Source of the DNA: Dehalococcoidia bacterium
GTDB lineage: Bacteria; Chloroflexota; Dehalococcoidia; SM23-28-2; RBG-16-64-32
Length of the DNA stretch: 64,000 nt
Assembly: GCA_040882565.1 (NCBI GenBank)
Contig: JBBEAZ010000024.1
Location: forward strand, 105,662 to 169,661
Direction: 5' to 3'
Shown: positions 1 to 64,000 of the stretch, piece after piece
Layout: each line of letters starts with the position of its first letter
Numbering within the stretch: position 1 is the stretch's first letter
Program-made: the position numbers and the translations under genes
Notes under the pieces: generated by a model
Databases searched by the model: none
Seen by the model: only the letters and a program-made list of their open reading frames with translations
What the model was told of the DNA's origin: nothing

Positions 1-440
1 GGGGTCGCCTCAGCCAGCCAGCCCCACTCACGGCCCAGGGGCGCCTCCGGCTTCGACCGCCACGCCACATCCGAGGCGATCACCCAGCCATCAGCCTTCG
101 TTACCCGCGCGAGCTCTCGCAGCGCCGGCTCCAGGCCGACGATCGACGGCGCGCCGATACAGTACGCGGCGTCCATTGCGCCGTCCCGCACCGGCAGGCG
201 CTGCCCGTTCGCCCGCACCAGCGTCACGAGATCGCGCAGGTTGAAATGCCAGAACTTGGCCGTCGCGATGTGCACGAAAGAATCGTAGGGCTCCACCGCG
301 ACAATCTGGCACGCGAACTCGCCCGCGAGGTGCGCCGCCGCCTCGCCCTTGCCCGCGCCCATGTCCAGCAGACGCGTGGCCTCGCCGGGCCGCACTCTCT
401 CCGTGATGATCCCGACCGTCCGCGCCGCGCCCGGCGTCAT
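1..440 (-). CDS. class I SAM-dependent methyltransferase. Partial: the N-terminus is at 440 and the C-terminus runs off the window start
   Basis: The minus-strand frame is open from ATG at 440 to the window edge. Translation MTPGAARTVGIITERVRPGEATRLLDMGAGKGEAAAHLAGEFACQIVAVEP contains the SAM motif I (LDxGxGxG-like). It is not in the ORF track because no stop lies in the window. Upstream in-frame GTG codons at 527 or 488 are possible alternative starts. Confidence 0.6.
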   Translation of the reverse strand, partial: MTPGAARTVGIITERVRPGEATRLLDMGAGKGEAAAHLAGEFACQIVAVEPYDSFVHIATAKFWHFNLRDLVTLVRANGQRLPVRDGAMDAAYCIGAPSIVGLEPALRELARVTKADGWVIASDVAWRSKPEAPLGREWGWLAEAT

Positions 441-560
441 GTACTCCTGCCGGGCGTAAATCCGCGCGAAGTCAGGCAATGATCGACACCGTCTGCAGCA
501 CGCGTTCGGCCAGGCGGGTGTCGCCACTGAGGTCTATGACGATCACTCGATCGAGCGGCT

Positions 561-1673
561 TCATTCGCCCGCGTATCCGGGGTAACCCGTCACCAGGATG
601 TCCTCGCCGAGCCGCTCCACCGTCACCTCGCGCAGACGGAGCGCGTCGGCCATGCGGTCAGCGCCCTCGCCCGCCACGGCGCTGGGAGCATCCGCAGCAC
701 CGACGATGATCGGCGCTATGACGGCGTGCACCTTGTCCACGAGACCGTTGTCGAAGAACGAGCCCAAGATGACACCGCCGCCCTCGACGAGGAGCGTTAC
801 AACATCCCGCCGGCCCAGCTCTTCCAGCAGCGTCCGCAGGTAAACGTGCTCGCCGTCGAGCGGCAACGCGAGCACTTCCGCGCCGCGGCCTTCGATCGCC
901 GCCCGCCAATCGGCCGGAGCGTCCGGACCGGTCGCGACCAGCGTGTTGGCCGGGCCGGCCAGCGCCTGCGCCATCGGCGGCGTGCGTCCACGTGTGTCAA
1001 CGACCACTCGCAGCGGCTGCCGTTCGGCGTCCTCGCCGCCCGGGCGCGCCGTCAGCTGCGGGTCGTCCACTACTACAGTCGAGGAGCCGACGAGGATCGC
1101 GTCGATGCGGGTCCGCAGCAGGTGCGCCCATTCGCGCGTCTCCGGCCCCGAGACCCAGCGCGAATCGCCCGACGCCGCCGCAATCTTGCCGTCGAGCGAG
1201 GCCGCGAACTTCGCGATCACAAACGGCAGGCCGGTCGTGCGGTGCTTGAAGAAGGCCTCGTTGATGCGCCGGGCTTCGGCGTCGCCTTCACCGGCGATAG
1301 TGCTGATCCCGGCGGCTTCCAGTGCCTTTTGACCGCGTCCATCTACTTTCTTGTCAGGATCGCCGATTGCGTAGTGCACCTCCACTACGCCCGCAGCGAT
1401 GATCGCCTCGGCGCAGGGCGACGTCTGCCCGTGGTGAGCGCACGGCTCGAGGGTCACGAACATCGTCGCGCCGCGCGCTCGCTCTCCCGCCGCCTCCAGC
1501 GCGACGACCTCCGCGTGCGGACCCGGCGGCGGCTGCGTCACGCCTTCACCGACCACAGTTCCGTCAGCGGCCACGACAACGGCTGCCACCAGCGGGTTCG
1601 GTGAGACGTACTGCGGGGCGTTCCGCGCCAGTTCGAGGGCGCGCTCCATTGGTTCGGGGGTCATCGCGGCCAT
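561..1673 (-). CDS. ribD: bifunctional riboflavin-biosynthesis deaminase / 5-amino-6-(5-phosphoribosylamino)uracil reductase RibD
   Basis: 370 aa. It has the CMP/dCMP-deaminase zinc motifs HAEVVAL and TLEPCAHHGQTSPC, followed by a RibD C-terminal reductase-like domain (KFAASLDGKIA, LLVEGGG). Confidence 0.9.
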   Translation of the reverse strand: MAAMTPEPMERALELARNAPQYVSPNPLVAAVVVAADGTVVGEGVTQPPPGPHAEVVALEAAGERARGATMFVTLEPCAHHGQTSPCAEAIIAAGVVEVHYAIGDPDKKVDGRGQKALEAAGISTIAGEGDAEARRINEAFFKHRTTGLPFVIAKFAASLDGKIAAASGDSRWVSGPETREWAHLLRTRIDAILVGSSTVVVDDPQLTARPGGEDAERQPLRVVVDTRGRTPPMAQALAGPANTLVATGPDAPADWRAAIEGRGAEVLALPLDGEHVYLRTLLEELGRRDVVTLLVEGGGVILGSFFDNGLVDKVHAVIAPIIVGAADAPSAVAGEGADRMADALRLREVTVERLGEDILVTGYPGYAGE

Positions 1674-1729
1674 TATCCAACCTCAGGCTCGCGCGCTGCT
1701 ATACTTTCGCTTGCGGAAGGAGCACGCCA

Positions 1730-2329
1730 ATGGCAGCAGTCAGCGAACGAATCGAGAAGATCATCCAGACGATCAAGGACGAGCGGCGACGCTTCTACGT
1801 GTTCTGCCTCTCGCTGAGCGATGAGGAACTAGCGCGGCCAGTCCCCAACAGCACGTGGACGGTAAAGGACTTCATCCCGCACCTCGGGACCCTCGATACG
1901 CAGATCATCCGCTGGTTCGAGGGCGTAGCCGCCGGCATCCCCGATGAGACGATCCGCGACTCGGAAGGCGCTCCCTTCAACATCGACAACTGGAACGACC
2001 GCGCCGTGGCCGAGCGCCGCGACTGGACAGTGGAGCAGACCCTCGACGAGGCAGAGGCCAACCGCGAGCAGTTGATTGCCACTCTTGAGAGGCTCACCGA
2101 CGAGAACATCGAGACGATCGTCCACTTCAGCGGCGACAACAAGCGCCCCGCCGCCAAGGTGCCGCTCAAGTTCTTCCTCTCCGGATGGGCGCACCACGAC
2201 GCCATCCACGTCGCGGACATGCTGAAAGCGCTCCCCGAGCGGGCCAACGACCCCGAGATGAGGGCCTGGCTCGACCACCCGGCCGTCACCTGGTACCAGA
2301 AGGCGATGGAGGGGCCGGCGGTCCGCTAG
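1730..2329 (+). CDS. DinB/MDMPI-like (DinB_2 superfamily) four-helix-bundle protein
   Basis: The start was chosen at ATG 1730 (MAAVSERIEKII), preceded by GGAAGGAG. The longer listed ORF from 1601 has a low-complexity Arg-rich leader. The W-T-V-K-D-F-I-P-H-L motif and conserved His residues are typical of DinB_2 / mycothiol maleylpyruvate isomerase N-terminal-like proteins. A paralog lies at 57375-57866. Confidence 0.6.
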   Translation: MAAVSERIEKIIQTIKDERRRFYVFCLSLSDEELARPVPNSTWTVKDFIPHLGTLDTQIIRWFEGVAAGIPDETIRDSEGAPFNIDNWNDRAVAERRDWTVEQTLDEAEANREQLIATLERLTDENIETIVHFSGDNKRPAAKVPLKFFLSGWAHHDAIHVADMLKALPERANDPEMRAWLDHPAVTWYQKAMEGPAVR

Positions 2330-2860
2330 GCACCAAGCGCATTCAATCGACGTTTCACAGCGTTCAATCGACGCTTTCGGCGGTCGTGTGTATCTGCGCT
2401 TTCGTTGTCCGGCGGGAACGGTTCGTCCGGGTCACAGTCATCGGGTTTCGTCGCCTGTCTCGACTCTGGGACTGTAGCCACCCTCATACCATACTTGCAA
2501 TTGTGGATATTCGTGACACTTTGAGAGCAATCACTTCGGACAGAGAATTGCGGAAGATGAGAGCGAAGAACTGAGCACGTATTTCGTTGAGACCGACCAA
2601 TGGCAGCGCATGTTCAAAGGTGAGGTCGGGTGCCGTTCTTGTACCGAGATGCGCTCGATATGGTTCAAGGAGCCGCCGAGTAGTGCGCGTGTCGGCTGTT
2701 ACAACGGTCAGAGCTGGTGATAATCGCTGACATTTTGACATCTGTGGCACGTAACCGCCCGACAGCCCATGGGAGCTGGCGGGAATGGCGAAGGATGAGA
2801 TTGACAGCACTCCTACAGCAGGTGCATTGTAGGGCCCACTAGGACCTAATGGGAGGACAC

Positions 2861-4027
2861 ATGTCATCTCTTACGCTGTTGGCGGGAACGAGCAATCAGG
2901 CCCAAAGTGAACGCTGTCCTTGGTGTGACAACCCGATAACCCACCGGCAGTTCGAGGAAATAAGAGCGAGAATAGCCTCCGAAGAGCGGAAGCGAGCGGC
3001 GGACGCGGCTGCCCAGTTAGAGGCGGAGCTCAACAGAGAGCGCGCGGAGGCCAAGAAGGTCGTGGAGTCAGAACGGGCCCGTCTAGCGAAGGAAGCCGAC
3101 GCCAGGGTGACCGCTGAGGTTAAGTCGGCCCGCGAAGAAGCGGCCGAGGCAAGCCGTCTCCAACTCGCCGAGATGGAGAAGGCGGCCATAGCCGCCGAGG
3201 CGCGCGTCGACGCTCTTGAAGCGGGCCAAGAAGATATGATTGCGGCCCGGCTCAAGGAGCAACGGACCGCCCTAGAGAAGGACAAGATTGACGCTTTGAA
3301 CGCCGAAAGGGCGCAGCGCTCAAAGGACGAGCTGAAGTTCAAAGAGAAGGTCGACCTCCTCCAACGTCAGCTCGAGAAGAAGACAGCGGAAGACCTAGGT
3401 GAGGGCGCAGAGGTCGACCTCTTCGAAACGCTGAGGGAGGCGTTCCCCGAGGACCTCATCACGCGAGTCGGGAAAGGTAAGGAAGGCGCCGACATTTTGC
3501 ACAGGGTCCGGGACTCTGGCGGCCACCAGTGCGGTTCAATCGTCTACGATTCCAAGAATCGCACGGCTTGGCGCAACGAATACGTAACAAAGCTTCGGAA
3601 GGATCAACTTGTAGCGAAAGCGGAGCACGCGATTCTCACATCTCTCGCGTTCCCAGCCGGCGCGAGGCAGCTTCACTTGCAGGATAGCGTGGTTGTATGC
3701 AATCCCGCGCGAGCTCGGGCAATCGTTGAATTGCTTCGCCGACATATCGTACAGACCCACACCATGCGGCTCAGCGCAGAGGCACGAGCCGAGAAGACTG
3801 CGCATCTGTACGATTTCGTAACATCAGATCAATGCGCTCAACTCCTAGAACAAATCGAGGCGCGTGCCGCAGACATTCTGACCCTTGACGTCACTGACAA
3901 GAAAGCGCACGAGTCGACCTGGAAGAAGCGTGGCGAAATGGTGCGCGCGATTGAGCGTGCTCACTTGGACCTTTCCACGGAGATTGATCGCATCATTGGT
4001 GGGCAATCGATTCGGCTCGTGAAATAG
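2861..4027 (+). CDS. zinc-ribbon / long coiled-coil protein with a C-terminal DUF2130-like region (possible PD-(D/E)xK nuclease fold)
   Basis: ATG 2861 follows GGGAGG. The N-terminus has a CPWC zinc ribbon. About 200 aa of E/K/A-rich coiled coil follow. The C-terminus has the conserved block GKGKEGADILHRV ... GSIVYDSKN ... W ... KLRKDQ, read by eye as a D / D-x-K catalytic-like arrangement. The DUF2130 assignment is from memory of the family architecture and was not searched. Confidence 0.75.
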   Translation: MSSLTLLAGTSNQAQSERCPWCDNPITHRQFEEIRARIASEERKRAADAAAQLEAELNRERAEAKKVVESERARLAKEADARVTAEVKSAREEAAEASRLQLAEMEKAAIAAEARVDALEAGQEDMIAARLKEQRTALEKDKIDALNAERAQRSKDELKFKEKVDLLQRQLEKKTAEDLGEGAEVDLFETLREAFPEDLITRVGKGKEGADILHRVRDSGGHQCGSIVYDSKNRTAWRNEYVTKLRKDQLVAKAEHAILTSLAFPAGARQLHLQDSVVVCNPARARAIVELLRRHIVQTHTMRLSAEARAEKTAHLYDFVTSDQCAQLLEQIEARAADILTLDVTDKKAHESTWKKRGEMVRAIERAHLDLSTEIDRIIGGQSIRLVK

Positions 4028-4028
4028 C

Positions 4029-4982
4029 ATGGGGGATCCGAAGGTGGTTCGCCTTGCTCCCAATCTAGACGCGTTGCAGGAACGTCGACTGGGTCGCACT
4101 GTACTTCGTACCTATCGGGCTACTCTGGACATCGACGACCTCATTCCCAACGAACGCCAACCTAGGCTAGGACCGAAGGAAGACGACGAACTACAGCGCC
4201 AAATTGAGGCCAATGAAGGAGTCTTCGAGCCCTTGCTGGTCGAACCTCACCCTGATGTGCCAGACAAATTCAGAATAATTGACGGCGAGCGACGTTGGAC
4301 GAACTCACTCGCGCTTGTGCACCAGGGGAAAGAACAGTATCGACAGCTGCCCGTCGAGATAACAGATAGAACACTCTCTGACGATGAACGATTGAGGGCG
4401 TGGATTTACATTCATCGCCAGCGCAAAGAATGGGACGCCAAAGAGAAAGAGATGGTGGCCTACAGACTCGTACAGTTAATGGGACGAGCCAGCGCCGCCA
4501 GTATATTGGGCATCACCGTTAGAGAACTGGATAAGCTGGTCGACATATTCGAGCTGTCTGAGCGGTTTGACAATCTGCGGGACCCGAGCGCAGCTATCAC
4601 CTGGGCACGTGAACTGAATGGCGTAAGCAAGAAGCTTCTAACCCCATCGATCGTTGATGCCGTCGTAGGCAAAGTCGGCGACAAGCGCATAACGAACTCT
4701 AAGGATATTCGCAAACTTCGTGTGATCCTTCGCGATCCAGTAGCCAAGGCGAACTTCCTGTCGGATGAGGGTGATATTGATTCCGCGTTGCTGCGAATTG
4801 CCCCGGACGAATCCAGTAAGGACGAACGTGACATCCTCACTCAGCTCGACTTCGCGATGGAGTCCATCCGACGTGCTCCGTGGACTACGCTTGAACAACA
4901 CCGAGGAGACGACCGCTTGATTCGACGCATCGATGAAGCCGAGGAGCTCCTTAGGGCGCTACGCGAGAAGTTGTCGAGGTAG
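4029..4982 (+). CDS. ParB/Srx (ParB N-terminal CTPase / nuclease-like) domain protein with a central HTH
   Basis: The start lies 1 nt after the upstream stop (TAG 4025-4027, ATG 4029), suggesting translational coupling. EPLLVEP ... FRIIDGERRWTNS matches the ParB box II GERRxRA arginine-finger motif. AASILGITVRELDKLV is HTH-like. The C-terminal 130 aa are helical and of unknown function. The gene has about 52 % GC. Confidence 0.8.
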   Translation: MGDPKVVRLAPNLDALQERRLGRTVLRTYRATLDIDDLIPNERQPRLGPKEDDELQRQIEANEGVFEPLLVEPHPDVPDKFRIIDGERRWTNSLALVHQGKEQYRQLPVEITDRTLSDDERLRAWIYIHRQRKEWDAKEKEMVAYRLVQLMGRASAASILGITVRELDKLVDIFELSERFDNLRDPSAAITWARELNGVSKKLLTPSIVDAVVGKVGDKRITNSKDIRKLRVILRDPVAKANFLSDEGDIDSALLRIAPDESSKDERDILTQLDFAMESIRRAPWTTLEQHRGDDRLIRRIDEAEELLRALREKLSR

Positions 4983-5054
4983 GGTCCCGCCGTTAGGAGC
5001 CGCCGGGCAATATGCGGCGCGTCAACTTACGCGAGCGTCAGCGTTTGAGAAAGA

Positions 5055-5225
5055 GACCGTCGAGGACGCCACGCAGGAGCTGTCGCATTGACAAGCCTTG
5101 GCGTCGAAGTTCCGGAGGGAGCGCGACTTGGCGGCCGCTGGTCCGCGAATCTTGCGGCCTGGTTGTCGCGGACTTAGAGTAGGGCGCGATGACGGGGAGA
5201 CCGGGGATTCCCCCTCGCGCAGAGG
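5055..5225 (+). repeat. copy A of an imperfect ~145-170 bp direct repeat (partner at 18186-18330)
   Basis: It aligns at about 85 % identity with 18186-18330. Shared blocks are GTCGCAT, AAGTTCCGGAGGGA, GCGACTT and GGTCCGCGAATCTTGCGGC..GTCGCGGACTTAG..GATGACGG. It has nested hairpins (GTCCGCGA/TCGCGGAC and CCGC-gaatctt-GCGG). Confidence 0.7.
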
Positions 5226-5390
5226 CTTCGGGCGCGAAGTCGAAAGGGGTATGTGGCACGGCCACGCCAGTGTCTCAGGACCCTCTCGGCGGCGAGGTGG
5301 TGGCAATGCGATGGGCTGGCTGTATCGCCCTCGGCCCAAGGGGGGTTACCTCGACCGGCTCATCCCCCGTTACCACTTGGACTGTCTGTC

Positions 5391-5756
5391 TTATGGAACG
5401 TCTTTCTTGGTTTGATTCAGCTTCTCCAATACCGCAGCGAGGGCGTCGATTGTTGCGTCGACGTCGAGAGCTCTGCGGCGGGCATTGTCGTGTATCCAAG
5501 CTAGAGCCTCGGACATTGGTTCACCCTCATCAACGCTGAATTCGTCAATCTGTACGCCCTGTTCGTTGGCGATGGACAAGGTATAGGTGGCACTAAAGGT
5601 AGATTTTAGATCACCGGTGATCCTGACCGAGGCAGGGCCAAAGTTGGCGTCGAAGATGCTATAGTCCGGTTTCGCAATTAGCGCGCGCCATTCTAGCTTG
5701 TCGCTGGCTTCAGCTAGATTCTTAACGATCGATTCGTATCTTGGTGGTATGGGCAT
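5391..5756 (-). CDS. hypothetical protein (121 aa)
   Basis: It is a clean ORF on the low-GC islet with no recognisable motifs (MPIPPRYESIVKNLAEASDKLEW...). Confidence 0.45.
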   Translation of the reverse strand: MPIPPRYESIVKNLAEASDKLEWRALIAKPDYSIFDANFGPASVRITGDLKSTFSATYTLSIANEQGVQIDEFSVDEGEPMSEALAWIHDNARRRALDVDATIDALAAVLEKLNQTKKDVP

Positions 5757-5766
5757 CCTATTTCCT

Positions 5767-6270
5767 TTACGCTTGGCGAGCGTCGAACTGCATTCTAGTC
5801 GATAGGGCGGTGAGAAAAGAAGAAAGTTGCGTTAGGGAGACATGCACGCTCGTCAGTTGTGAATCCTTGGGGTGCGACTCACCTAGTGTGGCCTTGAGTA
5901 GCAGTTTCTCCATATCCTCTACCTGCTCGATGTGCGAGTTGAATGTTTGGGTATCGTCTGCCGGGATGCCAGCTCCTGCGAGCTTTGCGAGGGCTTCCCT
6001 TAGATCGCTCATGCGACCGAGAGCGGCGCCATACTGCCGGTTTCGGACGTGCTCTTGGAGGTTAGTAATGATTCGAACAGCGTTAGTCAGGTCAGTCAGT
6101 TGAAGCTGGCGTGCGAGTTGTCGGGTTGTCGCGTAGACGGTTTCGGCTCTCTTTGCGACAGTATCGGCAGCACTGCGAATCTGCCAGACGGCAACTATCA
6201 GCGCGACGGCTGTCGCCCCTATCCCAGCCAATGCGATGATGTCACGCCAGCCGTCATTCAGAAATCCCAT
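5767..6270 (-). CDS. hypothetical membrane-anchored coiled-coil protein (about 167 aa)
   Basis: The start was moved to Met 6270 (MGFLNDGWRDIIALAGIGATAVALIVAVW, one TM helix). The upstream part of the listed ORF (to 6438) only translates the tRNA-like remnant (..GLEPPTPG..). Confidence 0.5.
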   Translation of the reverse strand: MGFLNDGWRDIIALAGIGATAVALIVAVWQIRSAADTVAKRAETVYATTRQLARQLQLTDLTNAVRIITNLQEHVRNRQYGAALGRMSDLREALAKLAGAGIPADDTQTFNSHIEQVEDMEKLLLKATLGESHPKDSQLTSVHVSLTQLSSFLTALSTRMQFDARQA

Positions 6271-6356
6271 TTCACCGTATGATAATGGTTTGTAGGCACC
6301 CGTGATCTTGGGCGCACAGCGCTCACAACCTGAGATACGGACGCACACCGCCAGCA

Positions 6357-6410
6357 GGATTAGGTTTCCTAAACCGGGTGTCGGCGGTTCGAGTCCGTCC
6401 CGGGGCACCA
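6357..6410 (+). pseudogene. tRNA-Arg(CCU)-like 3' fragment: anticodon arm to CCA, with no matching 5' half. Likely an att-site remnant
   Basis: TAGGT-TTCCTAA-ACCGG / GTGTC / GGCGG-TTCGAGT-CCGTC / CCGGGGC-A-CCA. It has a canonical T-arm and U33/A37 flanking the CCT anticodon. The required 5' acceptor strand GCCCCGG is absent upstream. Confidence 0.5.
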
Positions 6411-6618
6411 CAATTTCGTGCCTGTAGCGAAACCCCATCGACCTACGGTCGGCGCCGGTCCGGGCGAGCCCGCGACCCTCGGAGTGGAAGGAATATCTGC
6501 CCGCTATAAGTCAAGTTACGTTGATTGTGAGGTTGGTTTGGTCATACCCATTCGCGTTCATGACGTAGATCTCAGAGAGTTCGGGTCGGACTAGCGCGGC
6601 GCTTACAATACCCCTGAC

Positions 6619-7158
6619 TTGGCACCCATTACCTATCGCCCCTTTGTTCCCGCTGACCTCCCGCGCATCCGCGACATAGATCGCAGCGAGCGCATCGGCG
6701 TCCTCTATATCCAGCACGGAACACAGCCAGAGGAACGCCGCGGCGACTTCGACTCCCCCAACTGGCTCACGGAAGGCGACGGCGAGCACTCTCTTGCGGC
6801 CCAGCAAGCGCACGTCGAGGAGTTGCTGGCGTCAGGCGCTGTTGCCCTCGGCGCTTTCGATGGCGATCGCCTGGCTGGCATCGGCGTTCTTGTCCAGCAC
6901 CTGCGGCCCGGCGTCGCGCAGCTCGCCTACCTGCACGTGAGCAACGGCTATCGGGCCAGCGGCATCGGCCAGCGGCTGTCCGAGGACCTCGACCACATCG
7001 CCAGGGAAGGCGGCGACAGCGAGATCGTCGTCTCCGCTACGCCGTCACAGAACACCGTGCGTTTCTACACGGGCCGCGGCTACCAGCCGATGGCCGAGCC
7101 GCTCCCCGAACTCTTCGCGCTGGAGCCGGAGGACATCCACCTCCACAAGAAGCTGTAG
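6619..7158 (+). CDS. GNAT family N-acetyltransferase
   Basis: 179 aa, apparent TTG start. The acetyl-CoA motif region is GIGQRL .. VRFYTGRGY. Confidence 0.8.
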   Translation: MAPITYRPFVPADLPRIRDIDRSERIGVLYIQHGTQPEERRGDFDSPNWLTEGDGEHSLAAQQAHVEELLASGAVALGAFDGDRLAGIGVLVQHLRPGVAQLAYLHVSNGYRASGIGQRLSEDLDHIAREGGDSEIVVSATPSQNTVRFYTGRGYQPMAEPLPELFALEPEDIHLHKKL

Positions 7159-7258
7159 CCCGCCGAGGGCGGTATCATCGCAGCGATGAGACAACAAAAT
7201 GACCCTATTCTTCCGAGAAGTAGGGCCGTAAGCGAGGCAAGGCCCCGGCGAACGACGG

Positions 7259-7576
7259 TTAACGGGCTGTGATGGGCTCCACGCTGCCGTCGGCCGCGAT
7301 GCGCGACGCCAGGATGACCGTCGCCCCGAAGAGATCGCCGTCTTCTTCGATCGGTTCGCCGGCGTTGAGGCCGACGCGGACGTTCAGCGGCTCGCCCTCG
7401 CGGTCGGCAAAGGCGCGTTGGAGCCCGTTGGCGTCGCCTCCTCGGAGCCGTTGACAGTCGCCGGATCCCCCGCCAACGGACGAACCCCCAGGGCTGACGG
7501 CCGCGCTCCACCCACCGGCTGACGGTGCGCCGGTCGATCCCCAGCCTCCGTGCTGCTTCTGAAGCGTTCCCGCCAC
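7259..7576 (-). pseudogene. possible remnant of a class III adenylyl/guanylyl cyclase (C-terminal ~45 aa of the cyclase homology domain only)
   Basis: VRVGLNAGEPIEEDGDLFGATVILASRIAA resembles the C-terminal cyclase motif (IRIGIHTGEVV..GD.FG..VN.AARL). The N-terminal two-thirds of the domain are missing. Confidence 0.3.
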
Positions 7577-7752
7577 ACTCTCTTCAGGTTTCGATGATTT
7601 CTCGTATCTCTGTTCGCTGCATCCGTCATTCTAAGCACCTGTGCCATAAGTCGTGAGAGAACAAGAGTTAGTTGACTAATTCTGCGGCCACTCCTATACT
7701 TAACCCACTTCGGAAAAGGATCGAGGCTCGCGGGCCGGGGGAGGGGTTTAAG

Positions 7753-9480
7753 ATGCTCAGGTCGATTTCGCTCGGCGTTCTTGCCGTAGTACTTGTCGTT
7801 GTCGCCGCCTACTTGGACGGCGCCGGGGACAGAAGCGAGGCCGCTCCCGATCCTGACGTTATTCCGGGCCGCTACATTGTCACGCTGACGCCCGGTATCG
7901 CCGCTCATGCCTTCGCTCAAGAGACGGGTTCCCGGCTCGGTTTTCGAGCGGACGTCGTGTATTCCCACGCTCTCAACGGGTTTGCGGCCAACCTGCCAGC
8001 TCAGGCGGCGCAAGCCCTTGCCCGCGATTCCGGGGTTCTCTCCATCGAACCAGACCGCATCGCCCGCGTCACCGATCAGATTCTGCCAACGGGCATCGAC
8101 CGCATCGACGTAGACGAAAATAGCACTGCGGGAATCGCCGGCGACGGTGGTGCTATGGACGTTGATATCGCCATCATCGACACAGGCATCGACGTCGATC
8201 ACCCGGACCTGAACGTGGTTGGTGGCGCTCGATTCTCCGGGTCGGGGTTCGCCATCTTCTGGACTTGCGACAATGGCAGCGGCTCGTTTGACGACGATAA
8301 TGCGCACGGCACCCACGTCGCCGGCACCGCGGCTGCCAGGGACAACTCCGTGGGAGTAGTGGGAGTGGCGCCCGGCGCCCGCCTGCACGCGGTCAAGGTG
8401 CTGACATCGGGGGGCACAGGTGCCTACTCGTGCATCATTATGGGGATCGACTGGGTGACCGCGCGAGCCGACACGATCGATGTCGCGAACATGAGCCTCG
8501 GCGGCGGCAGCAGCAGCGCCCTCTGCAACGCCATCCAGAACTCGGTCAACGCCGGAGTCGTCTATGCCGTCGCCGCGGGCAATGAGATCGTAGACGCTGA
8601 AACCCGCAGCCCCGCGAACTGCGCCCCTGTGGTGACGGTGTCAGCTATCGCCGACTTTGACGGAAAGCCGGGAGGTCTGCAGGACGAGACGATCGCGTTC
8701 TCATCCTGCACGGAGACCGAAGACGACTCGTTTGCCTGTTTCAGTAACTTCGGTTCGACCATCGAGGTGGCGGCGCCGGGAGTGAAGATCCTGTCCACGC
8801 TCCCGGGCGGCGGCACCGGGACCGGCTCAGGTACAAGCATGGCCAGTCCCCATGTGGCAGGGGCGATCGCCCTGTACAAGGTCGCGAACCCCGCTTACAA
8901 CACCAGTCATGGTCCCACCGTCATCGCCGACATGACCGCGGACGGCTGGACGGTCCCGCAGGACAGCCCCTGTGGCTTTGACGGTGACCCGGACAGCTAC
9001 CCTGAGCCGCTGATCTACGGCGGCTCAAGCTGCCTCGGTGGCGCGACACCCACGCCCTCGCCGACTCCATCGCCCACGCCGACACCCACGGCGTCACCCG
9101 AGCCCACGCCGACGCCAACACCTACCGCGTCACCGGCACCCACACCAACACCGACGCCGGCGCCGGACGGAACGATGCACGTGGCAAGCCTCAGCGGCAT
9201 AAGCATCAGCCAGGGTTCAACCTGGGTCGCGCAGGTAACGATAACGGTCCACGATTCAGCCAACAACCCGGTGGCCGATGCAACTGTTTTCGGATCCTGG
9301 AGCCTGGGCTCGCCGTCCTCCGGCAACTGCACGACGAACGGCGCCGGGCAATGTACGCTCACTAGCGGCAGCATCCCTAAACGGAATTCGTCCGTCACGT
9401 TTACCGTCACAAACGTCACGTACACGACACTCGTCTACGATCCGAGTGGAACAACTTCAATAACCATCGCCAAGCCGTAG
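7753..9480 (+). CDS. secreted S8 subtilisin-like serine protease with I9 propeptide, Pro/Thr linker and C-terminal beta domain
   Basis: The start was chosen at ATG 7753 after GGGGAGGGG, followed by a signal peptide. The catalytic triad motifs are DTGIDVDHPDL, HGTHVAGT and GTSMASPHVAG. The linker is TPTPSPTPSPTPTPTASPEPTPTP. Confidence 0.9.
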   Translation: MLRSISLGVLAVVLVVVAAYLDGAGDRSEAAPDPDVIPGRYIVTLTPGIAAHAFAQETGSRLGFRADVVYSHALNGFAANLPAQAAQALARDSGVLSIEPDRIARVTDQILPTGIDRIDVDENSTAGIAGDGGAMDVDIAIIDTGIDVDHPDLNVVGGARFSGSGFAIFWTCDNGSGSFDDDNAHGTHVAGTAAARDNSVGVVGVAPGARLHAVKVLTSGGTGAYSCIIMGIDWVTARADTIDVANMSLGGGSSSALCNAIQNSVNAGVVYAVAAGNEIVDAETRSPANCAPVVTVSAIADFDGKPGGLQDETIAFSSCTETEDDSFACFSNFGSTIEVAAPGVKILSTLPGGGTGTGSGTSMASPHVAGAIALYKVANPAYNTSHGPTVIADMTADGWTVPQDSPCGFDGDPDSYPEPLIYGGSSCLGGATPTPSPTPSPTPTPTASPEPTPTPTPTASPAPTPTPTPAPDGTMHVASLSGISISQGSTWVAQVTITVHDSANNPVADATVFGSWSLGSPSSGNCTTNGAGQCTLTSGSIPKRNSSVTFTVTNVTYTTLVYDPSGTTSITIAKP

Positions 9481-10317
9481 ACAGCGGGACTTGGATTCGG
9501 GGCGGACTTCGGTCAGGGGCTTGGGGTGCTTCAGCCGAAATCGTATCTGGAGCGGGAGAGGGGCTCGCCCTACAGGTCCCGCCGCGGCGGAAACCCGCGA
9601 CCCTCTGCTTGGAAGGCTCGGACCTGGAAAAAGCGCCGAAAATGAGGATTTCAGATACGAAATTGCGACCAAGATGCCACACTCAGCGGGGTGGTAGCAG
9701 CGGTGTGCCCCTACCGAGGAGACTCACGCTATTTCGTTGTATTTGTCCTCCATTTCGTTCGAATTCGCAGGTGGATTCTAACATGCGCTAAAAGGACCCT
9801 TGCGCCAATCATGGCATCACGAACAGCCCGGCGCGTCCCGACTCCACCTGCGATTCATCTTGCGTCCGGGCTAGGCCGACCGTGCTAGCGCGACAAGCCC
9901 GCTGAGCGATTTGCACCGATCCTCGAAGAGTTCGCTAGTGGACGTTCGTGCGATCCCGCGCGCCGAGAGTTTCGCTTGAAGGTAACATCCGCCAATACAC
10001 CGGTGCCAACGGTTCCGGCGTGCAGTTGTTGATCACCGACCAGCTTCGTTGGGCTGGTCGTGATGTTCGTGGTAGAGAGCGCGAACTGCACGATGCTCGA
10101 CCCGTCCATGGCCTGGAAGTAGCAGCCAATCGCGGGGAGAGGTGGTACAGGGGCCCGTCGTGGCGCCGGTCAGAGGGCCGGCCCGCTGCCAGTTAGAATA
10201 CTTCGCGCAACACAAAGCAAGTAGGCCACAAGCAATGGTTGTAGCAGGCCAGCCGTTCCGGCTCGATCGCGGCTCAGTGCGACCGGTAGAAGGCTGCCCC
10301 CCGCTCCCCCACCATGT

Positions 10318-11388
10318 CTACTTCTCCAGCAAGAACAGTTGATGGTAGGGATGCTCGACGGGAAGCTTCTCGAAGTGAGAGAAGCCGGCCTCCCGCGCCA
10401 GCTCCCGGGCTGTTCCCTCCCCCACTACGTTGCCCAGCCCCTCGCCACCGTGGGCTAGCGAGACTGTCATGCAGTGCATAACGCTGGTGGCGTAGAGGAG
10501 TCGCCCCATGGGGTTGATGTTGTCCTCAAGGCGGTCGGACGCGTTGGCCTCCGACCACAGGAAGGCGCCGTCGGGTTTGAGGGCCCGGCAGACGCCGGCC
10601 AGGGCACCGCGCGGGTTGGCCATGTCGTGGATGCAGTTGAAGGCGATGATGAGATCGAAGTGGCCCTTGTGGGGGATATCCTCCGCCGCCGTGAACTCGA
10701 ACGATACCCGTTCGCCGAGGTCGGCATTGGCGGCGTGTCGCCGTGCCCGGCGGATAGACTCCTCATCGATGTCATAGCCAACAAAGCGTGAGTTGAGGTA
10801 GGCCTTGGCGAAGGGGATGAGGGCCTGACCGGCGCCGCAGCCGACTTCCGCGACGTCCGCCCCGGCCTTGACCCTCTCGAACACCTCTCCAAGGGCCGGG
10901 AGCCACTGGGTCGCCACCGCGCTCTCGTAGCCGGGCGCGAAGAGGCGTTGGATGGCCTCGACGATCTCGGGTCCAAACTCGGCAAAGGCGATGCCGCCAC
11001 CGTTCTTGAAAGCTTCCATCAGTCTCGGCAGTTGCCGGACGCACGCTTGGGCGTAGAGGAAACCACCGCCCATGAAGCGGGGACTATCATCGTCTGCCAG
11101 CACCGCCACCTGTTCAGGACTGAGCCGGAAGGTGTGATCCCGAGGATTGTAGTCGATATATTCCGATGCGGCCATGGCGGCGGCCCACTCGCGTATGTAG
11201 CGCTCGTTCAGGCCGGTGCGGTCCGCCAGGTCCTGCGAGGTCATTGGCACGCCGTCAGCCAGCGCCCGGAAGATGCCCAGCCGGTCGCCGATGTAGGCGA
11301 GCGCGATGATGTGGGCGCCGCCCCAGTCCTGGAGCACGCGGGTGGCAAACTGGGCGACCTTGCCAGGATCTGCGGATCGCTGTGACAC
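10318..11388 (-). CDS. class I SAM-dependent O-methyltransferase with an N-terminal dimerisation (wHTH) domain
   Basis: EVGCGAGQALIPFA is the SAM motif. The N-terminal helix is VLQDWGGAHIIALAYIGDRLGIF. The start was set at GTG 11388 to avoid a 130-nt overlap with the upstream gene. The listed 11541 start adds a low-complexity leader. Confidence 0.8.
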   Translation of the reverse strand: MSQRSADPGKVAQFATRVLQDWGGAHIIALAYIGDRLGIFRALADGVPMTSQDLADRTGLNERYIREWAAAMAASEYIDYNPRDHTFRLSPEQVAVLADDDSPRFMGGGFLYAQACVRQLPRLMEAFKNGGGIAFAEFGPEIVEAIQRLFAPGYESAVATQWLPALGEVFERVKAGADVAEVGCGAGQALIPFAKAYLNSRFVGYDIDEESIRRARRHAANADLGERVSFEFTAAEDIPHKGHFDLIIAFNCIHDMANPRGALAGVCRALKPDGAFLWSEANASDRLEDNINPMGRLLYATSVMHCMTVSLAHGGEGLGNVVGEGTARELAREAGFSHFEKLPVEHPYHQLFLLEK

Positions 11389-11410
11389 GGGACCGTTATG
11401 CCAGGCGGCC

Positions 11411-12562
11411 TTAGCGGGGCGTCCCGGCAGTCGCTGGCTGGCGCTCGATCCTGTCCGCGAAGTAGGGCATGACCAGGCGCCCGAAGCGCTCCGCCTCCTC
11501 GTCGTGGGGATAGCCGGAGAGGCAGAACTCCGTGCAGCCAAGGTCGATGAATTCCTGGATGGTCTCGGCTACCTGCTCCGGGTTGCCCACGATGGCGACG
11601 CCGGCGCCTGGCCGCACAGTGGCGACGCCGCTCCAGAGGTGCTTGCCAATCCGGAGGTCTTCAGTCTGCGCCAGCTCCTTCATCCTAGTGTTCGCCTGCG
11701 ACTCCCTCCACATATTTTGAACGACGTCCTTTAGCAATTGAGGCGCACCGGCGATGAGGGCGTCGGCGTCCCGCCACGCCTTTTCCTCCGTCTCGCGGAC
11801 CAGCACCTGGAGTCGCATGCCGAAAGCGAGGTCGTCCCCGCGGCCGTACTTTGCGGCAACGCGCTTCACTTCGGCGACCTCTTCGGCGATCCGCTCGGGA
11901 GTGTCGCCCCAGAAGAGGTAGACGTCGGCGTGCCTGGCGCCGACCTCTCTGGCGGCGGGCGAGATACCGCCGATGTAGAAGCGCGGATGGGGCTTCTGGT
12001 AGGGACGGGGCTGGACGACGGCGTTCTCCACCTGGTAGTACTTGCCTTTGTGGGTCACGGGCCCGTCTTCAGTCCAGAGCCGCTTCATCAGCGTCACCGT
12101 CTCGTCCATGACTTCGTAGCGCTCGTCGTGTTCGTAGAAGAGGCCTTCGGCGGCCTGCTCGGCGCCGCCGGGCCCGGCGATGAGGTTGATACAGACGCGC
12201 CCCTGGGTGAGCTGGTCGAAGGTGGTGAACATCTTGGCCATGAGCGTGGGCAGCATGTAGCCGGCGCGCACCGCCACCAGCGGCTTCAGGCGCTCCGTGC
12301 GGGCCGCGACCATGGCGCAGGCGATCCAGGCCTCGTAGCACATGGTCTGGACGGGAACGAGGGCGTACTCGAAGCCGGCGCTCTCGGCCGCCTGCGCGAC
12401 CTTTGTGAAGTGGTCCAGGCTGGGCGGGATGTTTGCGGCGCCATCGCCGAACGCCCTCGTGTCACCAGCGGTCGGGATGAACCAGCCGAAGCGAAGGCGG
12501 CCGTTGTCCTTTGTTCCCGTGTCGTCTACCGATGGGTGAACCATAGCTCCACGTTCAGCCAT
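11411..12562 (-). CDS. LLM-class flavin-dependent monooxygenase (luciferase-like; SsuD/alkanesulfonate-monooxygenase-like)
   Basis: The start was set at Met 12562 (MAERGAMVHPS), 13 nt after the tauD stop. The TIM-barrel LLM signature regions are FGWFIPTAGD and GGAEQAAE. The upstream 70 aa of the listed ORF are Arg/Ser low-complexity. Confidence 0.85.
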   Translation of the reverse strand: MAERGAMVHPSVDDTGTKDNGRLRFGWFIPTAGDTRAFGDGAANIPPSLDHFTKVAQAAESAGFEYALVPVQTMCYEAWIACAMVAARTERLKPLVAVRAGYMLPTLMAKMFTTFDQLTQGRVCINLIAGPGGAEQAAEGLFYEHDERYEVMDETVTLMKRLWTEDGPVTHKGKYYQVENAVVQPRPYQKPHPRFYIGGISPAAREVGARHADVYLFWGDTPERIAEEVAEVKRVAAKYGRGDDLAFGMRLQVLVRETEEKAWRDADALIAGAPQLLKDVVQNMWRESQANTRMKELAQTEDLRIGKHLWSGVATVRPGAGVAIVGNPEQVAETIQEFIDLGCTEFCLSGYPHDEEAERFGRLVMPYFADRIERQPATAGTPR

Positions 12563-12575
12563 AAGAGCTGACCGG

Positions 12576-13406
12576 TCAGCCGGCCAGGTAGGGGCGCTCG
12601 CCCACGGTGGTGACGCGGTAGCCGGTGCGAGTCTCGGGGAAGTAGTCCCAACTGGCGTAATGCTGGACGCAGCGGTTGTCCCATAGCGCCACAGAGTTCT
12701 CCTCCCAGCGGAAGCGCACCTGGCACTCGACCTCGTACGCGACGTGGTCAAACAGCATCTTGAGGATCGCGTCACTCTCCCGTCTGGTGACGCCTTTGAT
12801 GCGGGTGGTGAACCCGGAATTTATGTATAGCGCCCGCCGACCGGTCAACGGGTGGGTGCGCACCGCGGGATGAATGGCCGAGGGGGTCTTCGTGTCGTTC
12901 ATGCTATAGCGTCCGCCGTACACCTGATCCGAGGTGTGGATAGCCTGGCGGGCAGAGAGGAATTCCTTCATCGGGTCTGAGAGCAGGTCGTAGGCGGCGT
13001 ACATGCTGGACCAGAGCGTGTCGCCGCCGACCGAAGGGATAACCTCGACTCGCAGCATAGACAGCGCTGGTGGTTGCTCCTCGCAAGAGACATCGGTGTG
13101 CCAGGTTTCCCCCGCCGTGTACTTTGAGTCGGCGTCGGTGTGAACCAGCAGCACCTCAGGGTAGCCCTCTGGGCCCTTCGCTGCCGGGTGTACGTGCAGG
13201 GTACCCAAGCGCCGGCCAAGTTCCACCTGCTGATCCAGCGTCATCGCCTGATCACGGAAGAATAGTACGCCCCGTTCGGCTGCCAACTGCCTGATCTCCT
13301 CGATAGCCGCGTCGTCCAGATCGAGCAGGCGCAAGCCTCGCAGTTCGGTGCCGATGTGGTGGTTATAGTCAATGCGTTCAACACGAGTCAGGATGCCCGT
13401 CGTCAT
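12576..13406 (-). CDS. tauD: TauD/TfdA-family Fe(II)/2-oxoglutarate-dependent dioxygenase (taurine dioxygenase-like)
   Basis: Start ATG 13406 is preceded by AAGGAGG. It has the HTDVS (HxD) motif and WDNRCVQH. Confidence 0.85.
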   Translation of the reverse strand: MTTGILTRVERIDYNHHIGTELRGLRLLDLDDAAIEEIRQLAAERGVLFFRDQAMTLDQQVELGRRLGTLHVHPAAKGPEGYPEVLLVHTDADSKYTAGETWHTDVSCEEQPPALSMLRVEVIPSVGGDTLWSSMYAAYDLLSDPMKEFLSARQAIHTSDQVYGGRYSMNDTKTPSAIHPAVRTHPLTGRRALYINSGFTTRIKGVTRRESDAILKMLFDHVAYEVECQVRFRWEENSVALWDNRCVQHYASWDYFPETRTGYRVTTVGERPYLAG

Positions 13407-13923
13407 TTCAACCTCCTTAGGGAAACTCCGCGATGCGGACGGTATCACACAGGTGCGCAGGTGTCCAGCGAATGTACTCGTTCGGTACATATCCCACAGT
13501 CTTTGCCCTCCGGCGCCGGACTCGAGAAGTACGACTCTATGCGAGACAATCCTCCGCTGTTCCGACATGGCCCAGAGATCGCTTGGCAGCGGGGCCGCTG
13601 GCGGGCCGTAGGCCTTCAAGTCCGCACGCGTCCAAGACGCCAAACCAAACGCCCTGGGCGAGTCGATGCGGGCCGATATACGGGCTTGCGTTGGGGGAGC
13701 GGATTGAGTTTTGGTTAAGGGCTAGACACCACTGGCGAAGAGCATCTGTTTCGTAGGTGGCACCGGCCGGCTGGCCGTCTCGGCTGGGTAACGCTTCCGA
13801 AGGGTTAACGTCTACCTCTACATGCAAGCATCAACGGGTTATTCTCCGCGGGTCAGGCCACCAGCGTTCCATGGGCGCAACCAGCACGACCCGATATTCC
13901 AGCTGAAGGGCAATCTTTAACTA

Positions 13924-16900
13924 GTGCAGTCACGCGTTCAGCATCGCTCCGAGGCTGGCATCGACGAAGCCGCTACCGACAAGGTATTCGCGGCCGAGAC
14001 CGATATCACCTTCGTGCGCCTGGCGGTCATCGCGTTTAGCACCGTCGTTTATGTCTTCCTCTTCGACAAATCCGGTTCCATCCAGTGGCTTGCGTACGGC
14101 ACACTCGCCATCGCCTGGATCTACGGAGTGTCGGTGCTGGCGCTTCAGCCGCATCGGCGCCACCCGGCGCTGTTGTCGAGCTACTTCACATCGACATCCG
14201 ACGCAGCCCTGATCACAGCCTGGATCATCGCCACCGGCGGATACGATTCACCCTTTTACGTTCTGTGGTATGTATCGATCGTCGCAATTGCTTACCGATA
14301 CACCCCAAGGGAGACGATGATCGTCTCGTGTCTGTACGCGGCTTCGTATCTCGCTCTCGTGGCTGCCTTAGGTGAGACCTCTGACCGCACCACCGACTTG
14401 GTCGTTCGCATTGGCTATATCTTCCTCGTCGGTGCGATGAGTTCGTTGCTCTCGCGGGAGGCCCTTGGTCAGTCAAGGGCGAGAGTGGAGGCGCGCCGGG
14501 CGGCAGAGCTTGCGGCCGCCGCAGAAGCGCGGTTTCGCGAGCTCCTCGAATCGGCACCGGACCCGGTCATCATCGTGAACGAGCAGGGGTCTGTGGCTCT
14601 GGTCAACGCGGAGGCGGAGAGGGCCTTCGGCTACTCGAAAGAGGATATCCTGGGCGGCGGCGTGTTGATGCTCATACGCCAAACAGACCACGAGCGGGCG
14701 AGAGCCGAGTGGAGTGCATACACATCTGGGGTGCCAAGGCCGCAGACCATTGGTGGGATAGATCTCGTGGCGAGGCGAAAGGATGGAAGCGAGTTTGTGG
14801 TCGACGTCCGGCTGAGCCCGCTCAAAACCGAAGAGGGGATACTTTTCACGATCGTGATGCGCGACATCAGCGAGCGAAAGCGGGCCGAGGAGGCGCTCCA
14901 CGAAAGCGAGGCTCGCTTCCGTGCCCTCACCGAGAACGCTTCTGACTTTATCTTGATCCTTGACCCCCACGGCGTTCTTCAATACACGAGCCCATCCGTG
15001 GGCAGAATGCTAGGTTATGGCGAAGACGAGTTGTTAGGGAAAAATGGGTTCGAATTCGTACACCCAGATGACGCCTCAGAACTGGCGCAAATCCTCGCGA
15101 TGAGACTCCAGACGCGGGGGATCGGGGAGCCGATCGAATTTCGTGTTCTGCACAGCAACGGAGCCTGGCGCCTGTTCGAGGCGATCGGCAACTTCGACCT
15201 GCTGGACGACCCTGCGGTCGGCGGAATCGTCCTCAACGCCAGGGACATTACGGAGCGCCGACGGGCGGAGGAGGCATTGCGGGACTCCGAGACTCAGTAC
15301 CGTACCTTGGTGGAGGGCGCCAGCGACCACATTTTGATCCTTCAAAATGGGAAGACGGTATATCGAAACCCCGCATATGAAAGGCTGATCGGCTACAGCT
15401 CTACCGAAACAGCTGGCCGCAGCTTCCTGGAGTTCGTCGCCCCCGAGGACCGCGCCATAGTGGAAGAAAAATACCGGAAGCGGCTCCGGGGGGAACCCGC
15501 AACAGAGCAATATGAAGTGCACATCATGACCAGGGATGGCGGCAGGGCGCTTATGGAGGTTAAACCACGGGTCATCCAGTACCACGGTGAGCCAGCCACA
15601 ATGGTGCTGATGCGCGACATCACCGAGCGGAGGCAGGCCGAGGAGACGATCAGACGCCTCGCGCATCATGACGCGCTGACCGGCCTGCCGAACCGCATGC
15701 TCTTCGAGGACCGCCTCAACGTGGCTCTGGCCCAGGCGCGACGCAGCAAGGAGATGCTGGCCGTGCTGTTCCTGGACCTCGACCGTTTCAAGCTAGTGAA
15801 CGACACGATCGGCCACGCCGGAGGAGACGAACTGCTGCGGCAAGTCGCCGCGGACCTCGAAGAGGTAGTGCGCGACGGGGACACGGTAGCACGCAACGGC
15901 GGCGACGAGTTCACGTTGCTGCTTCCACGCATCCACTCCAAGCAAGATGCGATAGAAATCGCAGAGCGCATTCTGCGGGTCCTGGGCGAGCCCAAGTGTC
16001 TGCGTGGCCAGGAATTCACGGTCACGACGAGCATCGGCATCAGCATGTATCCCAAGGACGGCAGGACTGAGCAGGAACTGATGGCGAACGCGGACACCGC
16101 GATGTACCGGGTCAAGGAGCGGGGGCGCAACAACTACCAGCTGTACACGCCAGCGATGAAGGCAGACGTTCTTGGCCGGCTCGCTCTTGAGAGAGACCTT
16201 AGACGTGCTCTGGAGCATGAGGAATTCGTGTTGCATTACCAGCCGATCCTTGACGTGGGGACCGGCGAAATCGTCGCCGCGGAAGCACTCCTCCGCTGGC
16301 GGCACCCGACCCGCGGGCTGGTTTACCCGAACGATTTCATTCCGTTCGCCGAGGAGCACCGGCTCCTGGCCGAAATCGAAGAATGGGTCCTGTCCGAAGC
16401 GTGCAGGCAGAGGCGGCATTGGCGGCAGGAAGGATATCCCGAAGTCCGCATGAGCGTGAACCTATCGGCGCAGCAACTGCAGCGGAAGGAGTTGCCCGCC
16501 CTGGTGTCGCGGATACTGAAGCAATCCGGACTCGCCGGGGTGCACTTGCAGATTGAAATTACGGAAGGTGCGATGCTGGACAATGCCGACCCTGTCATCA
16601 GGACCCTCCGGCACCTGCGAGGGATGGGCGTGCGAATCTCAGTCGACGACTTCGGGACGGGATACTCGTCGCTCAGCTACCTTAAGAGATTTCCGATCGA
16701 CGAGGTGAAGATCGATAGGTCCTTCGTGAGAGACCTGACGGTGGATCCGAAAGACGCCACAATCGTCTCCACTATCATCACGATGGCCCACGACCTCGAA
16801 CTCGACGTCGTTGGCGAGGGGGTCGAATCAGAAGACCAGCTCCGCTTCCTCAAAGATCGCGGCTGTGACGCATGTCAGGGCTATCTGTTCAGTAAACCTG

Positions 16901-17001
16901 TGCCGGCAGCGGAGTTTGAACAGTTGCTCCGCGAGAGCATCGCGACAGTCGTCGGTGCACTCGGGGCAGGGGCCGGACGAAATAGCAGCCGCAACTCATA
17001 A
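13924..17001 (+). CDS. membrane sensor PAS(x4)-GGDEF-EAL c-di-GMP turnover protein
   Basis: 1025 aa. The N-terminus is multi-TM. Four PAS blocks follow. The GGDEF motif is RNGGDEFTLLL. The EAL domain has EALLRWRHP and DDFGTGYSSLSYLKRFPIDEVKID. Confidence 0.9.
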   Translation: MQSRVQHRSEAGIDEAATDKVFAAETDITFVRLAVIAFSTVVYVFLFDKSGSIQWLAYGTLAIAWIYGVSVLALQPHRRHPALLSSYFTSTSDAALITAWIIATGGYDSPFYVLWYVSIVAIAYRYTPRETMIVSCLYAASYLALVAALGETSDRTTDLVVRIGYIFLVGAMSSLLSREALGQSRARVEARRAAELAAAAEARFRELLESAPDPVIIVNEQGSVALVNAEAERAFGYSKEDILGGGVLMLIRQTDHERARAEWSAYTSGVPRPQTIGGIDLVARRKDGSEFVVDVRLSPLKTEEGILFTIVMRDISERKRAEEALHESEARFRALTENASDFILILDPHGVLQYTSPSVGRMLGYGEDELLGKNGFEFVHPDDASELAQILAMRLQTRGIGEPIEFRVLHSNGAWRLFEAIGNFDLLDDPAVGGIVLNARDITERRRAEEALRDSETQYRTLVEGASDHILILQNGKTVYRNPAYERLIGYSSTETAGRSFLEFVAPEDRAIVEEKYRKRLRGEPATEQYEVHIMTRDGGRALMEVKPRVIQYHGEPATMVLMRDITERRQAEETIRRLAHHDALTGLPNRMLFEDRLNVALAQARRSKEMLAVLFLDLDRFKLVNDTIGHAGGDELLRQVAADLEEVVRDGDTVARNGGDEFTLLLPRIHSKQDAIEIAERILRVLGEPKCLRGQEFTVTTSIGISMYPKDGRTEQELMANADTAMYRVKERGRNNYQLYTPAMKADVLGRLALERDLRRALEHEEFVLHYQPILDVGTGEIVAAEALLRWRHPTRGLVYPNDFIPFAEEHRLLAEIEEWVLSEACRQRRHWRQEGYPEVRMSVNLSAQQLQRKELPALVSRILKQSGLAGVHLQIEITEGAMLDNADPVIRTLRHLRGMGVRISVDDFGTGYSSLSYLKRFPIDEVKIDRSFVRDLTVDPKDATIVSTIITMAHDLELDVVGEGVESEDQLRFLKDRGCDACQGYLFSKPVPAAEFEQLLRESIATVVGALGAGAGRNSSRNS

Positions 17002-17271
17002 GAAGTTGGTTTGTTCTCGGCTCTGTCCGGTCGGCGCGCGGTTTCTCCCGGTTTGAAATACAGCTTCTACGCCAACGCGATCCCGACAGATTGGACGTGC
17101 AGTACGATGGCCGCAGCGCCGCGGAGGCGGGCGTCCCCAACCAGAGCGGATGTGAGACGCAAACTTCCTCCGGCGCTTCTGTTTGTCTAACTGTCTTCTT
17201 CTCAGAGCCAGCGAGCGGTGGGTCCGCCGGCCACCCGCTATACTTTTGGGCCAGCGCTCTGATTCCAGGAG

Positions 17272-17769
17272 GTGCTCTTGCCAGACAAACTTACCTCAGC
17301 GCAAGTTGAACGCTTCCTGCGGGGCCGCCACATAGCTGTGCTCACTACCGTCAACCCCAACGGCGCGCCGCTTCAGACCCCCGTCTGGTATCTCTACCGC
17401 GACGGGCTCATTTACATTCGCACCAACTCTCTAAGTGCCAAGGTGCGCAATGTTCGGCGCGATCCCCGAGTCAGCCTCTGCGTCCAGGATGAGCGGCCAC
17501 CGTACCGCGGCGTAACAGTCACAGGTGTCGTCGCAAGGATTGAGCCAGACCGGCGAGAGATATCGACGGTGATGTCTCGGAATTACCTCGGCATGGTCGC
17601 GGGCTTCTTCTATTTGCGACTTCGCACTCGCAACGAGATCGAGGACGATCCTGACATGATGCTAGTGATCAAAGCGCAGCGAAAACACGGCTGGGACTAT
17701 CGCCCACGCACTCCCCTGGTCGGCCGCGTCTGGCTGGCCTTCAAGCGCGTGCTGCCGCCTTGGCTGTAA
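17272..17769 (+). CDS. pyridoxamine 5'-phosphate oxidase family protein (likely PPOX-class F420-dependent)
   Basis: GTG start after CCAGGAGG. HIAVLTTVNPNGAPLQTPVWY is the PNPOx-like split-barrel signature. Confidence 0.8.
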   Translation: MLLPDKLTSAQVERFLRGRHIAVLTTVNPNGAPLQTPVWYLYRDGLIYIRTNSLSAKVRNVRRDPRVSLCVQDERPPYRGVTVTGVVARIEPDRREISTVMSRNYLGMVAGFFYLRLRTRNEIEDDPDMMLVIKAQRKHGWDYRPRTPLVGRVWLAFKRVLPPWL

Positions 17770-17775
17770 CGCGAC

Positions 17776-17940
17776 GGATTGGAAGAGGCGAAGGACGTCG
17801 TTGTACCACTTGATCGTCTTTACCGACTTGCCCTCGGTCTGGTTGTGGAACTCCCAGTACTCTTTCAGTTCGTCAAGCGTGAGCTTGTTCACTGTCTTCC
17901 TCCACTTGAGAGCGGAGTTGCGCTTCTCTAGCTTCAGCAT
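17776..17940 (-). pseudogene. tyrosine recombinase (phage integrase) N-terminal SAM-like domain fragment, truncated after about 55 aa
   Basis: MLKLEKRNSALKWRKTVNKLTLDELKEYWEFHNQTEGKSVKTIKWYNDVLRLF matches the integrase N-terminal pattern LT..EL.E.WLE.....G.S..TI..Y...L. The frame then runs into the antisense of the PNPOx gene. GC is lower here (about 52 %). Confidence 0.55.
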
Positions 17941-18122
17941 TTCCGGCGTGCCTCCTACGAGTCAAACTTGAGTGAGATCGAGATGAGATGCGGGTGATGC
18001 TTGCGTGATCTCGACTCGGCCAGGCACGCTCTGCAAAAGAGAGGGTGGCAGCGGTTCACCAGACGACTAAACGGGTCACCCCGTTTGCGCCAAACCGCGA
18101 ATTCGTATCTGAAAATGGGGTT

Positions 18123-18198
18123 TGGCGCCCCCGGAAGGACTCGAACCTGCAACCCGCTGCTTAGAAGGCAGATGGTCTTTCGGTCATTAACGCGTCGC
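18123..18198 (-). pseudogene. tRNA-Arg(UCU)-like sequence: the 3' two-thirds are canonical, the 5' part is degenerate. Pseudo-tRNA / att remnant
   Basis: Minus-strand reading: TCTGC-CTTCTAA-GCAGC / GGGTT / GCAGG-TTCGAGT-CCTTC / CGGGGGC-G-CCA. The 5' 26 nt (GCGACGCGTTAATGACC..) cannot form an acceptor or D-arm. Confidence 0.55.
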
Positions 18199-18330
18199 AT
18201 CAACCGGCCTTAGCGCCAAGTTCCGGAGGGACGCGACTTAGCTGCCGCGGGTCCGCGAATCTTGCGGCTTCGCTGTCGCGGACTTAGTGAGGGGCGCCAT
18301 GACGGGACGAGACCGGTGATTCCGCTACAG
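18186..18330 (+). repeat. copy B of the imperfect ~145 bp direct repeat (partner at 5055-5225)
   Basis: See copy A. Its left end overlaps the degenerate 5' part of the pseudo-tRNA. Confidence 0.7.
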
Positions 18331-18434
18331 CCCTTCGGCCGGACGGGGCACACGAGCACCCGCATCGTCTTCGGCGCCACCCTCAGTCACGCCACCGCAG
18401 GTCAGAAATCCGTTACGCTCTCGTCTCAGTCCTT

Positions 18435-19049
18435 CTATTTCTTTGCGGGCTGATACTTGATGTGCGTGACGGTGTCGGAAGCGACCACGCGGGCGGGCTT
18501 CAGTTCGATCGTCTTACCCATGCCGTTGAACAGCGGCCGTCCTCCACCGAGCAGCACGGGAGCGATGTGCACCTGCAGTTCGTCGAGGAGGCCCAGCGTC
18601 AGCAGTTGCTGGATGATGCTCGCGCCGCCGGCCACTGAGATGTGCTGGTTGCCGGCAGCCCCCTCCGCCTGCTTGAGCGCCTCTTCGATCGAGCTGACGA
18701 AGTGGAAGGTCGTGCCGCCCTCCTTCAGGAGTGGCTCTCGCGGGCGGTGAGTAACGACGAATACGTCGTTGTGGAACGGCGGGTTAATGCCCCACGGCTC
18801 CTCGGCGAAGTCGAACATCCGGCGGCCCATGATCGTCGCACCAACTCCCTCAATCGACTCCGCCATTACGTCCGAGTCGGGGCCTTCCTTGCCGCCCGTC
18901 ATGCCGTGCGGCTCGCGCCAGGCCTTGAGCCCGTACACCCACTGGTGCAGGCGCTCGCCGCCGTCCCCCAACCCGTTGTCCGGACTGTCGTTCGGGCCGG
19001 CGATGAACCCGTCCAGGGACATCGAGATGTCTGCTCTTAGCTTACCCAT
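18435..19049 (-). CDS. dihydrofolate reductase family protein (RibD C-terminal domain-like, YwjB/YyaP type)
   Basis: 204 aa. SMSLDGFIAG ... VAGGASIIQQLL..GLLDELQVHIAPVLLGGGRPLF. Confidence 0.8.
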   Translation of the reverse strand: MGKLRADISMSLDGFIAGPNDSPDNGLGDGGERLHQWVYGLKAWREPHGMTGGKEGPDSDVMAESIEGVGATIMGRRMFDFAEEPWGINPPFHNDVFVVTHRPREPLLKEGGTTFHFVSSIEEALKQAEGAAGNQHISVAGGASIIQQLLTLGLLDELQVHIAPVLLGGGRPLFNGMGKTIELKPARVVASDTVTHIKYQPAKK

Positions 19050-19059
19050 GGCTTACCCA

Positions 19060-19353
19060 TCACTTTCCATCCTTCCCCGGCTGGTACGTGAGTAGCACCA
19101 CGCCGGTCTTGTACGTCTTCGAGTCGACGAGACGCAGCTTCGGGATTGTGGCGTCATCGCGGAACAGGCGCAGGCCACTGCCAAGCACGATCGGGAACAC
19201 CATCAGGTCGTACTCGTCGACCAGGTCGTGCTTCACCAGCGTCTGGACCAGGTCACCGCTGCCGTACACGAGGATGTTGCCGAGGTCCTGCTTCTTGAGG
19301 TCGGCCATGCGGGCGAACCCGTCGATGATCACGAGGCGTGATATCTCGTCCAA
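19060..19353 (-). pseudogene. C-terminal half of a second RibD_C/DHFR-family gene (N-terminal half missing)
   Basis: LVYGSGDLVQTLVKHDLVDEYDLMVFPIVLGSGLRLF corresponds only to the C-terminal ~95 aa of the fold. Confidence 0.5.
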
Positions 19354-19399
19354 GTGTCGCGCCGCAAAGGCTATGATGGCAAGCGTCGCTGTAGCGATG

Positions 19400-19741
19400 C
19401 TGGCGAGTGCAAATTGGGAAACAGCCTGCGCGCTTCAGCACGGCTTCCACATCTAGCACAAAGTCATCAAGCTGCCGGGCCTGGGTGCGGTCGGACAGTC
19501 CCGTCCCGCGAAGATCGAAGCGAATCAATGTGTTTGTTCGCGCGAGCTCGCCGAGGAGGGTGCCGAGCACCGGATTCGAACACTCGAGCTGCACATGGCT
19601 GGCTGTGGACTCCATGGCGAAGATGAGCGGCGGGCCCTCGCCGGTCACCGTGTACGCGATGCGCACGCCATCGCTCGTCATGCAGTAGCGGACTTCGGGC
19701 TCCATGAGGCGGATTGTACAACCAGAGTCGTGGCTGGACAC
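19400..19741 (-). pseudogene. alpha/beta-hydrolase N-terminal fragment (nucleophile elbow missing)
   Basis: MTSDGVRIAYTVTGEGPPLIFAMEST...FDLRGTGLSDR is a typical hydrolase N-terminus. The frame degenerates before any GxSxG motif. Confidence 0.45.
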
Positions 19742-19762
19742 GAAGCCGCCGGGGCGCGGAGT

Positions 19763-21415
19763 CTACTGCAGCTCGAAGCCCTCGTAGGCGTTGGCGGCGA
19801 TCTCGTCGCAGCGTTGGCGGTAATTGGGGGCGCCGCCGGCGTAGGCCATGAACGTGCGCTTCTGCCGGGTGGATACGTTGCTGTTGATGCCGGTCATCCA
19901 GGAGTCGACCTGGGTCAGGAGAAGGTACCGGCCGGTCTCGTAGACGTGTGCGGTCCAGGCGTCCTGCGCCTCCACGGTCGGTACGACGCGCTGGTGGTTG
20001 TGCTCTCGCATGTATGCGATGAGGCCGGCGACCCAGTCGACGTTTTGCTCGGCGCAGCGGGGGATGTTGCAGAAGGTGGCGGCGTTGTGCGGGCCGATCA
20101 GCGTCAAGAAGTTCGGGAACCCGGCGATCATCAGGCCGAGGTAGGTCTGCGGGCCGTCCGCCCAGGCGTCCCTCAGCGCGCGGCCGCCGACGCCGCGAAT
20201 GTCGATGCGGTCGAAGGCGCCGGTGATGGCATCGAAGCCGGTGGCGTAAATGATCATGTCGAAGGGGTATTCGGCGTCGCTGGTCTTGATGCCGGTCAGG
20301 GTGATGCGCTCGATGGGCGTCTCGTTGATATCGACGAGGGTGACGTTGTCCTCGTTGTAGACCTCGTAGTAGCCGCTTTCGAGAGGGACGCGGCGAGTAC
20401 CGAAGCCGTGGTTCGTCGGGATCAGCTTTTGCGCGACCTGCGGGTCGTTGACGCGCTCGCGGATCTTCCGGCTCATGAACTCCGTGATGGTGGCGTTGGC
20501 CGCAGGCACGACCATCAGGTCGCGGAAGTTGCCCATCCAGATGCCGAAACCGGGCTGGGCGTACAGCTTCTCGTAGAAGGCTTCGCGCTCCTCCGGGCTG
20601 ACGTCCATAGCGTGGCGCTCGTCAGCCTGGTGGATGAAGCCGCCCCACGTTTCTTTGCACAGGGCGAAGATCTCGGGATACCGCGACCTGATGCTCTGCA
20701 TCTCTTCGCGGCCGATGGGAGCGTTGCGGAGCGGGGCGCAGAAGTTAGGCGTGCGCTGGAAGACGGTGAGTGTGCCCGCTGTCTTGGCGACTTCGGTGAT
20801 GGTCTGCACGCCGGTGGCGCCGGTGCCGATCACGGCCACGCGCTTGCCTTCGAAGGTCACCGGTTCGTGGGGCCAGCGGGCTGTGTGGAACGATTCGCCG
20901 ACGAAGCTGTCGACACCGGGGATGTTCGGCATTGTGTAGGCGGACAACGGGCCGACTGCGGTGATGAGGAACTGCGCGCGGGCACGGCGGCCGTCGTCGG
21001 TCTCGATCTGCCAGCGGTTGTCGGCTTCGTCGAAGGTCGCGGAGAGGACGCGGGTGGCGAAGGTGATGTCGCGGCGGAGGTGCAGCTTGTCGGCGACGAA
21101 ATTGCAGTAGCGCAGGGTCTCCGGCTGGCCTGCGAAGTGCTCGCTCCACTCCCACTCCTGGAGGATCTCGTCGTCGAAGGAATAGCCGTACGTCCAGCTC
21201 TCGGAATCGAAGCGGGCGCCGGGGTAGCGGTTCCAGTACCAGGTGCCGCCGACGCCCGTGCCGGCTTCGAACACGCGCACCGAGAGGCCGAGGCTGCGCA
21301 GACGGTGGAGCTGGTACATGCCGGAGATGCCGGCGCCGATGACGATGGCGTCGTATTGCTCGACCGGTCCCTGGGCGCCGGCCGGACGTTCGGAGGTGGT
21401 GGTTTTGGCTGACAT
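19763..21415 (-). CDS. Baeyer-Villiger (flavin-containing) monooxygenase
   Basis: 550 aa. It has GAGISG FAD binding, the BVMO fingerprint FVGESFHTARWP, and a second Rossmann fold GTGATG. Confidence 0.9.
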   Translation of the reverse strand: MSAKTTTSERPAGAQGPVEQYDAIVIGAGISGMYQLHRLRSLGLSVRVFEAGTGVGGTWYWNRYPGARFDSESWTYGYSFDDEILQEWEWSEHFAGQPETLRYCNFVADKLHLRRDITFATRVLSATFDEADNRWQIETDDGRRARAQFLITAVGPLSAYTMPNIPGVDSFVGESFHTARWPHEPVTFEGKRVAVIGTGATGVQTITEVAKTAGTLTVFQRTPNFCAPLRNAPIGREEMQSIRSRYPEIFALCKETWGGFIHQADERHAMDVSPEEREAFYEKLYAQPGFGIWMGNFRDLMVVPAANATITEFMSRKIRERVNDPQVAQKLIPTNHGFGTRRVPLESGYYEVYNEDNVTLVDINETPIERITLTGIKTSDAEYPFDMIIYATGFDAITGAFDRIDIRGVGGRALRDAWADGPQTYLGLMIAGFPNFLTLIGPHNAATFCNIPRCAEQNVDWVAGLIAYMREHNHQRVVPTVEAQDAWTAHVYETGRYLLLTQVDSWMTGINSNVSTRQKRTFMAYAGGAPNYRQRCDEIAANAYEGFELQ

Positions 21416-21847
21416 TGGCTTTGCCTTCTGACTTAGGCTACCCGAGAATCTTGTTGAACGCAGCTGTTATCGCCATGCGTGGGTTCGCTGGAGGAGAGGG
21501 AACGCCACGCGATGAAGCGGTCAGGCCGCACCAGTATAGCGCCGTCCGGACCGATCTCTCGTGGCTACAGCTAGCTTTACCTGGCAGGACCATCGGCCGG
21601 CGATTTCAATCTGACTGGACCTGGCAATCGCGTTTTCAGGCCATCCTGGCCAGATGGCCGTTTGAACCAAACGCCCGCCTCGCGCGTTTGTATTGCTATG
21701 AAACCACGCAGACAGCGGAGCTTCCTCCGCTTGCTCGAGGAGCGATACAGCCGCCTGCGGCGGGGGAACAGCAGGGGCGGCGGGCCGGTGGTGTATCCGG
21801 TGGTCAACCGGCCGGCGGGCGCGCAGCCACTCGCCGGGGGGTTTGGG

Positions 21848-22216
21848 ATGAGCTTCGATCAGGTGGTTGTGGCCGGGCTCATCTTCGTCATGATCGCCTG
21901 GGCAGGGGCGGGCGCGGTCGCCTGGGGGGTTGTCGAGCTTTCGGGCGGCGGCGAGCAGGGAGAGCAGGGCGTCGCCGGACCGCAGGGCGAGCAGGGTGAG
22001 GCGGGCGATATCGGGCCGCAGGGCCCAGCCGGCAACGACGCGGCAATGGAAATGATAAAACGCCTCGGCGCCATGTTCGCGGTGCAGCAGAAGTCCGCCT
22101 TAAACGGCGGCGCGTTCGTCGCGTTCAACGACACTGACATCGGCGCGTGCGTAAAGTACATCATCACCGGGGAGCCGGGAGTCTCCGCTTGTCCGGGATT
22201 CTCGGGCGGCCAGTGA
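21848..22216 (+). CDS. small membrane-anchored collagen-like (G-x-x repeat) protein
   Basis: A TM helix (VVVAGLIFVMIAWAGAGAVAW) precedes GEQGEQGVAGPQGEQGEAGDIGPQGPAGN. Alternative upstream starts are at 21698 or 21662. Confidence 0.55.
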   Translation: MSFDQVVVAGLIFVMIAWAGAGAVAWGVVELSGGGEQGEQGVAGPQGEQGEAGDIGPQGPAGNDAAMEMIKRLGAMFAVQQKSALNGGAFVAFNDTDIGACVKYIITGEPGVSACPGFSGGQ

Positions 22217-22259
22217 GCGGCGGGCGGTGTTCCCCTACGAATATGCCTTGGTATAATCG

Positions 22260-22751
22260 GTGCGTATGACCTCGATATCACACGTCGAGAACGCCCAGGA
22301 GTACGCTCCCCCTCTCCCTTACGCCAGTCTTTCACTACGCATCGTAGCCACGATCCTTGACGGCATCTTTATCCTCTCCCTCGCCGCGCTCGTCAGTGCC
22401 GTCGCCGGATTCTACCTGCTCGCCCGCACGAGCTGGGGCGACGTCGATCCTTCCGACGAGGTCGCCGCGACCTCGGCTGCGATCCTCTGCGGATATCTGG
22501 TGCTCGCTCCTCTTTACTTCATGCTGCTGTGGTACTGGCGCGGCCAGACCCTCGGCCAGATGGCCGTTCGTATCGCCGTCACTGACCGCGACGGTTACCA
22601 TCTCCATTTCTGGCAGGCGATCCTGCGGATGATCCTCTGGCCGCTCAGCGTCCTGCCGCTGGGCATCGGCGTGACGACGATGTTCTTCGACCGCGAGCAC
22701 CGCATGCTACACGACATGCTCTCCGGCACCGTCGTCGTCGAGCTTCCCTGA
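22260..22751 (+). CDS. RDD family membrane protein
   Basis: RIVATILDGIFI .. three TM helices .. RDGYHLHF .. HRMLHDMLSGTVVV, the RDD signature arrangement. Confidence 0.7.
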   Translation: MRMTSISHVENAQEYAPPLPYASLSLRIVATILDGIFILSLAALVSAVAGFYLLARTSWGDVDPSDEVAATSAAILCGYLVLAPLYFMLLWYWRGQTLGQMAVRIAVTDRDGYHLHFWQAILRMILWPLSVLPLGIGVTTMFFDREHRMLHDMLSGTVVVELP

Positions 22752-23570
22752 GTGTCCGCGCTGCGTGCCGTCTCTGTCTGGATCGTCGCTTTTGCCCTGG
22801 CCGTCGCCCTGGCCGCACTCTTCGCCACCCTCACCGTTTACCAGCTGACCTCTGAGGACACCGGGGAGCGCATCCTCCGCCGCTCCATTGCCGCGACCAC
22901 CGACATCGATGCGGCTCTGCCGCGGATCGAGGCCGACCTCGACCGCCTGACGACCGGCGACTCGCCCGAGACGGCCACCGTTCCCAACTTCCCGATCCAG
23001 GCCGAGCTGACGCGCGAAGAGGCGACGACCCTGCGGGGCGGCGAACTGCGCGACGTGATCCTGGATCGCGCCGCGCACAAACTCTACACAGTTGGTGGTG
23101 ACGCCTGGACCGAAGGCGATCCACAGGCGAACCGGAACATCGAACGCGTCTCCACAACCGGCGCGATCGACTACGGTCTCGGCTTCGTCCGTGACTCCAC
23201 GAACGCCGTCTTCCTGGTCCTCGCCGTCATCCTCGCCGTTGTCGCCATCGGCATGACCGCGGTACTGCTGGTCGTTCTTCCCTGGGACATGCGGCTGCTC
23301 GGCGCGGGCAGTGTCGCCGTTGTAGCGGGACTGCCGGGGCTCGCCGCCGCTGTTGCCGTGCGTTTCGTGTTCCGCACCGCCGACGACGAAGGCGACCCCT
23401 TCGTCAAGGCGATGCTGGACCTCGGTGTCGATAGCATGTGGGTGCCCATTCGCAACTTCGCCGTACTCAGCCTCTTCGGTTTTCTGCTGATCATCATCGC
23501 TACCACGCTCCTCTGGTGGGGTGCGCGCCATCGCCCGGCAGGGAGTCCCGCGCTGGATACACAGAGCTAG
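22752..23570 (+). CDS. hypothetical polytopic membrane protein
   Basis: GTG start overlapping the upstream stop. N- and C-terminal TM segments flank a soluble loop. Confidence 0.6.
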   Translation: MSALRAVSVWIVAFALAVALAALFATLTVYQLTSEDTGERILRRSIAATTDIDAALPRIEADLDRLTTGDSPETATVPNFPIQAELTREEATTLRGGELRDVILDRAAHKLYTVGGDAWTEGDPQANRNIERVSTTGAIDYGLGFVRDSTNAVFLVLAVILAVVAIGMTAVLLVVLPWDMRLLGAGSVAVVAGLPGLAAAVAVRFVFRTADDEGDPFVKAMLDLGVDSMWVPIRNFAVLSLFGFLLIIIATTLLWWGARHRPAGSPALDTQS

Positions 23571-23598
23571 GACGCTCGTATAATTCCCGGGTAGAGAG

Positions 23599-23964
23599 AT
23601 GACCGGCGACGTGTTCTCGCGCAATCGATTCGTTCGCTCCGTAGCGAGGTTCATCTTGCTCGGCGTGCTGCTTCCTAACTTCGTCTATCTCGGCCACTGG
23701 ACCACGACCGGCACTGAAGCCCATGAGACGACCCACCATCACCGACAACCGGACGCGGCAGCAGACGACGCCCACACGCTCCACTGCCACACCGGCATCT
23801 CGAAGTGTGGCGGCGCGCAGGCGATGGTCGGCGCGCTCTGGGTTGGCGAAGACGCGGGTCTCTTTGCGCCGGATGACGCGCCAAAGCCTATCCTCCTAGC
23901 GCCGGCCGCAATCGCTCCGGAACCACCGACGCTCCTCCTCCTCCAACCTCCTAAGGCTGCCTGA
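23599..23964 (+). CDS. small His-rich membrane protein (HETTHHHRQ ... HTLHCHTGISKCGG), possibly metal-binding
   Basis: An N-terminal TM helix is followed by a His/Cys cluster. It lies upstream of the copper locus. Confidence 0.5.
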   Translation: MTGDVFSRNRFVRSVARFILLGVLLPNFVYLGHWTTTGTEAHETTHHHRQPDAAADDAHTLHCHTGISKCGGAQAMVGALWVGEDAGLFAPDDAPKPILLAPAAIAPEPPTLLLLQPPKAA

Positions 23965-24030
23965 CCGGCCTGCCTTATCGATTCCGGCGTCCAATACGGC
24001 GCCGGTGGCGTTATTACTTGAGGAGGACAG

Positions 24031-24564
24031 ATGAATCCACGAATCCGGCTGCTATTCGCCGGCCTCGCTGCCGTCGCGCTACTCGCCCTCGTCCTGGTCG
24101 CGGCCTGCGACGACGACGACGATGACAGCGGCGGCAGTGACAATAGCGCGGAACTGGCCGAGCTGACAACGCGCCTGGAGCGGGTCGAGGTGGAGACCGC
24201 GCTCAACACGCTTGACGCCGCCGCGTTCCACACCATCGACGACGAACTACAGGCCGCCAGCGAGATCCCGAGCGGCACTTCCGGTACGATCGAACGGGCT
24301 CATGCCATCGCTGCTGCGACCCACTGGCCGGACGACCTCAGCGAGCTGGCCGCGACGCTCGTCCAAACTATGGACGACTTCCTAGCGGCACTCGGAGCGG
24401 AGGACCTCGAGGCGTCAAAGGGTCTGGCGACAGACGCCCACGACGCCTGGCACGAGCTTCAGCATTCCGCGTACGACTGGGTCGCGGGCGAGGAGCTCGC
24501 CGACGAAGGAGAAGACGACCACGGCGCTGAAGAATCGCCCGCAGCCGAGGAAACCGGTAGCTAG
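24031..24564 (+). CDS. acidic lipoprotein, hypothetical
   Basis: It has a signal peptide with a lipobox (LVAAC) and a poly-Asp segment. Confidence 0.6.
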   Translation: MNPRIRLLFAGLAAVALLALVLVAACDDDDDDSGGSDNSAELAELTTRLERVEVETALNTLDAAAFHTIDDELQAASEIPSGTSGTIERAHAIAAATHWPDDLSELAATLVQTMDDFLAALGAEDLEASKGLATDAHDAWHELQHSAYDWVAGEELADEGEDDHGAEESPAAEETGS

Positions 24565-24565
24565 A

Positions 24566-25153
24566 GTGACGTTCGCGGCACGTGTGAGCGGGGTGGCGGC
24601 GCTGGCCGTCGCCCTGCTCGCGGCCGTCCTGGTTTCGGCGTCTGGAGCCTCGGCTCACGCGCGCTACGTCAGCTCGACACCGGCCGACGGCGCGACGGTC
24701 GCCGAGTCTCCGGCTCAGATCGAAGCCGTGTTCGCAGAAGAGATGGGGCGCAGCGGCGGACTGCCGACGATGGTGCTCGTCAACGAGTCCGGCGACGTGA
24801 TCGCCGATGGCCCCGTGCTCAACGACGCAGACCGCACGAAAATGACCCTCGACCTGCCGCCCTCGCTTCCCGAGGGGCGCTACACAGTGATCTGGCACAA
24901 CATCTCGGACGACGACGGGGATGAGGCCCAGGGCGCGTTCGTTTTCTTCGTCGGCGGCGGCTCTTCTCAGACTCCGGGCCCCTCCGACACCGCCGCGGCC
25001 ACGGCCGCGCCAACGACCGTCATTACCAACCCCGGCACGAGTGACGACGGCAGTAACGACATCCCGCTCTGGGCACTGATCGCAGGCGTTGCGGTCGGGC
25101 TCTGTGCCGGCGCCTCGGCAGGCGTCGTCCTCGGAAGCAGGCGCGACACCTGA
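24566..25153 (+). CDS. copC: CopC-family periplasmic copper-binding protein with a C-terminal TM anchor
   Basis: The mature N-terminus is HARYVSSTPADGATV. YTVIWHNISDDDGDEAQG parallels the CopC YxVxWxxxSxDGH motif. Confidence 0.75.
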   Translation: MTFAARVSGVAALAVALLAAVLVSASGASAHARYVSSTPADGATVAESPAQIEAVFAEEMGRSGGLPTMVLVNESGDVIADGPVLNDADRTKMTLDLPPSLPEGRYTVIWHNISDDDGDEAQGAFVFFVGGGSSQTPGPSDTAAATAAPTTVITNPGTSDDGSNDIPLWALIAGVAVGLCAGASAGVVLGSRRDT

Positions 25154-26202
25154 TGCGATTCCGGCGGCTGCTGCTCATGGTCTTCGTGATATGCCTTACC
25201 GCGGGCGTTTGGGCCTGCGGCAGCGGTGACGACGACGGCGGCGAGACGAACGCGCCGACTGGCACAGAGAGCGCGGCTCCCGGAGCGGCGTATATCCTCT
25301 ACCGGGACGCCAGCGGCAACATCATCGCCAGTAATCTCGCCACCGCCGAGACCTTCCGGCAGCCCGTCGACTTCGAATCTGAGGTCGTCATCTCTGCCAT
25401 GTGCTCTCCCGACAGCAAGCGAGTCGCCTTGCTCAAGCAACGTTTCACCGTCACTAACCGCGAACTCGTGATCCTCGGCGAAGACGCACCTGATGAAGAG
25501 ATACCGCTCTCCGCCGCCGTCCAGGGCATGGACTGGTCCCCTGATGGGACCCACCTCGTCTATACCGAATACGATGGCTTCGAAAACATCCACAAGGTGG
25601 GTATCCTCGACATCGCAGCGGGCGAGGCAACCGAGCTTGGTGCCGCAGACAACCTCGCCGGCTCGCCATCCTGGTCTCCCGACGGGTCGACCATCGCCTA
25701 CAACGTGCAGGACGCGATTGGCAACTTCTCGGATGTCTTGTTGCTCGACGCGTCGGGCGGGGAACCGCAGAAGCTCCAGATCGGCTCCGGCGGCCTCTGG
25801 TATGACCCAGAGTGGACTCCCGATGGCGAGTCGCTCCTCGTCTCCGGTATCAGCGAAGGCGAATCCCAGTTGTACCTGGTCAGTGCGGACGGCGGCGAGC
25901 CTGCTGCGATCACCAATTCCGACATCTTCAAACGCTCACCGGAGTACTCCCCGGACGGCGCTCAAATCGCGTACACCGGTTCGATCGTCATTCAGACCGT
26001 GTCCTTGAACGCACTCCACTCCTTTGGCATCTTCCTCATGAACAGCGACGGCAGCGATGAGCGCGCTTTGACCGCCGACCCGCGCCTCAACCCCGGCGCC
26101 GCGGTCGATCCCTACCTCGATGCCTTCCTGCTTGGCTGGTGCCTGCCCGGTCCCTGGCTGGACGATTCCTGGGAGCCGGTCGCGGCGCTGCCCACGCCAT
26201 GA
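25153..26202 (+). CDS. TolB-like beta-propeller lipoprotein (PD40/WD40-like repeats)
   Basis: Repeated WSPDG, EWTPDG and YSPDG blocks. Lipobox near the N-terminus (VWACGSG). Confidence 0.8.
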   Translation: MRFRRLLLMVFVICLTAGVWACGSGDDDGGETNAPTGTESAAPGAAYILYRDASGNIIASNLATAETFRQPVDFESEVVISAMCSPDSKRVALLKQRFTVTNRELVILGEDAPDEEIPLSAAVQGMDWSPDGTHLVYTEYDGFENIHKVGILDIAAGEATELGAADNLAGSPSWSPDGSTIAYNVQDAIGNFSDVLLLDASGGEPQKLQIGSGGLWYDPEWTPDGESLLVSGISEGESQLYLVSADGGEPAAITNSDIFKRSPEYSPDGAQIAYTGSIVIQTVSLNALHSFGIFLMNSDGSDERALTADPRLNPGAAVDPYLDAFLLGWCLPGPWLDDSWEPVAALPTP

Positions 26203-27167
26203 TCCTCCACATCGGCGGCGCGAGCACCGGCACCGTTCTCATTACCGTCATCGGCATCTTCCTCCTCATCTTCGCGATGAGTTTCGCCATCGGGCCGATC
26301 CCCGAAGGCAAGCGCCGTTACAGCCGCGCCTGGTGCACCGCCTGGCTGCGCGCCTCCACACCCAGGCTGATCATCGCCGGGACTTTTTCCGCATTGGTCT
26401 TCACCGGCTCCGCTCTCTCCGGTGACGGCAAGAGCGACGCGCAAATCGCCGCCGACTGCGAATCGGCCGTGACTCCGCTCACCGGTAACGCTGTTACAGA
26501 GCCGCGCCTGCTCGTCGCCATCTCCGGGACGCGTGACATCGCCACCGCTGCCCGGAACGGCGATCCCGGCGGCGCGCAGACGCTCTTCTTCACCACCGAC
26601 GCCCACAACGTCACGCACGACATCGATGCGCAGCTTCGCCTCGGCAGCCCGACGTTGGCCCAAGATCTCTGCATCAGCGTGGTCAAGCTCGAAAACGAGA
26701 TCGCGGGAGACCTTCGGCCAGCCGTGATCGCCACGGAATCCGACAAGATCGCCGGCTACCTGGACCAAGCGAGTGACGAAATCGACTTTGCGGCAGAGCC
26801 CTCGCCGGTGCCGGGAGCCTCTGGCGTCTGCGCCTATCCGATCGGCGCTGTCAGCGACCGTCCGCTCACCGAGGAACGCCTGCGGTCTGCAATCGCGGCG
26901 ATGCGCGAGGTCTCAGCGCTTGCCGGCGCCGGCGACGTGCCAGCCGCTGCCGAGGCCTTTGGCGGCGACGCGCACAACATCACCCATGACATCGACCTGC
27001 CGCTCCGCAACGCCGACCCGCAGCTCGGCGTCGACCTCTGCGAGAGCGTTCTCGAGCTCGAGCTCGAGTTCGGAGGTAAGCGAGACGCGGGCATCATCGC
27101 CGCCGAGGCGACGACTAGCGCCGGCCTCCTCGAGGACTCCGGGCGGGTGCTGGGCCTCCTGCGATGA
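26199..27167 (+). CDS. membrane-anchored protein with two tandem 'DAHNxTHDID' repeat domains, unknown function
   Basis: The start was set at ATG 26199 (MILHIGG.. TM helix). Internal repeats are FFTTDAHNVTHDIDAQLRLGSPTLAQDLCISVVKLENE and FGGDAHNITHDIDLPLRNADPQLGVDLCESVLELELE. Confidence 0.65.
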   Translation: MILHIGGASTGTVLITVIGIFLLIFAMSFAIGPIPEGKRRYSRAWCTAWLRASTPRLIIAGTFSALVFTGSALSGDGKSDAQIAADCESAVTPLTGNAVTEPRLLVAISGTRDIATAARNGDPGGAQTLFFTTDAHNVTHDIDAQLRLGSPTLAQDLCISVVKLENEIAGDLRPAVIATESDKIAGYLDQASDEIDFAAEPSPVPGASGVCAYPIGAVSDRPLTEERLRSAIAAMREVSALAGAGDVPAAAEAFGGDAHNITHDIDLPLRNADPQLGVDLCESVLELELEFGGKRDAGIIAAEATTSAGLLEDSGRVLGLLR

Positions 27168-29467
27168 CGCGGCGCGGGGTACTCCCTCCGCTTGTTCTCG
27201 CCCTCGTGGCGGTAGTGCTTGTGGGCTGGCTGTCGTCCGCCCCGGGCGCTTCCGCGCATGCCATCCTCGTGAGGGCGGACCCGGCGATCAACGGCCAGCT
27301 CCAGTCGTCCCCGGCGATCGTGACCGGGTTCTTCAGCGAAACGGTCGATCAGCGGCTCTCAAACATGGAGGTCTTCGCCGGCACCGGGGAACGCGTCGAC
27401 AACGGCGAGCTGACGTTCGGCCCGGAGCGCGAACGGATGGCCGTCGGCGTCGACGACGAGCTCGGCCCCGGCTTCTACACGGTGGTCTGGGAGACGCTCT
27501 CCGGCGTCGACGGCCACCTGCTGAGGGGCTCTTTTCCCTTCACCATCCTCAACGCCGACGGCTCGCAACCCAGCGGCCCGCGTTTCACCGCCGAAGGCAC
27601 CGGTTCAACCCTCAAGCCGCAGAACGTTAGCGTGAAATGGACCCAGATTCTCTTCTCGACATTACTCGTCGGCAGCCTTGCCTTCGTCGCCCTCGTCGCG
27701 AACCCGGCAGCGTCCGTCTCAAGCGAACCGGCCCGCGCAGAAGCCCGCCTCGCCGCGCGCCGCCGCGCCCTCAACACGGCCTGGATAGCGGTCGGCGGCC
27801 TCGTCCTCGTCGCCGGGGGCGAGCTGTTTGTGCAGGCCGACCAACTGGGCGGCCTCAAGTACATTGACGACGTCCTCAGCAACAACTGGGGTGAGCGATT
27901 CATCCAGCGCCAGGCCGTGCTGGTTTGTATCGCCTCTGTGCTTGTGATGGTGCCCGCCTTTGCTCGCGGTAATCGCGAACGCCTCGCCGATTCCGCGACC
28001 TGGGTCGCCCTCGCCGGTGGCCTCGGTTACCTCCTGCTCATCGCGATGGTCGGCCACGCCAACGCTGTGCCCGGCTCCTTCTGGGCAGTTGCCGCCGACT
28101 TCCTCCACCTCGTGGCCACTGCCGTCTGGGTCGGCATGCTTGTCCAGCTCGGCCTCTTCCTCCTGTGGGTGCGACAGGAGCCGGACGCACGCTCCGACCT
28201 CCAGACCGCTCACCTCGAACGCTTCTCGCTGATCGCCGCCACGAGCGTCGTCGTTCTCCTCGCGACCGGCACCATTAACGCACTCGTCCAGGTACCGAGC
28301 TTCAACGCCCTGGTCGACACGGCATACGGGCGGGCGCTGCTCATCAAGCTCGGCGTCGTCACTACCGTTCTTGGCGTGGCCGGCGTCAACGCGTTCTATT
28401 TGCGCGAACGCACGATCGAGGAAGCCGAAGCTCCGGAGACTGGTTCAAGAGTCCGTCATTGGCTTCGGCGCGCCGTGTGGGCGGAGGCGGCTTTGGGCAT
28501 CGCAGTCATGCTCGCCGCCGCCATTCTCTTTCAGTACCCGACGTCGCGCCAGGCGGAGGACGCCGAACGGGCGGCCGAGGAGGCCTCGCGCACACAGGCG
28601 GTGGTGGGCTATGACGAGATTCAGCCCGCGGGTGACCTCACCGTCAACCTCACGATCTCTCCCAACGCGATCGGCAACAACTCCTTCCGAGTGTTCCTCT
28701 TCCCGCAGCAGGGTGGGGACATTGGCGACATCCTCCGCGTGCGCCTCCGCTTCGTGCCGCCGTCCGGGGACGCTGCCCCGTCGGAGATCGACATGGAGCC
28801 CGCCGAACTGACTGCGTACCGCGCGGTCGGCCCCTTCATCAGCGAGCCCGGCAGCTGGGTCGTCCACGTCGACATCCGCCGCAGCGGCGCCGACGACATC
28901 ACGGCCGATTTCCCTGTGGCGATTGACTCCCCGGGCGGCGGTGGTCAGTTCGATCTGCCTCTCGCCTCAGGAGGCTGGCTCACGGTCGGCGCCATTGGTC
29001 TGCTGGTCGCCGCGTTGCTCCTCGCTGCCTGGTCGCCACGGCTGCCGGAGCTTCCGGCGCCCGGCCCCCGGCTAATGCGGGTTGGCACCGCGGCGTTCAC
29101 GGTGATCGGCACCGGAGTGATCGCGATCAGCCTGCTGCCGGGGGAAGCCGAGACGATCGGCAACCCGATCGCCGCCGATCCACAGTCGATTGCGATGGGT
29201 CGCTCGTTATACACGGCGAACTGCCAGCAGTGCCACGGCCCGGACGGGCGCGGCGACGGGCCGGTGGCGCGTGACCTGGAGACGCCGCCCGCCGACTTCC
29301 GCATCCATCTCCCCTACCATAAGGACGAGTTCTTCTTCCACGTCATCAGCAACGGTCTGACCGTGATGCCCTCCTTCGGCGACCGGCTCACCGAGGATGA
29401 GATCTGGCACCTGATAAACTTCCTGCAATCGGAGTTTGGGATTGACGCTCAAGAGCCCGGCAGCTAG
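27164..29467 (+). CDS. copCD: CopC-CopD fusion with a C-terminal cytochrome c domain
   Basis: The N-terminus is CopC-like (HAILVRADPA ... YTVVWETLSGVDGH). A multi-TM CopD-like core follows. The C-terminus has CQQCHG (CxxCH) and a downstream Met, typical of a mono-haem cytochrome c domain. Confidence 0.85.
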   Translation: MTRRGVLPPLVLALVAVVLVGWLSSAPGASAHAILVRADPAINGQLQSSPAIVTGFFSETVDQRLSNMEVFAGTGERVDNGELTFGPERERMAVGVDDELGPGFYTVVWETLSGVDGHLLRGSFPFTILNADGSQPSGPRFTAEGTGSTLKPQNVSVKWTQILFSTLLVGSLAFVALVANPAASVSSEPARAEARLAARRRALNTAWIAVGGLVLVAGGELFVQADQLGGLKYIDDVLSNNWGERFIQRQAVLVCIASVLVMVPAFARGNRERLADSATWVALAGGLGYLLLIAMVGHANAVPGSFWAVAADFLHLVATAVWVGMLVQLGLFLLWVRQEPDARSDLQTAHLERFSLIAATSVVVLLATGTINALVQVPSFNALVDTAYGRALLIKLGVVTTVLGVAGVNAFYLRERTIEEAEAPETGSRVRHWLRRAVWAEAALGIAVMLAAAILFQYPTSRQAEDAERAAEEASRTQAVVGYDEIQPAGDLTVNLTISPNAIGNNSFRVFLFPQQGGDIGDILRVRLRFVPPSGDAAPSEIDMEPAELTAYRAVGPFISEPGSWVVHVDIRRSGADDITADFPVAIDSPGGGGQFDLPLASGGWLTVGAIGLLVAALLLAAWSPRLPELPAPGPRLMRVGTAAFTVIGTGVIAISLLPGEAETIGNPIAADPQSIAMGRSLYTANCQQCHGPDGRGDGPVARDLETPPADFRIHLPYHKDEFFFHVISNGLTVMPSFGDRLTEDEIWHLINFLQSEFGIDAQEPGS

Positions 29468-29966
29468 CACCTTTTTCTCCCGCCGCCGGCGTGCGCAGGC
29501 GGCGCGCCAGGACGCCCTTCCGGACTGGGTCTGGGGCGCCGGCCTGGGCGTTCTCGTCCTGATCTTCGTCGGCGCTTTCTTCTTGGTTCGCCAGGTCAGC
29601 GGCGGTGGTGGTGACGATACCTGCGACAAGGCGCTCGTTCCCCTCGGCCAGAGCGAGATCAGTGCCGACGCGTTCGTCACTGAGGAAGCAGCGCTTACCC
29701 GCGTCATCGACTTCCTGAACGGAGGCGATCGCCAGGCGGCGGAGGCCGCTTTCTTCGGCCCCGCTCACAACTTCACCCACAATGTCGACCCGGAAGTCCG
29801 TGAGAAGGACGAGAGCCTCGCCAGAGACCTCTGCCACGCCGTCGTTACCCTCGAGGACGACCTCGCGACCAACGGTTCGAACCAGGCAATCGCCGCAGAG
29901 GTGGACCGAGTGCGCCTACTGTTGCGTGACATCGCGGAGACCCTCGGCTACCCTCGACCCGGATAG
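29436..29966 (+). CDS. membrane-anchored protein with one 'AHNxTH' domain (paralog of the 26199-27167 repeats)
   Basis: A TM helix is followed by FFGPAHNFTHNVDPEVREKDESLARDLCHAVVTLEDD. The start codon is uncertain because the gene overlaps the copCD 3' end. Confidence 0.55.
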   Translation: MGLTLKSPAASTFFSRRRRAQAARQDALPDWVWGAGLGVLVLIFVGAFFLVRQVSGGGGDDTCDKALVPLGQSEISADAFVTEEAALTRVIDFLNGGDRQAAEAAFFGPAHNFTHNVDPEVREKDESLARDLCHAVVTLEDDLATNGSNQAIAAEVDRVRLLLRDIAETLGYPRPG

Positions 29967-29976
29967 GAGCAGACTA

Positions 29977-30765
29977 GTGGGACAACTTGACGGCAGAGTC
30001 GCGATCGTGACAGGCGCCAGCCGCGGCATTGGCAAGGAGATCGCCGTGCTCTTCGCCGGCGAAGGCGCGAAGGTCATCGCCGCCGCGCGTACGGAGCACG
30101 AAGGCGACCACCAGCTCCCCGGTGGCATCCACGTGACAGTCGACGAGATCCGTCGTAATGGCGGCGAGGCGACCGCTGTCCGCGCCGACGTCTCAGACCC
30201 CAAGGAGATCGAGCGTCTCGTCGCTACGACGCGCGACACCTATGGACCGGTTAGCGTGCTTGTGAACAATGCTGCCCTGACCTACTACCTGCCGATAAAG
30301 GACTTCCCGCTCCGGCGCTTTCAGAAGATGATCGACGTCGACCTCACCGGGCCCTTCCTCCTCGCCCAGGCGGTAGTTCCCGACATGCTGAACGCCGGCC
30401 ACGGGCACATCATCAATATCTCTTCGCGCGCCGCCTTTCACCCCGAAGGGCCGCCATACGAACTGCCACCGCGCGGCGGCACCGTTTACGGCCTGGTCAA
30501 GGCCGGCATCGAGCGTTTCAGCAGCGGCCTCGCGCACGAGCTGTACGATTCCGGGATCGCCGTCAACTCCCTCGCCCCGACGGGCATCGTCGCCTCACCC
30601 GGCGTCCTCTTCCACAAGCTCATCCAGAGCGGAGACGACCCGCGCGCCGAGCCGATTGAGTACATGGCAAGCGCCGCCCTCATCCTTGCCACCTGTGACG
30701 CGAAGACGCTAACGGGGCGCATCACCTTCAGCCAGCCGCTCCTCAAAGAACACGGCCTTCTGTAG
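29977..30765 (+). CDS. SDR family short-chain dehydrogenase/reductase
   Basis: GTG start after GGAG. TGASRGIG Rossmann motif and NNAA..Y...K catalytic region. Confidence 0.85.
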   Translation: MGQLDGRVAIVTGASRGIGKEIAVLFAGEGAKVIAAARTEHEGDHQLPGGIHVTVDEIRRNGGEATAVRADVSDPKEIERLVATTRDTYGPVSVLVNNAALTYYLPIKDFPLRRFQKMIDVDLTGPFLLAQAVVPDMLNAGHGHIINISSRAAFHPEGPPYELPPRGGTVYGLVKAGIERFSSGLAHELYDSGIAVNSLAPTGIVASPGVLFHKLIQSGDDPRAEPIEYMASAALILATCDAKTLTGRITFSQPLLKEHGLL

Positions 30766-30767
30766 CG

Positions 30768-31190
30768 TCAGCCTGACGGCTCAGCGCCCTCGTTCCCGAC
30801 GATCCGCCCCTCAGCGTCGGTCACCAGCCGTCCCTTGCTCATGTCCAGCATCACCAGGACGTTGGCGAACGGGTCCATCACCACGGCGCACAGCCCAATC
30901 TGAATCTCGAACGGCCCCCTGATCAGACGACCGCCGGCGACGACAAAGCGCTCCACAGCCTCACCTACCGACTCCACCAGCAGGTCCGTCTCAGCTTCCG
31001 GACGCTCTGTTTGCAACACCAACTCGCTGTCGCCGCCCGGCATCCGTAGTCCGGCTGCCGTCTCGGAACGCCAGACGAGTTCGTGCCCCAGTGCGTCGCG
31101 GTAGAAACGGAGCGCCGCGTCGAGGTCATTTACAGACAACTGGTAGCAGTCGACCTTAACGAACAGTGGATATTTCGGCGCCTCACTCAT
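30768..31190 (-). CDS. VOC family (glyoxalase/bleomycin-resistance fold) protein
   Basis: 140 aa with the beta-alpha-beta-beta-beta pattern and a conserved HELVW. Confidence 0.75.
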   Translation of the reverse strand: MSEAPKYPLFVKVDCYQLSVNDLDAALRFYRDALGHELVWRSETAAGLRMPGGDSELVLQTERPEAETDLLVESVGEAVERFVVAGGRLIRGPFEIQIGLCAVVMDPFANVLVMLDMSKGRLVTDAEGRIVGNEGAEPSG

Positions 31191-31302
31191 CGCCGCATCA
31201 GTATACGGCGCGTCTTAACCATCCCTCTCTCCTCATAGGGCAACACACGCGTTGCCCTGCCGTCATCCGTTATGGAAAGCGCTCAAGAAGGAGACCCGCC
31301 CC

Positions 31303-32271
31303 ATGAAAGTACCAGGAAAGCTGATCGTTGCCGCCTGCGCAGCGACCGCCGCCATCTTCGCCGTAGTGATCGCCGCCGGCCCCGCTGCTGATACTACATC
31401 GGCGACGACGATCCTCGATTCGGAGGAACAGATCTTCGTTACGCTGATCAACGACTATCGCGCGCAGAACGGCAAAGGCCCGCTACTCGTCGATGCCAAT
31501 ATCACGGAAGCCGCCCGGTGGATGGACGCCGACATGGGCGCCTACAACTACTTCAGCCACACCGACCACCTTGGACAAAGCCCCTGGACCCGCATGTGCA
31601 ACTTTGGCTACTGCTGGTCTACGCCCAAGGGCGAGAACATCGCCGCCGGCTATACGACTGGCCTCAGCGTCTTCAATGCCTGGAAGGCGTCTTCCGGCCA
31701 CAACGCCAATATGCTCAACGGCAATTTCAAGGTGATGGGCATCGACCGCACCTACACGGCCGGCAGCACCTACGGCTGGTACTGGACGAACGACTTCGGC
31801 GGCTACATCCCGCCCGCCGGTCCGACCAACACGCCGGCGCCGAGTAACACGCAGGCCCCCACGGCCACACCAACGCCATCGGCGGCGCCTACAGCCACTC
31901 CGGCCCCGACTGCCACTCCGGCCCCGACTGCCACTCCGGTGCCGACTGCCAGCCCTACGCCGACACCGCCACCCGGCTGCACGAATGACACCGACTGCGA
32001 TGGCTTCCTGAACAGTGTCGAGGCCGTGATGGGCACGGACCCCGTCAAGCGCTGTCCGACGACCGTCCTGGCCAATGATGAGAACCCTGACTCCTGGCCG
32101 CCGGACTTCGACGACAACCGCATGGTGAACATCTCGGACGTGCTCAGCTACAAGCCGGTGTTCGGGACCGGTGGGTACAGCGGGCGCTATGACCTGAACG
32201 GCGACGCGCTCATCAACATCATGGACGTCAACACGATCAGGTTCATCTTCGGGTCCACCTGCACGCCGTAA
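31303..32271 (+). CDS. secreted CAP/SCP/PR-1-like domain protein with Pro/Thr linker and C-terminal dockerin-like module
   Basis: ATG 31303 after AAGGAGA. Signal peptide. The CAP region has HTDHLGQ .. GENIAAGY .. GHNANML. The linker is APTATPAPTATPAPTATPVPT. The C-terminus has paired DxNxDxxxN-like loops (DTDCDGFLNSVE, DLNGDALINIMDVNTIRFIFG). Confidence 0.8.
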   Translation: MKVPGKLIVAACAATAAIFAVVIAAGPAADTTSATTILDSEEQIFVTLINDYRAQNGKGPLLVDANITEAARWMDADMGAYNYFSHTDHLGQSPWTRMCNFGYCWSTPKGENIAAGYTTGLSVFNAWKASSGHNANMLNGNFKVMGIDRTYTAGSTYGWYWTNDFGGYIPPAGPTNTPAPSNTQAPTATPTPSAAPTATPAPTATPAPTATPVPTASPTPTPPPGCTNDTDCDGFLNSVEAVMGTDPVKRCPTTVLANDENPDSWPPDFDDNRMVNISDVLSYKPVFGTGGYSGRYDLNGDALINIMDVNTIRFIFGSTCTP

Positions 32272-32348
32272 GCGAAACAGGGACCGTCGATTTGACGGTC
32301 CCTGTGTAAGAGCAATTCCGAAGGCCGGGCGCAGCGCCCGGCTTTCCC

Positions 32349-33503
32349 CTAGTCGAGGCGTTCGATGATCGTGGCTGTGCCGAGGCCGCCGCCGCAGCAC
32401 ATCAGCTGCATGCCGTAGCGGCCGCCGGCGCGCTCAAGCTCATGGAGCATCGTCGTCATCAGGCGGGCGCCGGTGGCACCGAGCGGGTGGCCGAGGGCGA
32501 TCGCCCCGCCGTTGACGTTGACCTTCGACATGTCGGGCGAGCACTCGCGCTTCCAGGCCAGGATGACGGAGGCGAAGGCTTCGTTGATCTCGATCAGGTC
32601 GATGTCCTTCATCTCGAGGCCGGCGTGCTTCAGCACCTTCGGCGTCGCCGTGATCGGCCCGGTCAGCATCAGGACCGGGTCGGAGCCGACGACTGCCTGC
32701 CCGACGATGCGTGCCCGCGGCTTCTTGCCGAGCTCTTCGGCCTTCTCGCGAGACATCAGCAGCACGGCCGATGAGCCGTCGGTGATCTGCGATGAGTTGC
32801 CGGCGTGGTGGATGCCGTTCGGACGGAAGGACGGCTGGAGGCTGGCGAGCTTCTCCAGCGAGGTGTCGCGGATGCCCTCGTCGGTCTTGACCGTGTGGTC
32901 GAGGCCTTCGAGCTTGACGTCGATCTGGAGCATCTCGCGGTCGAAGCGGCCCTCGTCACGCGCCGTCTTGGCCTTCTCATAGCTGCCGAGCGCCCACTCG
33001 TCGGCTTCCTGGCGGTCGATGCCCCACTTCACGGCGATCTCCTCGGCGGAGATGCCCTGCGGGGTGAGCGGGTACTTGTCCATCAACGCCGGGGTGAACG
33101 GCGCGCCGGGGCCCTGCATCATGTTGACGCCAAGCGGCACGCGTGACATCGACTCGACGCCGCCGCCGATCGTTATGTCGCAAACGCCGGAGGAAATGAG
33201 GTTGGCTGCGAAGTGGATCGCCTGCTGGCCGCTGCCGCACTGGCGGTCGACGCTCGTCGCCGGCACGGTGTACGGGAAGTCGGCGGTCAGCAGGACATTG
33301 CGCGCCACGTTCGCCGCCTGCTCGCCGACCTGGTCGACGCAGCCGAAGACGACGTCTTCGACCATCCCGGCCTCGATCCCGGAGCGCTTCACCAGCTCGT
33401 TGAGCACCTTCGCGCCCAGCTCGTTCGGGTGAATCCCGGAAAGCACGCCGCCGCGCCGTCCCATCGGCGTCCGTACCGCTTCAACAATTACAACTTCTCG
33501 CAT
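32349..33503 (-). CDS. acetyl-CoA C-acetyltransferase (thiolase II)
   Basis: Start ATG 33503 after AAGGAGG. MREVVIVEAVRTPMGR and the active-site regions CGSGQQAI and GGGLG. Confidence 0.9.
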   Translation of the reverse strand: MREVVIVEAVRTPMGRRGGVLSGIHPNELGAKVLNELVKRSGIEAGMVEDVVFGCVDQVGEQAANVARNVLLTADFPYTVPATSVDRQCGSGQQAIHFAANLISSGVCDITIGGGVESMSRVPLGVNMMQGPGAPFTPALMDKYPLTPQGISAEEIAVKWGIDRQEADEWALGSYEKAKTARDEGRFDREMLQIDVKLEGLDHTVKTDEGIRDTSLEKLASLQPSFRPNGIHHAGNSSQITDGSSAVLLMSREKAEELGKKPRARIVGQAVVGSDPVLMLTGPITATPKVLKHAGLEMKDIDLIEINEAFASVILAWKRECSPDMSKVNVNGGAIALGHPLGATGARLMTTMLHELERAGGRYGMQLMCCGGGLGTATIIERLD

Positions 33504-33762
33504 GGAAAGCATCCTCCTTCTCGGTTCGGCTCAATTCTAGCAGACGCTTGGCTACGCCAATAATCAAGGCATCGTGCAAACAAGGGCCGGGCTCCTGCTG
33601 TCTGCACGGCTGGGCGCTTGCTTGTTCGGGAGCCCGGGACCACCGGAACGCTAACGCGCTTCAGGCGACAGAGAAGTGGGCGCGATTGGGCGGCCCCCGC
33701 GTGGGACCACTGCGCTGGCGCCAGGGCTGCGAAATGTAGCGCATATTGTAGCTCGAGCGAGC

Positions 33763-33797
<35 letters not shown>

Positions 33798-33854
33798 GCG
33801 ACTATGAACGACCTTGACACTGACGCGTAGTATATGAGCGTCAGGGGGAACACG

Positions 33855-34565
33855 ATGCGCCGGAACGCTGGTTTCCGCAGCTCTTCACGGATGGGCCTTG
33901 CGCTTGGCTTCCTCGCAATCTACGCGGCAGCGGTATTCGTCGCGTGCAACGAGGGTGAGGAGGAGGTGCCCCAGCAGCCGCCTCCGGAAGCGTCAGGTAC
34001 TCGACCATCGCCTCCGCCGGAGGACGACCTTACACAACCGCCCCCGGGAGAACCACCGCCCCTCTGCCCGAGCCCGGACGCTGCAGCCGCGGCGAGGCCC
34101 CCGGGACAGACCTTCGAGCTCCCGGGAGGCACCACTATTCCCATCCCAACGGGCGCCTCGACAGATTCATATACTCTCAATTCAACCACGTTCTACCGCG
34201 TCTCGCTGGGGCTCTCCCTCCTTGCCTTCGACGCGCAAGGTGTGATGAGCGCCATCGGAGTTCACACCGAGCACTGCGAGGTGTTCGAGCCCACGTTCGC
34301 GGCCTTGGCTGCCCTGCGGGCGCAGATCCCGCCACCTCCGCTTGTGGTTGAGGGCGTGAGCATCCCAATACCGCCCGGCGGTCACTATTCAGGGCCCCCG
34401 ATTGGAGCGGGCGTGCCTCGCAGTTATGGGATTTATCGCGGCGACTCGTTTGTTCGGTTCAGTACAGCCGGAGTCATCCAGAGCGACATTTCTCAGGCGG
34501 ACTCTGCAGATTTCCAGCCAGTCCTCGAAGCCATCGAGCGACTTGCCGCAAGAGAATCCCAATGA
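33855..34565 (+). CDS. Pro-rich lipoprotein, hypothetical
   Basis: ATG 33855 after AGGGGG. Lipobox FVAC. PPPEASGTRPSPPPEDD Pro-rich segment. Confidence 0.6.
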   Translation: MRRNAGFRSSSRMGLALGFLAIYAAAVFVACNEGEEEVPQQPPPEASGTRPSPPPEDDLTQPPPGEPPPLCPSPDAAAAARPPGQTFELPGGTTIPIPTGASTDSYTLNSTTFYRVSLGLSLLAFDAQGVMSAIGVHTEHCEVFEPTFAALAALRAQIPPPPLVVEGVSIPIPPGGHYSGPPIGAGVPRSYGIYRGDSFVRFSTAGVIQSDISQADSADFQPVLEAIERLAARESQ

Positions 34566-34705
34566 GAGTTGCACGTTACCTGGCCGTGGTACTCGCCCTT
34601 AAAGCGCAGTCCATCATGTAGAGGAGTTGCTCGATAACGGATCTGCCCCGTAACCACGATCGATTCTAGCGCAGGTGGCCTCAGGGCACAGAGGCTAGAC
34701 GCGGT

Positions 34706-35533
34706 TCAATCTCCAGACGGCGCCCCCGGGCTTCCGGCGAAGTCGATGAACGCCACCGGCACGCCGCAGGCGCCCGATTGGTGCACCGAGACGATCCGCC
34801 CGCCTTGCAGCGCCGGGTGCGGCTCGCCCACCGGGTAGCCCTTCGCTTTCAGGTCAGCCGTCAGCTCGTCGATGCCCGTCACTTCGAATGCCAGCCCTGC
34901 GATGTTCCCCGGCCGGGGCTCGGCTGGCGCTTGGGTCGGCCCGATGACCTCGATCACCACATCCCCCGGGCGCATGAAGGCGAAGGTGGATTCGCCGCGC
35001 TCGAACGTGCGCTTGGTCCCGACGGCGAACCACGCCGCCATTCGCTCGCACACCGTCTTCGGGCTCGGCGCCCGCAGCACGACGTGGTCGATACGCGAGA
35101 TCGGGCCGGGGGTCGGGTTGGCGCCGGCGAAGGCGGCTTCCGGCTGCACGACCTCGATCTGCACGCCGTCGAACGCTTCGGGCGCGAGGTAGCACAGCCG
35201 GCCCGTGAAGCCCTCCCGTGGTTCAGCATCGGTGAGCGGCACACCCAGTCTGCTCAAGGTCGCCACGTCGCCTTCGATATCGTCGCTCCACAGGGCCACG
35301 TGGTGCAGGCCTTCGCCACGCTCTTCGATGAACGACGTGAACGGCGACGACGCCTCGACCGGCTGGATCACCTCAAGGTAGCCGCGTCCGGCGGCCAGCA
35401 TCGCCACGCGGACGCCGCGCGCCCGCATCTCGCCTTCCTTCACGCAGGGCAGCGAAAGGGCGTCGCGGTAGAAGGCGAGCGCCGCGTCGAGGTCGCGCAC
35501 GGCGATGCCGATGTGGTGCACGTCGCTGATCAT
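34706..35533 (-). CDS. tandem VOC-domain protein (methylmalonyl-CoA epimerase / glyoxalase-like)
   Basis: Two VOC modules (HHIGIAVRDLD.., HVVLRAP..). 275 aa. Confidence 0.75.
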   Translation of the reverse strand: MISDVHHIGIAVRDLDAALAFYRDALSLPCVKEGEMRARGVRVAMLAAGRGYLEVIQPVEASSPFTSFIEERGEGLHHVALWSDDIEGDVATLSRLGVPLTDAEPREGFTGRLCYLAPEAFDGVQIEVVQPEAAFAGANPTPGPISRIDHVVLRAPSPKTVCERMAAWFAVGTKRTFERGESTFAFMRPGDVVIEVIGPTQAPAEPRPGNIAGLAFEVTGIDELTADLKAKGYPVGEPHPALQGGRIVSVHQSGACGVPVAFIDFAGSPGAPSGD

Positions 35534-35600
35534 GGCCGCGATTGTACACGGTAAGGCCGCGGAGGCCGCTGGACCGCACCGGCGCGTGTATCATCATCCC

Positions 35601-35852
35601 ATGACTGAATACCCGAAGCTGCCCTCAGCCGAACCGGCAGACTATGAACACGCGCTCGAGGGTATCGCCTTCCCCGCCGCTAAGGACGGTATCGTCCGCC
35701 ACGCGGCGGATATCGGCGGCCTCGACAGCGAAGTCGGCGACATCCTGCACCGGCTACCGCGCGAGGGCTATGAGACCCGTGAGGAACTGATCGCCGGCAT
35801 CCGGGCGATCTACCTGGCGGACGGCTTCCCGCCCGATTCCTTGCCAGTCTGA
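35601..35852 (+). CDS. DUF2795-like small protein
   Basis: MTEYPKLPS..YEHALEGIAFPAAKDGIVRHAA ... ILHRLP matches the remembered DUF2795 pattern. Confidence 0.55.
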   Translation: MTEYPKLPSAEPADYEHALEGIAFPAAKDGIVRHAADIGGLDSEVGDILHRLPREGYETREELIAGIRAIYLADGFPPDSLPV

Positions 35853-36082
35853 GCCCGCCGCGAGCGGCCGAAGTACGGCGTGCCGCAGTGGCGGCAGAAC
35901 CGCGCCGCCAGCAACTCCGACGAATCATCCGGCATCGGCTCTTTGCATTTAGCGCAGTGCCAGACCATCGGGTTGCCACACTCCGCGCAGAAGTCATAGG
36001 GCTCCTCTGGCCGCGTGGGGTAGCCGTATGATCCGGGGTGATCGTTCTTGCACTTGCCTACCCCTCGCTCGCCTTCAGCCAT
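35810..36082 (-). CDS. small Cys-rich zinc-ribbon protein
   Basis: CAECGNPMVWHCAKC ... CRHCG, i.e. three CxxC pairs. The start was set at Met 36082. Confidence 0.5.
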   Translation of the reverse strand: MAEGERGVGKCKNDHPGSYGYPTRPEEPYDFCAECGNPMVWHCAKCKEPMPDDSSELLAARFCRHCGTPYFGRSRRAQTGKESGGKPSAR

Positions 36083-37136
36083 TCTTAGCCTCCTCGGTGT
36101 CGGGGGCAGTTCGCTCGTCCAGCGCAGTCGACATGGCCGGCGTACCACTCCGCTTCTCAAGATAGTAGTCCAAACCGACGCGGGCGACGGCTGCTGCGGG
36201 CAGCGCCAGCAAGACGCCAACGATGCCGGCCAATGCGCCGCCGATCATCACCGCCACCAGCACGATCACGGGCGGCAGGTTGAGGGTGTGGCCGTACACG
36301 CGCGGCGCAAGTATCCGGTCCTCGAACTGCTGATACACAAGTAGCGCCACGATGACGCCGAGTCCCTGTGCCGGGGACTCCTGGAACGCGGCGATCGCCG
36401 GCATCACCACGGCAATCACTGCGCCAACGATCGGGATGATGTCCACGAACCCGGCGAGGATGGCGAAGGCGATCGCGTTCGGCACCCCGGCGATCGACAA
36501 CACGACGAAGGTGACGACGGTGATGGACGCCGTCGTGATCACCTGGCCGCGGATGTAGCCACCGACCACTCGCCGCAGAGCGAAGAGCCAGCGCTCCAAC
36601 TCCGGCTCGTAGCCCGGCTTCACAAACTGGTAGAGGAACCGGTTCATCCGTGGCGTATCCAACAGCAAGTAGGCTGTCAGAAAGAAGATCGTGAACACCG
36701 CGAGGCCGAAGGATAGCGCCCGCTGCCCGTAGTCGATCGCGGTGTCGCCGGAGACCACCCGATCCCAGTTGATGTCGCGCGCCCGGTCCTCCAGCTCAAC
36801 GTTTATGCCGACATCGGCGAGGAAGTCCTCCATCTCGCGCGCGTCTTCAGGAAGGTTGTCCTTGAGGTCTGCGATCTCGTCGATCGTGGCCGGCACGACC
36901 AGCGCCGCGAGCGCTCCCAGCACCAGCAGGATCGCCAGCATGATCATCACGACCGCGGCCGTACGCGGAACGCGGTGCGCCGTGAGCCACTCGACGTAGG
37001 GCAGGAGCGCCGCCATGAAGATGAACGAGGTGACGACGATGACGATGATCGGCCACAGGCTGAGCAGCGCCCAGGCGGCGAGCAGGGCGACGATGATCAG
37101 GACGATGCCGCGGTACGAGACTTCGAGTCGCAGCAC
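36075..37136 (-). CDS. AI-2E family transporter (PerM/YhhT-like)
   Basis: 353 aa with eight predicted TM helices and a central soluble loop. Confidence 0.85.
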   Translation of the reverse strand: MLRLEVSYRGIVLIIVALLAAWALLSLWPIIVIVVTSFIFMAALLPYVEWLTAHRVPRTAAVVMIMLAILLVLGALAALVVPATIDEIADLKDNLPEDAREMEDFLADVGINVELEDRARDINWDRVVSGDTAIDYGQRALSFGLAVFTIFFLTAYLLLDTPRMNRFLYQFVKPGYEPELERWLFALRRVVGGYIRGQVITTASITVVTFVVLSIAGVPNAIAFAILAGFVDIIPIVGAVIAVVMPAIAAFQESPAQGLGVIVALLVYQQFEDRILAPRVYGHTLNLPPVIVLVAVMIGGALAGIVGVLLALPAAAVARVGLDYYLEKRSGTPAMSTALDERTAPDTEEAKNG

Positions 37137-37275
37137 CGCTTATCGACCTCGGGAGTTTATGAGGGGCGGGCAGGCCTGATCTGATGGGCGAATAATCACT
37201 GACTCGCAGTTTTACGCGCGGATACTTCATACGAGCATAGCGCAGCCTGTCTTCGGTATACCAATTTTATCGCAG

Positions 37276-37351
37276 CCCAGACGGGCGCCCAGACGGGCGA
37301 CGGACGGGTGCGGCCCGTAGCCCGTCGCCCAGACGGGCGCCTGACGGCGCG
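37276..37351. repeat. cluster of three CGCCCAGACGGGCG hairpin-forming units around a longer palindrome
   Basis: cccagacgggcg x2, then gacgggtgcggcccgtagcccgtc, then cagacgggcgcc. It lies in the divergent promoter region between the AI-2E transporter and the F420 LLM genes. Confidence 0.6.
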
Positions 37352-37403
37352 CGCAGCATCCGCTAGACTTGGCCTCGATACGCCCAACAGAGGAGCGCCC
37401 GCC

Positions 37404-38432
37404 ATGCAAGTCGAGACCACGATCATCGCCTCCAACATCCAGGGCTATGCCGAGCAGGCCCGCCGCCTCGAAGAGATCGGCTACGACGTCATCGTCACGC
37501 CGGAAGCGGGCCACGACCCCTTCCTGCCGCTGATGACCGTCGCCGAGCACACGCAGCGGCTGAAGTTCGGCACCGCCGTCGCGATCGCCTTCCCGCGCAG
37601 CCCGATGGTGACGGCGCAGATCGCCTGGGACCTCCAGCGCTTCTCCGGCGGGCGGTTCATTCTCGGGCTCGGCACGCAGGTCAAGGGCCACAACGAGCGC
37701 CGCTACTCCACCGCCTGGCCGTCGCCGCCGGGGCCGCGCCTCAAGGACTACATCCTGACGCTGAAGGCGATCTTCAAGACGTTCCAGACCAACGAGCGTC
37801 CGGCGCACCAGGGGCCGCACTACCAGTTCACGCTGATCTCGCCGTTCTTCAACCCCGGCGGCAACACAGCCCCCGGCGACGACGTGCCGATCTACATCTC
37901 GGCGGTCAACCGCTACAACTGCCGCCTCGTCGGCGAGGTCTGCGACGGGATCCGCATGCACGGCTTCAACACGGTCAAGTACACGAAGGAAGTGATCATC
38001 CCGGAGATCGAGGCCGGCGCGAAGAAGGCGGGCCGCGATCCGAAGGAGGTCGACATCGTCGGCGGCGCGTTCATCATTACCGGCAAGAACGAGGAAGAGG
38101 TGGAGCGCGCGAAGGCGCCCGTCCGCCAACAGCTCTCGTTCTACGCCTCGACCCGCGCCTACCACCCGGTCCTCGACGTCCACGGCTGGCAGGAGACCGG
38201 CGACCGTCTCTTCCGCCTGTCGATGGAAGGCAAGTGGCAGGACATGGCGAACGGCATCACCGACGAGATGCTGGAGCAGTTCGCGATCATCGGCACGTAC
38301 GACGAACTGCTCCCGAAGATCAAGGAGCGCTACTCGGGGCTCGTCTCGACACTCGACTTCGGCTTCGGCGTGCGCTCGCCGGAGGACCACGAGCGCCTCG
38401 CGTTCATCGTCCAGGAACTGAAGAAAGTCTAG
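37404..38432 (+). CDS. LLM-class F420-dependent oxidoreductase
   Basis: ATG 37404 after AGGAG. The luciferase-like TIM-barrel regions are FILGLGTQ and GHNERRY. Confidence 0.85.
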   Translation: MQVETTIIASNIQGYAEQARRLEEIGYDVIVTPEAGHDPFLPLMTVAEHTQRLKFGTAVAIAFPRSPMVTAQIAWDLQRFSGGRFILGLGTQVKGHNERRYSTAWPSPPGPRLKDYILTLKAIFKTFQTNERPAHQGPHYQFTLISPFFNPGGNTAPGDDVPIYISAVNRYNCRLVGEVCDGIRMHGFNTVKYTKEVIIPEIEAGAKKAGRDPKEVDIVGGAFIITGKNEEEVERAKAPVRQQLSFYASTRAYHPVLDVHGWQETGDRLFRLSMEGKWQDMANGITDEMLEQFAIIGTYDELLPKIKERYSGLVSTLDFGFGVRSPEDHERLAFIVQELKKV

Positions 38433-38433
38433 C

Positions 38434-39291
38434 GTGCCGACGGTCGAAGGCACGTTCGTCCACCTGCCCGGCCGCGGGCTGCGACTGCACTACCGCGACT
38501 GGGGCGGCGACGGCCCGCCGCTGATCCTCCTGCACGGCCTCTCGTCGGGCAGCCGCATCTGGGACTGGACCGCGCCGCTCCTCGCGCAGCGCTTCCGCGT
38601 GATCGCGCTCGACCAGCGCAGCCACGGCCTCAGCGACGCCCCGGACGACGGCTACGGCTTCGACGACGTCACGGCGGACCTCGATGCCTTCATCGAAGCG
38701 CTCGGCCTCGAGCGGCCTGCCCTCGCCGGCCACTCGTGGGGCGCCAGCGTGGCGCTCACCTACGCGGTTGCGCACCCGGCGCGCGCAGTCGTGCTCATCG
38801 ACGGCGGCGTCATCGAGCTTTCGAGCCGGGGCACATGGGAAGACGCCGAGGCGCGCATGCGCCCGCCGGACATCGACGGCACGCCGGTCGAGACCTTCCT
38901 CGGCTTCATGCGCCGCTGGCCGAACCTCCAGGACATGTGGAAGGAGGACCTTCCCGACATGGTGCTCTCCAACTTCGAGGTCCGCGACGACAAGGTCTAC
39001 CGGCGGCTGGCGATCCCCAACCACATGAAGATCGCGCGGGCCATCTTCGACCTCAAGCCTTCCGAGTTGCTGCCGGAGATCGCCTGCCCGCTGATGATCA
39101 TCTCCTGCCACCAGGAGCCGAAGACCGAACTCGAGCAGTCGTGGCTCGACGTGCGGCTCGAAGGCATCGAGGCTGCGCGCCGGTTGGTGGCCCGCGCGCG
39201 CGTCCTGATCATGGAGGACACGATCCACGACGTGCCGATCCAGCGCCCCGCCGAGCTGGCCGCCGCGATCAGCGACTTCCTGACGGAGTAG
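38434..39291 (+). CDS. alpha/beta hydrolase
   Basis: The oxyanion region is HGLSSGSRIW. The nucleophile elbow is GHSWG. Confidence 0.85.
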   Translation: MPTVEGTFVHLPGRGLRLHYRDWGGDGPPLILLHGLSSGSRIWDWTAPLLAQRFRVIALDQRSHGLSDAPDDGYGFDDVTADLDAFIEALGLERPALAGHSWGASVALTYAVAHPARAVVLIDGGVIELSSRGTWEDAEARMRPPDIDGTPVETFLGFMRRWPNLQDMWKEDLPDMVLSNFEVRDDKVYRRLAIPNHMKIARAIFDLKPSELLPEIACPLMIISCHQEPKTELEQSWLDVRLEGIEAARRLVARARVLIMEDTIHDVPIQRPAELAAAISDFLTE

Positions 39292-39546
39292 GGCCTTCGC
39301 CGGCGACCATGCCCCCGCGTATGGCCGGTCAGGCGTTGCCCGCGTGCTGCAACTCGGGGGTTAAGTGTCTCCACCAAAAGGTCTTTGGCAGCCAAGGAGC
39401 GTTGGTCTCGCCGCTTGCCGCCCTGATCGCGTCATTGTCAGCGTGCTCGCGGAGTGTGGATCGAAATCCTTGCTCCAGCGTATGGAACCTCCGCTTCACG
39501 GCGGAACGCACATTCGGGCCACCGGGTGCCCGCTGGCTTCCTGTCG

Positions 39547-39771
39547 CTAGACAGGCAGTTGCTTCCTGGGCTGACAACGCGGCGGCATGGCAATGATAGC
39601 AATTGCTTCTCGTCCAGCTACTACTTCTGATAACCGCCCTTGAACCGTGGGCAGATCCGGTGAGGCTGCCTTGATGAAGTCGACGTCCCTGCAGAACTCC
39701 GCTCGGTAGTTGTCGAGCTTAGCAACCGACTCTTCAATTGTGCATTCAAGAGGACCCCAGACCCAACTCAT
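39547..39771 (-). CDS. cassette ORF 1, hypothetical small protein (74 aa)
   Basis: Low-GC ORF starting at Met 39771, directly downstream of repeat R1. Confidence 0.4.
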   Translation of the reverse strand: MSWVWGPLECTIEESVAKLDNYRAEFCRDVDFIKAASPDLPTVQGRLSEVVAGREAIAIIAMPPRCQPRKQLPV

Positions 39772-39786
39772 GTCAACATTGACTCC

Positions 39787-39865
39787 ACCACAAACCCGCC
39801 ACCGCCTTGCTCGATGGCGAACGCGCCATCCGTGGTCTGCCACGCCCCGCAAACTTGCGTCTTGT
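39787..39865 (+). repeat. cassette-array repeat R1 (slightly 5'-truncated copy)
   Basis: ACAAACCCGCCACCGCCTTGCTCGATGGCGAACGCGCCATCCGTGGTCTGCCACGCCCCGCAAACTTGCGTCTTG. Contains the hairpins GATGGCG/CGCCATC and CGCAA-ac-TTGCG. Confidence 0.8.
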
Positions 39866-39957
39866 CGCAGGTCTCGCGCCCCGTCGTGCGCTCCGTCTGC
39901 AACCGCGGCCGACGACGCGGTTCATGGCCGCGATTGTGGCCACGTTGGCTCGCACGT

Positions 39958-40350
39958 CTAGGCGATGGGCGTGCCGTGCGTGGCACTGCGATTGTAGGCA
40001 GCATCTCGCCTGCGCTTGGTCGAGAGGATCCCTCCCACGAGCCCATGTAAGAACGCGCCGACAGGAAAGACAATCCACGCAGCAACGAAGATGGGTCCCC
40101 CGAAAAAGAAAAGCGGCTCGGTGGCAAGAACGACCATGGTGGCCGATATTCCAAGCAGCGTCCCCACAGGCAAATTTCTGGTCGACGCGAGAAGAAGACC
40201 CACCAGCCAACCGCCAATCCAAGCTCCAACGAAAGGAACTTGGAGAAACCACGGCATTACAGCAATCACGAATGCTATCAACAATCCGATGATGCAGAAA
40301 AGTATGAACGTGCCCAGTCCGTATTGATGAGCCGCGCGAGCCATAATCAC
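39958..40350 (-). CDS. cassette ORF 2, four-TM membrane protein (130 aa)
   Basis: Hydrophobic segments FILFCIIGLLIAFVIAV, VGAWIGGWLVGLLLA, etc. Confidence 0.5.
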   Translation of the reverse strand: MIMARAAHQYGLGTFILFCIIGLLIAFVIAVMPWFLQVPFVGAWIGGWLVGLLLASTRNLPVGTLLGISATMVVLATEPLFFFGGPIFVAAWIVFPVGAFLHGLVGGILSTKRRRDAAYNRSATHGTPIA

Positions 40351-40380
40351 AGTTTACCTTGGGGCGGGTTTCGCCCCCCT

Positions 40381-40470
40381 ACTCGAACGCCCCATCCACG
40401 ACAAACCCGCCGCCTTGCTCGATGGCGAGCGTGCCATCCGTAGTCTGCCACGCCCCGCAAACTTGCGTCT
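40381..40470 (+). repeat. cassette-array repeat R2
   Basis: ACTCGAACGCCCCATCCACGACAAACCCGCCGCCTTGCTCGATGGCGAGCGTGCCATCCGTAGTCTGCCACGCCCCGCAAACTTGCGTCTCG. Confidence 0.8.
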
Positions 40471-40486
40471 CGTGCGCGCCACGCTG

Positions 40487-40732
40487 TCACACGACCGCCC
40501 ATACATTCGCTGCGACCGCCGCAGTTCCGACAAGCAAGAACGATCCCGGCATGATCCAGCGGGCATAGCGACGCCACAGGTCACGTCGTCGCTTCTGCTC
40601 GTCGGGAGGTAGCTGTGGGGGAATAATTGCAGGATTCTTCAGCGTGGAATCGGCCACGATGTCAAAGATGGGCTTCACAGCAGTTAGCAACCCGGCTGCG
40701 ATGAAGCATGCCCCCAATATCAGCATCACCAT
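40487..40732 (-). CDS. cassette ORF 3, two-TM small membrane protein (81 aa)
   Basis: MVMLILGACFIAAGLLTAV .. SFLLVGTAAVAANVWAVV. Confidence 0.45.
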   Translation of the reverse strand: MVMLILGACFIAAGLLTAVKPIFDIVADSTLKNPAIIPPQLPPDEQKRRRDLWRRYARWIMPGSFLLVGTAAVAANVWAVV

Positions 40733-40736
40733 TGCT

Positions 40737-40830
40737 TCCCCCTACTCACGGCCCACCCACGACAGACCCGCCACCGCCTTGCTCGATGGCGACCGTGCCA
40801 TCCGTAGTCTGCCACGCCGCGCAAAGCTTG
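40737..40830 (+). repeat. cassette-array repeat R3
   Basis: CTCACGGCCCACCCACGACAGACCCGCCACCGCCTTGCTCGATGGCGACCGTGCCATCCGTAGTCTGCCACGCCGCGCAAAGCTTGCG. Confidence 0.8.
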
Positions 40831-40839
40831 CGATCGGAT

Positions 40840-41328
40840 CTAGAACGGGCACTCAGGAACCTCGGTCAGTAGCCACGAACCGTCGTCCTGGCGTGCCACA
40901 CCCCACTCATAGGCAACCGTCTTCACATTGGCACCAGCCCTCGCGACGAACTGTCCGCGAACGACCGCCTCGCCATCGCGCCCCGGAGTGATCTCCGCGG
41001 GGTCGTCTAATTCGATGCCTGCACCCACGGGAGCACACCCAACGAAGGAGGAAAGCTGATCGTCCTCAATTCGGTCGTCAATTAGTGGCCGAAGCAAGCG
41101 CTCCGACGGAATGAAAGCCCTGTTCATCACATCGCTAACGAGAGAGTTGATGTCCTCTTCGTCCCTCTGAGAAAGCAAAGTGACACCCGGAGTTGCCGTT
41201 GGGTCAATCCGCACGGGCGACGTTTCCGTGAAGGTGTCGGAGAACTGAACGTCCGTTCCAGCGGACAGCAAATACAGCACGATCAACGCGACTACTATAG
41301 CTACAACCAGAAATACGATCTTTCTCAT
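40840..41328 (-). CDS. cassette ORF 4, secreted/membrane-anchored protein (about 162 aa)
   Basis: Start ATG 41328 (MRKIVFLVVAIVVALIVLYLL signal-anchor). Confidence 0.5.
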   Translation of the reverse strand: MRKIVFLVVAIVVALIVLYLLSAGTDVQFSDTFTETSPVRIDPTATPGVTLLSQRDEEDINSLVSDVMNRAFIPSERLLRPLIDDRIEDDQLSSFVGCAPVGAGIELDDPAEITPGRDGEAVVRGQFVARAGANVKTVAYEWGVARQDDGSWLLTEVPECPF

Positions 41329-41354
41329 GTGCAAATCAGAAAGTCCGACGAATC

Positions 41355-41455
41355 ACCCCTACTCGAACGGCCCATCCGCGACAAGCCCGCCGCCGGCTTG
41401 CTCGATGGCGAACGCCGCCATCCGTAGTCTGCCACGCCCCGCAAACTTGCGTCTC
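41355..41455 (+). repeat. cassette-array repeat R4
   Basis: CCCCTACTCGAACGGCCCATCCGCGACAAGCCCGCCGCCGGCTTGCTCGATGGCGAACGCCGCCATCCGTAGTCTGCCACGCCCCGCAAACTTGCGTCTCGG. Confidence 0.8.
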
Positions 41456-41785
41456 GGTGCGGGTCGCGGTTCCCGAACCCAGCGGCGGCCACCATCGTTG
41501 TCCTAGCAACCGTGCGCGCCTTCCATCCACAGCCTCGCCACTGGTCCGTCTTGATGTCAGCTCTCGTGTCGTTCGCCTTGGCGATGGCGCTGATGAGTTT
41601 CACGTACTTAGTGGTGCTCGCAGCAAACGAGTTTGCCAGCACGCCTACCTCGTGTGATCGGAGATGGGCGGGGCTTCCAGACCCGAGCACGAGCATCGCA
41701 TCCGAATATGTGAGGGAATTTAGCGAACTTGATAAGGCGGGCTGCAGTCCTCGCTCCTATTTCTACTGATTCAAACTGAACCATT

Positions 41786-42154
41786 TCACGATTCGCGGCC
41801 TTCGTTCTCCTTGGTCCATATCGCGTTCATCACCGCCATGCCGTGATCTGTGATGGCGAACTCGACAAACTCATGATCTGGTGACTCTGAGCCAGCCCAA
41901 TTATCCGGATTCGCGAGGACATCATTGATGTCTTCGGCGGGGATCGGTCGGGCGTCGGATGGGTCGTGTTTCGCAAAGACCAGCCTGACAAGTCCTTTGG
42001 CAAGGAGGCTCTGTAGCGTTGGTTCAGTTGATCCGCTGACCTCGACTCCAGTGGGAGAGAGCGTGATCGTGAAACTGGGGTTGAACTCCTGAAGGCCAAA
42101 CGAGTCGTCGTACGAAATTTCTAACAGGGCCCGTTCCTGATCCGTCAGATCCAT
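41786..42154 (-). CDS. cassette ORF 5, soluble hypothetical protein (about 122 aa)
   Basis: Start at Met 42154 (MDLTDQERALLEISYDD..). The upstream part of the listed ORF merely translates repeat R5. Confidence 0.45.
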   Translation of the reverse strand: MDLTDQERALLEISYDDSFGLQEFNPSFTITLSPTGVEVSGSTEPTLQSLLAKGLVRLVFAKHDPSDARPIPAEDINDVLANPDNWAGSESPDHEFVEFAITDHGMAVMNAIWTKENEGRES

Positions 42155-42198
42155 CACGCAGCGATTATAGACTTCACGCCGCGCGCGCCGACGGCTCG

Positions 42199-42290
42199 CC
42201 ACTCGACGGCCCACCCACGACAAACCCGCCACCGTCTTGCTCGATGGCGGACGTGCCATCCGTAGTCTGCCACGCCCCGCAAACTTCGCC
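42199..42290 (+). repeat. cassette-array repeat R5
   Basis: CCACTCGACGGCCCACCCACGACAAACCCGCCACCGTCTTGCTCGATGGCGGACGTGCCATCCGTAGTCTGCCACGCCCCGCAAACTTCGCC. Confidence 0.8.
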
Positions 42291-42312
42291 TCGTTGAGCG
42301 CGTTGGGTCGTC

Positions 42313-42760
42313 TCAAGCCAACGCGAAACGAGGGACGGCGTGGCCAACTTGGCGCAATCTAAGCAAGAGGTGGTCGCGGTTCGGGGGTTGCGCGTGCAAT
42401 GCGAATCGCAGCCTTCCGGGTCGGGAACCGCGATAACGCACTCCTTCAAGAGCGAGAATCGATAAGACCTCCATGAATTGCCGGAAGCGATCCCGGTCGG
42501 GAAGAAGCCTGTCCGCGTCCGAAACGAGTGCCACGTATTGGGAAGCTGGCAGCCAACTGAGATCCCTCATCCAATCTACGAGCGAATTCCAATTGTTGCT
42601 GACGGTCGGGAAATCGAATGCGAAGCTCCAAGCAGCCAGAAGGGCATCCTCGTCATCTCCGCTATCGCCAGGTACGGTTCGAACAACCAAGTCTGCTGCT
42701 GGCTGCGCCTCAAGAAAGCGATCCAGCTGACCGCGACTGCCCACCAAGACACTGAGCCAT
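42313..42760 (-). CDS. barstar-like (barnase-inhibitor family) putative immunity protein. Start codon uncertain
   Basis: LVVRTVPGDSGDDEDALLAAWSFAFDFPTVSNNWNSLVDWMRDLSWL follows the barstar pattern (.. F.FP.Y.G.N.DAL.D.L.DL ..). The N-terminal part of the listed 208-aa ORF overlaps a partial repeat copy. Confidence 0.5.
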
Positions 42761-42875
42761 GGCGCTTCAGGTGCGAGAAGCGTCGCCCAGCTGATCTTCG
42801 GGTCTTCTTGAACCGTCAATTGACTAGCAGTCCTGAGTGAATGCGTCACCCAATATACACGCGTGGGGCCATCCC

Positions 42876-42905
42876 TAGCCGGCCCGCCCATCCACGAAGG
42901 AAAGA
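42876..42905 (+). repeat. partial cassette-array repeat copy R6'
   Basis: GGCCCGCCCATCCACGAAGG resembles the CGGCCCATCCACGACAA block of R2-R5. Confidence 0.4.
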
Positions 42906-42949
42906 GCGGGCCCGATGGCCCGCTCTTAATGCCAAACACAGGGTCTGGT

Positions 42950-44479
42950 CTAGAAATCTTCGTCCAGTTCCGCTTCGTCCACGTCAGCCTCGTTCTCCAC
43001 GAACAAGGCGAACACGCGATCGAATGAGTCGCGGCTGAGAACCGGCTTAGCGCCGTCGAAACTCGCGCTCTCGATCAGGATCTCCACGAGGTCGCGGGCG
43101 TAGCTCGCCCTGGGCTGCAGGCCGGGCTCGTCGTAAATCTTGCGCACCGCGTGCTCGATCGCGTCATCTTCCACCGGAACGTGCTTCGTGCGGCACTCGC
43201 GGCGCATGATCTCCCCGAAGTTGGCCTCGTCCGGATTGGGCATTCGCACCTTGTAGAGAATACGCCGGAGCAGCGAGTCGTCGGCGACGTCGCGGACCCG
43301 CGCGTTCGTGCCGAACAACAGCTGCAAGCGGAACGGCACCGTCAGTTTCTCGCCGGTGGCGAGGCTGAGCGAGTCCCAGCCGCGCTCCAGCGGGATCAGC
43401 CAGCGTGTGAGCAGGTCGGTCGTCGTTACGCGCTGCCGGCCGAAGTCGTCGACGATCAACGCGCCGTTCTGCGCCTTGATGTGCGCCGGCGCCTGGTAGA
43501 ACTTTGACTGCGGGTCGTAGCCCAGGTCGAGGGCGTCGCGGTCCATCTCCGCGCCGAGTATGATAGCCGGCCGCTTCACCTTGACCCAGCGCCTGTCCAG
43601 AAGCGAGTCGTCCTTGAACGAGCTTGAGTCCTCGTTCTGGTCCGGCGTCTCAAGCGGCTGGTGGATCGACGCGTCGAACACGCGGATCACCTGCCCGTAG
43701 GCGTAGATCGCGTAGGGCATCACGGAGTGGCCTTCCAGTGCCTTCGCAAAGCGTTCGAGGACGACGGTCTTCCCGTTGCCCGATGGCCCGTAAAGCAGCG
43801 TCGTCTTCCCCGAATACAGCGCCCGCGCTGTCGCGTCCGACACCTCACTTGTCAGGACCAGGTCCTTGAGTGCTTCTGTGATCTCGTTGCGGCTGACGGC
43901 CGGCTTCTCTTCGAGCAGCTTCGTCATCACCCGCGTGTATTGTTCGGCCGTCACCGGTGCCGGACCCGCGTACCGCGTGCGCTCCAGCGCTTCCGCTACC
44001 CGCGTCTGTCCGCGCTCCGAAAGGCGGTAGCGGTAGTTGCCGGTGTAGAGGTCAGACTGGCTCAGGATGTCCACCAGCCGCTCTTCCTGAAGCGCCTGCA
44101 GAATCTGTCCCACGATCTCCGTGTGCAGGCCCAGGCGCTTCGAGAGCTGCGCCAATGAAGGCGTGCCCGAGTAGTGCATGATCTTCATCGTCAGGTCCGT
44201 CAGGAACGCCTTCGAAAGACCAACCTCAGTGAACGTCCGTGGCGCGTTGGGGATCAGACCTTCATCCGCCGGGTCGTCTTTGTCCGCGACCGTGGCCATC
44301 GTCCGCGAGATGAACTGCGACATGGAATCGCTGTGTTGCTCCTCCGGCGCTGCCGACCCCTCGCGGGCGAAGAGCGACGGCACGTAGCCGCCATTCATCA
44401 CGCCGCCGGGCGGTCCGCCTGGGGCGGACTCGCCTGCGACGTCCGGTTCATCGTCTCGGAACACTGGTTCGGTCTCCAT
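42950..44479 (-). CDS. AAA+ ATPase with an N-terminal winged-helix domain and an acidic C-terminal tail; function unknown
   Basis: 509 aa. The wHTH region is PSLAQLSKRLGLHTEIVGQILQALQEERLVDI. Walker A is LYGPSGNGKT. Walker B is ALIVDDFGRQ. The sensor-1 region is LLFGTNAR. The C-terminus is ENEADVDEAELDEDF. Confidence 0.8.
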   Translation of the reverse strand: METEPVFRDDEPDVAGESAPGGPPGGVMNGGYVPSLFAREGSAAPEEQHSDSMSQFISRTMATVADKDDPADEGLIPNAPRTFTEVGLSKAFLTDLTMKIMHYSGTPSLAQLSKRLGLHTEIVGQILQALQEERLVDILSQSDLYTGNYRYRLSERGQTRVAEALERTRYAGPAPVTAEQYTRVMTKLLEEKPAVSRNEITEALKDLVLTSEVSDATARALYSGKTTLLYGPSGNGKTVVLERFAKALEGHSVMPYAIYAYGQVIRVFDASIHQPLETPDQNEDSSSFKDDSLLDRRWVKVKRPAIILGAEMDRDALDLGYDPQSKFYQAPAHIKAQNGALIVDDFGRQRVTTTDLLTRWLIPLERGWDSLSLATGEKLTVPFRLQLLFGTNARVRDVADDSLLRRILYKVRMPNPDEANFGEIMRRECRTKHVPVEDDAIEHAVRKIYDEPGLQPRASYARDLVEILIESASFDGAKPVLSRDSFDRVFALFVENEADVDEAELDEDF

Positions 44480-44597
44480 CGCTACCTCGCGGTCTTTCTC
44501 GTATGCATGCTCACCCCGCGCAATGCGGGCCTACACGTAAGACGCTGTACGCGAGCCGCTGTTACCTCAACCTGAACCGTGAAGCGTGGTCAACAGG

Positions 44598-44617
44598 TTT
44601 GTAATTTTCGGCACAAA
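44598..44617. promoter_or_regulatory. putative Rex operator (inverted repeat TTGTAA-N6-GCACAA) in the rex promoter region
   Basis: TTTGTAATTTTCGGCACAAA sits in the AT-rich stretch about 90 nt upstream of rex. It resembles the Rex box consensus TTGTGAA-N4-TTCACAA with mismatches. Confidence 0.3.
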
Positions 44618-44706
44618 CTATTGACCTTAAAACACGTCGGGCGCTATAACTAATCCAAGTCATCATTCGCCATTGAAAACATCAATAGGCAACATAGGAC
44701 GTAGTT

Positions 44707-45339
44707 ATGGAAATACCGCCAGTCGTCATCGACCGCTTGCCACTCTACGCGCGCGCCCTCGCCGCCCTCGAGTCCCTGGGACGCGAAGTCGTCAGCTCCC
44801 AGGAACTGGGACAGCAGCTCAACGTCACGCCCGCCCAGATCCGCAAGGACCTCAGCTATTTCGGGCGTTTCGGCAAGCAAGGCCGCGGCTACAACGTCCG
44901 TAAGCTGCTGGAAGAGCTGCGCAGCATCCTCGGGCTCAACCGCCAGTGGCGCATGGCGCTCGTCGGCACCGGCCGCCTCGGCCGCGCGATCCTCGGCTAC
45001 GAGGGCTTCGCGCCGCAGGGCTTCCGCATCGTCGAGACGTTCGACTCGGACCCTCAGTGGATCGGCAAGGCGGTCAACGGCCTGACCATCGCCAGCACCG
45101 ACGACCTCGAGACGATCCTCGGTGGGGATCCCGTTGACATCGGCATCGTCGCCGTCCCCGCCGAGACCGCCCAGCAAGTGATCGACCGCCTCGTGCGCTG
45201 CGGCGTCCAGGCGATCCTCAACTACGCCCCCATCGCCGCCCACGTCCCGCCCAACGTCCACATCAAGCGCATCGACCCGGTGCTGGCGCTCCAGGGGATG
45301 ACGTACTACCTCAAGGCGGACGCAGCTTCGCCCAAGTAA
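44707..45339 (+). CDS. rex: redox-sensing transcriptional repressor Rex
   Basis: The N-terminal wHTH has IRKDLSYFGRFGKQGRGYNV. The Rossmann fold has ALVGTGRLG and a CoA/NAD-binding C-terminus. Confidence 0.85.
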   Translation: MEIPPVVIDRLPLYARALAALESLGREVVSSQELGQQLNVTPAQIRKDLSYFGRFGKQGRGYNVRKLLEELRSILGLNRQWRMALVGTGRLGRAILGYEGFAPQGFRIVETFDSDPQWIGKAVNGLTIASTDDLETILGGDPVDIGIVAVPAETAQQVIDRLVRCGVQAILNYAPIAAHVPPNVHIKRIDPVLALQGMTYYLKADAASPK

Positions 45340-45487
45340 GCGCACGGCGAACGCTCCCCGCGCCCTCCGGTGGCTGTCCGCGCGCAAAATAGCGGAACCA
45401 AAGGGCCGACTTAACCGTTTGATGGCTAGAAGTAGCCATTGACTTCCTCCAAAGCAGGACTACGATACAGCCAAACCGAAGGGTATC

Positions 45488-46138
45488 TTGAGTGGATCCC
45501 TCGATCACGTAACAACGATCCGCGGCCGCTTTGTCGAATTGCGGCCGATCAGCCGCGAGGACTATCCCACCTTATTCCGCTGGCGCTCGAGCTTCAGCAC
45601 GATCCACGCCCTTAACTTCCGGCGCAGTGTTTCCACGTACGAGGAGTTTGTCCGCGAGTTGGAACAGATGCTCCCGAACGTGATCCTTCTCCTGATCCGC
45701 GATCGCAAGACCGCCGCGCCAATTGGTTACACCCTCGGTTACAACATTCAGCCTTGGGACCGATACATGGGCGGCTCGATCTTCATCGAGCCGGGCCGCC
45801 GAATGCGCGTCTACGGCGGCGAAGCGCTTGTTCACTCCATCGATTTCTTTTTCTCCCTCTTCCCCATCAACAAGATCGTGGTTGAGCCATACGAATTCGC
45901 GACGACGCTCCGCGCGATGCTGGAAAGAATGGGCTTCGAGGAGTGCGGCGTCTACACCGACCATTACTGGCACGACGGCAAAAGTTGGGCGCTCCACGTC
46001 ATGGCGCTGCACCGGGAGCGGTGGGGGATAGAGCGAGAGAGGTACTTGAGTCTGATCGATACGGAAAACTTCCTCTCCAGTCATGACGAAAACGGCGCCC
46101 GTGGAGATGATCAGATCGGAAGTGAGGTCGCTATATGA
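45488..46138 (+). CDS. GNAT family acetyltransferase (RimJ/RimL-like)
   Basis: 216 aa. FVELRPISREDYPTLFRW ... acetyltransferase core. Confidence 0.7.
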   Translation: MSGSLDHVTTIRGRFVELRPISREDYPTLFRWRSSFSTIHALNFRRSVSTYEEFVRELEQMLPNVILLLIRDRKTAAPIGYTLGYNIQPWDRYMGGSIFIEPGRRMRVYGGEALVHSIDFFFSLFPINKIVVEPYEFATTLRAMLERMGFEECGVYTDHYWHDGKSWALHVMALHRERWGIERERYLSLIDTENFLSSHDENGARGDDQIGSEVAI

Positions 46139-46779
46139 TGAAGCAAGGGCTGGTCTTGGTCGGCGGAACCGCAGCGGTTGCCCTCCTGATCTTCCTAATC
46201 CTGACGGTGGGTGGAGTCGACTTGCGTGAAGAGGGAACCGCGCAGGAGTCGGGGGGATTCACCGGGGACTTACTAATTTGGAGTGGACGCCAGGAACTCG
46301 CAGTGTGCGTTGAGGTCGCTGGATCCGCGAAGAATGAACAACAGGTCGTCGCAAGCGAGGCCGTCGAATCCGTATCGCCAGCCTTGCTGATTGTGAGCCA
46401 GGACGAGGCATTCACGGCCTCCGAGCGACTTCAGACGGCGGCCAGTTCGGTCGTCGTCGAAGCAGAGTGCCCTGGAGATGCCCAACTCGATTGTCCAGCG
46501 TATCCGTACGACCCGCCAATATTGTGCCCGGACGGCTACGAGATAGTGAAGGAGCCAAGTAAGTACCGGGTCTTCGTCTACGTGGTTTCCGATGCAGATC
46601 TAGAGCAGATCCTTGGCGGCGCGACTCAGCGTCGGGGTGGCGGAGAACACTTGTGCAGCGGAGACAGTTGCTCGGAAGTCACGTCGGCGGTGTATGTGAG
46701 CGTTAACGAATTGAACGACACCCAAGTACTGGCTGGCATACTCCGTGAGGGACTTGGGTTTGGCGGTCACAGGGAGTGA
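46135..46779 (+). CDS. hypothetical secreted/membrane-anchored Cys-containing protein
   Basis: ATGA overlap with the GNAT stop. Signal-anchor LVLVGGTAAVALLIFLILTV. Confidence 0.55.
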   Translation: MMKQGLVLVGGTAAVALLIFLILTVGGVDLREEGTAQESGGFTGDLLIWSGRQELAVCVEVAGSAKNEQQVVASEAVESVSPALLIVSQDEAFTASERLQTAASSVVVEAECPGDAQLDCPAYPYDPPILCPDGYEIVKEPSKYRVFVYVVSDADLEQILGGATQRRGGGEHLCSGDSCSEVTSAVYVSVNELNDTQVLAGILREGLGFGGHRE

Positions 46780-47639
46780 CGCCACGGGAAACCTCCCACC
46801 AATGGCGCATCGTGCGCGTGGCTTTAAGCGCGGCCGTCGGTACCACGCTTGCTTTGGCAGCCCGGCTCGCGACCTCTGAACCCGGGAAAGCCAGTCACCC
46901 CTACTGGTTTCCAATCCAAGATCCTGGGCACATAGAGTCCATCAACTTTTCCGACATACCGGAAGCGGTCTGCGTCGATATCCAGACACAGCCGGCCATT
47001 GACTATCAGACCGCGTGGTACAGGATTGGGGATGCCCTCTACTACGCTGTACCTGACGGCGAGGATAGCTGGGACGGGCTTAACAACGACAAAATCAACT
47101 TCACATTTGCCCACCATAAAGAATATGAGATGCTCGGGCAGGGCTGCTTCGCCCCCCCGCCGGCCGACCCCTTGGTTTGGGAGATCCGAATCGCCGTTAA
47201 GGATGACGTGACGAGCAACTGCAACGGAAACTCTCGGGGATGCGCGTTTCGGAACGGCCCCATGTACGGGGACCCGTCGACTTCTGGGCACTCCTATGGC
47301 GAATACCAGAACAGTCAAATCTACATCGCGACAGGCGAGCTTCTAAGTGACTCCTACCTCTTCATAATAAATCATGAGGTCGGTCACGCGCTTGGTCTGG
47401 CCGACGGCGGGCCCGACGCGCCCGATGAACAGAACGCGAATGGTACTCAAATTCCCTTGCCATCCCAAACACAGAATCCATTGTCCTGCTCACCAATTAG
47501 TATCATGCATGTCTACGGTTGCGATGAGACGGACTGGCCGTCCGCAGTTGACAGGGCGGCCCTCGAGTTTCACATTCCCAACGGGCAACCGGCCGGCGGT
47601 GGGGGCAGTGGAGCCACCGCCAACAAGGGGTTCTTCTAG
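46776..47639 (+). CDS. secreted zinc metalloprotease (HExxH zincin)
   Basis: HEVGHALGLADGG is an HExxHxxGxxD-type motif. N-terminal signal-like region. Confidence 0.75.
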   Translation: MTPRETSHQWRIVRVALSAAVGTTLALAARLATSEPGKASHPYWFPIQDPGHIESINFSDIPEAVCVDIQTQPAIDYQTAWYRIGDALYYAVPDGEDSWDGLNNDKINFTFAHHKEYEMLGQGCFAPPPADPLVWEIRIAVKDDVTSNCNGNSRGCAFRNGPMYGDPSTSGHSYGEYQNSQIYIATGELLSDSYLFIINHEVGHALGLADGGPDAPDEQNANGTQIPLPSQTQNPLSCSPISIMHVYGCDETDWPSAVDRAALEFHIPNGQPAGGGGSGATANKGFF

Positions 47640-47643
47640 ATAC

Positions 47644-49908
47644 ATGAGAGTATTGATCGGCGCCCTCGCCGTAGTTGCCGCTCTTGCCGCTCTTACGCTA
47701 ATCACGTATCGCGAAGCCTTCGCCGCAGGCACATATGGGCCTACTCTAACCGTCGAACACTGCAACGGCCTCGCTGCCAACTTCCCCGCGAGCGGGACCT
47801 CAACTGATCCCGACCTTGCCGGCAACCCATCGTGCACCACCGGTGCCACTCCGCTTGCGTTGAACACCGCAACAAACTTGACGTTCAAGCAAGCGGTGCC
47901 CATTGGCCACATGAATCCTGGCACGGCTCTGTTCGTGACCGGGCCCGGTGACGATTACGTGGCGCCGGACGCATCAATTGCGAACGGAACCAAGGCTGGT
48001 GGCGTGACGGCCACCATGACCATCAGCGTGGCAAATGGCGCGTGCTCGACAGCGATCAACGTAGATTACATCCTCTACGAATCAACGACCAGCAACTCTG
48101 TGCTCATCGATCCGTTGGACCCAGGCACCGCCGACCACCTCTCGAACCTCGCCACGGATTCCGGCTTGGATGGATTCGCCGACTACAATTCGCCATTCCG
48201 CAACTCCAACCCGAGCTTTTACCCTCCCATCTTTGACCCCGATTTGGACGCCTTACTGGGGATCAACGGCCCAGTTGCGCCCTTGCTACCAATCGCACGT
48301 TATACGGGCATGTCGCGTGTCATTCCTACCGGGTCCGGGGAGTGGTCGATGCTTTCTGTTTTCGTCTTCAACAGCAGCGCTCTCGCCCCGTTCGCCGCCT
48401 ATGAACACAATATTCCTCATTCATTCTCCCGTCTTGGCCGTTCGCCGGCCGACGGGCGTGTCTACTTCGCGGTTTTTGACGATCCGCTCGAAGCAGCTTA
48501 TGGGCAGTCGAGGCTCCTCGAGACGTGCAGTCCGCTTACCACCACAGCGATGCTTCTCGGCACCCTACCGAATGCCGAGGTGCGCGCGCGAACGCCAACG
48601 ACTTCAGGGACGCGTGCGTATAGCGCGTGGAGCTACAGCGCCCGCAACGCCGACAGCGACACGCTGGACAATTGGCTCGACAGTTGCCCGCTAGTCGCCA
48701 ACGCCGGTACCGACGCAGACAACGATGGCATCGACGGCGCGTGCGATCCCACACCTTCCGTCAACACCGGCTTCGGCGACCACGACGGCGACGGCTTCAA
48801 CAACCGCGAAGACAATTGCCCGCTAGAGGCCAACTGGCCGCAGTCCTCGGAGCGCGAGGGCGAGATGTACTACATCACCACCGCCCCGGACGGCGGCCCC
48901 CGCGGCGACGGCATCGGCAACCACTGCGACCCGCACCAGTTCAACGGTTACTCGGAGGGCGATTTCATCGAAAGCTACGTCATGGTGCCCAAGTGCTTCG
49001 GCGGCACAGACGGGGACGGAGATCGCTACTGCTCTACGCAGGACCTCAACGACAGCAGCGCCTCGACGCCCGGCTACACGCTGAACAGGGGCCCCGACAC
49101 GGACGGCCTGCCCATCGGCGATGGTCATGGCTCAAACCTGGAGAAGTACGTCGGCACCGATCCGCTCAAGGCTTGCAACAAGACCACGGCAACTGATGAT
49201 GAATCAGCGGGCGCGGACGCCTGGCCGGTGGATCTCAACGACTCAGGGCACGTCAACATTACAGACATACTCGGGATGAAGCCGTTTATCGGTTCGGCGG
49301 TGCCGCCGAACCAGCGCTATGACATTGTCCCGAGCAAGACCATCAACATTCAGGACGTGCTCGCGATAAAGCCTTCAATCGGCTTGACGTGCGGGATTAC
49401 AACCAGGATCGATGCTGAAATTGCCTACGAGATTGCGAACGCAGCAACGTTGATCGGCTCCCCCGAGACGTGCACGGAGATGAACGTTGGCAACAGCATC
49501 CAAATTGATATCACAGCGAGCGCGATTCCGGCCTATACCGGTGGCCAAAACGGCCTCACCGGCTTCGAGTTCACGTTCAAGTACATCAGCAGCAAAATCA
49601 AAGTCACCGCGCTCGACGTCGACCTGCTTCTCAAGGCGAACCTGAACTCCAGTCTGCTCAGCATCGGCGACGCTCCGCCGAATACTGACGGCACGTTCTT
49701 CGTCTCAGTGGGCGATATTGGCACTGGGCAGCCGGAACAGGGCGCCGGCGTATTGGCCCGCATCACCGTCGAGGCGCTGGCCTCAGGCACTACAGCGGTG
49801 GAACTCACCAACATGGTCCTGACCGGAAGGACGGTGGGCGGCGGCGACTTCGAATACCCGGCGCGGGCCGTCAACGCGAACCTGGCCATCGGCACCACCT
49901 GCCCCTAG
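47644..49908 (+). CDS. large secreted protein with thrombospondin type-3-like Ca-binding repeats and C-terminal dockerin-like / beta-sandwich regions
   Basis: The start was set at ATG 47644 (MRVLIGALAVVAALAAL signal). The longer listed ORF from 47374 overlaps the previous gene in a different frame. The TSP3-like repeats are DADNDGIDGACD, DHDGDGFNNREDNC and GDGIGNHCD. Dockerin-like pairs are DLNDSGHVNITDILGMKPFIG and TINIQDVLAIKPSIG. Confidence 0.8.
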   Translation: MRVLIGALAVVAALAALTLITYREAFAAGTYGPTLTVEHCNGLAANFPASGTSTDPDLAGNPSCTTGATPLALNTATNLTFKQAVPIGHMNPGTALFVTGPGDDYVAPDASIANGTKAGGVTATMTISVANGACSTAINVDYILYESTTSNSVLIDPLDPGTADHLSNLATDSGLDGFADYNSPFRNSNPSFYPPIFDPDLDALLGINGPVAPLLPIARYTGMSRVIPTGSGEWSMLSVFVFNSSALAPFAAYEHNIPHSFSRLGRSPADGRVYFAVFDDPLEAAYGQSRLLETCSPLTTTAMLLGTLPNAEVRARTPTTSGTRAYSAWSYSARNADSDTLDNWLDSCPLVANAGTDADNDGIDGACDPTPSVNTGFGDHDGDGFNNREDNCPLEANWPQSSEREGEMYYITTAPDGGPRGDGIGNHCDPHQFNGYSEGDFIESYVMVPKCFGGTDGDGDRYCSTQDLNDSSASTPGYTLNRGPDTDGLPIGDGHGSNLEKYVGTDPLKACNKTTATDDESAGADAWPVDLNDSGHVNITDILGMKPFIGSAVPPNQRYDIVPSKTINIQDVLAIKPSIGLTCGITTRIDAEIAYEIANAATLIGSPETCTEMNVGNSIQIDITASAIPAYTGGQNGLTGFEFTFKYISSKIKVTALDVDLLLKANLNSSLLSIGDAPPNTDGTFFVSVGDIGTGQPEQGAGVLARITVEALASGTTAVELTNMVLTGRTVGGGDFEYPARAVNANLAIGTTCP

Positions 49909-50126
49909 CGCCATTTCCCCTTTAGGACTTCGCGCTCGAACCCGCTACGCTATCCCCATGGCTATCAGCCTGGCTGTGTCACCCCGCCCGCGCGCTTGCC
50001 CGCTCGCCCGTCTGGGTCTGGGCCGCGCCGCTGCAGCCGAAGGTGCTCCGACCTCAAAACGAGGCGCAATCATCTTGAACCCAATCAAGAGTTTGGCGCC
50101 GCGTCAGACACGAAAAAGCGCTCCCC

Positions 50127-50164
50127 CAGAAAAAATCGAAAAACGCAATCAAGTTGTCTTGATT
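50127..50164 (-). terminator. Rho-independent terminator candidate downstream of mreB
   Basis: Minus-strand hairpin CAATCAAGACAACTTGATTG, followed by CGTTTTTCGATTTTTT. Confidence 0.5.
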
Positions 50165-50174
50165 GTCCCGACCG

Positions 50175-51203
50175 TCAGAACGAGACGAGCCATTCGCCCT
50201 CGGCGGGCTGAGCGCGCTTGATCAGCGGCAGGTAGTCCAGCGCGATCCCCGCGCCCATGGCCACGCACTCCATCGGGCTGTCCGCCACGTAGCACGGGAT
50301 GCCGATCTCCTGCGTGATCAGCCGGTCGAGGTTGCGCAGCATCCCGGTACCCCCCGAGAGGACGATGCCCCGATCCACGACGTCCGAGGCCAGCTCCGGC
50401 GGGGTGCGCTCCAGGACGGACCGCGCCGCGCCGACGATCGACGCCAGCGGGTCCTGGATCGCCTGCGTCACATCGGTTGACGTTACGGTGATCGTGCGCG
50501 GCAGCCCGGTGATCTGGTCGCGGCCGCGCACCTGGTACGTGATCTCTTCGTCGAGCGGCAAGGCGCTGCCGATCGCGATCTTCAGCTCTTCCGCTGTCCG
50601 GTCGCCGACGACGAGGTTGTGGCGCCGCTTCACGTAGGCCGCGATCGCGTCGTCGAGCCGGTCCCCGGCCACGCGGACGCTTTCGCTGACAACGATCCCG
50701 TACATCGAGATCACGGCCGCTTCCGTGCGCCCGCCGCCGATGTCTACGATCATGTGCCCCTGCGGCACGTGCACGGGTATCCGCGCGCCGATCGCTGCCG
50801 CCAGTGGTTCCGGGATCAGGTGCGCCGGCCGCCGCGCTCCCGCCGCTTCCGCGGCGTCCTGCACGGCGCGCTGCTCGACGCCTGTGACGCCCGCCGGCAC
50901 GCAGATCATCACTTCCGGCTTCACGAACGAGACCCGGCCCAGCACCCGGCTGATGAAGTGGCGCAGCATCGCTTCTGTGGTCACGTAGTCTGCGATCACC
51001 CCTTCGCGCATCGGCCGGATCACCTGGATAGCGCCCGGCGTGCGGCCCAGCATCTCGCGCGCCTCAGTGCCCACGGCGACGATGCTGTTGTCACGCTGCG
51101 CCACGGCGACCACGGAAGGCTCGGCGATGACGATGCCGCGGCCCTTCACGTACACGAGTACGTTCGCAGTCCCCAGGTCAACGCCGATTCGTTTGCCGAA
51201 CAT
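50175..51203 (-). CDS. mreB: rod shape-determining protein MreB
   Basis: [19 protein letters not shown] .. actin-like ATPase motifs. Confidence 0.95.
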
Positions 51204-52474
51204 TAAACCCTCTCGATATCAGCCCCGAGTGAGCGGAGCTTATCGTCGATTCGCTCGTAGCCGCGGTCCACGTGATAGATGCCGGAGATATCCGTACGGC
51301 CCCTCGCCGCGAGCCCTGCCAGTATAAACGCAGCGCCGGCCCGGACATCCAGCGCGCGTAGGGCAGCTCCGGTCAGGGGAGCAGGCCCGGTAATGATAGC
51401 AACGGTGGCACCGGTCGTCACTATTTCCGCACCCATCTTGCGTAGCTCGCTGATATAGCCCAGGCGGTTGTCGAACACCCGCTCGTGCACGTAACTCACG
51501 CCGTGCGCCTGCGTCAGGAGCGCCGCGATCGGCGCCTGCAGGTCGGTTGGGAATCCCGGATACGGTAACGCCTGCACCGTCATAGCGTTCAGGTCACCGC
51601 CGCCGGTGACGTACATCCGGTCGCCTTCTGTCTCTACGCTGACGCCCAGCTGCCGCAGCTTCGCGATCACAGCCTGCATGTGCGCTGCGTTCACGCCGCG
51701 CACTTCGACGTCGCCGCCGGTGATCGCCGCCGCGATCGCGTACGTACCGGCTTCGAGGCGGTCCGGGATGATCGCGTAAGTGGTGCCGTTAAGCTTCTCG
51801 ACGCCGTCCACCGTGATCGTGTGAGTCCCGGCGCCGCTGATCCGCGCACCCATGCCGGTCAGCATCTCGGCGAGGCCCTGCACTTCTGGCTCGGCGGCGG
51901 CGTTGACGATGGTTGTTGTGCCCTTCGCAGTCGCCGCCGCCATCATCGTGTTCTGCGTGCCCAGCACGCTTGGGTAGTCGGCGAAGAACACCGACCCGCG
52001 CAGTTCGTCTGCCCGAGCGTGGAACATCTCCTGGCTGACGCCGGTCTCGGCGCCCAGCGCGCGGAACCCCGCGAGGTGCACGTCGATCGGCCGCTGGCCG
52101 ATCACGTCACCGCCCGGCGGCGGGCAGGCAGCTTCGCCGAGGCGCCCGAGCAGGGCGCCCATCACGAGGAAGCTCCCACGCAACGTTCCCACGAGGTCCT
52201 TGTCGGGGCACGATGAGGTGATCTCGCCCGCGTTCAGGCGCAGCTTGTGCTCTTCCGCCCACTCCACTATGCACCCGAGGCTGCGCAGGACGAGCGCCAT
52301 CTGGTCGACATCGTCGATGTGAGGGACGTTCTCGAGGATGCAATCGTCAGGGACGAGCAATGCGGCCGCCATCGCGCCCAGAGTCGCGTTCTTAGAGCCG
52401 CCGATTTCGACGGTCCCGGACAGGCGCTTTCCGCCTTCGAGGACGAACGTCTGCTCGCGAAGCTGAAGGGCCAT
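51203..52474 (-). CDS. murA: UDP-N-acetylglucosamine 1-carboxyvinyltransferase MurA
   Basis: 423 aa. [13 protein letters not shown] and active-site Cys region. Confidence 0.95.
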
Positions 52475-52485
52475 TCGCCCTTAGG

Positions 52486-52938
52486 TTACACCTCAGGCGG
52501 GCTGGACGGCCCGGACGGCCTTCGCGTGGTGCGCCTGCGCCCGCGTTCGGCCGCGCGCAGACGCAGCAACGCCCGCTGCAGCGAAGCGGCAGCCAGGGCG
52601 AGGTCTTCGGTGCTCTCGCGCTCCTCGAGGGCGCGCTCGGCGCGCCGGCGGGCCTCTTCGGCGGCCACAGTGTCGATCTCTTCGGCCCGTTCGGCGTCGT
52701 CAGCGAGGATCGTGACACGGTCGTCGCGCACTTCGAGGAAGCCGCCCGTGATCGCGACGTCTGTCTCGTCGTTGCCCTTGATCAAGCGCATGATGCCGGG
52801 CTTGATCATCGTCAGCAGCGGCGCGTGGCTGGGCAGCACCGTCAGCTCGCCTTCGATGCCGGGCACTACGACCTCGTCCACACCTGAGTCGGTGTAGACT
52901 TCGCGCTCCGCCGTGACTACGTGTACTGAAAGTGGCAT
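52486..52938 (-). CDS. atpC: F1 ATP synthase epsilon subunit
   Basis: VVTAEREVYTDSGVDEVVVPGIEGELTVLPSHAPLLT. Confidence 0.9.
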   Translation of the reverse strand: MPLSVHVVTAEREVYTDSGVDEVVVPGIEGELTVLPSHAPLLTMIKPGIMRLIKGNDETDVAITGGFLEVRDDRVTILADDAERAEEIDTVAAEEARRRAERALEERESTEDLALAAASLQRALLRLRAAERGRRRTTRRPSGPSSPPEV

Positions 52939-52940
52939 AT

Positions 52941-54474
<1,534 letters not shown>

Positions 54475-54480
<6 letters not shown>

Positions 54481-54942
54481 TTCGTGTTCTTCGCTCGCGT
54501 AGTACGGCTCATGTCCATCGGAAATGCCGTTCCGGTTCCAGTCCGGTTGCTGCTTCGCCTTGTTGCGCAGTGCTTTGATGAGGCCCGAGAGAGTCGCAGC
54601 TGCCTCAGACCGAATGGGCTCAATCGCTGCGATGTCCGCCTCGGTCAGGATCTCTACATCCAGCATGAATTCGAGCAGATACTCCACCTCACTGATCGAA
54701 GTGCTCGCAGTTTCCAGGAAACGCAGGAAATCTCGAGTCGTACCACGCCCGTGACCTTCTACGATGTTCAGAGGAGCGGAAACTGCCGCTCTCGACAGCT
54801 GACTGGCCAACCAACCATCGGTTTTGGCGACCTTTTTACTGAGCGCGTAGGCTCTTTTCGCCAGGAGGTCTGCCTTGCGAAATGCGATGACCCGCCGGTA
54901 GCCCTTGCTACTTGCTCCTTGCTCCTTGCTCCTCGTCGTCAT
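54475..54942 (-). CDS. four-helix-bundle protein (TIGR02436 / 23S-rRNA-intervening-sequence-type protein) inserted between atpD and atpG
   Basis: IAFRKADLLAKRAYALSKKV ... LASQLSRAAVSAPLNIVEGHGRGTTRDFLRFLETASTSISEVEYLLEFMLD matches the remembered family pattern (..FP..E.Y.L.SQLRRAA.SI..NIAEG..R....DF..FL.IA.GS..E....L). Confidence 0.75.
54902..54932. repeat. TTGCTCC-rich tandem/inverted repeat at the 5' end of the four-helix-bundle gene
   Basis: CCCTTGCTACTTGCTCCTTGCTCCTTGCTCC. Its reverse complement, GGAGCAAGGAGCAAGGAGCAAGTAGCAAGGG, pairs with AGTAGCAAGGAGCC at 54411-54424. Confidence 0.65.
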
Positions 54943-55811
54943 GTCATTGCCTCGACGCCGCCGACGATGTCCAGCAGCTCGTTTGTGATGCTCTCTTGAC
55001 GCGCCTTGTTGTAGACCAAGGTCAAGTCCCGCATCAACTCGTTTGCACTGTCAGTTGCGTTGCGCATCGCTACCATGCGCGCCGATTGCTCGCTCGCCGC
55101 TGCCTCGAGGATCGCGTCGTAGATGAGGCGCTCCACGTAGCGAGGGAGGAGTTCAGCGAGCACGGCCTCGCGGCTCGGCTCGTAGATGTAGTCAACGCCT
55201 GCGGTCTCTGCATCGGTAGGTGGTTCGATCGGCAGCAGCTTTGAGACTACCGGACGCTGCGTCACCATGTTCACGAACTCGGCGTAGAGGACATACACCT
55301 CGTCCGCCGCGCCGCTGATGAAGTCCTCCATCGCGACCTGCGCGACCGGCCGCACGTCGGTGTATGCCGGGTAGTCGCCGATCTCAAGAAACTCCGCGAC
55401 GATCTCTTGTCCCGTCCGCCGCATGAAGTCGCGGCCCTTGCGGCCAACGGCGATCACGCGTACCGGCTTGCCTTCCGCCATAATGTACTGCGCCGCCCGA
55501 CGGTTCAGGTTCGACGGCAGGCCGCCGGAAAGACCGCGGTTCGGCGTCACGATGATCAGCTCAACCGTCTTCACCTCACCGCGCACACGGATCAAGGGGT
55601 GCCGGTCTTCGTCGTCGATCTGCGGCAACGTCTCGGCGAGGTCAGCCAACACCCAGCGCAGGCGCTCGGCGTAGGGACGCGCCGCCAGCGCGTTCAGTTG
55701 GGCGCGGCGCATCTTCGAAGCCGCCACCAGCTCCATCGCCCGCGTGATCTTCGCGGTGCTCTGGATCGAGCGGATGCGGCGGCGTGTCTGCCTTAGCTGT
55801 CCTGCGCCCAT
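54939..55811 (-). CDS. atpG: F1 ATP synthase gamma subunit
   Basis: RRRIRSIQSTAKITRAMELVAASKMRRAQ. Confidence 0.9.
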   Translation of the reverse strand: MGAGQLRQTRRRIRSIQSTAKITRAMELVAASKMRRAQLNALAARPYAERLRWVLADLAETLPQIDDEDRHPLIRVRGEVKTVELIIVTPNRGLSGGLPSNLNRRAAQYIMAEGKPVRVIAVGRKGRDFMRRTGQEIVAEFLEIGDYPAYTDVRPVAQVAMEDFISGAADEVYVLYAEFVNMVTQRPVVSKLLPIEPPTDAETAGVDYIYEPSREAVLAELLPRYVERLIYDAILEAAASEQSARMVAMRNATDSANELMRDLTLVYNKARQESITNELLDIVGGVEAMT

Positions 55812-55817
55812 ATCGTC

Positions 55818-57353
55818 CTAGTACGCACCAGTCTGTTTGAACGCTTCGATAGCCTTCTTCAACTTCTCCTCGGTGTCGTCGTCGAGCAGTCCGCTGTCGT
55901 CGATAGCCTTCAGGATTTCTGGGTTGTTCGACGCGATGAAGCGGTGGAAAGCCGTCTCGAAGTCGAACACTTTGCCAGGCTCGACATCGTTCAGGTGACC
56001 GTTCACGACCGCGTAAATGATCGTTACCTCTTCGCCCGGGGTCAGCGGGCTGTACTGTGGCTGCTTGAGGATCTCGACCAGGCGCTGACCCAGCTCGAGT
56101 TGGCGTCGCGTGGCCGGGTCCAGCTCTGCAGTGCCGAACTGGGCGAAGGCCTGCAGCTCGCGGTACTGGGCGAGCCCGAGGCGCATGCCGCCGGCGACTT
56201 TGCGCATCGCCTTGGTTTGAGCGGCGCCACCCACGCGTGACACCGAAAGGCCGGCGTTGATCGCCGGCCGGATGCCGGACGCGAAGAGGTCCGCCTCCAG
56301 GTAGATCTGGCCGTCGGTAATCGAAATCACGTTCGTCGGCACGTAGGCCGAAACGTCGCCTGCCTGTGTCTCGATGATCGGCAGCGCCGTTAGCGAGCCG
56401 CCGCCGTACTCGGGCGCGAGCTTGGCCGCCCGCTCCAACAAGCGACTGTGCAGGTAGAACACGTCGCCCGGGTAGGCTTCGCGTCCCGGCGGACGGCGCA
56501 GTAGCAGCGACATCTGGCGGTAGGCCCAGGCGTGCTTGGAGAGGTCGTCGTAGATGATGAGACAGTCCTTGCCCTGGTCCATGAACTCTTCACCGATCGC
56601 GCAGCCCGCGTAAGGGGCGATGTACTGGAGGGCGGCCGGGTCCGCGGCGTTGGCACAGACGATTACCGTGTGCTCCATCGCGCCGTTCTCCTCCAGGATG
56701 CCGACGACCTGGGCGATTTTCGAGGCCTGCTGGCCGATGCCCACGTAGATGCAGATGACGTCGCGGCCCTTCTGCGAAATGATCGTGTCGAGGCAGATCG
56801 CGGTCTTGCCTGTGAAGCGATCGCCGATCACCAGCTCGCGCTGACCACGGCCGATCGGCACCATGGCGTCAATCGCCTTGACGCCGGTGTGCAGTGACTG
56901 GTTCACGCTCTGCCGCATCACCACACCCGGCGCAATCTTCTCGACAGGCCGCGCCTTGTCCGATGGAACCGGGCCTTTGCCGTCGAGCGGCTGGCCCAGC
57001 GGGTCGACCACGCGGCCGATCAGCGCGTCGCCGACCGGCACCTCGATGATGCGCCCGGTGGAGCGGACCTCGTCGCCTTCTTTGATGTCTGTGAATTCGC
57101 CGAGGACGATCGCGCCGACGGTGTCTTCTTCGAGGTTCAGCGCCAGGCCCATGATCGTCTTCGCCGCACCCTTGTCGTCCTTCGTGCGGAACTCCAGCAG
57201 CTCGCTGTAGACAGCATTGCGCAGGCCGTACACCCGCACGATGCCGTCACCGGCCGCGACGACGCTGCCGACGTCGACGGCCGTTACCTCGCCGCCGAAC
57301 TGCTCGATCTGCTGACGGATTATTGATGCGATCTCTTCTGGTTTTACCGCCAT
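55818..57353 (-). CDS. atpA: F1 ATP synthase alpha subunit
   Basis: Walker [10 protein letters not shown]. 511 aa. Confidence 0.95.
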
Positions 57354-57374
57354 AGCGTCCTCCCGTAGCTCGCG

Positions 57375-57866
57375 CTACGCTTCTGTCGTCTCCAACGCCC
57401 GCAGCCAGTCGCGGATGTGCTCGGCGTGTTGTCGGTAGTGTTCATATGTGTCGTAGCCGAACTCGGTGATCAGGGGCTGGCCGCGCAGTTCTTGCCCCAG
57501 GACCTCTTCGGGGGTGTCGTCAAGTGCGCGCGTGGCGTTCTGGTGATTACGCATCCACTCGACCCGCACTTCCGTGAAGGGGTGGTCTTTGCGCGCGTTG
57601 TACTCGCGCTCGTTCCACTCGTCCACCCAGTTGTCGCCCTCACCGATCGGGATGGCATCGAAGCGCCCGGCGGTCGCACAACGCAACGTCTCGCAAGCAC
57701 GGCCGCTCCAGAAGGCGATGTGGCCGAGCAGGTCTTTGAGCGACCAGTTCTCGACGACGCCGGGCTGCGTCACCGCCGCGCTCGGCACCGATTCCACGAT
57801 CGTCAATAGCTCCGCCCAAGCCCTGTCCAACTCGGTCTCGGCTAACGATTTCGTTACTGTTGTCAT
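57375..57866 (-). CDS. DinB/MDMPI-like (DinB_2 superfamily) protein embedded in the atp operon
   Basis: WSLKDLLGHIAFW .. conserved His residues. The start overlaps the atpH stop by 4 nt (ATGA). Paralogous to 1730-2329. Confidence 0.65.
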   Translation of the reverse strand: MTTVTKSLAETELDRAWAELLTIVESVPSAAVTQPGVVENWSLKDLLGHIAFWSGRACETLRCATAGRFDAIPIGEGDNWVDEWNEREYNARKDHPFTEVRVEWMRNHQNATRALDDTPEEVLGQELRGQPLITEFGYDTYEHYRQHAEHIRDWLRALETTEA

Positions 57867-58402
57867 GACCGCGCTCCCGCCAGCTTCTGCTTTAGCGCCA
57901 TCAGGCGACTGCGCGTGCTGCCATCGATCAACCGGTCGCCGATGCGCACGATCAGGCCGCCGATGATGCTCTCATCGACTTCCGTCTGCACTTCGACCTC
58001 GCCGCCGGTAATCTCGGCCAGCCGCTTCTTCACGGCAGCCAGCTCCGCGTTCGTCAGCGGTACGGCCGTCGTTACCATCGCATGCGAGATGCCCTTTGCC
58101 GCGTCCAGTAGCTCCTGGTACGCCTCGGCGATCTCCGGGCCGAGGGCGGTGCGCCCGCGGCTCATCAGCAGAAGCGCGAGGTTGAGCGTCTCCTTCTGGA
58201 CCCCGGCCAGCGACTTCTCGATCAGCTCACGCTTCGCCTTCGGTGTCACGCGCGAGTTGCCGAGGAACGCCGCCGCCTGTGGGTCGCCGTACAGCGCGGC
58301 CATCGCCCAGAGCCCATCCGCCCACTGCTGTTCCGTCCCGTCTTCCCTGGCAATGAGGTACGCGGCCTCCGCGTAGCGCTTGGCGGCGATGTTCCGGATC
58401 AA
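57863..58402 (-). CDS. atpH: F1 ATP synthase delta (OSCP) subunit
   Basis: 179 aa. AKRYAEAAY ... IIGGLIVRIGDRLIDGS. Confidence 0.85.
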   Translation of the reverse strand: MIRNIAAKRYAEAAYLIAREDGTEQQWADGLWAMAALYGDPQAAAFLGNSRVTPKAKRELIEKSLAGVQKETLNLALLLMSRGRTALGPEIAEAYQELLDAAKGISHAMVTTAVPLTNAELAAVKKRLAEITGGEVEVQTEVDESIIGGLIVRIGDRLIDGSTRSRLMALKQKLAGARS

Positions 58403-58935
58403 TTCGGGGAACGTCCTCCGCCGTCGCCTATTGGCGCGTCTGCGAGCACCTCTTCGATGATCTCGCCGTGCGCCTTGCGGTCGAGGGTGCGCTTGATCAC
58501 GCGTTCCGCCGCCGTCACGGTCAGGTCCGCGAACTCGCGCCGCAGATCGGCGATCGCGCTGTCGCGTTCCAGCTGGATCTCCTGCCGTGCTCGCTCAAGG
58601 ATCTGCTCTTGCTCCGCGCGGGCCGCCGCGCGCCCTTCTTCCTGGATCCGCGACGAAGCCTGCTGCGCCTGCGTGATGATGCCTTGCGCTTCCTGGCGCG
58701 CCCGCGTCATCTCCGCCGCCACTTCTTGCTCCGTTTGGGTGAGCCGCGCCTTCGCCTCATCCGAGGCCTGCAGGCCCTCTTCGATACGCTTCTTGCGTTC
58801 GTCGAGGATCCGCAGGAGCGGCTTGTACAGGAACAGCCGGAAGACGATCAGCAGCAGCGTGAAGTTGATCAGCTGCGCGATCAGAGCCGGCAGGTTCAGG
58901 CCTAGCGCCCCGATGCCGAGGATCACCGGTTCCAT
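58399..58935 (-). CDS. atpF: Fo ATP synthase subunit b
   Basis: N-terminal TM helix, then a long charged helix (LDERKKRIEEGL...). Confidence 0.85.
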   Translation of the reverse strand: MEPVILGIGALGLNLPALIAQLINFTLLLIVFRLFLYKPLLRILDERKKRIEEGLQASDEAKARLTQTEQEVAAEMTRARQEAQGIITQAQQASSRIQEEGRAAARAEQEQILERARQEIQLERDSAIADLRREFADLTVTAAERVIKRTLDRKAHGEIIEEVLADAPIGDGGGRSPN

Positions 58936-59001
58936 ATCACCACGTCCATTTCCGGGTACGGGTCGCGCCCCAGAGGCGCGACTTCAATCCCTGGGGCCAA
59001 C

Positions 59002-59319
59002 CTAAAACACGAAGCCGATCATCACCGCGGTGACCAGCGCGTAAATGCCGATCGCCTCGGCGAAAGCCAGGCCCAAGATCATGTTTGTCTGGATCACCGG
59101 CTGCGCCTCCGGGTTGCGGCCGAGAGCGTCGAGCGCCCGGCCGACAAGGTTACCGATGGCGATGGCAGGGCCGAACGAACCAAGACCCATCGCCAAGCCG
59201 GCGCCCAGGAACTTGATGCCGTCGTCAGTGATCGCGAATGTTGTCTGCCCGCCGCCTTCCTGGGCGACGTTGCGCATCGCCTCCACAGCCGGTGGGATTA
59301 CTGCCAGTAGCAGGTCCAT
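59002..59319 (-). CDS. atpE: Fo ATP synthase subunit c (N-terminally extended)
   Basis: GLGSFGPAIAIGNLVGRALDALGRNPEAQ .. AFAEAIGIYALV. The hairpin has its carboxylate in the second helix. Confidence 0.85.
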   Translation of the reverse strand: MDLLLAVIPPAVEAMRNVAQEGGGQTTFAITDDGIKFLGAGLAMGLGSFGPAIAIGNLVGRALDALGRNPEAQPVIQTNMILGLAFAEAIGIYALVTAVMIGFVF

Positions 59320-59371
59320 TTAGGGGTTCCTCCTTGTGTTTGAACGCCAGTGTCGTTGAATTGCAGTCACG

Positions 59372-60457
59372 CTATGAAACTCCATGTGCAACAGCGCCTT
59401 CGCTCGCGCCCTCTACGTGTTCCTTGTGCTCCTCGTGCCCGTTCCCGTGGTGCGTAACGGCCGAGACGCCGAAGACCAGCGTCAGCATCGCGAATATGAA
59501 CGCCTGGATCACGCCGACGAACAGCTCGAGGCCGTAGAACACCACGGTGATGAGCAAGGGCGTCATGAACGTGAACATGAGGATCACGACCTCGCCGGCA
59601 AACATGTTGCCGAAAAGGCGCGCCGTGAAGCTCAGCAGCCGCACGATCTCCGAGACAAACTCGAGACCGCCGACGAACGCATCGATCATCCCCTCGAGGA
59701 TCATTCCCGGATTCAGCTTGACGATGCCTCGCCCGATTCCTCCCAGCCGGATGAACTTGCTGCCGTACGTGAAGAGGCCAAGCGTGCTGATGCCCCAGGC
59801 CTCCACGAAAATCGCCGAGACGATGGCCAGCGCAAGCGTTGTGTTCAGGTCTGTGTTCGGGCCACGGAAGTACGGGAACAGTTCGCCGACGACCTTACCC
59901 TCGGCTATCGCTTCCTCGTAAAGCTCCTCGTGGTTTGGATCATCGTCCTCGATCGCGTCTCCGCTCAGGGCGCCCGGGCCGGACAGCGGCACGTAGTTCA
60001 CGTCGAACGGGCCGGCGGACCCCTTGTCCAGCACGAACCCGTGCTCTTCCTCGTGCACCTCGCCGATCACGTTGAAGACAGGCAAGAGCGAGAGCCAGTT
60101 GGAGGCCAGGACGAAGAAGAAGATCGTCGCCACCACCGGAAAGAACCGCCGGCCGTTCTTCTCGCCGGCAACGCCGACGACCAGGTTGTAGAAGGCTTCG
60201 ACGATGCCCTCGACCGTGTTCTGGACGCCGCCGGGCACGAGGTCCCAGCGCCGCGTCGTCAGCAGCACCGTGATGATCATCGTCGCCACCACCAGCCACG
60301 ACGTCAGCATCGTGTTCGTGATGTCGACAGGCCCGACGGTCGCAATCGTCTCAGGCTTGATCGAAATGTGAGGGGTCGGCCCGCGGAGGAAGACGAAGCC
60401 AACAAGCGTCACAGCGATCGCCAGGACGGCGAAAATGAGGAGGTTACGCTTGTTCAT
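59372..60457 (-). CDS. atpB: Fo ATP synthase subunit a (enlarged, 361 aa)
   Basis: The C-terminal helices carry the conserved Arg region (LSFTARLFGNMFAGEV). About 90 aa of extra acidic insert lie in the periplasmic loop. Confidence 0.85.
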   Translation of the reverse strand: MNKRNLLIFAVLAIAVTLVGFVFLRGPTPHISIKPETIATVGPVDITNTMLTSWLVVATMIITVLLTTRRWDLVPGGVQNTVEGIVEAFYNLVVGVAGEKNGRRFFPVVATIFFFVLASNWLSLLPVFNVIGEVHEEEHGFVLDKGSAGPFDVNYVPLSGPGALSGDAIEDDDPNHEELYEEAIAEGKVVGELFPYFRGPNTDLNTTLALAIVSAIFVEAWGISTLGLFTYGSKFIRLGGIGRGIVKLNPGMILEGMIDAFVGGLEFVSEIVRLLSFTARLFGNMFAGEVVILMFTFMTPLLITVVFYGLELFVGVIQAFIFAMLTLVFGVSAVTHHGNGHEEHKEHVEGASEGAVAHGVS

Positions 60458-60737
60458 CGGTTCCTGTCGTCTCCGTAGTCACCGCTATTGCCTGCATCAG
60501 CAGCTTGTATCCCCCAAGAAAGGCCGTCGCCAGGCCGATGATGAGACCGGCCATCGTTAGCAACGGGTCGGTGTTTAGCCATCCGTCCGCGAGCACTCCC
60601 AGCACGATACCACCGACTATGCAGAAGGCCAAATACCATCCCAACCCCAACAATCTGACGGCCCGGGGAAGCCGCTGCATCATGCCTTGATCAGGCTCGT
60701 GGGTGTGCGGTTTTTCTCGCATTGAGAAGAATATCAC
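60444..60737 (-). CDS. atpZ: AtpZ/AtpI-family small membrane protein
   Basis: LLGLGWYLAFCIVGGIVLGVLADGWLNTDPLLTMAGLIIGLATAF. It is the first gene of the operon. Confidence 0.6.
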   Translation of the reverse strand: MIFFSMREKPHTHEPDQGMMQRLPRAVRLLGLGWYLAFCIVGGIVLGVLADGWLNTDPLLTMAGLIIGLATAFLGGYKLLMQAIAVTTETTGTDEQA

Positions 60738-60901
60738 AAAGTTTCGCTAGGGCAAACAAAGGCTGCTTTCGCGTTTGAACACTTGAACAACGAAACAACG
60801 CCGCAACCTTTGTTCCCTTGTTCAAACTGTTCAAGTTCGCGCACCCCCGGCCCACAAAAAATCCAGGCCCCCCCGCCTGGATTACCGCCGCCTTACCGCT
60901 C

Positions 60902-61432
60902 CTAGCTCTTCTTCCCGAAGTCCTCCAGGTCCAACCCCTCGATCACGTCGCGGAAAGGACTGAGCTTCTTCAGTTCTTCTTCCGATACTTCTGTCGTTTC
61001 TTCCGTCCCATCGGTGACGCCTTCGAGACCGCCGCCCTCTTCGTCGAGCCGTACGCCCGCCTTCTCCAAGACCGCCTCGTCCGCGAAGATCGGCACCTCT
61101 GCCCGTACCGCCAGCGCGATCGCGTCACTCGGCCGCGAGTCGATGTCCAGCGTGCGCCCGTCGACCTGCACGACGATTCGCGCGAAGAAGGTGTCGTTGG
61201 AGAGATCGCTGACGACGATGTGCTCGATCGTTCCGCCCAGCTGGTCGATGATCCCCCGCAGGAGATCATGGGTGAGCGGCCGGGCGACCTGCACATCCTG
61301 CAGGCGGACCGCGATCGCATCGGCCTCTGCCGGCCCGATCCAGATGGGCAAGTAGCGATCCGAGTCCTTCTCCTTCAAGATGACCACGCGCTGGTAATTC
61401 ATGAGGCTGACGCGGATGCTTTCGATGGTCAT
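60902..61432 (-). CDS. bifunctional nuclease (BFN / DUF151) family protein
   Basis: YLPIWIGPAEADAIAVRL .. ARPLTHDLL is the BFN signature. Start at Met 61432. Confidence 0.75.
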   Translation of the reverse strand: MTIESIRVSLMNYQRVVILKEKDSDRYLPIWIGPAEADAIAVRLQDVQVARPLTHDLLRGIIDQLGGTIEHIVVSDLSNDTFFARIVVQVDGRTLDIDSRPSDAIALAVRAEVPIFADEAVLEKAGVRLDEEGGGLEGVTDGTEETTEVSEEELKKLSPFRDVIEGLDLEDFGKKS

Positions 61433-61498
61433 CTCGACCACTACTGCCACCTCCAATATCTAGGCAATTTCGATACTATCCCCCGTGGTACGTCACAA

Positions 61499-62842
61499 TC
61501 AAGTATGAACGCGCTCGCGTTCTCGTGTCGCGGCCTCGTCCTTGTCCTCCTCAGCCCGTCCCACGGTCTCGCTCAGGAACGCGATCCCCCCTACGATCGC
61601 AGCCAATAGAACCAGCACAATCGTGATGTCCAGCACGTCCGTGATCGCGCCCACGAGGAGCAGCGGGATCAGGGAGATGAAGTTTGCCGACACCACCTGC
61701 GTCGCGAAAATGCGGCCGCGCATCTCCGGCGGCGCTCGTTCGTGGAGCACCGTCTGCGCCGGCGCGTTCAGCAGCGCGTAGAAGAACCCCATCGGCGCAG
61801 CGAACGCCATCACCAGCGCCTGCAAAAGCGAGATTCGCAGGATCTGCGTGGGGTCCAACTCGTCCGGCCCCCTCTCCCAGAGGTTCTCGATCGGTTGCAC
61901 GAGCGCTAGCAAGACCAGGCAGACCGCGATCCCCGTCAGGCCGATGACCACTGTCCGGTTCTTCCCGTAGCGCGTGAACGAGGAAAGGAAGCGCAAACCG
62001 ACCAGCGCGCCGATTCCCGTCGGCGCGAAGACGAACGCCGCGCTGTCCGCCGGCACGTCCAGCACGTCCCGCATGTAGCGCGGGATCAGGATCGCGAACA
62101 GGAGCACCAGCGTGCTACTCAGGATCAGCTGCGAGAGAGCGATCGCCGAGCGGCGGTCCGAGGCCAGCGCCTTCCAGCTCTCCCGGAACTCCGCCTGGAA
62201 GCCGCCGAACATCGCGCCCTGCGGCAGCTCAACCTTCGAGGTGTCCTTCCAGACGTTCACCCGCGCCGCGAAGAACGCGGCGGCCACGAACATGACCGCC
62301 GCCGCCAGGAACATCCCGTCGGCGCCGACTCCCTTCAGTAGAACGGGCGCCACGAAGACGATGCCCAGCAGCTGTGATCCAGTCAGCGTGAAGTTGTAGA
62401 GGCTGTTCGCCTGCACCAGCTTGTCCCGGGAAACGATCGAGGGGATCAGGGAGACGACCGCCGGATTGAAGAACAGGCCTGCCGTCGCCACCGCGATGCT
62501 GATCCCGTAGATGGTCCATTCGTCACTGTGGAAGAAGAAGAACAGCATGCAGCCGCCGGCCCGCAGGAGGTTCGTCACGATCAGCACCGGTTCCTTGTTC
62601 ACCCGGTCCAAAATGACGCCGACGATGAACCCCAGCGGGATCGAAGGCAGGATGAAGCAGAAGACGAGGATACTCGTGTGGATCGATGAGTTCGTGATGT
62701 TGAGCACCACGACCAGCAGGCTGAACAACAGCGCGTTCTGGGCCGTCTGCGCGATGCCCTGGCTCAGCCAGAGGCTGAGGACCCGCCGGTCACCAAGCAG
62801 GGCCCTTGAGCGGACGACCTCGCGGACGTTCGGTTCGTACAA
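61499..62842 (-). CDS. MFS transporter
   Basis: 447 aa with 12-14 TM helices and MFS motif-A-like regions. Confidence 0.85.
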   Translation of the reverse strand: MYEPNVREVVRSRALLGDRRVLSLWLSQGIAQTAQNALLFSLLVVVLNITNSSIHTSILVFCFILPSIPLGFIVGVILDRVNKEPVLIVTNLLRAGGCMLFFFFHSDEWTIYGISIAVATAGLFFNPAVVSLIPSIVSRDKLVQANSLYNFTLTGSQLLGIVFVAPVLLKGVGADGMFLAAAVMFVAAAFFAARVNVWKDTSKVELPQGAMFGGFQAEFRESWKALASDRRSAIALSQLILSSTLVLLFAILIPRYMRDVLDVPADSAAFVFAPTGIGALVGLRFLSSFTRYGKNRTVVIGLTGIAVCLVLLALVQPIENLWERGPDELDPTQILRISLLQALVMAFAAPMGFFYALLNAPAQTVLHERAPPEMRGRIFATQVVSANFISLIPLLLVGAITDVLDITIVLVLLAAIVGGIAFLSETVGRAEEDKDEAATRERERVHT

Positions 62843-62845
62843 CGC

Positions 62846-63061
62846 CTAGCTCTCCGCCTGCACGTCGGCCTCGGGGCCGCGGGTCAGGAACGTCTTCAGG
62901 CGCTTCTCCAAGTCGCTACGCGCCAGCAGTACGCGCCGCTTGCAACTCAGGCAGCGCAGGCCGATGTCGGCTCCCAGGCGCACCACCTCCCAGTCGTAGC
63001 TTCCGCAGGGATGTTTTTTCCGGAGGCGCACCGTGTCGCCCAGGCGGATTTCGAGCACCAT
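62846..63061 (-). CDS. DUF951-like small protein
   Basis: GDTVRLRKKHPCGSYDWEVVRLGADIGLRCLSCKRRVLL. Confidence 0.55.
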   Translation of the reverse strand: MVLEIRLGDTVRLRKKHPCGSYDWEVVRLGADIGLRCLSCKRRVLLARSDLEKRLKTFLTRGPEADVQAES

Positions 63062-63065
63062 GCGG

Positions 63066-63875
63066 CTACCGCCCGGCGAGGAGCGCCTCGCGCATCGTGT
63101 TGATGCGGGTCCGCAGCCCCTGCGCAGCCCGTCGCGCGTTGCCGGCGTAGTCCCCGGCCCGCGACGCGTACACGACCGCCCGCGACGCAGCGATCAGAAA
63201 TCCCTCGCCGCGCGCATCCGCGGCCGCTTGCACAGCTGCCTCTAGCTCCCCCTCTTGCGCGCCGACTCCCGGCACCAGGATCAACTGGTCGGGGCAGATC
63301 TCCCGGACCCGCTCGATTTGCTCCGGCCACGTCGCCCCGGCCACGAGTCCGACGTTCCCATGTTCGTTCCAGGCCCGCGCGCTCTCGGCTACCTTCTCGT
63401 AGAGCATGCCGCCCTCGGCCGTCCGCACGTCCTGCACGTCGGCGGCGCCCGGGTTCGAGCTCCGGCACCAGATCAACACGCCGCGCTCGGCGTAGTCGGC
63501 GAAGGGTTGCACAGCATCCCGGCCTCCGTACCCATTGACCGTAGCCGCGTCGAAGTCATACACATCGAACAGCGCTTTTGCATAGAAGCGCGCGGTGTTC
63601 CCGATGTCCCCACGCTTGGCATCGGCGATGACAGGAATGCTGGCTGGGACGGCGCGCAGCGACTCCATCAGCGTTTGCATTCCCCCGGGGCCCAGCGCCT
63701 CGAAGAACGCCAGGTTCGGCTTGTAGGCGCACACGAGGTCCTTCGTCGCCTCAATGATCTCGGTCAGGAAGAACGCGACGTCTGGATGGGGCATTAACTC
63801 CGGGTCGGGGTCGAGGCCCACGCACAGGAAGGTGTGGTTCTTGTCCTGGGCCGCCCGGAGCTTTTCAACGAACAT
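63066..63875 (-). CDS. pyrF: orotidine 5'-phosphate decarboxylase (type 2 PyrF)
   Basis: HTFLCVGLDPDPELMP. 269 aa, typical of long-form ODCase. Confidence 0.85.
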   Translation of the reverse strand: MFVEKLRAAQDKNHTFLCVGLDPDPELMPHPDVAFFLTEIIEATKDLVCAYKPNLAFFEALGPGGMQTLMESLRAVPASIPVIADAKRGDIGNTARFYAKALFDVYDFDAATVNGYGGRDAVQPFADYAERGVLIWCRSSNPGAADVQDVRTAEGGMLYEKVAESARAWNEHGNVGLVAGATWPEQIERVREICPDQLILVPGVGAQEGELEAAVQAAADARGEGFLIAASRAVVYASRAGDYAGNARRAAQGLRTRINTMREALLAGR

Positions 63876-64000
63876 GCGCGAGCCTGCTCCTTCGTCTTAC
63901 TTCTGGGAGGCCGCTCTGGGGCGTTGTATTGTCCCGCTTCCCGTCCTATGGATCCGCCGGATGATGTCCAATGGCTTAGCGGCATAATATAGACCAGCAT

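Follow-up and report, generated by a model that had tools for sequence, protein, structure and literature searches.

At the left of the window, which is the 64-kb stretch of DNA analyzed here, a DinB-like gene is followed directly by an islet (positions 2330 to 6450) that holds two forward-strand genes, two reverse-strand genes, and, near its right end, the 3' part of a tRNA-Arg(CCU) gene (Table 1). The islet has a GC content of 0.567, compared with 0.638 for the rest of the window, and is the lowest-GC segment among all those of 4.1 kb (mean, 0.632; standard deviation, 0.023). Its tetranucleotide distance of 0.024 is the largest, the values elsewhere being approximately 0.013 to 0.018. The four islet genes have GC3 values of 0.57 to 0.67, versus 0.89 for DinB, 0.82 for RibD, 0.82 for the GNAT gene, and 0.70 to 0.90 for the other genes of the window. 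The shift in GC3 and GC puts the right compositional boundary at the tRNA fragment, within 6270 to 6619. The GC, GC3, and tetranucleotide scans all bear out a preliminary description of this DNA, which had reported a sharp fall in GC after the DinB-like gene and a recovery after 6450. Positions 4983 to 5390, taken as a whole, have a host-like GC content of 0.657. Pfam searches of the left noncoding part in any frame returned nothing, and the spacer at 4983 to 5316 had no match to Pfam in six frames or to Rfam and a fold z-score of -0.9.

Table 1. Features of the islet and of the tRNA fragment at its right end (window coordinates)
Feature	Position	Strand	Remarks
Left noncoding part of islet	2330..2860	.	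GC 0.548; starts directly after DinB_2 stop codon
DUF2130 protein, 388 aa	2861..4027	+	Pfam PF09903, E 4e-29; GC3 0.67
ParB N-terminal-domain protein, 317 aa, GERRW motif	4029..4982	+	Pfam ParB_N, E 1e-6; GC3 0.59
GC-rich spacer	4983..5316	.	No gene or RNA recognized
46-nt noncoding block, contains anticodon-arm-like GGTTACCTCGACC	5317..5362	.	blastn; left limit of L039/L040 homology
Hypothetical protein, 121 aa	5391..5756	-	L039/L040 counterpart 117 aa; GC3 0.57
Hypothetical protein, 167 aa, N-terminal hydrophobic helix	5767..6270	-	NCBI annotates at 167 aa; GC3 0.58
Arm between 167-aa gene and tRNA fragment	6271..6362	.	L039/L040 homologous right up to fragment (alignment A1)
tRNA-Arg(CCU) 3' 48 nt	6363..6410	+	tRNA position 29 to encoded CCA; proposed displaced (attR-type) fragment
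Anticodon loop TTCCTAA	6366-6372	+	tRNA fragment
3' anticodon stem	6373-6377	+	tRNA fragment
Variable loop	6378-6382	+	tRNA fragment
T arm GGCGG/TTCGAGT/CCGTC	6383-6399	+	One G-U pair
Acceptor 3' strand CCGGGGC	6400-6406	+	tRNA fragment
A73	6407	+	tRNA fragment
CCA	6408-6410	+	Encoded, tRNA fragment

The tRNA fragment matches the intact tRNA-Arg(CCU) of a Dehalococcoidia metagenome-assembled genome (MAG) (L004, 2542 to 2618) at 47 of 48 positions. The match starts within the 5' strand of the anticodon stem (tRNA position 29) and ends at CCA; the six bases preceding it are unlike the tRNA, and the 5' acceptor strand is absent. This piece had first been described as 54 nt long with a perfect T arm. 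Its 3' acceptor strand, CCU anticodon, CCA, and lack of a 5' half were all recovered, but the identity spans 48 nt and not 54, and the T arm is not strictly perfect. The fragment is unique within the window, in which ARAGORN found 0 tRNAs and Rfam gave nothing at the gathering score; the suggested check for an intact cloverleaf at 6335 to 6410 was therefore empty with both. Sublocations of att sites in tRNA genes have been summarized previously (bioRxiv 10.1101/2020.11.02.365908), and by the criteria of that work and of PMC4383910 (anticodon loop/stem, T loop, or 3' end) the fragment starts at a canonical place, as does the tRNA-Trp fragment described below. Among the islands of the Islander database, 2083 of 3919 use an anticodon-centered att geometry and 3760 carry a 3' tDNA fragment (PMC4383910). 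These features support the interpretation of the tRNA piece, from the 5' strand of the anticodon stem through CCA, as a putative att scar.

Both reverse-strand genes are rare. The 167-aa protein has two homologues only in 5.8 billion clusters (P0242, 84%; P0243, 74%), and the 121-aa protein has just 2 representatives at an E value below 1e-10 among 1.84 billion and no match in Pfam, NCBIfam, or PADLOC. A 223-aa version of the 167-aa gene, reading through the tRNA fragment, is unlikely given the NCBI annotation. Homologues of both genes, together with a homologous upstream arm, are present on two independent JGI metagenome contigs, L039 and L040 (blastn, 78% over 5778 to 6400). On these contigs the arm is followed by a 3' fragment of tRNA-Trp(CCA), in register with the Arg fragment of the window and with identity from position ~30; beyond it the flank is unrelated, with a UbiE-type methyltransferase in place of GNAT. 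The presence of a tRNA-Trp fragment beside a homologous arm and genes provides new support for the att-scar reading. At the other limit of homology, the 46-nt block is 87% identical to L039/L040 (alignment A2), which exceeds the conservation of the adjacent ORF; searches of the block for a terminator and for a significant fold were negative, and its anticodon-arm-like GGTTACCTCGACC (5344 to 5356) has 3 mismatches, which is within chance. The promoter of the 167-aa gene probably lies in the arm at 6271 to 6362, which would be the element-side (P) arm if the att model holds. The arm-plus-fragment unit is known from two contexts only. The earlier suggestion that the two opposite-strand genes are part of the same cargo is upheld in that they are linked to the tRNA fragment and that this linkage recurs in L039/L040.

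The first forward-strand gene, for which an alternative start at 2849 would give 392 aa, matches PF09903 with 102 bits against a cutoff of 26.7. Its product combines an N-terminal CPxC...H zinc-knuckle-like motif with a coiled coil and a C-terminal PD-(D/E)XK nuclease-like domain, and the GEGAExDLFE, GADI, and YDSKN motifs are invariant (alignment A4). DUF2130 has been assigned to the PD-(D/E)XK superfamily (PMC3424549), and we regard the product as a predicted member of this superfamily and a putative nuclease. The adjoining ORF, separated by 1 nt, encodes a ParB-like protein (PF02195, 28.8 bits against a cutoff of 26.3) that matches Caulobacter ParB (PDB 6t1f; E value, 1e-5), to which its GERRW motif aligns. 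Models of full-length partition proteins scored below their cutoffs (NCBIfam parB_part, 33 bits versus 58; PRTRC_parB, 41 versus 279), and the islet has no ParA-like gene, the partner being the DUF2130 gene. In a search of the islet proteins with PADLOC-DB v2, DUF2130 gave weak coiled-coil LmuB matches alone (E value, 1.5e-5; 21 bits) and the others gave nothing.

The ParB-like protein has 3932 homologues and shares 72 to 74% amino acid identity with the products of plasmid genes of Aminobacter, Skermanella, and Rhizobium that also lie 3' of a DUF2130 gene. As a pair, the two genes are 70% identical in DNA and 72 to 74% in protein to alphaproteobacterial plasmid genes and 86 to 92% identical in protein to other metagenome contigs with different neighbors. 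On pMET2 of Aminobacter sp. NyZ550 (WP_154386598.1 and WP_185910476.1), the gene order is that of the window and the ParB-like protein is 74% identical, and DUF2130 keeps its nuclease and zinc-knuckle motifs unchanged between the window and the alphaproteobacterial plasmids. However, the pMET2 ORFs overlap by 8 nt instead of being separated by 1 nt, the plasmid DUF2130 protein has 535 aa and a longer coiled coil, and the pMET2-type pair sits among ArdC-like, toprim, and large helicase genes, unlike the pair in the islet. The pair is kept at more than 70% protein identity across at least 4 phyla and plasmids, and it could be an uncharacterized DNA-targeting (defense or maintenance) module.

In the relatives L007 to L012, RibD and DinB are followed after approximately 190 nt by the h54, RDD, and h272 genes, and synteny with the window stops at about 2309 to 2317. 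The proposed comparison with relatives thus shows the islet to be missing from the syntenic locus of all those found. The segment absent from them extends over 19.3 kb (approximately 2310 to 21658) and contains three further tRNA fragments besides the Arg fragment. The scars in this segment derive from at least 3 different tRNAs, face both ways, and have no intact gene close by. A tRNA-Gly(UCC) fragment at 9548 to 9617 begins at position 29, as the Arg fragment does, and in L023 two direct 60-nt tRNA-Gly(CCC) fragments bracket 1.8 kb; this recurring geometry speaks for the att-scar reading. The deviant composition of the islet, its absence from the syntenic locus, and the plasmid-like DUF2130/ParB pair support a foreign origin of its DNA. 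A single element of about 4 kb, as originally envisaged, did not emerge from the analysis. The islet is instead a mosaic in which at least two modules, each with its own history, are combined: the DUF2130 nuclease and ParB-like pair and a ~1.1-kb unit of two rare genes bearing the tRNA fragment. It makes up only the left 4 kb of the 19.3-kb segment.

Pfam searches of all ORFs and of the frames of noncoding stretches between 2 and 22 kb revealed no integrase or recombinase, and the islet contains no integration or transfer genes. No intact tRNA was found in the 64 kb or in the 10 kb further left (L002), ARAGORN also returning 0 on L001 to L003, and no second copy of the fragment gave a significant match in the window. 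The preliminary view that the left end lacks both an integrase and a full tRNA and that the element is eroded is consistent with these results. Searches of IMG/VR gave no instance of the tRNA pattern or of the arm motif and no relative of the three proteins queried (167-aa, 121-aa, and ParB-like); tblastn of the ParB-like protein against phage records returned nothing.

Islander islands are tyrosine-integrase islands bounded by a regenerated tDNA and a displaced 3' fragment (PMC4383910). Like them, the islet has at one end a displaced 3' tDNA fragment that starts in the anticodon stem and runs to CCA, and it carries foreign cargo absent from relatives. Unlike them, it has no integrase inside, and by ARAGORN and Rfam its other end lacks a complete cognate tDNA of matching orientation, nor is one present elsewhere in the 64 kb; it is also only ~4 kb long, a mosaic, and placed at a locus that is tRNA-less in relatives. 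Cis-mobilizable elements (CIMEs) are decayed remnants of ICEs or IMEs that keep their att sites and have lost integration and transfer genes (PMC5704250). The islet resembles these in its small size, its lack of such genes, its att-type tRNA fragment, and its position within a composite accretion of scarred segments. A CIME keeps attL and attR, whereas the islet shows one recognizable att-like end, no attL-attR direct repeats being found and the left end offering a 7-mer alone. In Dehalococcoides, tandem genomic islands are integrated site specifically at the 3' end of ssrA, the tmRNA gene, in high-plasticity regions (PMC3146451). The islet and the ssrA islands have in common the class Dehalococcoidia, the 3' end of a small-RNA gene, and regions of high plasticity, but the islands target ssrA, in contrast to the several tRNAs represented by the scars in the window. 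The ssrA islands reportedly carry their own integrases and adjoin the intact gene directly.

On balance, we consider it probable that the islet is a decayed remnant of horizontally acquired DNA, now without an integrase, and that its right end is the att scar of a tRNA-targeting integrative element. In such a model, a tyrosine-type integrase, since lost, would have acted at the anticodon-loop sublocation of a tRNA-Arg(CCU) gene and recombined it with the attachment site of the element, on which the tRNA sequence from the anticodon stem through CCA was present as a copy. Integration would have restored a complete tRNA at one end, and the displaced 48-nt 3' fragment would have stayed at the other, adjoining the element arm with the 167-aa and 121-aa genes. 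A later deletion or rearrangement may then have removed the integrase and the regenerated tRNA and joined this end to the separately traveling DUF2130 PD-(D/E)XK nuclease and ParB-like cassette and to the 3' end of DinB. The orphan att site proposed at the outset agrees with the fragment geometry and with L039/L040; because searches turned up neither an integrase remnant nor a second att copy or partner tRNA, its integrase-mediated origin is something that we infer, and the order of events and the route of the scar to this locus are likewise presumptive.

Alternatively, an element-borne, attP-type 48-nt block may have entered by secondary-site or illegitimate insertion at a DinB 3' end that never held a tRNA, possibly via GGCACCA microhomology, which we consider unlikely. 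This 7-mer, the sole left-end match, lies exactly at the left junction (2329 to 2335) and forms the end of the fragment (6404 to 6410). Relatives have no tRNA at the DinB locus, and in L004, the one relative that yielded an intact tRNA-Arg(CCU), the gene follows ffh-rpsP-rimM-tRNA-Ala, away from RibD/DinB and GNAT, suggesting that the DinB-GNAT site may never have held it. However, this strand has 9 copies of GGCACCA in 64 kb, the match is no longer significant when all 7-mers of the fragment are admitted, and the left-junction alignment is no better than those of 11 to 15% of random windows. Moreover, a crossover at the 3' end leaves the start of the block in the anticodon stem unexplained, an intact attP predicts homology between the window and L039 to the right of the block, where none was seen, and the relatives compared are distant (70 to 79% DinB identity) and differ over the entire 19.3 kb.

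The hypothesis that a native tRNA-Arg(CCU) upstream of GNAT lost its 5' part by insertion or deletion, with no site-specific recombination, appears less plausible still. It would accord with the lack of a second copy and an integrase, with a degenerate tRNA-Gly relic 55 nt downstream of the fragment, and with the intact tRNA-Gly that adjoins GNAT in the relatives L022 and L032. The D-loop 8-mer CAGCAGGA 4 nt upstream of the fragment, equalled or beaten in 76 of 5000 random windows, points the same way, but L039 has CAACGGGG in its place, which indicates that the 8-mer is arm sequence and not a D-loop remnant. The break at position 29 is also a canonical att boundary, and the Trp tRNA of L039/L040 is broken at the same position beside a homologous arm, a pattern that two independent random truncations would not produce. 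It is very unlikely that the tRNA 3' half was kept because it serves the 167-aa/121-aa unit, for instance in regulation or as a tRNA mimic upstream of the 167-aa gene. In favor of this idea are the fixed place of the half relative to the 167-aa start in two contexts and the lack of a recombinase in the unit itself. Against it, these are the only contexts known, the half was exchanged wholesale for that of another tRNA beside a conserved arm, it and the 167-aa gene are on opposite strands, and covariation and RNA-family signals are absent. An assembly chimera, with islet and GNAT misjoined at repeated tRNA sequence, would fit the two Logan unitig-based contigs that break within the fragment (one ends at 6407, the other starts at 6381) but is exceedingly improbable, since such breaks are expected at k = 31 if the community holds ~30 nt of the fragment in a further place, such as an intact gene, the repeat spans just 48 nt and typical sequencing reads are longer, the NCBI MAG contig (L002) and the window span the joint identically, and the independent contigs L039/L040 share the arm-plus-fragment architecture.

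With the att-scar reading preferred, the islet is an ordinary decayed tRNA-targeting island, a common and already known kind of feature, and as one more example its value lies chiefly in annotation. It marks a horizontally acquired patch, cautions against calling the 223-aa ORF through the tRNA fragment, and, by way of that fragment, explains the break of short-k-mer (k = 31) unitig assemblies here. Two side results could matter more if taken further. One is the uncharacterized DUF2130 nuclease and ParB-like pair, which is strongly conserved across phyla and plasmids.

The other side result is the repeated occurrence, in this Dehalococcoidia lineage, of 3' fragments of several different tRNAs around single genes. 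It may point to an integration system that is active but has been little described, in a group so far seen only in metagenomes. We hold it doubtful, but conceivable, that the ~1.1-kb unit (46-nt block, 121-aa and 167-aa genes, arm, and tRNA 3' half) represents a family of tiny integrase-less cassettes, moved in trans by a chromosomal or element-borne integrase and able to switch tRNA target, to which the GNAT cassettes bracketed by tRNA-Gly fragments (L023 and window positions 6465 to 9617) might also belong. If this is true, the Dehalococcoidia lineage would build its flexible regions from mini-cassettes bounded by tRNA att sites.

The window derives from the chromosome of an uncultured member of the Dehalococcoidia (Chloroflexota); positions 1-7190 are 100% identical to a contig of an NCBI metagenome-assembled genome (MAG; JBBDPA010000027.1, GCA_040876785.1), and a gene at 42950-44479 was located on JBBDPA010000022.1 of the same MAG. 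The preliminary description had proposed a compositional islet at 2330-6450, and analysis of GC, GC3 and tetranucleotide usage revealed a deviation there on all three measures. The GC content of the islet was 0.567, compared with 0.638 in the remainder of the window, and was the lowest among all 4.1-kb windows (mean, 0.632; standard deviation, 0.023); the tetranucleotide distance from the window average was also at its maximum. GC3 values were 0.67, 0.59, 0.57 and 0.58 for the DUF2130, ParB-like, 121-aa and 167-aa genes, respectively, against 0.89 for DinB, 0.82 for GNAT and 0.70 to 0.90 for other genes outside the islet. As GC3 is low in the islet genes and high in GNAT, the right compositional edge lies between 6270 and 6619. 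Elsewhere in the window, a second low-GC patch (39958-42157; ~0.58) carries four small ORFs without a Pfam match (123, 162, 81 and 128 aa) between alpha/beta hydrolase and AAA_16 genes that are adjacent in the syntenic relatives L008 to L010. The Rex-MreB interval (45488-49908; GC, ~0.59 to 0.60) contains an Acetyltransf_3 gene along with three ORFs that gave no Pfam match (214, 261 and 754 aa); Rex and MreB are adjacent in L008 and L009.

Genes, tRNA pieces and repeated motifs at the left end of the window
Feature	Position	Strand
RibD	561-1673	-
DinB_2	1730-2329	+
DUF2130	2861-4027	+
ParB_N-like	4029-4982	+
121-aa ORF	5391-5756	-
167-aa ORF	5767-6270	-
Degenerate tRNA-Gly(UCC)-like relic	6465-6505	-
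GNAT acetyltransferase	6619-7158	+
S8 protease	7672-9480	+
CAGATACGAwTTCG copy	9536-9549	-
tRNA-Gly(UCC) 3' fragment (from position 29; 24-nt T-loop insertion)	9548-9617	-
CAGATACGAwTTCG copy	9652-9665	+
CAGATACGAwTTCG copy	18098-18111	-
tRNA-Arg(UCU) 3' fragment ending in CCA	18123-18178	-

The right end of the islet carries the 3' part of a tRNA-Arg(CCU). When the sequence is read as a tRNA, the anticodon loop TTCCTAA (6366-6372) precedes a stem strand and a variable loop of 5 nt each, and then come the T arm (GGCGG/TTCGAGT/CCGTC), the acceptor strand CCGGGGC, A73 and CCA; the T stem, earlier called perfect, includes one G-U wobble pair. A search for the loop, T arm and acceptor (TTCCTAA-N10-GGCGGTTCGAGTCCGTCCCGGGGCA) across 185,579 species representatives returned a single match, an intact tRNA-Arg(CCU) with an encoded CCA at 2542-2618 of L004, a different Dehalococcoidia MAG. 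The pattern was not found in JGI metagenomes or IMG/VR; none of the three collections includes the window's own genome. Positions 29 to 76 of the L004 tRNA correspond to window 6363-6410 at 47 of 48 bases, with position 43 the sole mismatch. There is no 5' acceptor strand, and the sequence upstream of 6363 does not match the tRNA. These data confirm the proposed 3' fragment with CCA and no 5' half, but the identity covers 48 nt rather than 54 nt. A decayed full tRNA, considered on the basis of a D-loop-like 8-mer upstream of the fragment (CAGCAGGA; p ~0.015 taken alone), was rejected; L039, a JGI contig with a homologous arm, differs at that position. The longest ORF in this region (5767-6438, minus strand, 223 aa) extends across the tRNA fragment, a reading adopted in the Logan annotation; the 167-aa product, with its start at 6270, is backed by the NCBI call and by conservation of the start in L039 and L040. 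Two Logan contigs from two runs of one study break inside the fragment, L001 ending at 6407 (the discriminator base) and L003 starting at 6381. These breaks would fit a repeat of ~30 nt elsewhere in the community, which they do not place. L003 spans window 7190, the end point of the NCBI MAG contig.

For the 167-aa protein, 5.8 billion clusters yielded just two homologues, on the JGI metagenome contigs L039 and L040; at E<1e-10, the 121-aa protein is matched by two representatives out of 1.84 billion. Neither gene was matched on plasmids. DNA homology between the window and these contigs extends over 5317-6400 at 70 to 87% identity and spans a 46-nt block (5317-5362), both genes and the entire arm (6271-6362; TGGTTTGTAGGCACC...GGCGCACAGCGCT) upstream of the tRNA fragment. 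Column for column opposite that fragment, L039 and L040 carry ...GTCTCCAAAACCGTAGGTCGGGGGTTCGAATCCCTCCGCCCCTGCCA, which can be interpreted as the 3' portion of a tRNA-Trp (anticodon, CCA; acceptor strand, CGCCCCU; G73; CCA end encoded). We take this piece to be close in sequence to E. coli tRNA-Trp; ARAGORN found no intact tRNA on either contig. The tRNA identity starts at about position 30 in L039 and L040, compared with position 29 in the window. The window and both contigs are homologous on the left side of the fragment; on the right side, beyond the CCA, the sequences are unrelated, with a UbiE-type methyltransferase in L039 and L040 versus the tRNA-Gly relic and GNAT in the window. The 46-nt block is the other limit of the shared unit; it is non-coding and 87% identical to L039 and L040, compared with 70% for the adjoining 121-aa ORF. 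Within it, GGTTACCTCGACC is similar to the Arg fragment's anticodon arm (three mismatches), to a degree within chance. The block was rejected as a terminator (no terminator pattern; fold not significant).

A shared arm and break point with a different tRNA and a different outer flank is the pattern of related elements with different targets; related integrative elements that use different tRNA genes would leave such distal (attR) ends. Had two random truncations produced these junctions, a common arm and break point beside different tRNAs would not be expected, nor would they be expected from mis-assembly. These observations suggest that an att scar, as originally proposed, is the best explanation of the right end of the islet, and we regard it as reasonably probable. 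The comparison with L039 and L040 backs that proposal; the islet itself, however, is a mosaic and part of a larger scarred flexible region.

The other parts of an island were then sought in and around the islet. In agreement with the earlier statement that the left end lacks an integrase and a full tRNA, Pfam searches of all ORFs and reading frames between 2 and 22 kb, including the non-coding gaps 2330-2860, 4983-5390 and 6411-6618, detected no integrase or remnant. ARAGORN found no tRNA in the 64 kb and no intact one in the 10 kb further left, and Rfam gave none in the window at gathering score. The fragment has no second copy in the window: its alignment to the left non-coding DNA (2330-2860) was equalled by 24% of random windows, and a gapped alignment to the left junction (2300-2350) was matched by 11 to 15%. 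The junction sequence GGCACCA (2329-2335) equals the last 7 nt of the fragment and occurs nine times on the same strand of the window. The GC-rich spacer 4983-5390 was rejected as a structured RNA (fold z-score, -0.9; no Rfam match). In L004, the order is ffh, rpsP, rimM, tRNA-Ala and then the intact tRNA-Arg(CCU), with neither RibD/DinB nor GNAT adjoining; as this is a different locus, the partner tRNA is probably elsewhere in the host genome.

Relatives were chosen by DinB protein homologues (70 to 79% identical) and placed on contigs L007 (2.66 Mb), L008 to L010 and L011/L012. All show the order dCTP deaminase, methyltransferase, RibD, DinB, ~190 nt, a small gene (h54), an RDD gene and a 272-aa gene (h272); the last three occupy 22046-23561 in the window. 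DNA homology to L011 ends at window 2309 and starts again at 21659. This gap, together with the gene order, indicates that the islet genes are absent from the relatives; the segment missing from all syntenic relatives found (L007 to L012), however, is 19.3 kb (2310-21658), not 4 kb. The remaining 15 kb (6.4-21.6 kb) encodes GNAT, S8 protease, HTH-methyltransferase, luciferase-like oxygenase, TauD, PAS-GGDEF-EAL, PNPOx-like, RibD_C and flavin monooxygenase proteins, ordinary metabolic and signaling genes with host-like GC3, so that within the segment foreign composition is limited to the 4-kb islet. Imperfect 11-nt repeats at the segment ends (GCACCAAGCGC/GAACCAAACGC; 2331-41 and 21661-71) were rejected as within chance by a hand estimate.

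The 19.3-kb segment contains three further tRNA pieces and no intact tRNA gene. GNAT and the S8 protease lie between the two tRNA-Gly pieces. DNA of the GNAT region (6590-7193) is 91 to 98% identical in seven JGI contigs (L018 to L022, L024 and L032), all with different flanks; the conserved segment comprises the gene, ~28 nt upstream and 7 to 35 nt downstream. Its left junction (TAGCGCGGCGCTTACAATACC) falls at the same base in every context, as would a discrete, mobile gene cassette's. In L022 and L032, 13 nt separate this junction from an intact tRNA-Gly(UCC). In L023, another GNAT-bearing contig, GNAT and a 114-aa ORF of unassigned function lie between two direct 60-nt tRNA-Gly(CCC) 3' fragments (495-554 and 2324-2383; 88% identical); the genes are separated by three copies of a 46- to 65-nt repeat (599-673, 1149-1223 and 2117-2162) in a cassette-array-like layout, and this repeat is not found in the window. 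The tRNA pieces around GNAT in the window, in the JGI contigs and in L023 therefore indicate that the lineage has many small segments bounded by tRNA halves. As a separate observation, the motif CAGATACGAwTTCG lies beside tRNA ends, with four occurrences in the window against 0.57 expected, and also adjoins tRNA-Gly genes or fragments in L020, L023 and L032. At 9.5 kb, the tRNA-Gly fragment lies between two inverted copies, and this hairpin gives a weak, sub-threshold SAM-riboswitch match (22 bits).

The left part of the islet carries a DUF2130/ParB-like gene pair. The ParB-like protein is 72 to 74% identical to plasmid proteins of Aminobacter, Skermanella and Rhizobium (DNA, 70% over 1.4 kb). 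On Aminobacter pMET2, its gene is preceded by one for a 535-aa DUF2130 protein, and ArdC-like, toprim and large helicase genes occur in the same region; on a Rhizobium plasmid, the upstream gene is interrupted by IS5, and the pair adjoins a multiubiquitin/ThiF cluster and a DNA methylase. ParB-like homologues number 3932 in the big protein database, many at 72 to 92% identity, and source names for the pair in this range include Dehalococcoidia, Microbacterium, Acidimicrobiales and Dormibacteraeota as well as alphaproteobacterial plasmids. Around the closest homologues (86 to 92%; metagenome contigs L015 to L017) the neighbors differ, and DNA homology is confined to the two ORFs (2830-4981). 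DUF2130 belongs to the PD-(D/E)XK superfamily (PMC3424549), and the motifs CPxC...H, GEGAExDLFE, GADI and YDSKN are invariant in the window, two metagenome copies and a plasmid copy. The ParB-like protein has a GERRW motif and fails full-length partition-protein models. No PADLOC defense model was matched, and a known defense system is not supported. In PHROGs, ParB-like showed generic ParB-domain similarity only and DUF2130 nothing. A phage origin is not supported: the ParB-like protein had no match in phage records, and neither it, the 167-aa and 121-aa proteins nor the arm motif had relatives in IMG/VR. DUF2130 is rarely mentioned in the literature, and no function is described for the pair.

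Among the 3919 islands in Islander, 3760 have a 3' fragment and 2083 belong to the anticodon-centered class, whose geometry is that of the fragment described here (PMC4383910); the sublocation concept is summarized in bioRxiv 10.1101/2020.11.02.365908. CIMEs are a described case in which integrated elements decay to att-bounded remnants and undergo accretion (PMC5704250), and Dehalococcoides is reported to have site-specific islands at the tmRNA gene ssrA (PMC3146451). Lacking an integrase, a partner tRNA and a left att site, the islet falls outside the strict Islander and CIME definitions; the most fitting description is a decayed remnant that functions, or once functioned, as islands of these types do. 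The cross-phylum DUF2130/ParB-like pair and the recurrent mini-segments bounded by tRNA halves are leads worth following.

Follow-up and report, generated by a model that had tools for sequence, protein, structure and literature searches.

The window, by which we mean the whole 64-kb stretch of DNA that was analysed, carries two adjoining genes on the plus strand that we interpret as a single functional module. Gene 1 (2861–4027) encodes a 388-aa DUF2130 protein in which a CPxC knuckle and a long helix precede a PD-(D/E)xK nuclease domain and a C-terminal helical bundle. Gene 2 (4029–4982) encodes an orphan ParB-like protein of 317 aa, with a ParB/Srx N-domain, a helix-turn-helix (HTH) and a helical C-terminal region. 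These coordinates confirm an earlier sequence-only reading of the DNA, which had placed two same-strand genes 1 nt apart; the junction reads TAG-c-ATG, and at this 1-nt junction no Shine-Dalgarno sequence could be read ahead of gene 2. A directly legible ribosome binding site, GGGAGG (2851–2856, plus strand), lies 4 nt ahead of the gene 1 ATG at 2861, and homologous loci have GGAG at the matching position. An alternative ATG for gene 1, at 2849, falls within the ribosome binding site.

The module sits in a low-GC islet of ~4.3 kb (about 2330–6600), which is context and lies outside the conserved module. GC is 0.567 in the islet and 0.566 in the gene pair, against 0.681 in the left flank, 0.640 in the right flank and 0.633 over the whole window, so the pair is indeed lower in GC than its flanks, as had been noted. 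GC3 is 0.67 and 0.59 for the two genes versus 0.82–0.89 for the flanking RibD, DinB and GNAT genes. Two more islet ORFs (5391–5756 and 5767–6438, both on the minus strand) gave no significant match in Pfam, PADLOC, NCBIfam or PHROGs, and adjoin the pair in no other organism. The pseudo-tRNA reported to lie beside the pair is really a 28-nt tRNA 3'-end fragment (6383–6410, plus strand) comprising T-arm, acceptor stem and CCA (GGCGGTTCGAGTCCGTCCCGGGGCACCA), located 1.4 kb 3' of gene 2; its exact match is unique within the window, with 0 expected by chance. ARAGORN called no tRNA anywhere in the window, and Rfam at E ≤ 1 found neither a tRNA nor any other RNA family between 1500 and 7500. The fragment is possibly an att remnant marking the right edge of the islet; an att search for a direct repeat pairing it with the left edge found nothing convincing. 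Consensus scans of the window for promoters and terminators stayed at chance level.

The profile search that had been proposed for gene 1 places it in DUF2130 (PF09903) well above the gathering cut-off (102.1 versus 26.7 bits, E = 4e-29, residues 159–371). Its nuclease core (residues 187–302; 3419–3766) has a predicted alpha-beta-beta-beta-alpha-beta fold, and Holliday-junction resolvases (Hjc), NucS and Bax1 are among its best fold matches; comparison with solved structures returned coiled-coil noise only. The GADILH, VYDSKN and KLRKDQ blocks are all found, and the predicted catalytic residues are D211 (3491–3493), D230 (3548–3550) and K232 (3554–3556). Across 34 homologs, D211, K232, N233, K244 and D248 are invariant and D230 is kept in at least 90%, and distant solo DUF2130 members carry G(A/G)D...ExK in place of GADI...DSK. 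The earlier suggestion of a PD-(D/E)xK-type core in the C-terminal block is thus borne out by the fold and by the conserved D211/D230-x-K232 motif, from which we predict that gene 1 encodes a PD-(D/E)xK nuclease.

The N-terminal part of gene 1 departs further from the first reading. The CPWC knuckle (residues 19–22; 2915–2926) is the sole conserved Cys pair: C19, P20 and C22 are invariant among the 34 homologs, distant solo DUF2130 proteins from four phyla likewise have one CP[SKHN]C at residues 9–16, the homolog alignment contains no second CxxC and a His near position 28 is variable. With one conserved CPxC pair there is no four-ligand zinc ribbon, and the ribbon originally read becomes a single knuckle. 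Similarly, the coiled coil of about 200 aa shortens to a predicted alpha-helix of 147 aa (AF2 secondary structure; residues 28–174, 2942–3382), which presumably forms a coiled-coil stalk. Stalk length is variable across homologs (total protein 388–614 aa, median 534), and the window copy, at 388 aa, has the shortest stalk in the family. The islet around it also looks decayed; thus, activity of the module in this organism is not assured.

Gene 2 scores above the ParB_N (PF02195) cut-off (28.8 versus 26.3 bits, E = 1.3e-6), the second profile check that had been proposed, and its fold and domain order match those of ParB and KorB, with the ParB/Srx nucleotide-binding fold at residues 17–132 (4077–4424). 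Gene 2 resembles solved ParB proteins only marginally (best E = 1.5e-5). When it is aligned with Caulobacter ParB 6t1f, QPR falls against QPR, G(D/E)RRWTNS against GERRWRAA and IHRQR against ENVQR, which delimits box I (QPR, residues 44–46), box II (GERRW, residues 86–90; 4284–4298) and a degenerate box III (IHRQR, residues 128–132). Q44-P45-R46 and G86-(E/D)-R88-R89 are invariant. The third Arg of the box II GERRxR is replaced by Thr, and the Glu-Asn of box III, a catalytic Glu and an Asn that CTP hydrolysis and clamp closure require, has become Ile-His (I128-H129-R130-Q131-R132), with only the Q and R kept. Both features first seen in gene 2 are there, the ParB box IIDGERRW at residues 83–90 and the HTH at residues 137–181 (4437–4571), a nearly invariant region (GRASAANILGITVRELDKLV). 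The description of the product as a ParB-fold DNA-binding CTPase/nuclease therefore stands for the fold, whereas the CTPase/nuclease label is doubtful because of the changes in boxes II and III. As boxes I and II are kept and the box III catalytic residues are lost, we consider the predicted NTP pocket more likely to be a ligand-controlled switch than a CTP hydrolase. In a survey of orphan ParBs, NTP specificity was not reliably predicted by sequence or AlphaFold3 (PNAS 2025, PMC12704722). Gene 2 stays below the cut-offs of TIGR00180 parB_part (33.2 versus 58.45 bits) and of the PRTRC system ParB, TIGR03734 (40.6 versus 278.6 bits), and has a conserved L21-G22-R23-T24-V25 instead of the ParA-binding motif (L/F/I)G(K/R)G(L/F/I).

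The two genes are strictly paired. We surveyed 80 genome loci from Alpha-, Beta- and Gammaproteobacteria, Actinomycetota, Acidobacteriota, Verrucomicrobiota, Nitrospirota, Myxococcota and Binatota; one of these is truncated by a contig end. In all 79 testable loci, spanning at least eight phyla, a DUF2130 gene lies directly upstream of the ParB-like gene on the same strand, which answers the earlier call for a co-occurrence check and decisively contradicts the refuting condition set with it, that homologs of the two genes do not occur together elsewhere. In 78 loci, the spacing between the gene 1 stop and the gene 2 start ranges from −23 to +10 nt and is most often −4 (ATGA, 34 loci). These two are the only conserved genes within ±10 kb, and no third was found over that distance. 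The claim that the pair lacks a ParA partner also holds: none occurs in the window, and a ParA homolog lies within 10 kb in only 1 of the 80 loci. Among the surveyed loci and metagenome matches, no gene 1 of the ParB-paired subfamily was seen without gene 2; on Rhizobium p4, an IS5 truncates gene 1 and gene 2 is intact.

The pair is rare and patchy (216 of 185,579 species), and copies are overwhelmingly chromosomal, with 5 of 72,556 plasmids carrying it. Gene 2 occurs in none of 50,697 phage records and on 1 of 2.9 million viral contigs; we rejected a phage origin on these counts and because no viral contig in that set carries the operator motif described below. The lone 'viral' contig with gene 2 looks like an integrative island. 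Gene 2 proteins are 66–76% identical, and four-fold synonymous sites are about 33% identical, that is, saturated. Thus, recent spread is rejected as the source of the high identity, and the comparison indicates that gene 2 is under strong purifying selection.

A conserved cis element accompanies the pair. In the window, a −35-like hexamer of the module promoter, TTGACA (2801–2806), is followed by operator-like repeats (2811–2848), namely an inverted CTCCTA (2811–2816), TAGGG (2830–2834) and the palindrome TAGGACCTA (2840–2848), all given on the plus strand. In its general form the element consists of TTGACA and then TAGGA repeats spaced 10 nt apart, the last of them forming the palindrome TAGGWCCTA, which occurs once in the 64-kb window. 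Among 49 distinct homologous loci, TTGAC lies 27–30 nt upstream of the palindrome in 40 and 37–39 nt upstream in 7; the window belongs to the 39-nt spacing class. Of 70 upstream regions, 55, drawn from all phyla, contain the exact TAGG[AT]CC[TC]A, and the remainder carry TAGGA repeats. Nearly all matches within 1.3 Mb of locus DNA fall just 5' of gene 1 (65 of 70 for the palindrome, 63 of 64 for TAGGA-N5-TAGGA). An unbiased scan of metagenomes gave 80 motif matches, of which 44 lie at a gene 1 start and about 26 are unrelated to the module. The one conserved repeat cluster that might be compared with centromere-like parS sites is not dispersed and is confined to the module's own promoter.

More divergent relatives of gene 2 point the same way. 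One ParB-like protein, 46% identical, has a divergent DUF2130 as its coupled partner (hhalign probability 99.9%) and other upstream repeats; another, 40% identical, has yet another palindrome and a GHKL-ATPase neighbour. In three of the five such relatives, a contig end or short contig hides the upstream gene. This pattern hints at covariation between the upstream repeats and the HTH. We conclude that the TAGGA/TAGGWCCTA element is probably an operator for the ParB-like HTH; co-conservation is what points to this protein as the binder, and autoregulation of the operon would follow. The conserved promoter-operator, which the first reading did not notice, travels with the module, and thus we recast the ParB-like protein mainly as a putative site-specific DNA-binding regulator.

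Neighbourhoods of the pair are variable, and many are integrative and conjugative elements (ICEs), integrative islands or defence clusters, in keeping with the earlier comparison of the islet-borne pair to anti-phage systems. Examples are an ICE carrying T4SS and HipBA; a serine recombinase accompanied by Mrr, RT and McrB-HNH; SNF2 together with a methyltransferase and ResIII; and NERD and RES together with Multi_ubiq-ThiF and an integrase. Type I R-M, Upx, CBASS, DRT, Mokosh, JetB and PD-T7-1 are likewise found among the nearest neighbours, and the Aminobacter/Skermanella copy has surroundings typical of transfer regions, with ArdC, a large ParB-N protein and DUF3991-toprim genes. Distant solo DUF2130 genes lie beside a Gabija-like OLD+UvrD, between WYL and type I R-M, and adjoining NB-ARC, and related solo genes on Mesorhizobium and Bradyrhizobium conjugative plasmids lie beside relaxase, ParA and ArdC. 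Housekeeping genes, for example gyrA, purH, PEP carboxylase and ThiC, make up many of the immediate neighbours. The 148 nearest neighbours classified with Pfam and PADLOC form a diverse list with no usable background, and thus we claim no defence-enrichment statistic.

The pair could not be assigned to a named anti-phage system, as in the first reading: neither protein matches a system model in PADLOC-DB v2.0.0, where gene 2 has zero matches and gene 1 has coiled-coil matches only, to LmuB and PDC-S06. The divergent pair in L179 gave the same outcome against PADLOC-DB v2.0.0. Lamassu (LmuB) and Wadjet resemble the module in combining long coiled coils with a nuclease effector in defence-island contexts. 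However, the LmuB models match gene 1 weakly and over the coiled coil only (E = 1.7e-5, residues 13–176), and the module has neither an SMC/ABC ATPase head nor an LmuA or JetD-type partner; thus, it is not Lamassu or Wadjet. In Rad50/SbcC, which is nuclease-associated, the zinc hook is a C-P-x-C motif that caps a long coiled coil, and gene 1 likewise has a single conserved C-P-x-C terminating a long coiled coil. Each gene 1 chain has two Cys, so zinc binding would need two chains. Gene 1 differs in having no ABC ATPase head and in placing the motif at the N-terminus of one helix, whereas the Rad50 hook is the apex of an antiparallel coiled coil, and no Rad50 fold match for gene 1 was found. 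RmuC (PF02646) shares with gene 1 the order of an N-terminal coiled coil followed by a PD-(D/E)xK nuclease domain, but it is a different Pfam family from DUF2130, and gene 1 gives no RmuC match in Pfam. Unlike RmuC, DUF2130 bears an N-terminal CPxC knuckle, and its ParB-paired subfamily is obligately paired. Both families are catalogued as PD-(D/E)xK with molecular function listed as unknown, RmuC being tied only to DNA recombination (Steczkiewicz 2012).

The nearest parallels to gene 2 are KorB of the IncP plasmid RK2 and the orphan ParBs (PNAS 2025, PMC12704722), which like gene 2 lack a ParA-binding motif. Mobile-element linkage and a divergent box III are reported for the orphan ParBs and recur in gene 2, and the palindromic site within the module promoter suggests repressor activity, a trait shared with this group. 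The differences are that KorB has KorA and IncC as partners and a plasmid-wide regulon, whereas the module has a DUF2130 nuclease and a single operator at its own promoter. That survey does not mention DUF2130. In the searchable literature, DUF2130, COG4487 and PF09903 appear in a 2012 catalogue and incidental mentions only, and work on ParB-like proteins in defence covers Dnd, Ssp, BREX and CDI ToxB, with none on a DUF2130/ParB-like pair. The conserved two-gene module with its own cis element is thus described in neither PADLOC v2 nor the searchable literature.

Judging from context, the pair is most likely an undescribed self-regulated defence or addiction module, and such a role is plausible. 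That it is specifically a horizontally mobile, self-regulated two-gene conflict module seems to us an evenly balanced proposition. The gene 1 product would be the effector, a dimeric coiled-coil PD-(D/E)xK DNA nuclease whose single CPxC knuckle at the stalk tip may form a shared-zinc contact reminiscent of the Rad50 hook. The gene 2 product would bind the TAGGA-repeat/TAGGWCCTA element overlapping the module promoter and repress the operon, while translational coupling would tie its amount to that of the nuclease in a fixed ratio; it probably restrains the nuclease as well, presumably by contact. Repression or restraint might be lifted when, for example, foreign DNA invades, transcription shuts off or nucleotide status changes, and the released nuclease would cut DNA, protecting the host or the island from phages or plasmids either directly or via abortive infection. 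Against a conflict module count the misfit of both proteins to all PADLOC v2 models, the many housekeeping genes among immediate neighbours and the 70–76% identity of gene 2 across phyla, since the sensors of most defence systems evolve fast.

The same evidence bears on three other explanations. The pair could be an addiction module resembling a toxin–antitoxin system, stabilizing its mobile element with no immunity role, a reading we think rather unlikely although several observations speak for it. The nuclease would be the toxin and the ParB-like HTH protein a labile antitoxin and autorepressor, so that loss of the island leads to post-segregational killing. Type II toxin–antitoxin operons with the toxin gene first are known, HigBA being an example, and share with the module an overlapping, translationally coupled bicistronic layout, a downstream HTH gene, an operator in the promoter and a mobile, patchy distribution. 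The two overlapping genes and DNA-binding partner typical of such operons are present here, with autoregulation presumed. ICEs, integrative islands and conjugative plasmids carry the pair as cargo, gene 1 has been seen disrupted by an IS next to an intact gene 2 and the reverse has not, and neighbouring HipBA, RES and AbiE modules show that cassettes of this kind accumulate there. However, type II partners are about 100 aa or less, and proteins of 388–614 aa and about 317 aa are 3–5 times larger than those of HigBA-type operons. The conserved NTP-binding ParB fold of the putative antitoxin has no obvious use in simple neutralization, the long, variable stalk and CPxC tip of the putative toxin suggest a DNA-bridging machine over a simple toxin, distant DUF2130 proteins stand alone with no antitoxin-like partner and only 5 of 72,556 plasmids have the pair.

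Less probable still is an accessory role in DNA processing, repair or recombination of mobile elements, comparable to RmuC or SbcCD, in which the nuclease would act on DNA structures in the course of transfer, integration or replication, resolving or trimming them, and the ParB-like protein would be its site-specific loader and regulator. The coiled coil preceding a PD-(D/E)xK domain as in RmuC, the fold matches to Hjc, NucS and Bax1, the solo DUF2130 genes next to relaxase, ParA and ArdC on rhizobial conjugative plasmids, the transfer-type surroundings of the Aminobacter/Skermanella copy and the strong purifying selection, which fits a housekeeping-type interaction, would all suit this role. 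Against it, most loci have no transfer or replication genes nearby and no third conserved gene, the sole conserved site is in the module's own promoter and not at an origin or att site, the distribution is very sparse and many copies lie beside classical defence genes. A non-canonical partition or anchoring system, with the ParB-like protein on TAGGA repeats as a centromere and the coiled-coil protein as a tether, we regard as very improbable. In the parMRC system of plasmid R1, ParR binds parC within the promoter, and direct repeats at helical spacing over the module promoter resemble such parC/ParR and type Ib centromere-operator arrangements; gene 2 also has the fold and domain order of ParB/KorB. 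Yet there is no ParA or other NTPase motor (the single ParA homolog within 10 kb among the 80 loci notwithstanding), LGRTV stands in place of LG[KR]G[LFI], gene 1 retains conserved nuclease catalytic residues and copies are overwhelmingly chromosomal. The TIGR00180 score below cut-off also counts against partition and, with the lack of ParA and of its binding motif, led us to reject a plasmid partition system of the ParABS type.

Within the preferred reading of a self-regulated defence or addiction module, a bolder version can be put forward tentatively, and we hold it to be doubtful: DUF2130 would be an unrecognized nuclease class with a zinc-hook-like tip on a coiled-coil stalk, restrained by a nucleotide-gated orphan ParB switch on a universal TAGGA operator until an NTP change or foreign DNA releases it. 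If true, this would constitute a new form of immunity or addiction controlled by an NTP switch, in which operator, regulator and effector move jointly between phyla.

Orphan proteins with the ParB-CTPase fold are common on mobile elements, and almost none has an assigned function or partner. The module gives one of them a fixed nuclease partner, a probable DNA site and cultivable hosts, including Brucella oryzae, Sphingobium xanthum, Mesorhizobium comanense and Bradyrhizobium species. Thus, the idea that a ParB fold can regulate an effector nuclease or act as its sensor becomes directly testable. If a defence or addiction role is true, the module would be a small cassette of two genes whose operator-repressor pair is unusually conserved and portable and may be useful as a regulatory part. 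For DUF2130/COG4487, which has been catalogued since 2012 as a PD-(D/E)xK nuclease family of unknown function, the module also offers a first clue to function.

The two genes form a conserved, autonomous module. Gene 1 (2861-4027, +; 388 aa) encodes a DUF2130 protein with a PD-(D/E)xK nuclease fold, and gene 2 (4029-4982, same strand; 317 aa) an orphan ParB-like protein with a ParB/Srx fold and an HTH. Their junction, TAG-c-ATG, bears out the two-gene unit with 1-nt spacing described in the sequence-only reading and contains no Shine-Dalgarno sequence before the gene 2 start. A Dehalococcoidia MAG encodes identical proteins, which carry the annotations 'DUF2130 domain-containing protein' and 'ParB N-terminal domain-containing protein'. 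A collection of 5.8 billion proteins holds 3948 homologs of gene 2, the best 120 of which are 71-92% identical, and when one genome per species was scanned, 216 species had relatives. The 80 loci returned from that scan, on which the pairing count rests, span Alpha-, Beta- and Gammaproteobacteria, Actinomycetota, Acidobacteriota, Verrucomicrobiota, Nitrospirota, Myxococcota and Binatota. In 79 of them the same-strand gene directly preceding gene 2 encodes a DUF2130 homolog, and the sole exception begins at a contig end; the outcome named in the sequence-only reading as refuting, homologs that never co-occur, is thus not seen. In 78 loci the gene 1 stop and the gene 2 start are separated by -23 to +10 nt, an ATGA overlap being the commonest arrangement (34 loci). 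The only uncoupled genome locus (L035, 9448-10001) has ~550 nt between the genes, possibly an insertion. Clustering of all ORFs within +/-10 kb showed these two genes to be the only shared ones, the next real family occurring in no more than 8 loci.

Between the window and other loci, gene 2 proteins are 66-75% identical (median 76% between random locus pairs), and the median for gene 1 is 49%. Four-fold degenerate third positions in identical residues are only ~33% identical and thus saturated, which rules out recent spread as the cause of gene 2 conservation. Additionally, only 73 proteins in a 50%-identity representative library reach E<=1e-30; as most are fragments, the core family amounts in essence to a single cluster, alongside roughly a dozen divergent clusters of full-length proteins. 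Conservation of gene 2 despite saturated synonymous sites, together with this small number of clusters, therefore reflects strong purifying selection. An antisense ORF within gene 2 (4460-4840, -), whose equivalent position is 'conserved' in 58 loci, is in all likelihood no gene but a shadow cast by the sense frame, which is GC-rich and highly conserved.

In most loci, k-mer counts over the 300 nt preceding gene 1 brought out TAGGACCTA or TAGGTCCTA plus TAGGA repeats, and palindrome-anchored alignment gave the consensus TTGACt-N3-(t/c)(a/g)GGA-N2-AA-N-TAGGA-N-AAAA-TAGGACCTA. The palindrome follows the start of the -35-like TTGAC by 27-30 nt in 40 of the 49 distinct sequences and by one helical turn more in 7, and it precedes the gene 1 start codon by 14-39 nt. 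The window copy, all on the + strand, comprises TTGACA (-35-like; 2801-2806), an inverted CTCCTA (2811-2816), TAGGG (2830-2834), the palindrome TAGGACCTA (2840-2848; TAGGWCCTA occurs once in 64 kb) and GGGAGG (2851-2856) before the ATG at 2861. Of the matches in 1.3 Mb of DNA from homologous loci, 65 of 70 to the palindrome and 63 of 64 to TAGGA-N5-TAGGA occupy this position. When TAGGANAAAATAGGWCCTA was used for an unbiased scan of metagenome contigs, 82 stretches matched, and 80 of them were read. Of these, 44 coincide with a gene 1 start, 10 could not be classified because a contig end is too close, and ~26 are unrelated (AT-rich DNA or a palindromic repeat element). Viral contigs lack the motif. 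Because the element is noncoding, kept across phyla, overlaps the promoter and sits beside a nearly invariant gene 2 HTH (GRASAANILGITVRELDKLV), it is best explained as a putative operator of the ParB-like protein.

Covariation of operator and HTH has anecdotal backing from two divergent relatives. A 46%-identical ParB-like protein, whose gene overlaps by 14 nt that of a coupled, divergent DUF2130 protein (hhalign probability 99.9%, CPYC motif included), has upstream repeats that differ from the TAGGA element. A 40%-identical relative (L182, 3557-7357) has a different palindrome, TTACGGTAA/TTACCGTAA; no DUF2130 precedes it, and a 634-aa GHKL ATPase (HATPase_c_3) and a 246-aa protein follow, which hints that the regulator can pair with other effectors. 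Separately, six metagenome contigs (L093, L133, L135, L136, L165 and L172) carry intergenic arrays or perfect hairpins of the TAGGACCTA unit, such as AAAATAGGTCCTATAGGACCTATTTT, with no DUF2130 or ParB-like gene nearby. These may belong to a family of REP- or terminator-like repeats whose likeness to the motif is due either to chance or to relationship.

The zinc ribbon first assigned to gene 1 did not hold up: CPxC is conserved once only, leaving the ribbon incomplete and outside the classical class. Distantly related solo DUF2130 proteins from Alphaproteobacteria, Acidobacteriota, Bacteroidota and Campylobacterota share this lone CP[SKHN]C (residues 9-16). A long helix tipped by two cysteines in each chain may recall the Rad50/SbcC zinc hook, a lead rather than a finding.

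The pair has a GC content of 56.6%, against 68.1% and 64.0% in its flanks, as the sequence-only reading had noticed, and GC3 is 0.67 (gene 1) and 0.59 (gene 2) against 0.82-0.89 in the flanking RibD, DinB-family and GNAT genes. The low-GC islet extends from ~2330 to 6600. The reported pseudo-tRNA is a 28-nt tRNA 3' end (T-arm, acceptor stem and CCA; 6383-6410, +; once in the window); ARAGORN and Rfam call no tRNA there, and the 64 kb contain no intact one. This fragment may be left over from an att site and mark where a decayed integrative islet ends on the right; a matching repeat was sought on the left side and not found. It overlaps the N-terminus of a 223-aa ORF (5767-6438, -), whose true start is therefore probably an internal Met near 6270. 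The further islet ORFs (5391-5756 and 5767-6270, both -; one with a predicted hydrophobic segment) have no significant match in Pfam, PADLOC, NCBIfam or PHROGs and, among the homologous loci compared, accompany the pair in this organism only. At the left edge, a tandem direct repeat, GCATTCAATCGACGTTT / GCGTTCAATCGACGCTT (21-nt spacing; 2339-2376, +), directly follows the DinB-family stop. Elsewhere, the translation of a 602-aa ORF (7672-9480, +) shows subtilase-type motifs (DTGID, HGTHVAG, GTSMASPHVAG), then a Pro/Thr-rich linker (PTPSPTPSPTPTPT...).

The module's distribution is accessory and mobile. Gene 2 relatives occur in 5 of 72,556 plasmids, none of 50,697 phage records and 1 of 2.9 million viral contigs, the last carrying a large serine recombinase, a methyltransferase and a QueC-like gene, not virion genes. 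Neighbourhoods include an ICE (T4SS, relaxase, HipBA); Mrr, reverse transcriptase, McrB-N/HNH and serine recombinase; SNF2, N6/N4 methyltransferase and ResIII; NERD, RES, Multi_ubiq-ThiF, integrase and Fic; Aminobacter and Skermanella plasmids with ArdC, large ParB-N protein and toprim genes; and a Rhizobium plasmid where IS5 truncates gene 1 and gene 2 is intact. Recurring families are type I R-M subunits, Multi_ubiq/ThiF/DUF6527, ArdC, UvrD-type helicase and integrases. Among the 148 nearest neighbours, PADLOC detected Upx, CBASS components, DRT, MkoA, JetB, PD-T7-1 and PDC families, and Pfam plain housekeeping genes too; the association with defence and mobile elements thus stands by example, not as a statistic. 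In several unrelated loci a Multi_ubiq + ThiF/DUF6791 (+ DUF6527) cassette lies shortly downstream (L061, 16083-18413; L089-L091, 11000-12410; L084, 16050-18639; L179, 7420-8244). The best NCBIfam match of gene 2, far under cut-off, is the ParB of the 'ParB-related, ThiF-related cassette' (PRTRC), to which it does not belong; the two observations may be coincidental or point to a looser linkage.

Distant solo DUF2130 genes lean the same way, lying between a WYL regulator and type I R-M, beside an NB-ARC protein and in rhizobial plasmid transfer regions. On an Aliarcobacter butzleri plasmid (L178, 4383-9589), one ends 1 nt before a Gabija-like pair, an OLD-family ATP-dependent endonuclease and UvrD helicase, which suggests that DUF2130 may act as an accessory of other defence systems. 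The family's only phage matches are in Helicobacter heilmannii prophage records (BK070121-BK070128), seven of which code for a nuclease domain distantly like that of DUF2130 (31.7% identical across 66% of the domain).

By analogy, the module would work most like an autoregulated effector-regulator cassette, with gene 2 resembling a KorB-like orphan ParB and gene 1 an RmuC-like coiled-coil nuclease. By binding the TAGGA element, the ParB-like protein would repress the operon. It would be produced in step with the nuclease and hold that enzyme in check; release would lead to DNA cleavage serving defence. From the sequence evidence, we give this reading about an even chance. Counting against defence are the lack of a PADLOC v2 model (the sequence-only reading could likewise map the pair to no named system), the many ordinary neighbours and the fact that the presumed regulator or sensor evolves unusually slowly.

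The nearest rival, a pure addiction module, is a distinctly less probable reading. The pair fell outside typical type II toxin-antitoxin modules and, likewise, Lamassu. A DNA-processing role for mobile elements fits less well and seems improbable. Partition without ParA also fits less well and is very improbable: a ParA homolog lies within 10 kb in just 1 of the 80 loci, in keeping with the partner's reported absence, and the module is not a ParABS system.

Both domain families were already known and annotated. Undescribed in the searchable literature and PADLOC v2 are their obligate pairing, a portable putative operator and a family-wide CPxC-stalk-nuclease architecture, and the main new result is a conserved cis element that moves with the module.

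Follow-up and report, generated by a model that had tools for sequence, protein, structure and literature searches.

The window analysed here, by which we mean the whole stretch of 64,000 nucleotides from a Dehalococcoidia MAG, contains a non-coding module of 130 bp twice, copy A inside a low-GC islet and copy B between a RibD_C-family gene and a tRNA remnant that is followed by the stump of an integrase gene (Table 1). Both copies are in the same orientation, with a start-to-start distance of 13,112 bp. By blastn as well as by Smith-Waterman they are covered by a single alignment of 132 columns with 111 identities (84.1%), and the pair has an E-value of 3e-34 when blastn is run against the 64-kb window. 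The differences amount to 17 substitutions, which are evenly spread and divided about equally into transitions (8) and transversions (9), and three indels of 1, 1 and 2 nt. The edges are sharp: the 99-bp flanks on the left and the 111-179-bp flanks on the right align no better than shuffled sequence. A preliminary description of this DNA had reported an imperfect direct repeat pair with about 85% identity over about 140 nt and a separation of 13.1 kb, and the alignment bears this out. The sites that it gave are also right, but its limits (5055-5225 and 18186-18330) are slightly wide, the flanks beyond the edges found here being unrelated.

Table 1. Coordinates of the two repeat copies and of the features around them in the 64-kb window.
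Feature	Position	Strand	Remarks	Evidence
Low-GC (52-60%) foreign islet	2400..6412	.	holds copy A; ends at the tRNA-Arg(CCU) remnant	composition, Pfam
Repeat copy A	5082..5211	.	130 bp, non-coding	blastn, Smith-Waterman, nhmmer
8-bp inverted repeat GTCCGCGA/TCGCGGAC	5141..5173 (copy A); 18251..18283 (copy B)	.	17-nt loop	
tRNA-Arg(CCU) 3'-half remnant	6350..6412	+	second att-type relic	search with the UCU remnant; same architecture
Tyrosine integrase gene 5' stump	17778..17940	-	about 55 codons	translation; L019 comparison
Spacer, tRNA remnant to integrase start	17941..18122	-	int-proximal arm of att region	about 95% conserved in L019
tRNA-Arg(UCU) 3'-half remnant	18123..18183	-	att-type relic	Rfam tRNA partial match, 14.7 bits, relaxed threshold
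Repeat copy B	18194..18323	.	130 bp, non-coding, 84% identical to copy A	blastn, Smith-Waterman, nhmmer
RibD_C-family (dihydrofolate-reductase-like) gene	18435..19049	-	last gene syntenic with relatives before the break	Pfam

On searching for further copies with a profile built from A and B (nhmmer --max, filters off), no third copy was found in the window and the 8.8 kb past its right end, nor in any other locus retrieved. The copy count that had been proposed earlier thus stands at two for the 64 kb and the adjoining 8.8 kb. Viral contigs, species-representative genomes and JGI metagenomes were scanned for the longest block common to both copies, the 19-mer GGTCCGCGAATCTTGCGGC. The only matches were chance ones in coding DNA, namely in a phage repeat protein, an ABC ATPase and the C-terminus of a LacI-type protein, and two further blocks scanned exactly in the viral contigs gave no match. 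These genome and metagenome scans used exact patterns, one 19-mer each, and as two sequences of 130 nt that are 84% identical would be expected to share a run of about 19 nt by chance, they are weak tests. A distant blastn search of the repeat against plasmids and phages was also without a match. The contigs of k-mer assemblies from the same population run unbroken through both copies. The Logan contigs break instead at 6407, inside the tRNA-Arg(CCU) remnant, and at 18117-18148, inside the region of the tRNA-Arg(UCU) remnant, from which it follows that the community holds other, near-identical copies of the tRNA 3' ends, but none of the repeat.

These counts bear on the possibility that the module is a non-autonomous mobile or dispersed repeat of the MITE, PATE or REP-like kind, inserted independently at two sites. 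It does resemble such repeats in being short, non-coding and hairpin-containing (its internal inverted repeats are GC rich), in its sharp edges between unrelated flanks and in its intergenic position between convergent genes. It differs from them in that only two copies are seen in these 73 kb, no transposase is associated, no terminal inverted repeats are present (the best TIR alignment score is 5-7) and no target-site duplication exists, the k-mers shared by the flanks being only 5-mers at non-equivalent positions. The unbroken assemblies and the chance nature of the exact-block matches also speak against it, and the divergence of 16% argues against recent activity. We therefore regard independent insertion at two sites as distinctly unlikely.

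The module is not a coding remnant. Of the six frames, all are interrupted by stops in copy B and most in copy A. The indels do not preserve the frame, and A and B differ without third-position bias or codon periodicity. When six-frame pieces around copy A were compared with the copy B region by tblastn, the only match was the repeat itself. The sole match in representative proteins for an ORF spanning copy A (P0124) is due to chance: this protein consists of a 51-aa unit repeated seven times in tandem, the repetition inflates its E-value, and one unit scores only 26 bits.

Within the module the most regular element is the 8-bp inverted repeat GTCCGCGA/TCGCGGAC, which is identical in both copies (arms at 5141-5148 and 5166-5173 in copy A, and at 18251-18258 and 18276-18283 in copy B). 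A perfect 8-bp stem is, however, also found in 7-8% of the shuffles of the same 130 nt (p of about 0.07, not significant). The preliminary description had seen nested hairpins here. The stem is indeed present in both copies, but the second hairpin, CCGC-GAATCTT-GCGG, re-uses bases of the 5' arm of this stem and is therefore a mutually exclusive alternative fold rather than a nested one. Both copies do lie 3' of minus-strand genes as had been described, copy A 180 nt past the stop of a 121-aa ORF (5391-5756) and copy B 112 nt past the stop of the RibD_C gene.

This position had been described together with the suggestion of a structured ncRNA or 3'UTR element family. A small structured element transcribed downstream of minus-strand genes would agree with the position and with the conserved GC-rich stem, as it would with the few substitutions that fall in pairs predicted by RNAalifold, which are one-sided and compatible. 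Yet the two genes upstream are unrelated, the one an orphan and the other of the RibD_C family. The repeat is similar in size and in its GC-rich stems to the small and cis-regulatory RNAs of Rfam 15; it differs from them in that no family matches it, either at the gathering threshold with the whole window as query or at E<=10 with both local regions, where nothing overlaps the two copies. The covariance-model search that had been proposed for the repeat has thus come out empty. The MFE z-scores against dinucleotide shuffles are -0.37 and +0.99 for the plus strands of A and B and +0.13 and -0.62 for the minus strands, so there is no thermodynamic support, and RNAalifold gave no compensatory pairs on either strand, a comparison that has little power with two sequences. 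We also redistributed the transitions and transversions, in unchanged numbers, over randomly chosen columns and looked at the consensus folding energies; the random placement was at least as good in 20-50% of the runs (p = 0.21-0.51), the exception being one of the four set-ups, with 0.04. No promoter-like or terminator-like site, including a GC-rich hairpin followed by a U tract, was found within either copy on either strand. The RNA interpretation is accordingly improbable, and an annotation of the repeat as an RNA gene should not be made; the same applies to an annotation as an att site, for reasons given below.

To the right of copy B lies the RibD_C gene, which together with a partial paralogue is syntenic with two relatives, L018 and L023 (aa identities of 69% and 72%). 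Both of these have a DUF1428 gene 13-18 bp downstream of RibD_C, and the window has no DUF1428 gene, so the synteny breaks exactly at the site occupied by copy B together with the tRNA half and the stump of the integrase. As for the partial paralogue, a 97-aa RibD_C ORF (19060-19353, minus strand) lies directly upstream of the 204-aa RibD_C gene; it matches, with 83% identity in aa, the C-terminal part of a second RibD_C paralogue of L023 and is therefore probably a truncated paralogue.

To the left of copy B, and separated from it by 10 bp, is the tRNA-Arg(UCU) remnant, which consists of the anticodon arm, the T arm and the 3' strand of the acceptor with CCA; a tRNA 5' half is lacking. ARAGORN called neither this half nor the second tRNA-Arg half described below. 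The remnant is followed by a spacer of 183 bp and then by the 5' end of an integrase gene whose translation (MLKLEKRNSALKWRKTVNKLTLDELKEYWEFHNQTEGKSVKTIKWYNDVLRLFQS) was not recognised by the HMM libraries. Its identity comes from L019, a 910-bp contig of an unrelated sample (SRR8556377), which is about 95% identical to the window from 18150 down to about 17778, that is over the T arm, the spacer and the first 55 codons. Beyond about 17778, and after one frameshift, L019 continues into Phage_integrase (3.8e-13) and SAM-like domains; the frameshift in L019 may be real or a contig error. At the same position the window switches to the flank of a PNPOx gene, the stump being cut 9 bp from the end of that gene. 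As L019 reads on as an integrase where the window diverges, the integrase of the window is truncated, and the truncation would therefore be younger than the split between the window and L019. The T stem of L019 pairs perfectly (GAAGG/CCTTC), whereas that of the window has a mismatch, which fits a non-functional tRNA remnant. On searching viral contigs, we found no relatives of the integrase or of the ParB protein of the islet.

Taken in order, the repeat, 10 bp, the tRNA-Arg(UCU) 3' half, the 183-bp spacer and the integrase 5' end make up a sliver of about 650 bp that is wedged between the native RibD_C gene and the unrelated PNPOx gene. In tandem or decayed tRNA islands an attP-like order is seen, namely the distal arm, the tRNA 3' fragment and the integrase. 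This is the order of the sliver, which has the layout of an attP region or of a tandem-element junction. The likeness to junctions of tRNA-integrated islands extends to the non-tRNA DNA before the tRNA 3' half, to the spacer of about 180 bp, to the integrase, which reads away from the tRNA, and to the start of the tRNA half at the anticodon stem; for some tyrosine-integrase elements the crossover lies in the region of the tRNA gene that encodes the anticodon loop. It differs from such islands in that only a 55-codon stump is left of the integrase and no intact tRNA partner exists within the 64 kb. Both the pseudo-tRNA and the integrase fragment that had been reported beside copy B are thus real, the former through the partial Rfam match and the latter through its continuation in L019, and the mobile-element origin that they had suggested for the repeat is upheld by the same arrangement.

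Copy A lies in the low-GC islet, which carries a DUF2130 gene (2849-4027, plus strand), a ParB_N gene (4029-4982, plus strand) and two orphan ORFs on the minus strand (5391-5756 and 5767-6438) that encode 121 and 223 aa without a recognisable family; for the 121-aa ORF no homologues were found in the protein database. The copy begins 99 bp after the stop of the ParB_N gene. Plasmids of Alphaproteobacteria (Aminobacter pMET2, Skermanella and Rhizobium ruizarguesonis p4) carry two adjacent genes to which the DUF2130-ParB pair is 55% and 74% identical in aa, and for ParB the match reaches 72.6% at the nucleotide level over 720 bp. It looks like an inter-phylum transfer of a two-gene module of unassigned role. 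On the plasmids, the pair sits near ParB-N, helicase-related or N-6 DNA methylase genes. The repeat is absent downstream of the pair on these plasmids by the two-copy profile.

The right edge of the islet is formed by a second tRNA-Arg 3' half, with a CCU anticodon, which has the same architecture as the UCU half and forms an inverted pair with it (6369-6410 and 18123-18164, 42 nt, 76% complementary). Copy A is shown to lie in a horizontally acquired low-GC islet with a tRNA-Arg(CCU) 3' half as its right edge. A second, paralogous remnant, alike in architecture, bounds foreign DNA as in tRNA-integrated islands. The difference is that the module is not beside this second remnant and is inverted relative to it: copy A lies 1.14 kb from the CCU half, in the opposite relative orientation to that of copy B and the UCU half. 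Next to copy A neither a tRNA fragment, a tRNA-like core nor an integrase was found by Rfam and by alignment of the flanks.

We considered whether the two copies could themselves be old direct repeats of the att type with a 13-kb mobile block between them (5212-18193), a reading that the preliminary description had also offered. The copies are direct and they do enclose 13 kb with an integrase stump. In tRNA-targeting elements, however, att repeats are copies of the 3' part of the tRNA, and the repeat has no similarity to tRNA (Rfam, E<=10) or other core-like content. The tRNA-like sequences of this region are the two remnants in Table 1, which are inverted to each other and lie inside the supposed bracket. 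The enclosed DNA is heterogeneous in GC and origin and comprises orphan genes of low GC, ordinary genes of metabolism, one tRNA remnant and the integrase stump; the 13-kb block is therefore a mosaic rather than one island. The sequence of the window recurs, 100% identical, in three NCBI MAG contigs and in several Logan contigs. Among the contigs that bear the flanks, none runs from the DNA left of A directly into the DNA right of B, a weak test as all of them are identical to the window. The contigs of the closest relatives (L018, L023 and L019) are short and none spans either repeat copy. On these grounds we consider an att-type bracket very improbable, and this part of the earlier interpretation is not supported.

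A few observations concern the DNA between the tRNA halves. These halves bracket 11.7 kb with genes for GNAT, an S8 protease, a methyltransferase, a luciferase-like monooxygenase, TauD, PAS-GGDEF-EAL and PNPOx, and the integrase stump. The C-terminal part of the S8 protease ORF (7672-9480) contains a short imperfect tandem repeat (9044-9127, plus strand) of four overlapping copies with units of 12-18 nt. Independent assemblies also end at about 7136-7352, just past the GNAT gene (the NCBI contig JBBDPA010000022.1 at about 7136 and the Logan contig SRR27977662_116375 at about 7350), which suggests a further repeat or a strain-variable junction at this point.

When an element integrates into a tRNA gene near its 3' end, element DNA is what comes to lie 5' of the displaced tRNA 3' half. 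The CCU remnant obeys this rule, as it has the foreign low-GC islet 5' of it. If the rule is applied to the UCU remnant, copy B is element DNA. The DNA to the right of copy B, from RibD_C onward, looks native, so that the element-derived part on this side is at most 250 bp. This shows that integrative elements directed at two tRNA-Arg genes have left scars at about 2.4-6.4 kb and about 17.8-18.4 kb, and the repeat is very probably debris of such elements, with no evidence of a present function.

Our preferred reading is that the two copies are diverged relics of a homologous non-coding backbone from related tRNA-Arg-targeting tyrosine-integrase elements, to which we give a probability of about 0.5. 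The module would once have been situated in the integrase-distal terminal region of such elements, where it may have provided an arm for the recombination complex. Most of both elements would then have been lost by deletion and rearrangement, and the copies would since have drifted neutrally to 84% identity, with no demonstrable function at present. What counts against this reading is that the position relative to the tRNA remnant is not the same, copy B being at 10 bp and copy A at 1.14 kb and inverted. No intact element carrying the module was found among the loci retrieved, and its membership in an element is judged from context. Between the repeat and the 183-bp integrase-proximal spacer there is no excess of shared 7-9-mers over shuffles, and hence no arm-type repeats of the kind expected in tRNA-integrated islands were detected; this is a weak test that would miss degenerate motifs. 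A search of the literature for tRNA-Arg islands in Dehalococcoidia returned nothing specific. We also rejected a model of tandem islands in which an intact tRNA-Arg would lie on the right of copy B, as there is no tRNA or integrase from 18 to 64 kb. This part of the window, and in particular that from 30 to 64 kb, is core chromosome, with genes for MreB, a MurA-like protein and the ATP synthase.

Two other readings were considered. The repeat could have been left by an old segmental duplication that had nothing to do with mobile elements and have evolved neutrally since, with the tRNA and integrase debris close by through coincidence. The substitution pattern looks neutral, only two copies exist by nhmmer in the 64 kb and the 8.8 kb adjoining, and no function was detected by folding, by the substitution simulation or by the shared-motif test, all of which would agree with such a leftover. 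Against this, the copies coincide with the only two att-type tRNA-Arg scars of the window and with its foreign DNA, the remaining core of about 45 kb having neither, and the flanks are unrelated on both sides, which would call for several extra rearrangements. A duplication of this kind is for these reasons unlikely. The identity of 84% could also have been kept by selection rather than by recency, in which case the module would be a functional cis element of an undescribed Dehalococcoidia family of tRNA-Arg-targeting integrative elements. It might then act in recombination, as a directionality site or an arm site, or represent a small RNA encoded by the element. We hold this to be a doubtful proposition, and the relic of an element backbone remains the reading that we adopt.

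The repeat finding matters little alone and its main use is in annotation. Should further copies be found to terminate intact elements, the module could be of help in mapping the limits of genomic islands in the poorly studied MAGs of Dehalococcoidia, and if the reading as a cis element is true it would be a marker for finding such elements.

Some features away from the repeat may also be recorded. The contig L022 (1-5000), at about 4-9 kb past the window on its right side, encodes Cas7, Cas4, Cas1 and Cas2, a CRISPR-Cas module for adaptation and effector functions; the Cas genes are followed by about 2.5 kb without called genes, presumably a CRISPR array, and then by Fic and ETF genes. Within the window, two small unrelated genes on the minus strand (54475-54942 and 57375-57866) break up the F-type ATP synthase operon. 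A DinB_2/MDMPI_N gene is situated between the genes of the delta and alpha subunits, and a 23S_rRNA_IVP (four-helix-bundle) gene between those of the gamma and beta subunits.

Follow-up and report, generated by a model that had tools for sequence, protein, structure and literature searches.

A probable broken left end of a genomic island once inserted in an arginine tRNA gene of a Dehalococcoidia bacterium

Gene content and boundaries of the junction

On the minus strand of the window, by which we mean the whole 64-kb stretch of DNA analysed, the 3' part of a tRNA-Arg(UCU) gene is followed by a spacer and by the first codons of an integrase gene that ends beside a PNPOx gene. A repeat, two RibD_C sequences and a truncated hydrolase gene lie on the other side of the tRNA sequence (Table 1).

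Table 1. Features of the junction, its flanks and the associated element end
Feature	Position	Strand	Evidence and remarks
Repeat copy A, direct partner of B, 13.1 kb away	5097-5235	.	Between convergent genes, in a low-GC block
Right end of a same-family element, with degenerate tRNA-Gly(UCC) 3' fragment and CAGATACGATTT motif	9536-9800	-	nhmmer, alignment
First 55 codons of a Xer-like tyrosine integrase pseudogene	17776-17940	-	P0003 homology, family alignment; catalytic domain deleted
tRNA-to-integrase spacer, element left-end sequence	17941-18122	-	Alignment of five spacers, motif enrichment
tRNA-Arg(UCU) 3' fragment (anticodon stem-loop, variable loop, T arm, acceptor 3' strand, CCA); att core	18123-18171	-	
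Junction filler, 22 nt	18172-18193	-	By-eye comparison with 19 tRNAs of related loci
Repeat copy B, imperfect long hairpin of ~145 nt	18194-18338	.	Direct copy of 5097-5235
Intact RibD_C/DHFR-like reductase gene, 204 aa	18435-19049	-	PF01872, E = 8.5e-18, profile positions 3-195 of 197
C-terminal ~83 codons of a paralogous RibD_C, joined to the hydrolase fragment	19060-19308	-	PF01872, profile positions 122-197 of 197
N-terminal ~130 codons of an alpha/beta-hydrolase-guanylate-cyclase gene	19309-19705	-	tblastn; frameshift near 19421

The original prediction placed an N-terminal, SAM-like integrase fragment on this strand, and residues 1-55 indeed align at 87% identity (E = 2e-30) with residues 1-54 of P0003, a full-length relative of 334 aa, as well as with a whole family of ~335-aa proteins. 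P0003, like its relative P0005, has a SAM-like domain (PF02899/PF13495) at residues 24-122 and a PF00589 domain at 143-311. The window copy, 16% of the protein (codons 1-55 of ~335), retains the leader, roughly one third of the SAM-like domain (residues 24-54 only) and nothing of the catalytic domain; the catalytic residues R..K..HxxR..H..Y are absent from the fragment, and the motifs DTGLR, KGNKER, HLLRHT, LGH and RRYV are invariant in full-length relatives. The fragment was also said to break off abruptly at the PNPOx gene, and it does: DNA homology to the related loci L007, L009 and L010 ends at about 17780, some 10 nt past the PNPOx stop codon at 17769. The remaining 37 codons of the 92-aa ORF on the minus strand (17940 to 17662) run antisense to the PNPOx 3' end. 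Domain profiles, proposed earlier as the means of recognising the integrase, gave no Pfam match for this ORF on its own, and Pfam was equally blank for the hydrolase fragment; homology was therefore taken from relatives. A protein search with the 59-aa integrase fragment matched only itself and one 56-aa relative, on contig L007, where the continuation of the same ORF matches PF00589 (E = 2.4e-14).

Upstream of the integrase start, the spacer is 182 nt long, contains CAGATACGAATTCG and GAACCGCTGCCACC motifs together with a GGAGG ribosome-binding site, and is 94.7%, 91.3% and 90.6% identical to its counterparts in L007, L009 and L010, respectively. RNAalifold, applied to five tRNA-integrase spacers, yielded no convincing structure, and its covariation term was positive.

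The adjoining tRNA sequence is 49 nt long. Window positions 18171 to 18127 share 97.8% identity with a genuine tRNA-Arg(TCT), that of L009, over its positions 29-73, with two stem mismatches in the fragment (U27-C43, and C-U in the T stem). The first 28 nt of the tRNA are absent, leaving no complete cloverleaf with a paired acceptor stem and D arm. ARAGORN called no tRNA anywhere in the window, even with thresholds lowered to 80%, and the Rfam scan of the window was blank at gathering thresholds; the tRNA model (RF00005) gave the sequence 14.7 bits, below its gathering score of 29 (E = 9.5), in a partial match over model positions 5-66 with a 10-nt deletion and four non-canonical pairs. The description of a tRNA-Arg(UCU)-like sequence is thus accurate from the anticodon stem to CCA, but what had been read as a whole, decayed tRNA is an att-type 3' fragment with two mismatched stems. 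Immediately 5' of it there are only ~10 further decayed tRNA-like bases, the 3'-most part of the junction filler (GAAAGACCAT), which may correspond to the D-arm/position-26 region (consensus AGAGCNN); beyond these, by-eye comparison with the 19 tRNAs found nothing tRNA-like in the filler.

Repeat B, which abuts the truncated tRNA, is about 87% identical to repeat A in direct orientation. The repeat is real, though the island-end interpretation does not account for it: it is a true direct copy, as predicted, but does not belong to the conserved ends of the element family. No further copies were found in the metagenome (two sub-patterns), the genome or viral contigs (one sub-pattern each), nor by nhmmer among all fetched loci, and promoter and terminator scans around both copies were empty. 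Nine viral-contig matches to a repeat sub-pattern were discarded as chance 18-mers. The pair might represent a novel structured RNA, or else a site of recombination bounding a 13-kb unit. It is exceedingly unlikely, in our judgement, that repeat B and the tRNA-like sequence together form a functional structured RNA, be it an atypical tRNA or a tRNA-like molecule whose 5' domain is extended. The centroid fold does pair GGCGCCCC in repeat B (about 18290-18297) with the complementary GGGGCGCC at the 3' end, yet the two segments fold no better than shuffled sequences (z = -0.58), repeat A has no tRNA-like partner, and Rfam offers nothing apart from the weak partial tRNA match. The T and anticodon stems are moreover each mismatched, a defect that all intact relatives avoid by covariation (GCAGG/CCTGC, GAAGG/CCTTC, GGAGG/CCTCC).

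To the right of the repeat, the intact RibD_C/DHFR-family gene is as originally described. The 97-aa ORF beside it (19060-19353) covers the end of the PF01872 profile only and is a fragment. It had been called the C-terminal half of a second copy; truncated it is, but the two RibD_C sequences are only 33% identical, and the pair are therefore distant paralogues rather than a recent duplication. Across 97 aa, the hydrolase fragment is 41% identical to the N-terminus of the alpha/beta-hydrolase-cyclase genes of L008 and L076. By tblastn, residues 1-93 of the L008 cyclase match 19705-19421 (41% identity, E = 2e-12) and residues 93-137 of L076_c4 match 19422-19288 in a different frame. Only residues ~1-137 of the hydrolase-cyclase fusion are present, frameshifted, with the cyclase domain missing; a separate 36-aa cyclase piece lies 12 kb off, at 7292-7399. 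In L076, four tandem hydrolase-cyclase paralogues stand beside its BVMO gene. Both truncated genes of the original prediction are partial, but they are not separate truncations: the frameshifted hydrolase N-terminus is joined directly to the C-terminus of the RibD_C paralogue, forming one deletion scar beside the intact RibD_C gene.

Intact relatives of the junction

The same junction is intact in relatives. In L009, a tRNA-Arg(TCT) gene at 9743-9819 is followed by a 181-nt spacer and a 334-aa integrase gene at 10001-11005. L008 is a tandem array of the same module with three copies of the 48-nt tRNA 3' part: one in an intact tRNA, one in an integrase-proximal fragment and one as the attR copy 9.7 kb downstream. 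In the window, positions 18171-18127 provide an att core that matches the tRNA 3' part, with the family spacer between it and the integrase start. We therefore regard the stretch as an ordinary, non-functional scar, the broken left end of a mobile genomic island once inserted in an arginine tRNA gene, and put a probability of about 0.82 on 17776-18171 being a dead attL-type junction of a tRNA-gene-inserting integrative element whose family is frequent in uncultured Chloroflexota. The original prediction had likewise seen here what a tRNA-integrated element left behind after deletion or rearrangement, and comparison with L009 and L008 bears this out exactly; the check it proposed was to seek an intact counterpart at a tRNA-Arg(UCU) gene in related genomes, and L009 has the intact tRNA, spacer and integrase. 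The ability of the junction to recombine is gone.

The integrase family comprises 62 loci, almost all from Chloroflexota/Dehalococcoidia MAGs, and a same-strand tRNA lies within ~320 nt upstream of the integrase at 22 of the 34 related loci scanned. Comparison of these loci suggests a widespread, uncharacterised Xer-like family whose targets lie in the anticodon arm or its vicinity in tRNA-Gly(UCC/CCC), Arg(UCU) and Lys(UUU), among which it switches repeatedly; in L011, tRNA identity ends just past the anticodon arm, which fits a crossover in the anticodon loop.

The bases just 5' of the core in the window, CTG plus a tRNA-like AGAcCA, point to attL rather than attP; at this position the other-end sequence of the family reads ...GGTCCGAG. 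These bases also bear on whether the junction is instead an internal attP-like joint of a tandem island array, with the tRNA fragment as a displaced core like that between the two elements of L008, the RibD_C genes, hydrolase and repeat B belonging to an upstream element and the integrase to a downstream one. In L008 a hydrolase-cyclase homologue does sit between the intact tRNA-Arg and the integrase-proximal fragment, and a tRNA 3' fragment followed by the integrase, with no tRNA nearby, recurs in L015, L031 and L037. However, the sequence 5' of the window core differs from the conserved end of the family, and the core reaches at least 3 nt further into the tRNA (CTG) than cores adjoining that end. 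Nor is there an intact tRNA upstream anywhere in the window: the BVMO stop codon and the hydrolase start codon are about 57 nt apart, an interval in which L008 has its tRNA, and the sequence preceding the hydrolase fragment resembles that of L008 over no more than ~20 promoter-proximal nt (GTACAAT...ATGGAGCC). We consider a tandem joint unlikely.

An artefact of assembly, in which the junctions of this metagenome-assembled genome would be chimeras absent from the real chromosome, is very unlikely. A second MAG (GCA_040903865.1) breaks its contigs at window positions 17834 and 18025, and Logan contigs end at 18146/18148, which places the region on a branch of the assembly graph. Against this, GCA_040876785.1 and two independent Logan assemblies, SRR27977662 and SRR27977658, read through the PNPOx/integrase junction at 100% identity, and both NCBI MAGs read through the junction of repeat B with the tRNA. 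The contig ends would be expected if the community also contained another copy of the spacer and the integrase 5' end, probably an intact one.

A second element end and the surrounding mosaic

The whole 64-kb window contains neither an intact tRNA-Arg(UCU) gene nor a second Arg(UCU) fragment, and the classical island signature is therefore incomplete. The sole family-type right end in the window, which lies outside the segment covered by the original prediction, has a Gly(UCC) rather than an Arg(UCU) core, and this counts against the attL interpretation. By nhmmer and alignment it is ~80% identical to the attR region of L008 (19290-19559) over the 170 nt upstream of the core; in its tRNA-Gly(UCC) fragment (9555-9616) the T loop is replaced by ~33 nt. 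A SAM-riboswitch match at 9540-9661 (22 bits against 44, E = 0.18) was rejected, being explained by the inverted GATACGA motifs that flank the Gly core. Because the other end of the family's element sits here, the scar is part of a roughly 17-kb mosaic of island remnants (about 2.3-19.7 kb), which holds at least two further tRNA-fragment remnants.

The two ends may be related more closely. The left end (18171 to 17780) and the right end (9800 to 9555) could delimit one ~8.6-kb element whose Arg(UCU)-type attP integrated off-target in a tRNA-Gly(UCC) gene, a reading that refines the attL interpretation and does not exclude it. Crossover in the CCTTC shared by the anticodon loops would have left at attL a hybrid tRNA that cannot pair, its 5' part from Gly and its 3' part from Arg, and at attR the element end with the Gly 3' part, later deletions removing the integrase body and the 5' third of the tRNA. 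The two share a strand, are correctly ordered and stand 8.6 kb apart, compared with 9.7 kb for the L008 element, and swapping their halves regenerates the family attP GGTCCGAG|CCTTCTAAGCAGCGGG as in L008. The T at position 27, mispaired with its own C43, would pair with A43 of the Gly fragment, and the preceding CAT matches Gly tRNAs such as that of L011 (GCATCTGC). The anticodon arms of Arg(UCU) and Gly(UCC) differ by essentially one base, and the family has switched between these targets at least three times. The argument nevertheless turns on one base (T27) and two or three flanking bases in decaying sequence; the remainder of the tRNA-Gly 5' half is absent (~35% matching, as in random sequence), and the same chimera would be expected from homologous recombination between related islands at different tRNAs. 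The cargo between the ends, moreover, consists of ordinary-looking chromosomal genes with nothing in common with that of L008, and when the element cargo of L008 and L009 was compared with the window by tblastx, matches were confined to the two element ends. We hold off-target integration to be possible but improbable.

In the closest homologues of the flanking BVMO gene (88% and 85% identity), examined for the ancestral right flank, synteny is not conserved, a further point against the attL interpretation.

Proposed origin and comparison with known systems

The anatomy of the intact relatives, together with the established model of tDNA-targeting tyrosine integrases, suggests how the family works. 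The ~335-aa Xer-like integrase would recombine a tRNA gene, in or close to the anticodon loop, with the element's attP, in which the tRNA sequence is duplicated from that loop through CCA. Once the element is integrated, its own copy of the 3' part would restore the tRNA and be followed by the conserved spacer of ~180 nt and the integrase gene, while the displaced 3' part would mark the far end. Sequence comparison shows the events at this locus: a deletion or rearrangement, with its other end 10 nt beyond the PNPOx gene, has cut the integrase after codon 55; the tRNA has lost everything 5' of about position 20-28, where the segment containing repeat B abuts the break; and the retained fragment has gained its two stem-breaking differences. 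A second deletion, to the right, has joined ~130 frameshifted hydrolase-cyclase codons to the last ~83 codons of the RibD_C paralogue.

A tRNA-gene genomic island decayed by deletions is an already known type of junction. Among tDNA islands mapped with Islander, a tDNA and its fragment mark the island ends, and tandem arrays and anticodon-centred attP sites have been described (PMC4383910). As in those islands, the integrase gene here directly follows the tRNA and shares its strand, the tRNA part from anticodon loop to CCA is borne by the element, the displaced 3' fragment stands at the far end (as in L008), and tandem arrays and damaged islands occur. In contrast, the window holds a relic with 16% of an integrase, no intact tRNA at one end and no cognate fragment at the other within 64 kb; the Islander filters (an integrase present, and a pair of tDNA and fragment) would reject it, whereas L008 and L009 have the integrase gene. 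The domain plan of P0003 and P0005 is that of simple tyrosine recombinases of the XerC/XerD kind, which are also their best NCBIfam matches, but their scores of 189 and 181 bits fall far below the equivalog cut-offs of 335 and 330. The family genes also stand beside tRNAs at island ends, not at dif-related loci, and the copy in the window has no catalytic domain at all. Fragments of prokaryotic tRNA genes that have been mistaken for tRNAs or pseudo-tRNAs (PMC9897764) are similarly partial, non-functional 3' pieces associated with mobile DNA; the window fragment differs from them in drawing no ARAGORN call and in having its origin traced to a specific integrase family.

On its own, the junction matters little. 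It flags window positions ~2.3-19.7 kb as a mosaic of island remnants in which several ORF calls are pseudogenes and in which the genes for PNPOx, a PAS-GGDEF-EAL protein, TauD, a luciferase-like monooxygenase, a methyltransferase and RibD_C may have been horizontally acquired or rearranged. The mixed Arg and Gly ends might record a target switch in progress; off-target integration, if true, would be a snapshot of an integrase family hopping between tRNA targets.

The integrase and tRNA fragments and their intact relatives

The minus-strand ORF at 17940->17662, which holds the integrase N-terminal remnant, has no Pfam match, and a protein search with its first 59 residues recovered only itself and one 56-aa relative. 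The latter is encoded on L007, a 910-bp contig that begins within a tRNA T arm, carries a spacer ~95% identical to that of the window, shares the start codon and N-terminus of the window fragment and, past a 1-nt frameshift, enters a Phage_integrase domain (PF00589, E 2.4e-14). Using the L007 protein as query after repair of the frameshift, we obtained a family of ~335-aa proteins, almost all from Chloroflexota/Dehalococcoidia MAGs, in whose alignment the catalytic residues are invariant. Residues 1–55 of the window fragment match residues 1–54 of a full-length 334-aa homologue, P0003, at 87% identity (E 2e-30), and from the length and domain layout of P0003 (SAM-like, 24–122; catalytic, 143–311) the window therefore retains 16% of the gene. 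The integrase N-terminal fragment of the original prediction was thereby confirmed; the Pfam match came from the L007 continuation and not from the ORF itself. As predicted, the fragment stops where the PNPOx gene begins: nucleotide homology to L007 and to two further integrase loci, L009 and L010, ends at ~17780, ~10 nt past the stop codon of the PNPOx gene, which is apparently intact and lies on the opposite strand.

ARAGORN found zero tRNAs in the window, including at thresholds lowered to 80%, and the Rfam tRNA match was partial (14.7 bits vs a gathering score of 29). Positions 18171->18127 are 97.8% identical to positions 29–73 of the genuine tRNA-Arg(TCT) of L009, and an added CGCCA takes the fragment to a CCA end at 18123. 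The tRNA-like sequence is a 3' fragment that retains the UCU anticodon stem-loop, the variable loop, the T arm and the 3' strand of the acceptor stem. The UCU anticodon loop, variable loop and CCA first described are all present, and the anticodon and T stems are each mismatched at one pair: the anticodon stem contains a U27-C43 mismatch, and the second pair of the T stem, which covaries in intact relatives (L009 GCAGG/CCTGC, L007 GAAGG/CCTTC, L008 GGAGG/CCTCC), is a C-U mismatch in the window (GCAGG/CCTTC). By eye, GAAAGACCAT, directly 5' of the fragment, bears a loose likeness to ..AGAGCNN of the tRNA D-stem/position 26, and no tRNA-like sequence was seen farther 5'.

An intact island at tRNA-Arg(UCU), which the original prediction proposed to seek in relatives, is present at two loci. 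L009 has the order tRNA-Arg(TCT), 181-nt spacer and 334-aa integrase, while L008 has an intact tRNA-Arg(TCT), one hydrolase-cyclase gene, a 48-nt tRNA 3' copy, spacer and integrase. Non-tRNA DNA precedes this integrase-proximal copy and a third 48-nt copy lies 9.7 kb further on; L008 is a tandem array in which attL and attR are clearly paired. Nested within this Arg-type element are also two tRNA-Gly(UCC) 3' fragments (L008 12062-12111 and 19131-19164). A same-strand tRNA lies at most ~320 nt upstream of the integrase in 22 of 34 family loci scanned, with the targets Gly-TCC, Gly-CCC, Arg-TCT, Lys-TTT, Thr, Met and Leu, and the window-like layout of tRNA fragment and integrase recurs in L015, L031 and L037. 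In L011, tRNA identity ends directly after the anticodon arm of a tRNA-Gly(CCC) (9783-9825) adjoining an intact integrase, and the element there therefore does not rebuild its target tRNA. These arrangements agree with the accepted model for tDNA-targeting tyrosine integrases whose attP is centred on the anticodon (PMC4383910), and the point where identity begins would place the crossover within the anticodon loop.

Assembly support, right flank and repeats

Window positions 8435-29049 are identical to NCBI MAG contig JBBDPA010000022.1 (GCA_040876785.1), which terminates near 7136, and a second MAG (GCA_040903865.1) and two Logan assemblies are identical to the window wherever they overlap it. 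Since the JBBDPA010000022.1 contig stops short, the window must derive from a longer assembly of this population. The PNPOx/integrase junction (~17780) and the repeat B/tRNA fragment junction (~18172-18193) are each crossed, with 100% identity, in two or more independent assemblies, which rules out an assembly chimera at either. The GCA_040903865.1 contigs break at 17834 and 18025, and the Logan contigs end at 18146/18148; these contig ends (L005, L002, L004 and L006) fall within the integrase-fragment, spacer and T-arm region. The breaks suggest that the spacer and integrase 5' end occur a second time in the same genome or community, in a probably intact copy, perhaps that of the undeleted element.

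Features of the region in window coordinates
Feature	Position	Strand	Detail
Third tRNA 3' fragment, tRNA-Arg(CCU)-like	6362-6412	+	T arm GGCGG/CCGTC, CCGGGGC-A-CCA
Degenerate tRNA-Gly(UCC) 3' fragment	9616->9555	-	~33 nt in place of the T loop
Other conserved end of the element family	9800->9617	-	~80% identical to the 170 nt preceding the L008 attR core
Intact RibD_C gene	18435-19049		Pfam profile positions 3-195 of 197
97-aa ORF, RibD_C C-terminal part	19060-19353		Pfam profile positions 122-197 only
Repeat A	5097-5235		
Repeat B	18194-18338		

To the right, the RibD_C gene is intact, as first described, and its supposed second copy is a C-terminal part only, 33% identical to its neighbour and with a first 15 residues (MDEISRLVIIDGFAR) that are those of a hydrolase, not RibD_C. 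In tblastn with the hydrolase-cyclase proteins of L008 and L076, the locus of the closest BVMO relative (88% identity), residues 1–93 match 19705-19421 (41% identity, E 2e-12) and residues 93–137 match 19422-19288 in another reading frame. The predicted alpha/beta hydrolase N-terminal fragment is thus real and frameshifted, and since the match runs on into the 97-aa ORF, one deletion joined it to the RibD_C C-terminus. The homologous gene of L008 directly follows tRNA-Arg; upstream of the start codon in the window, similarity to L008 spans only ~20 nt, and the BVMO stop codon is ~57 nt from that start codon. In L076, four tandem hydrolase/cyclase paralogues (4614-9990) lie directly upstream of the BVMO gene, which shows that the lineage carries this gene family in several chromosomal copies.

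Repeats A and B (~145 nt, ~87% identical, direct orientation) lie outside the conserved ends of the element family and form a long, imperfectly paired hairpin that contains a CTAAGTC(C)GCG duplication; no further copies were found in any collection searched. Four one-sided substitutions are G-U compatible on the plus strand only, a pattern that might point to an RNA from that strand, although it proves nothing given only two copies that show no fold signal. Elsewhere, at 39776-42313, a 78-nt direct repeat occurs five times (62–94% identical, 364–839 nt apart) and is overlapped by a 60-nt repeat family.

A second element end and neighbouring island remnants

The match to the L008 attR flank at 9800->9617 means that both conserved ends of the element family are in the window; they share a strand, are correctly ordered and lie 8.6 kb apart, but have different cores. 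In this region (9536-9800, minus strand), a CAGATACGATTT motif follows the tRNA-Gly(UCC) fragment and inverted CAGATACGA motifs flank the core; the latter produced a weak SAM riboswitch match that we rejected as spurious. T27 of the Arg fragment, which mispairs with its own C43, would form a pair with the Gly fragment's A43, and exchanging the Arg and Gly halves restores an attP-like sequence found in L008. At least three switches between Gly and Arg targets have also taken place within the family, and a neighbour-joining tree of 26 integrases shows Arg(UCU) targets emerging on three separate occasions among Gly(UCC/CCC) ones. Chromosome OZ253555.1 carries two integrases, 94% mutually identical, one at a Gly(UCC) tRNA and the other at a Gly(CCC) fragment. 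Target switching is common among tRNAs whose anticodon arms are nearly identical. Pairing, half-swap and Gly/Arg switching weakly suggest that an Arg-type element integrated off-target, in a single event, into tRNA-Gly(UCC), but recombination between two related islands would account for the chimera equally well.

A spurious ORF start ('RDGLEPPTPG') overlaps the third tRNA fragment, which lies on the right-hand border of a low-GC block (2250-6500; GC 0.52–0.58) containing DUF2130 and ParB_N genes and repeat A; fragment and block together are probably another decayed island, without integrase and tRNA. Between GNAT and S8 peptidase genes (7292-7399, minus strand) lie 36 residues of a class III cyclase domain that are 89% identical to the hydrolase-cyclases of L076, 12 kb from the hydrolase fragment and on the same strand. 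Given the other element end, the third tRNA fragment and the cyclase piece, the junction is therefore one part of a ~17-kb tract of island remnants.

The reading of 17776-19741 as the scar of a tRNA-integrated element, since deleted or rearranged, is supported by the intact counterparts in L009 and L008. The junction is a relic of a familiar type that no longer functions, left by an integrase family that is uncharacterised but conventional.
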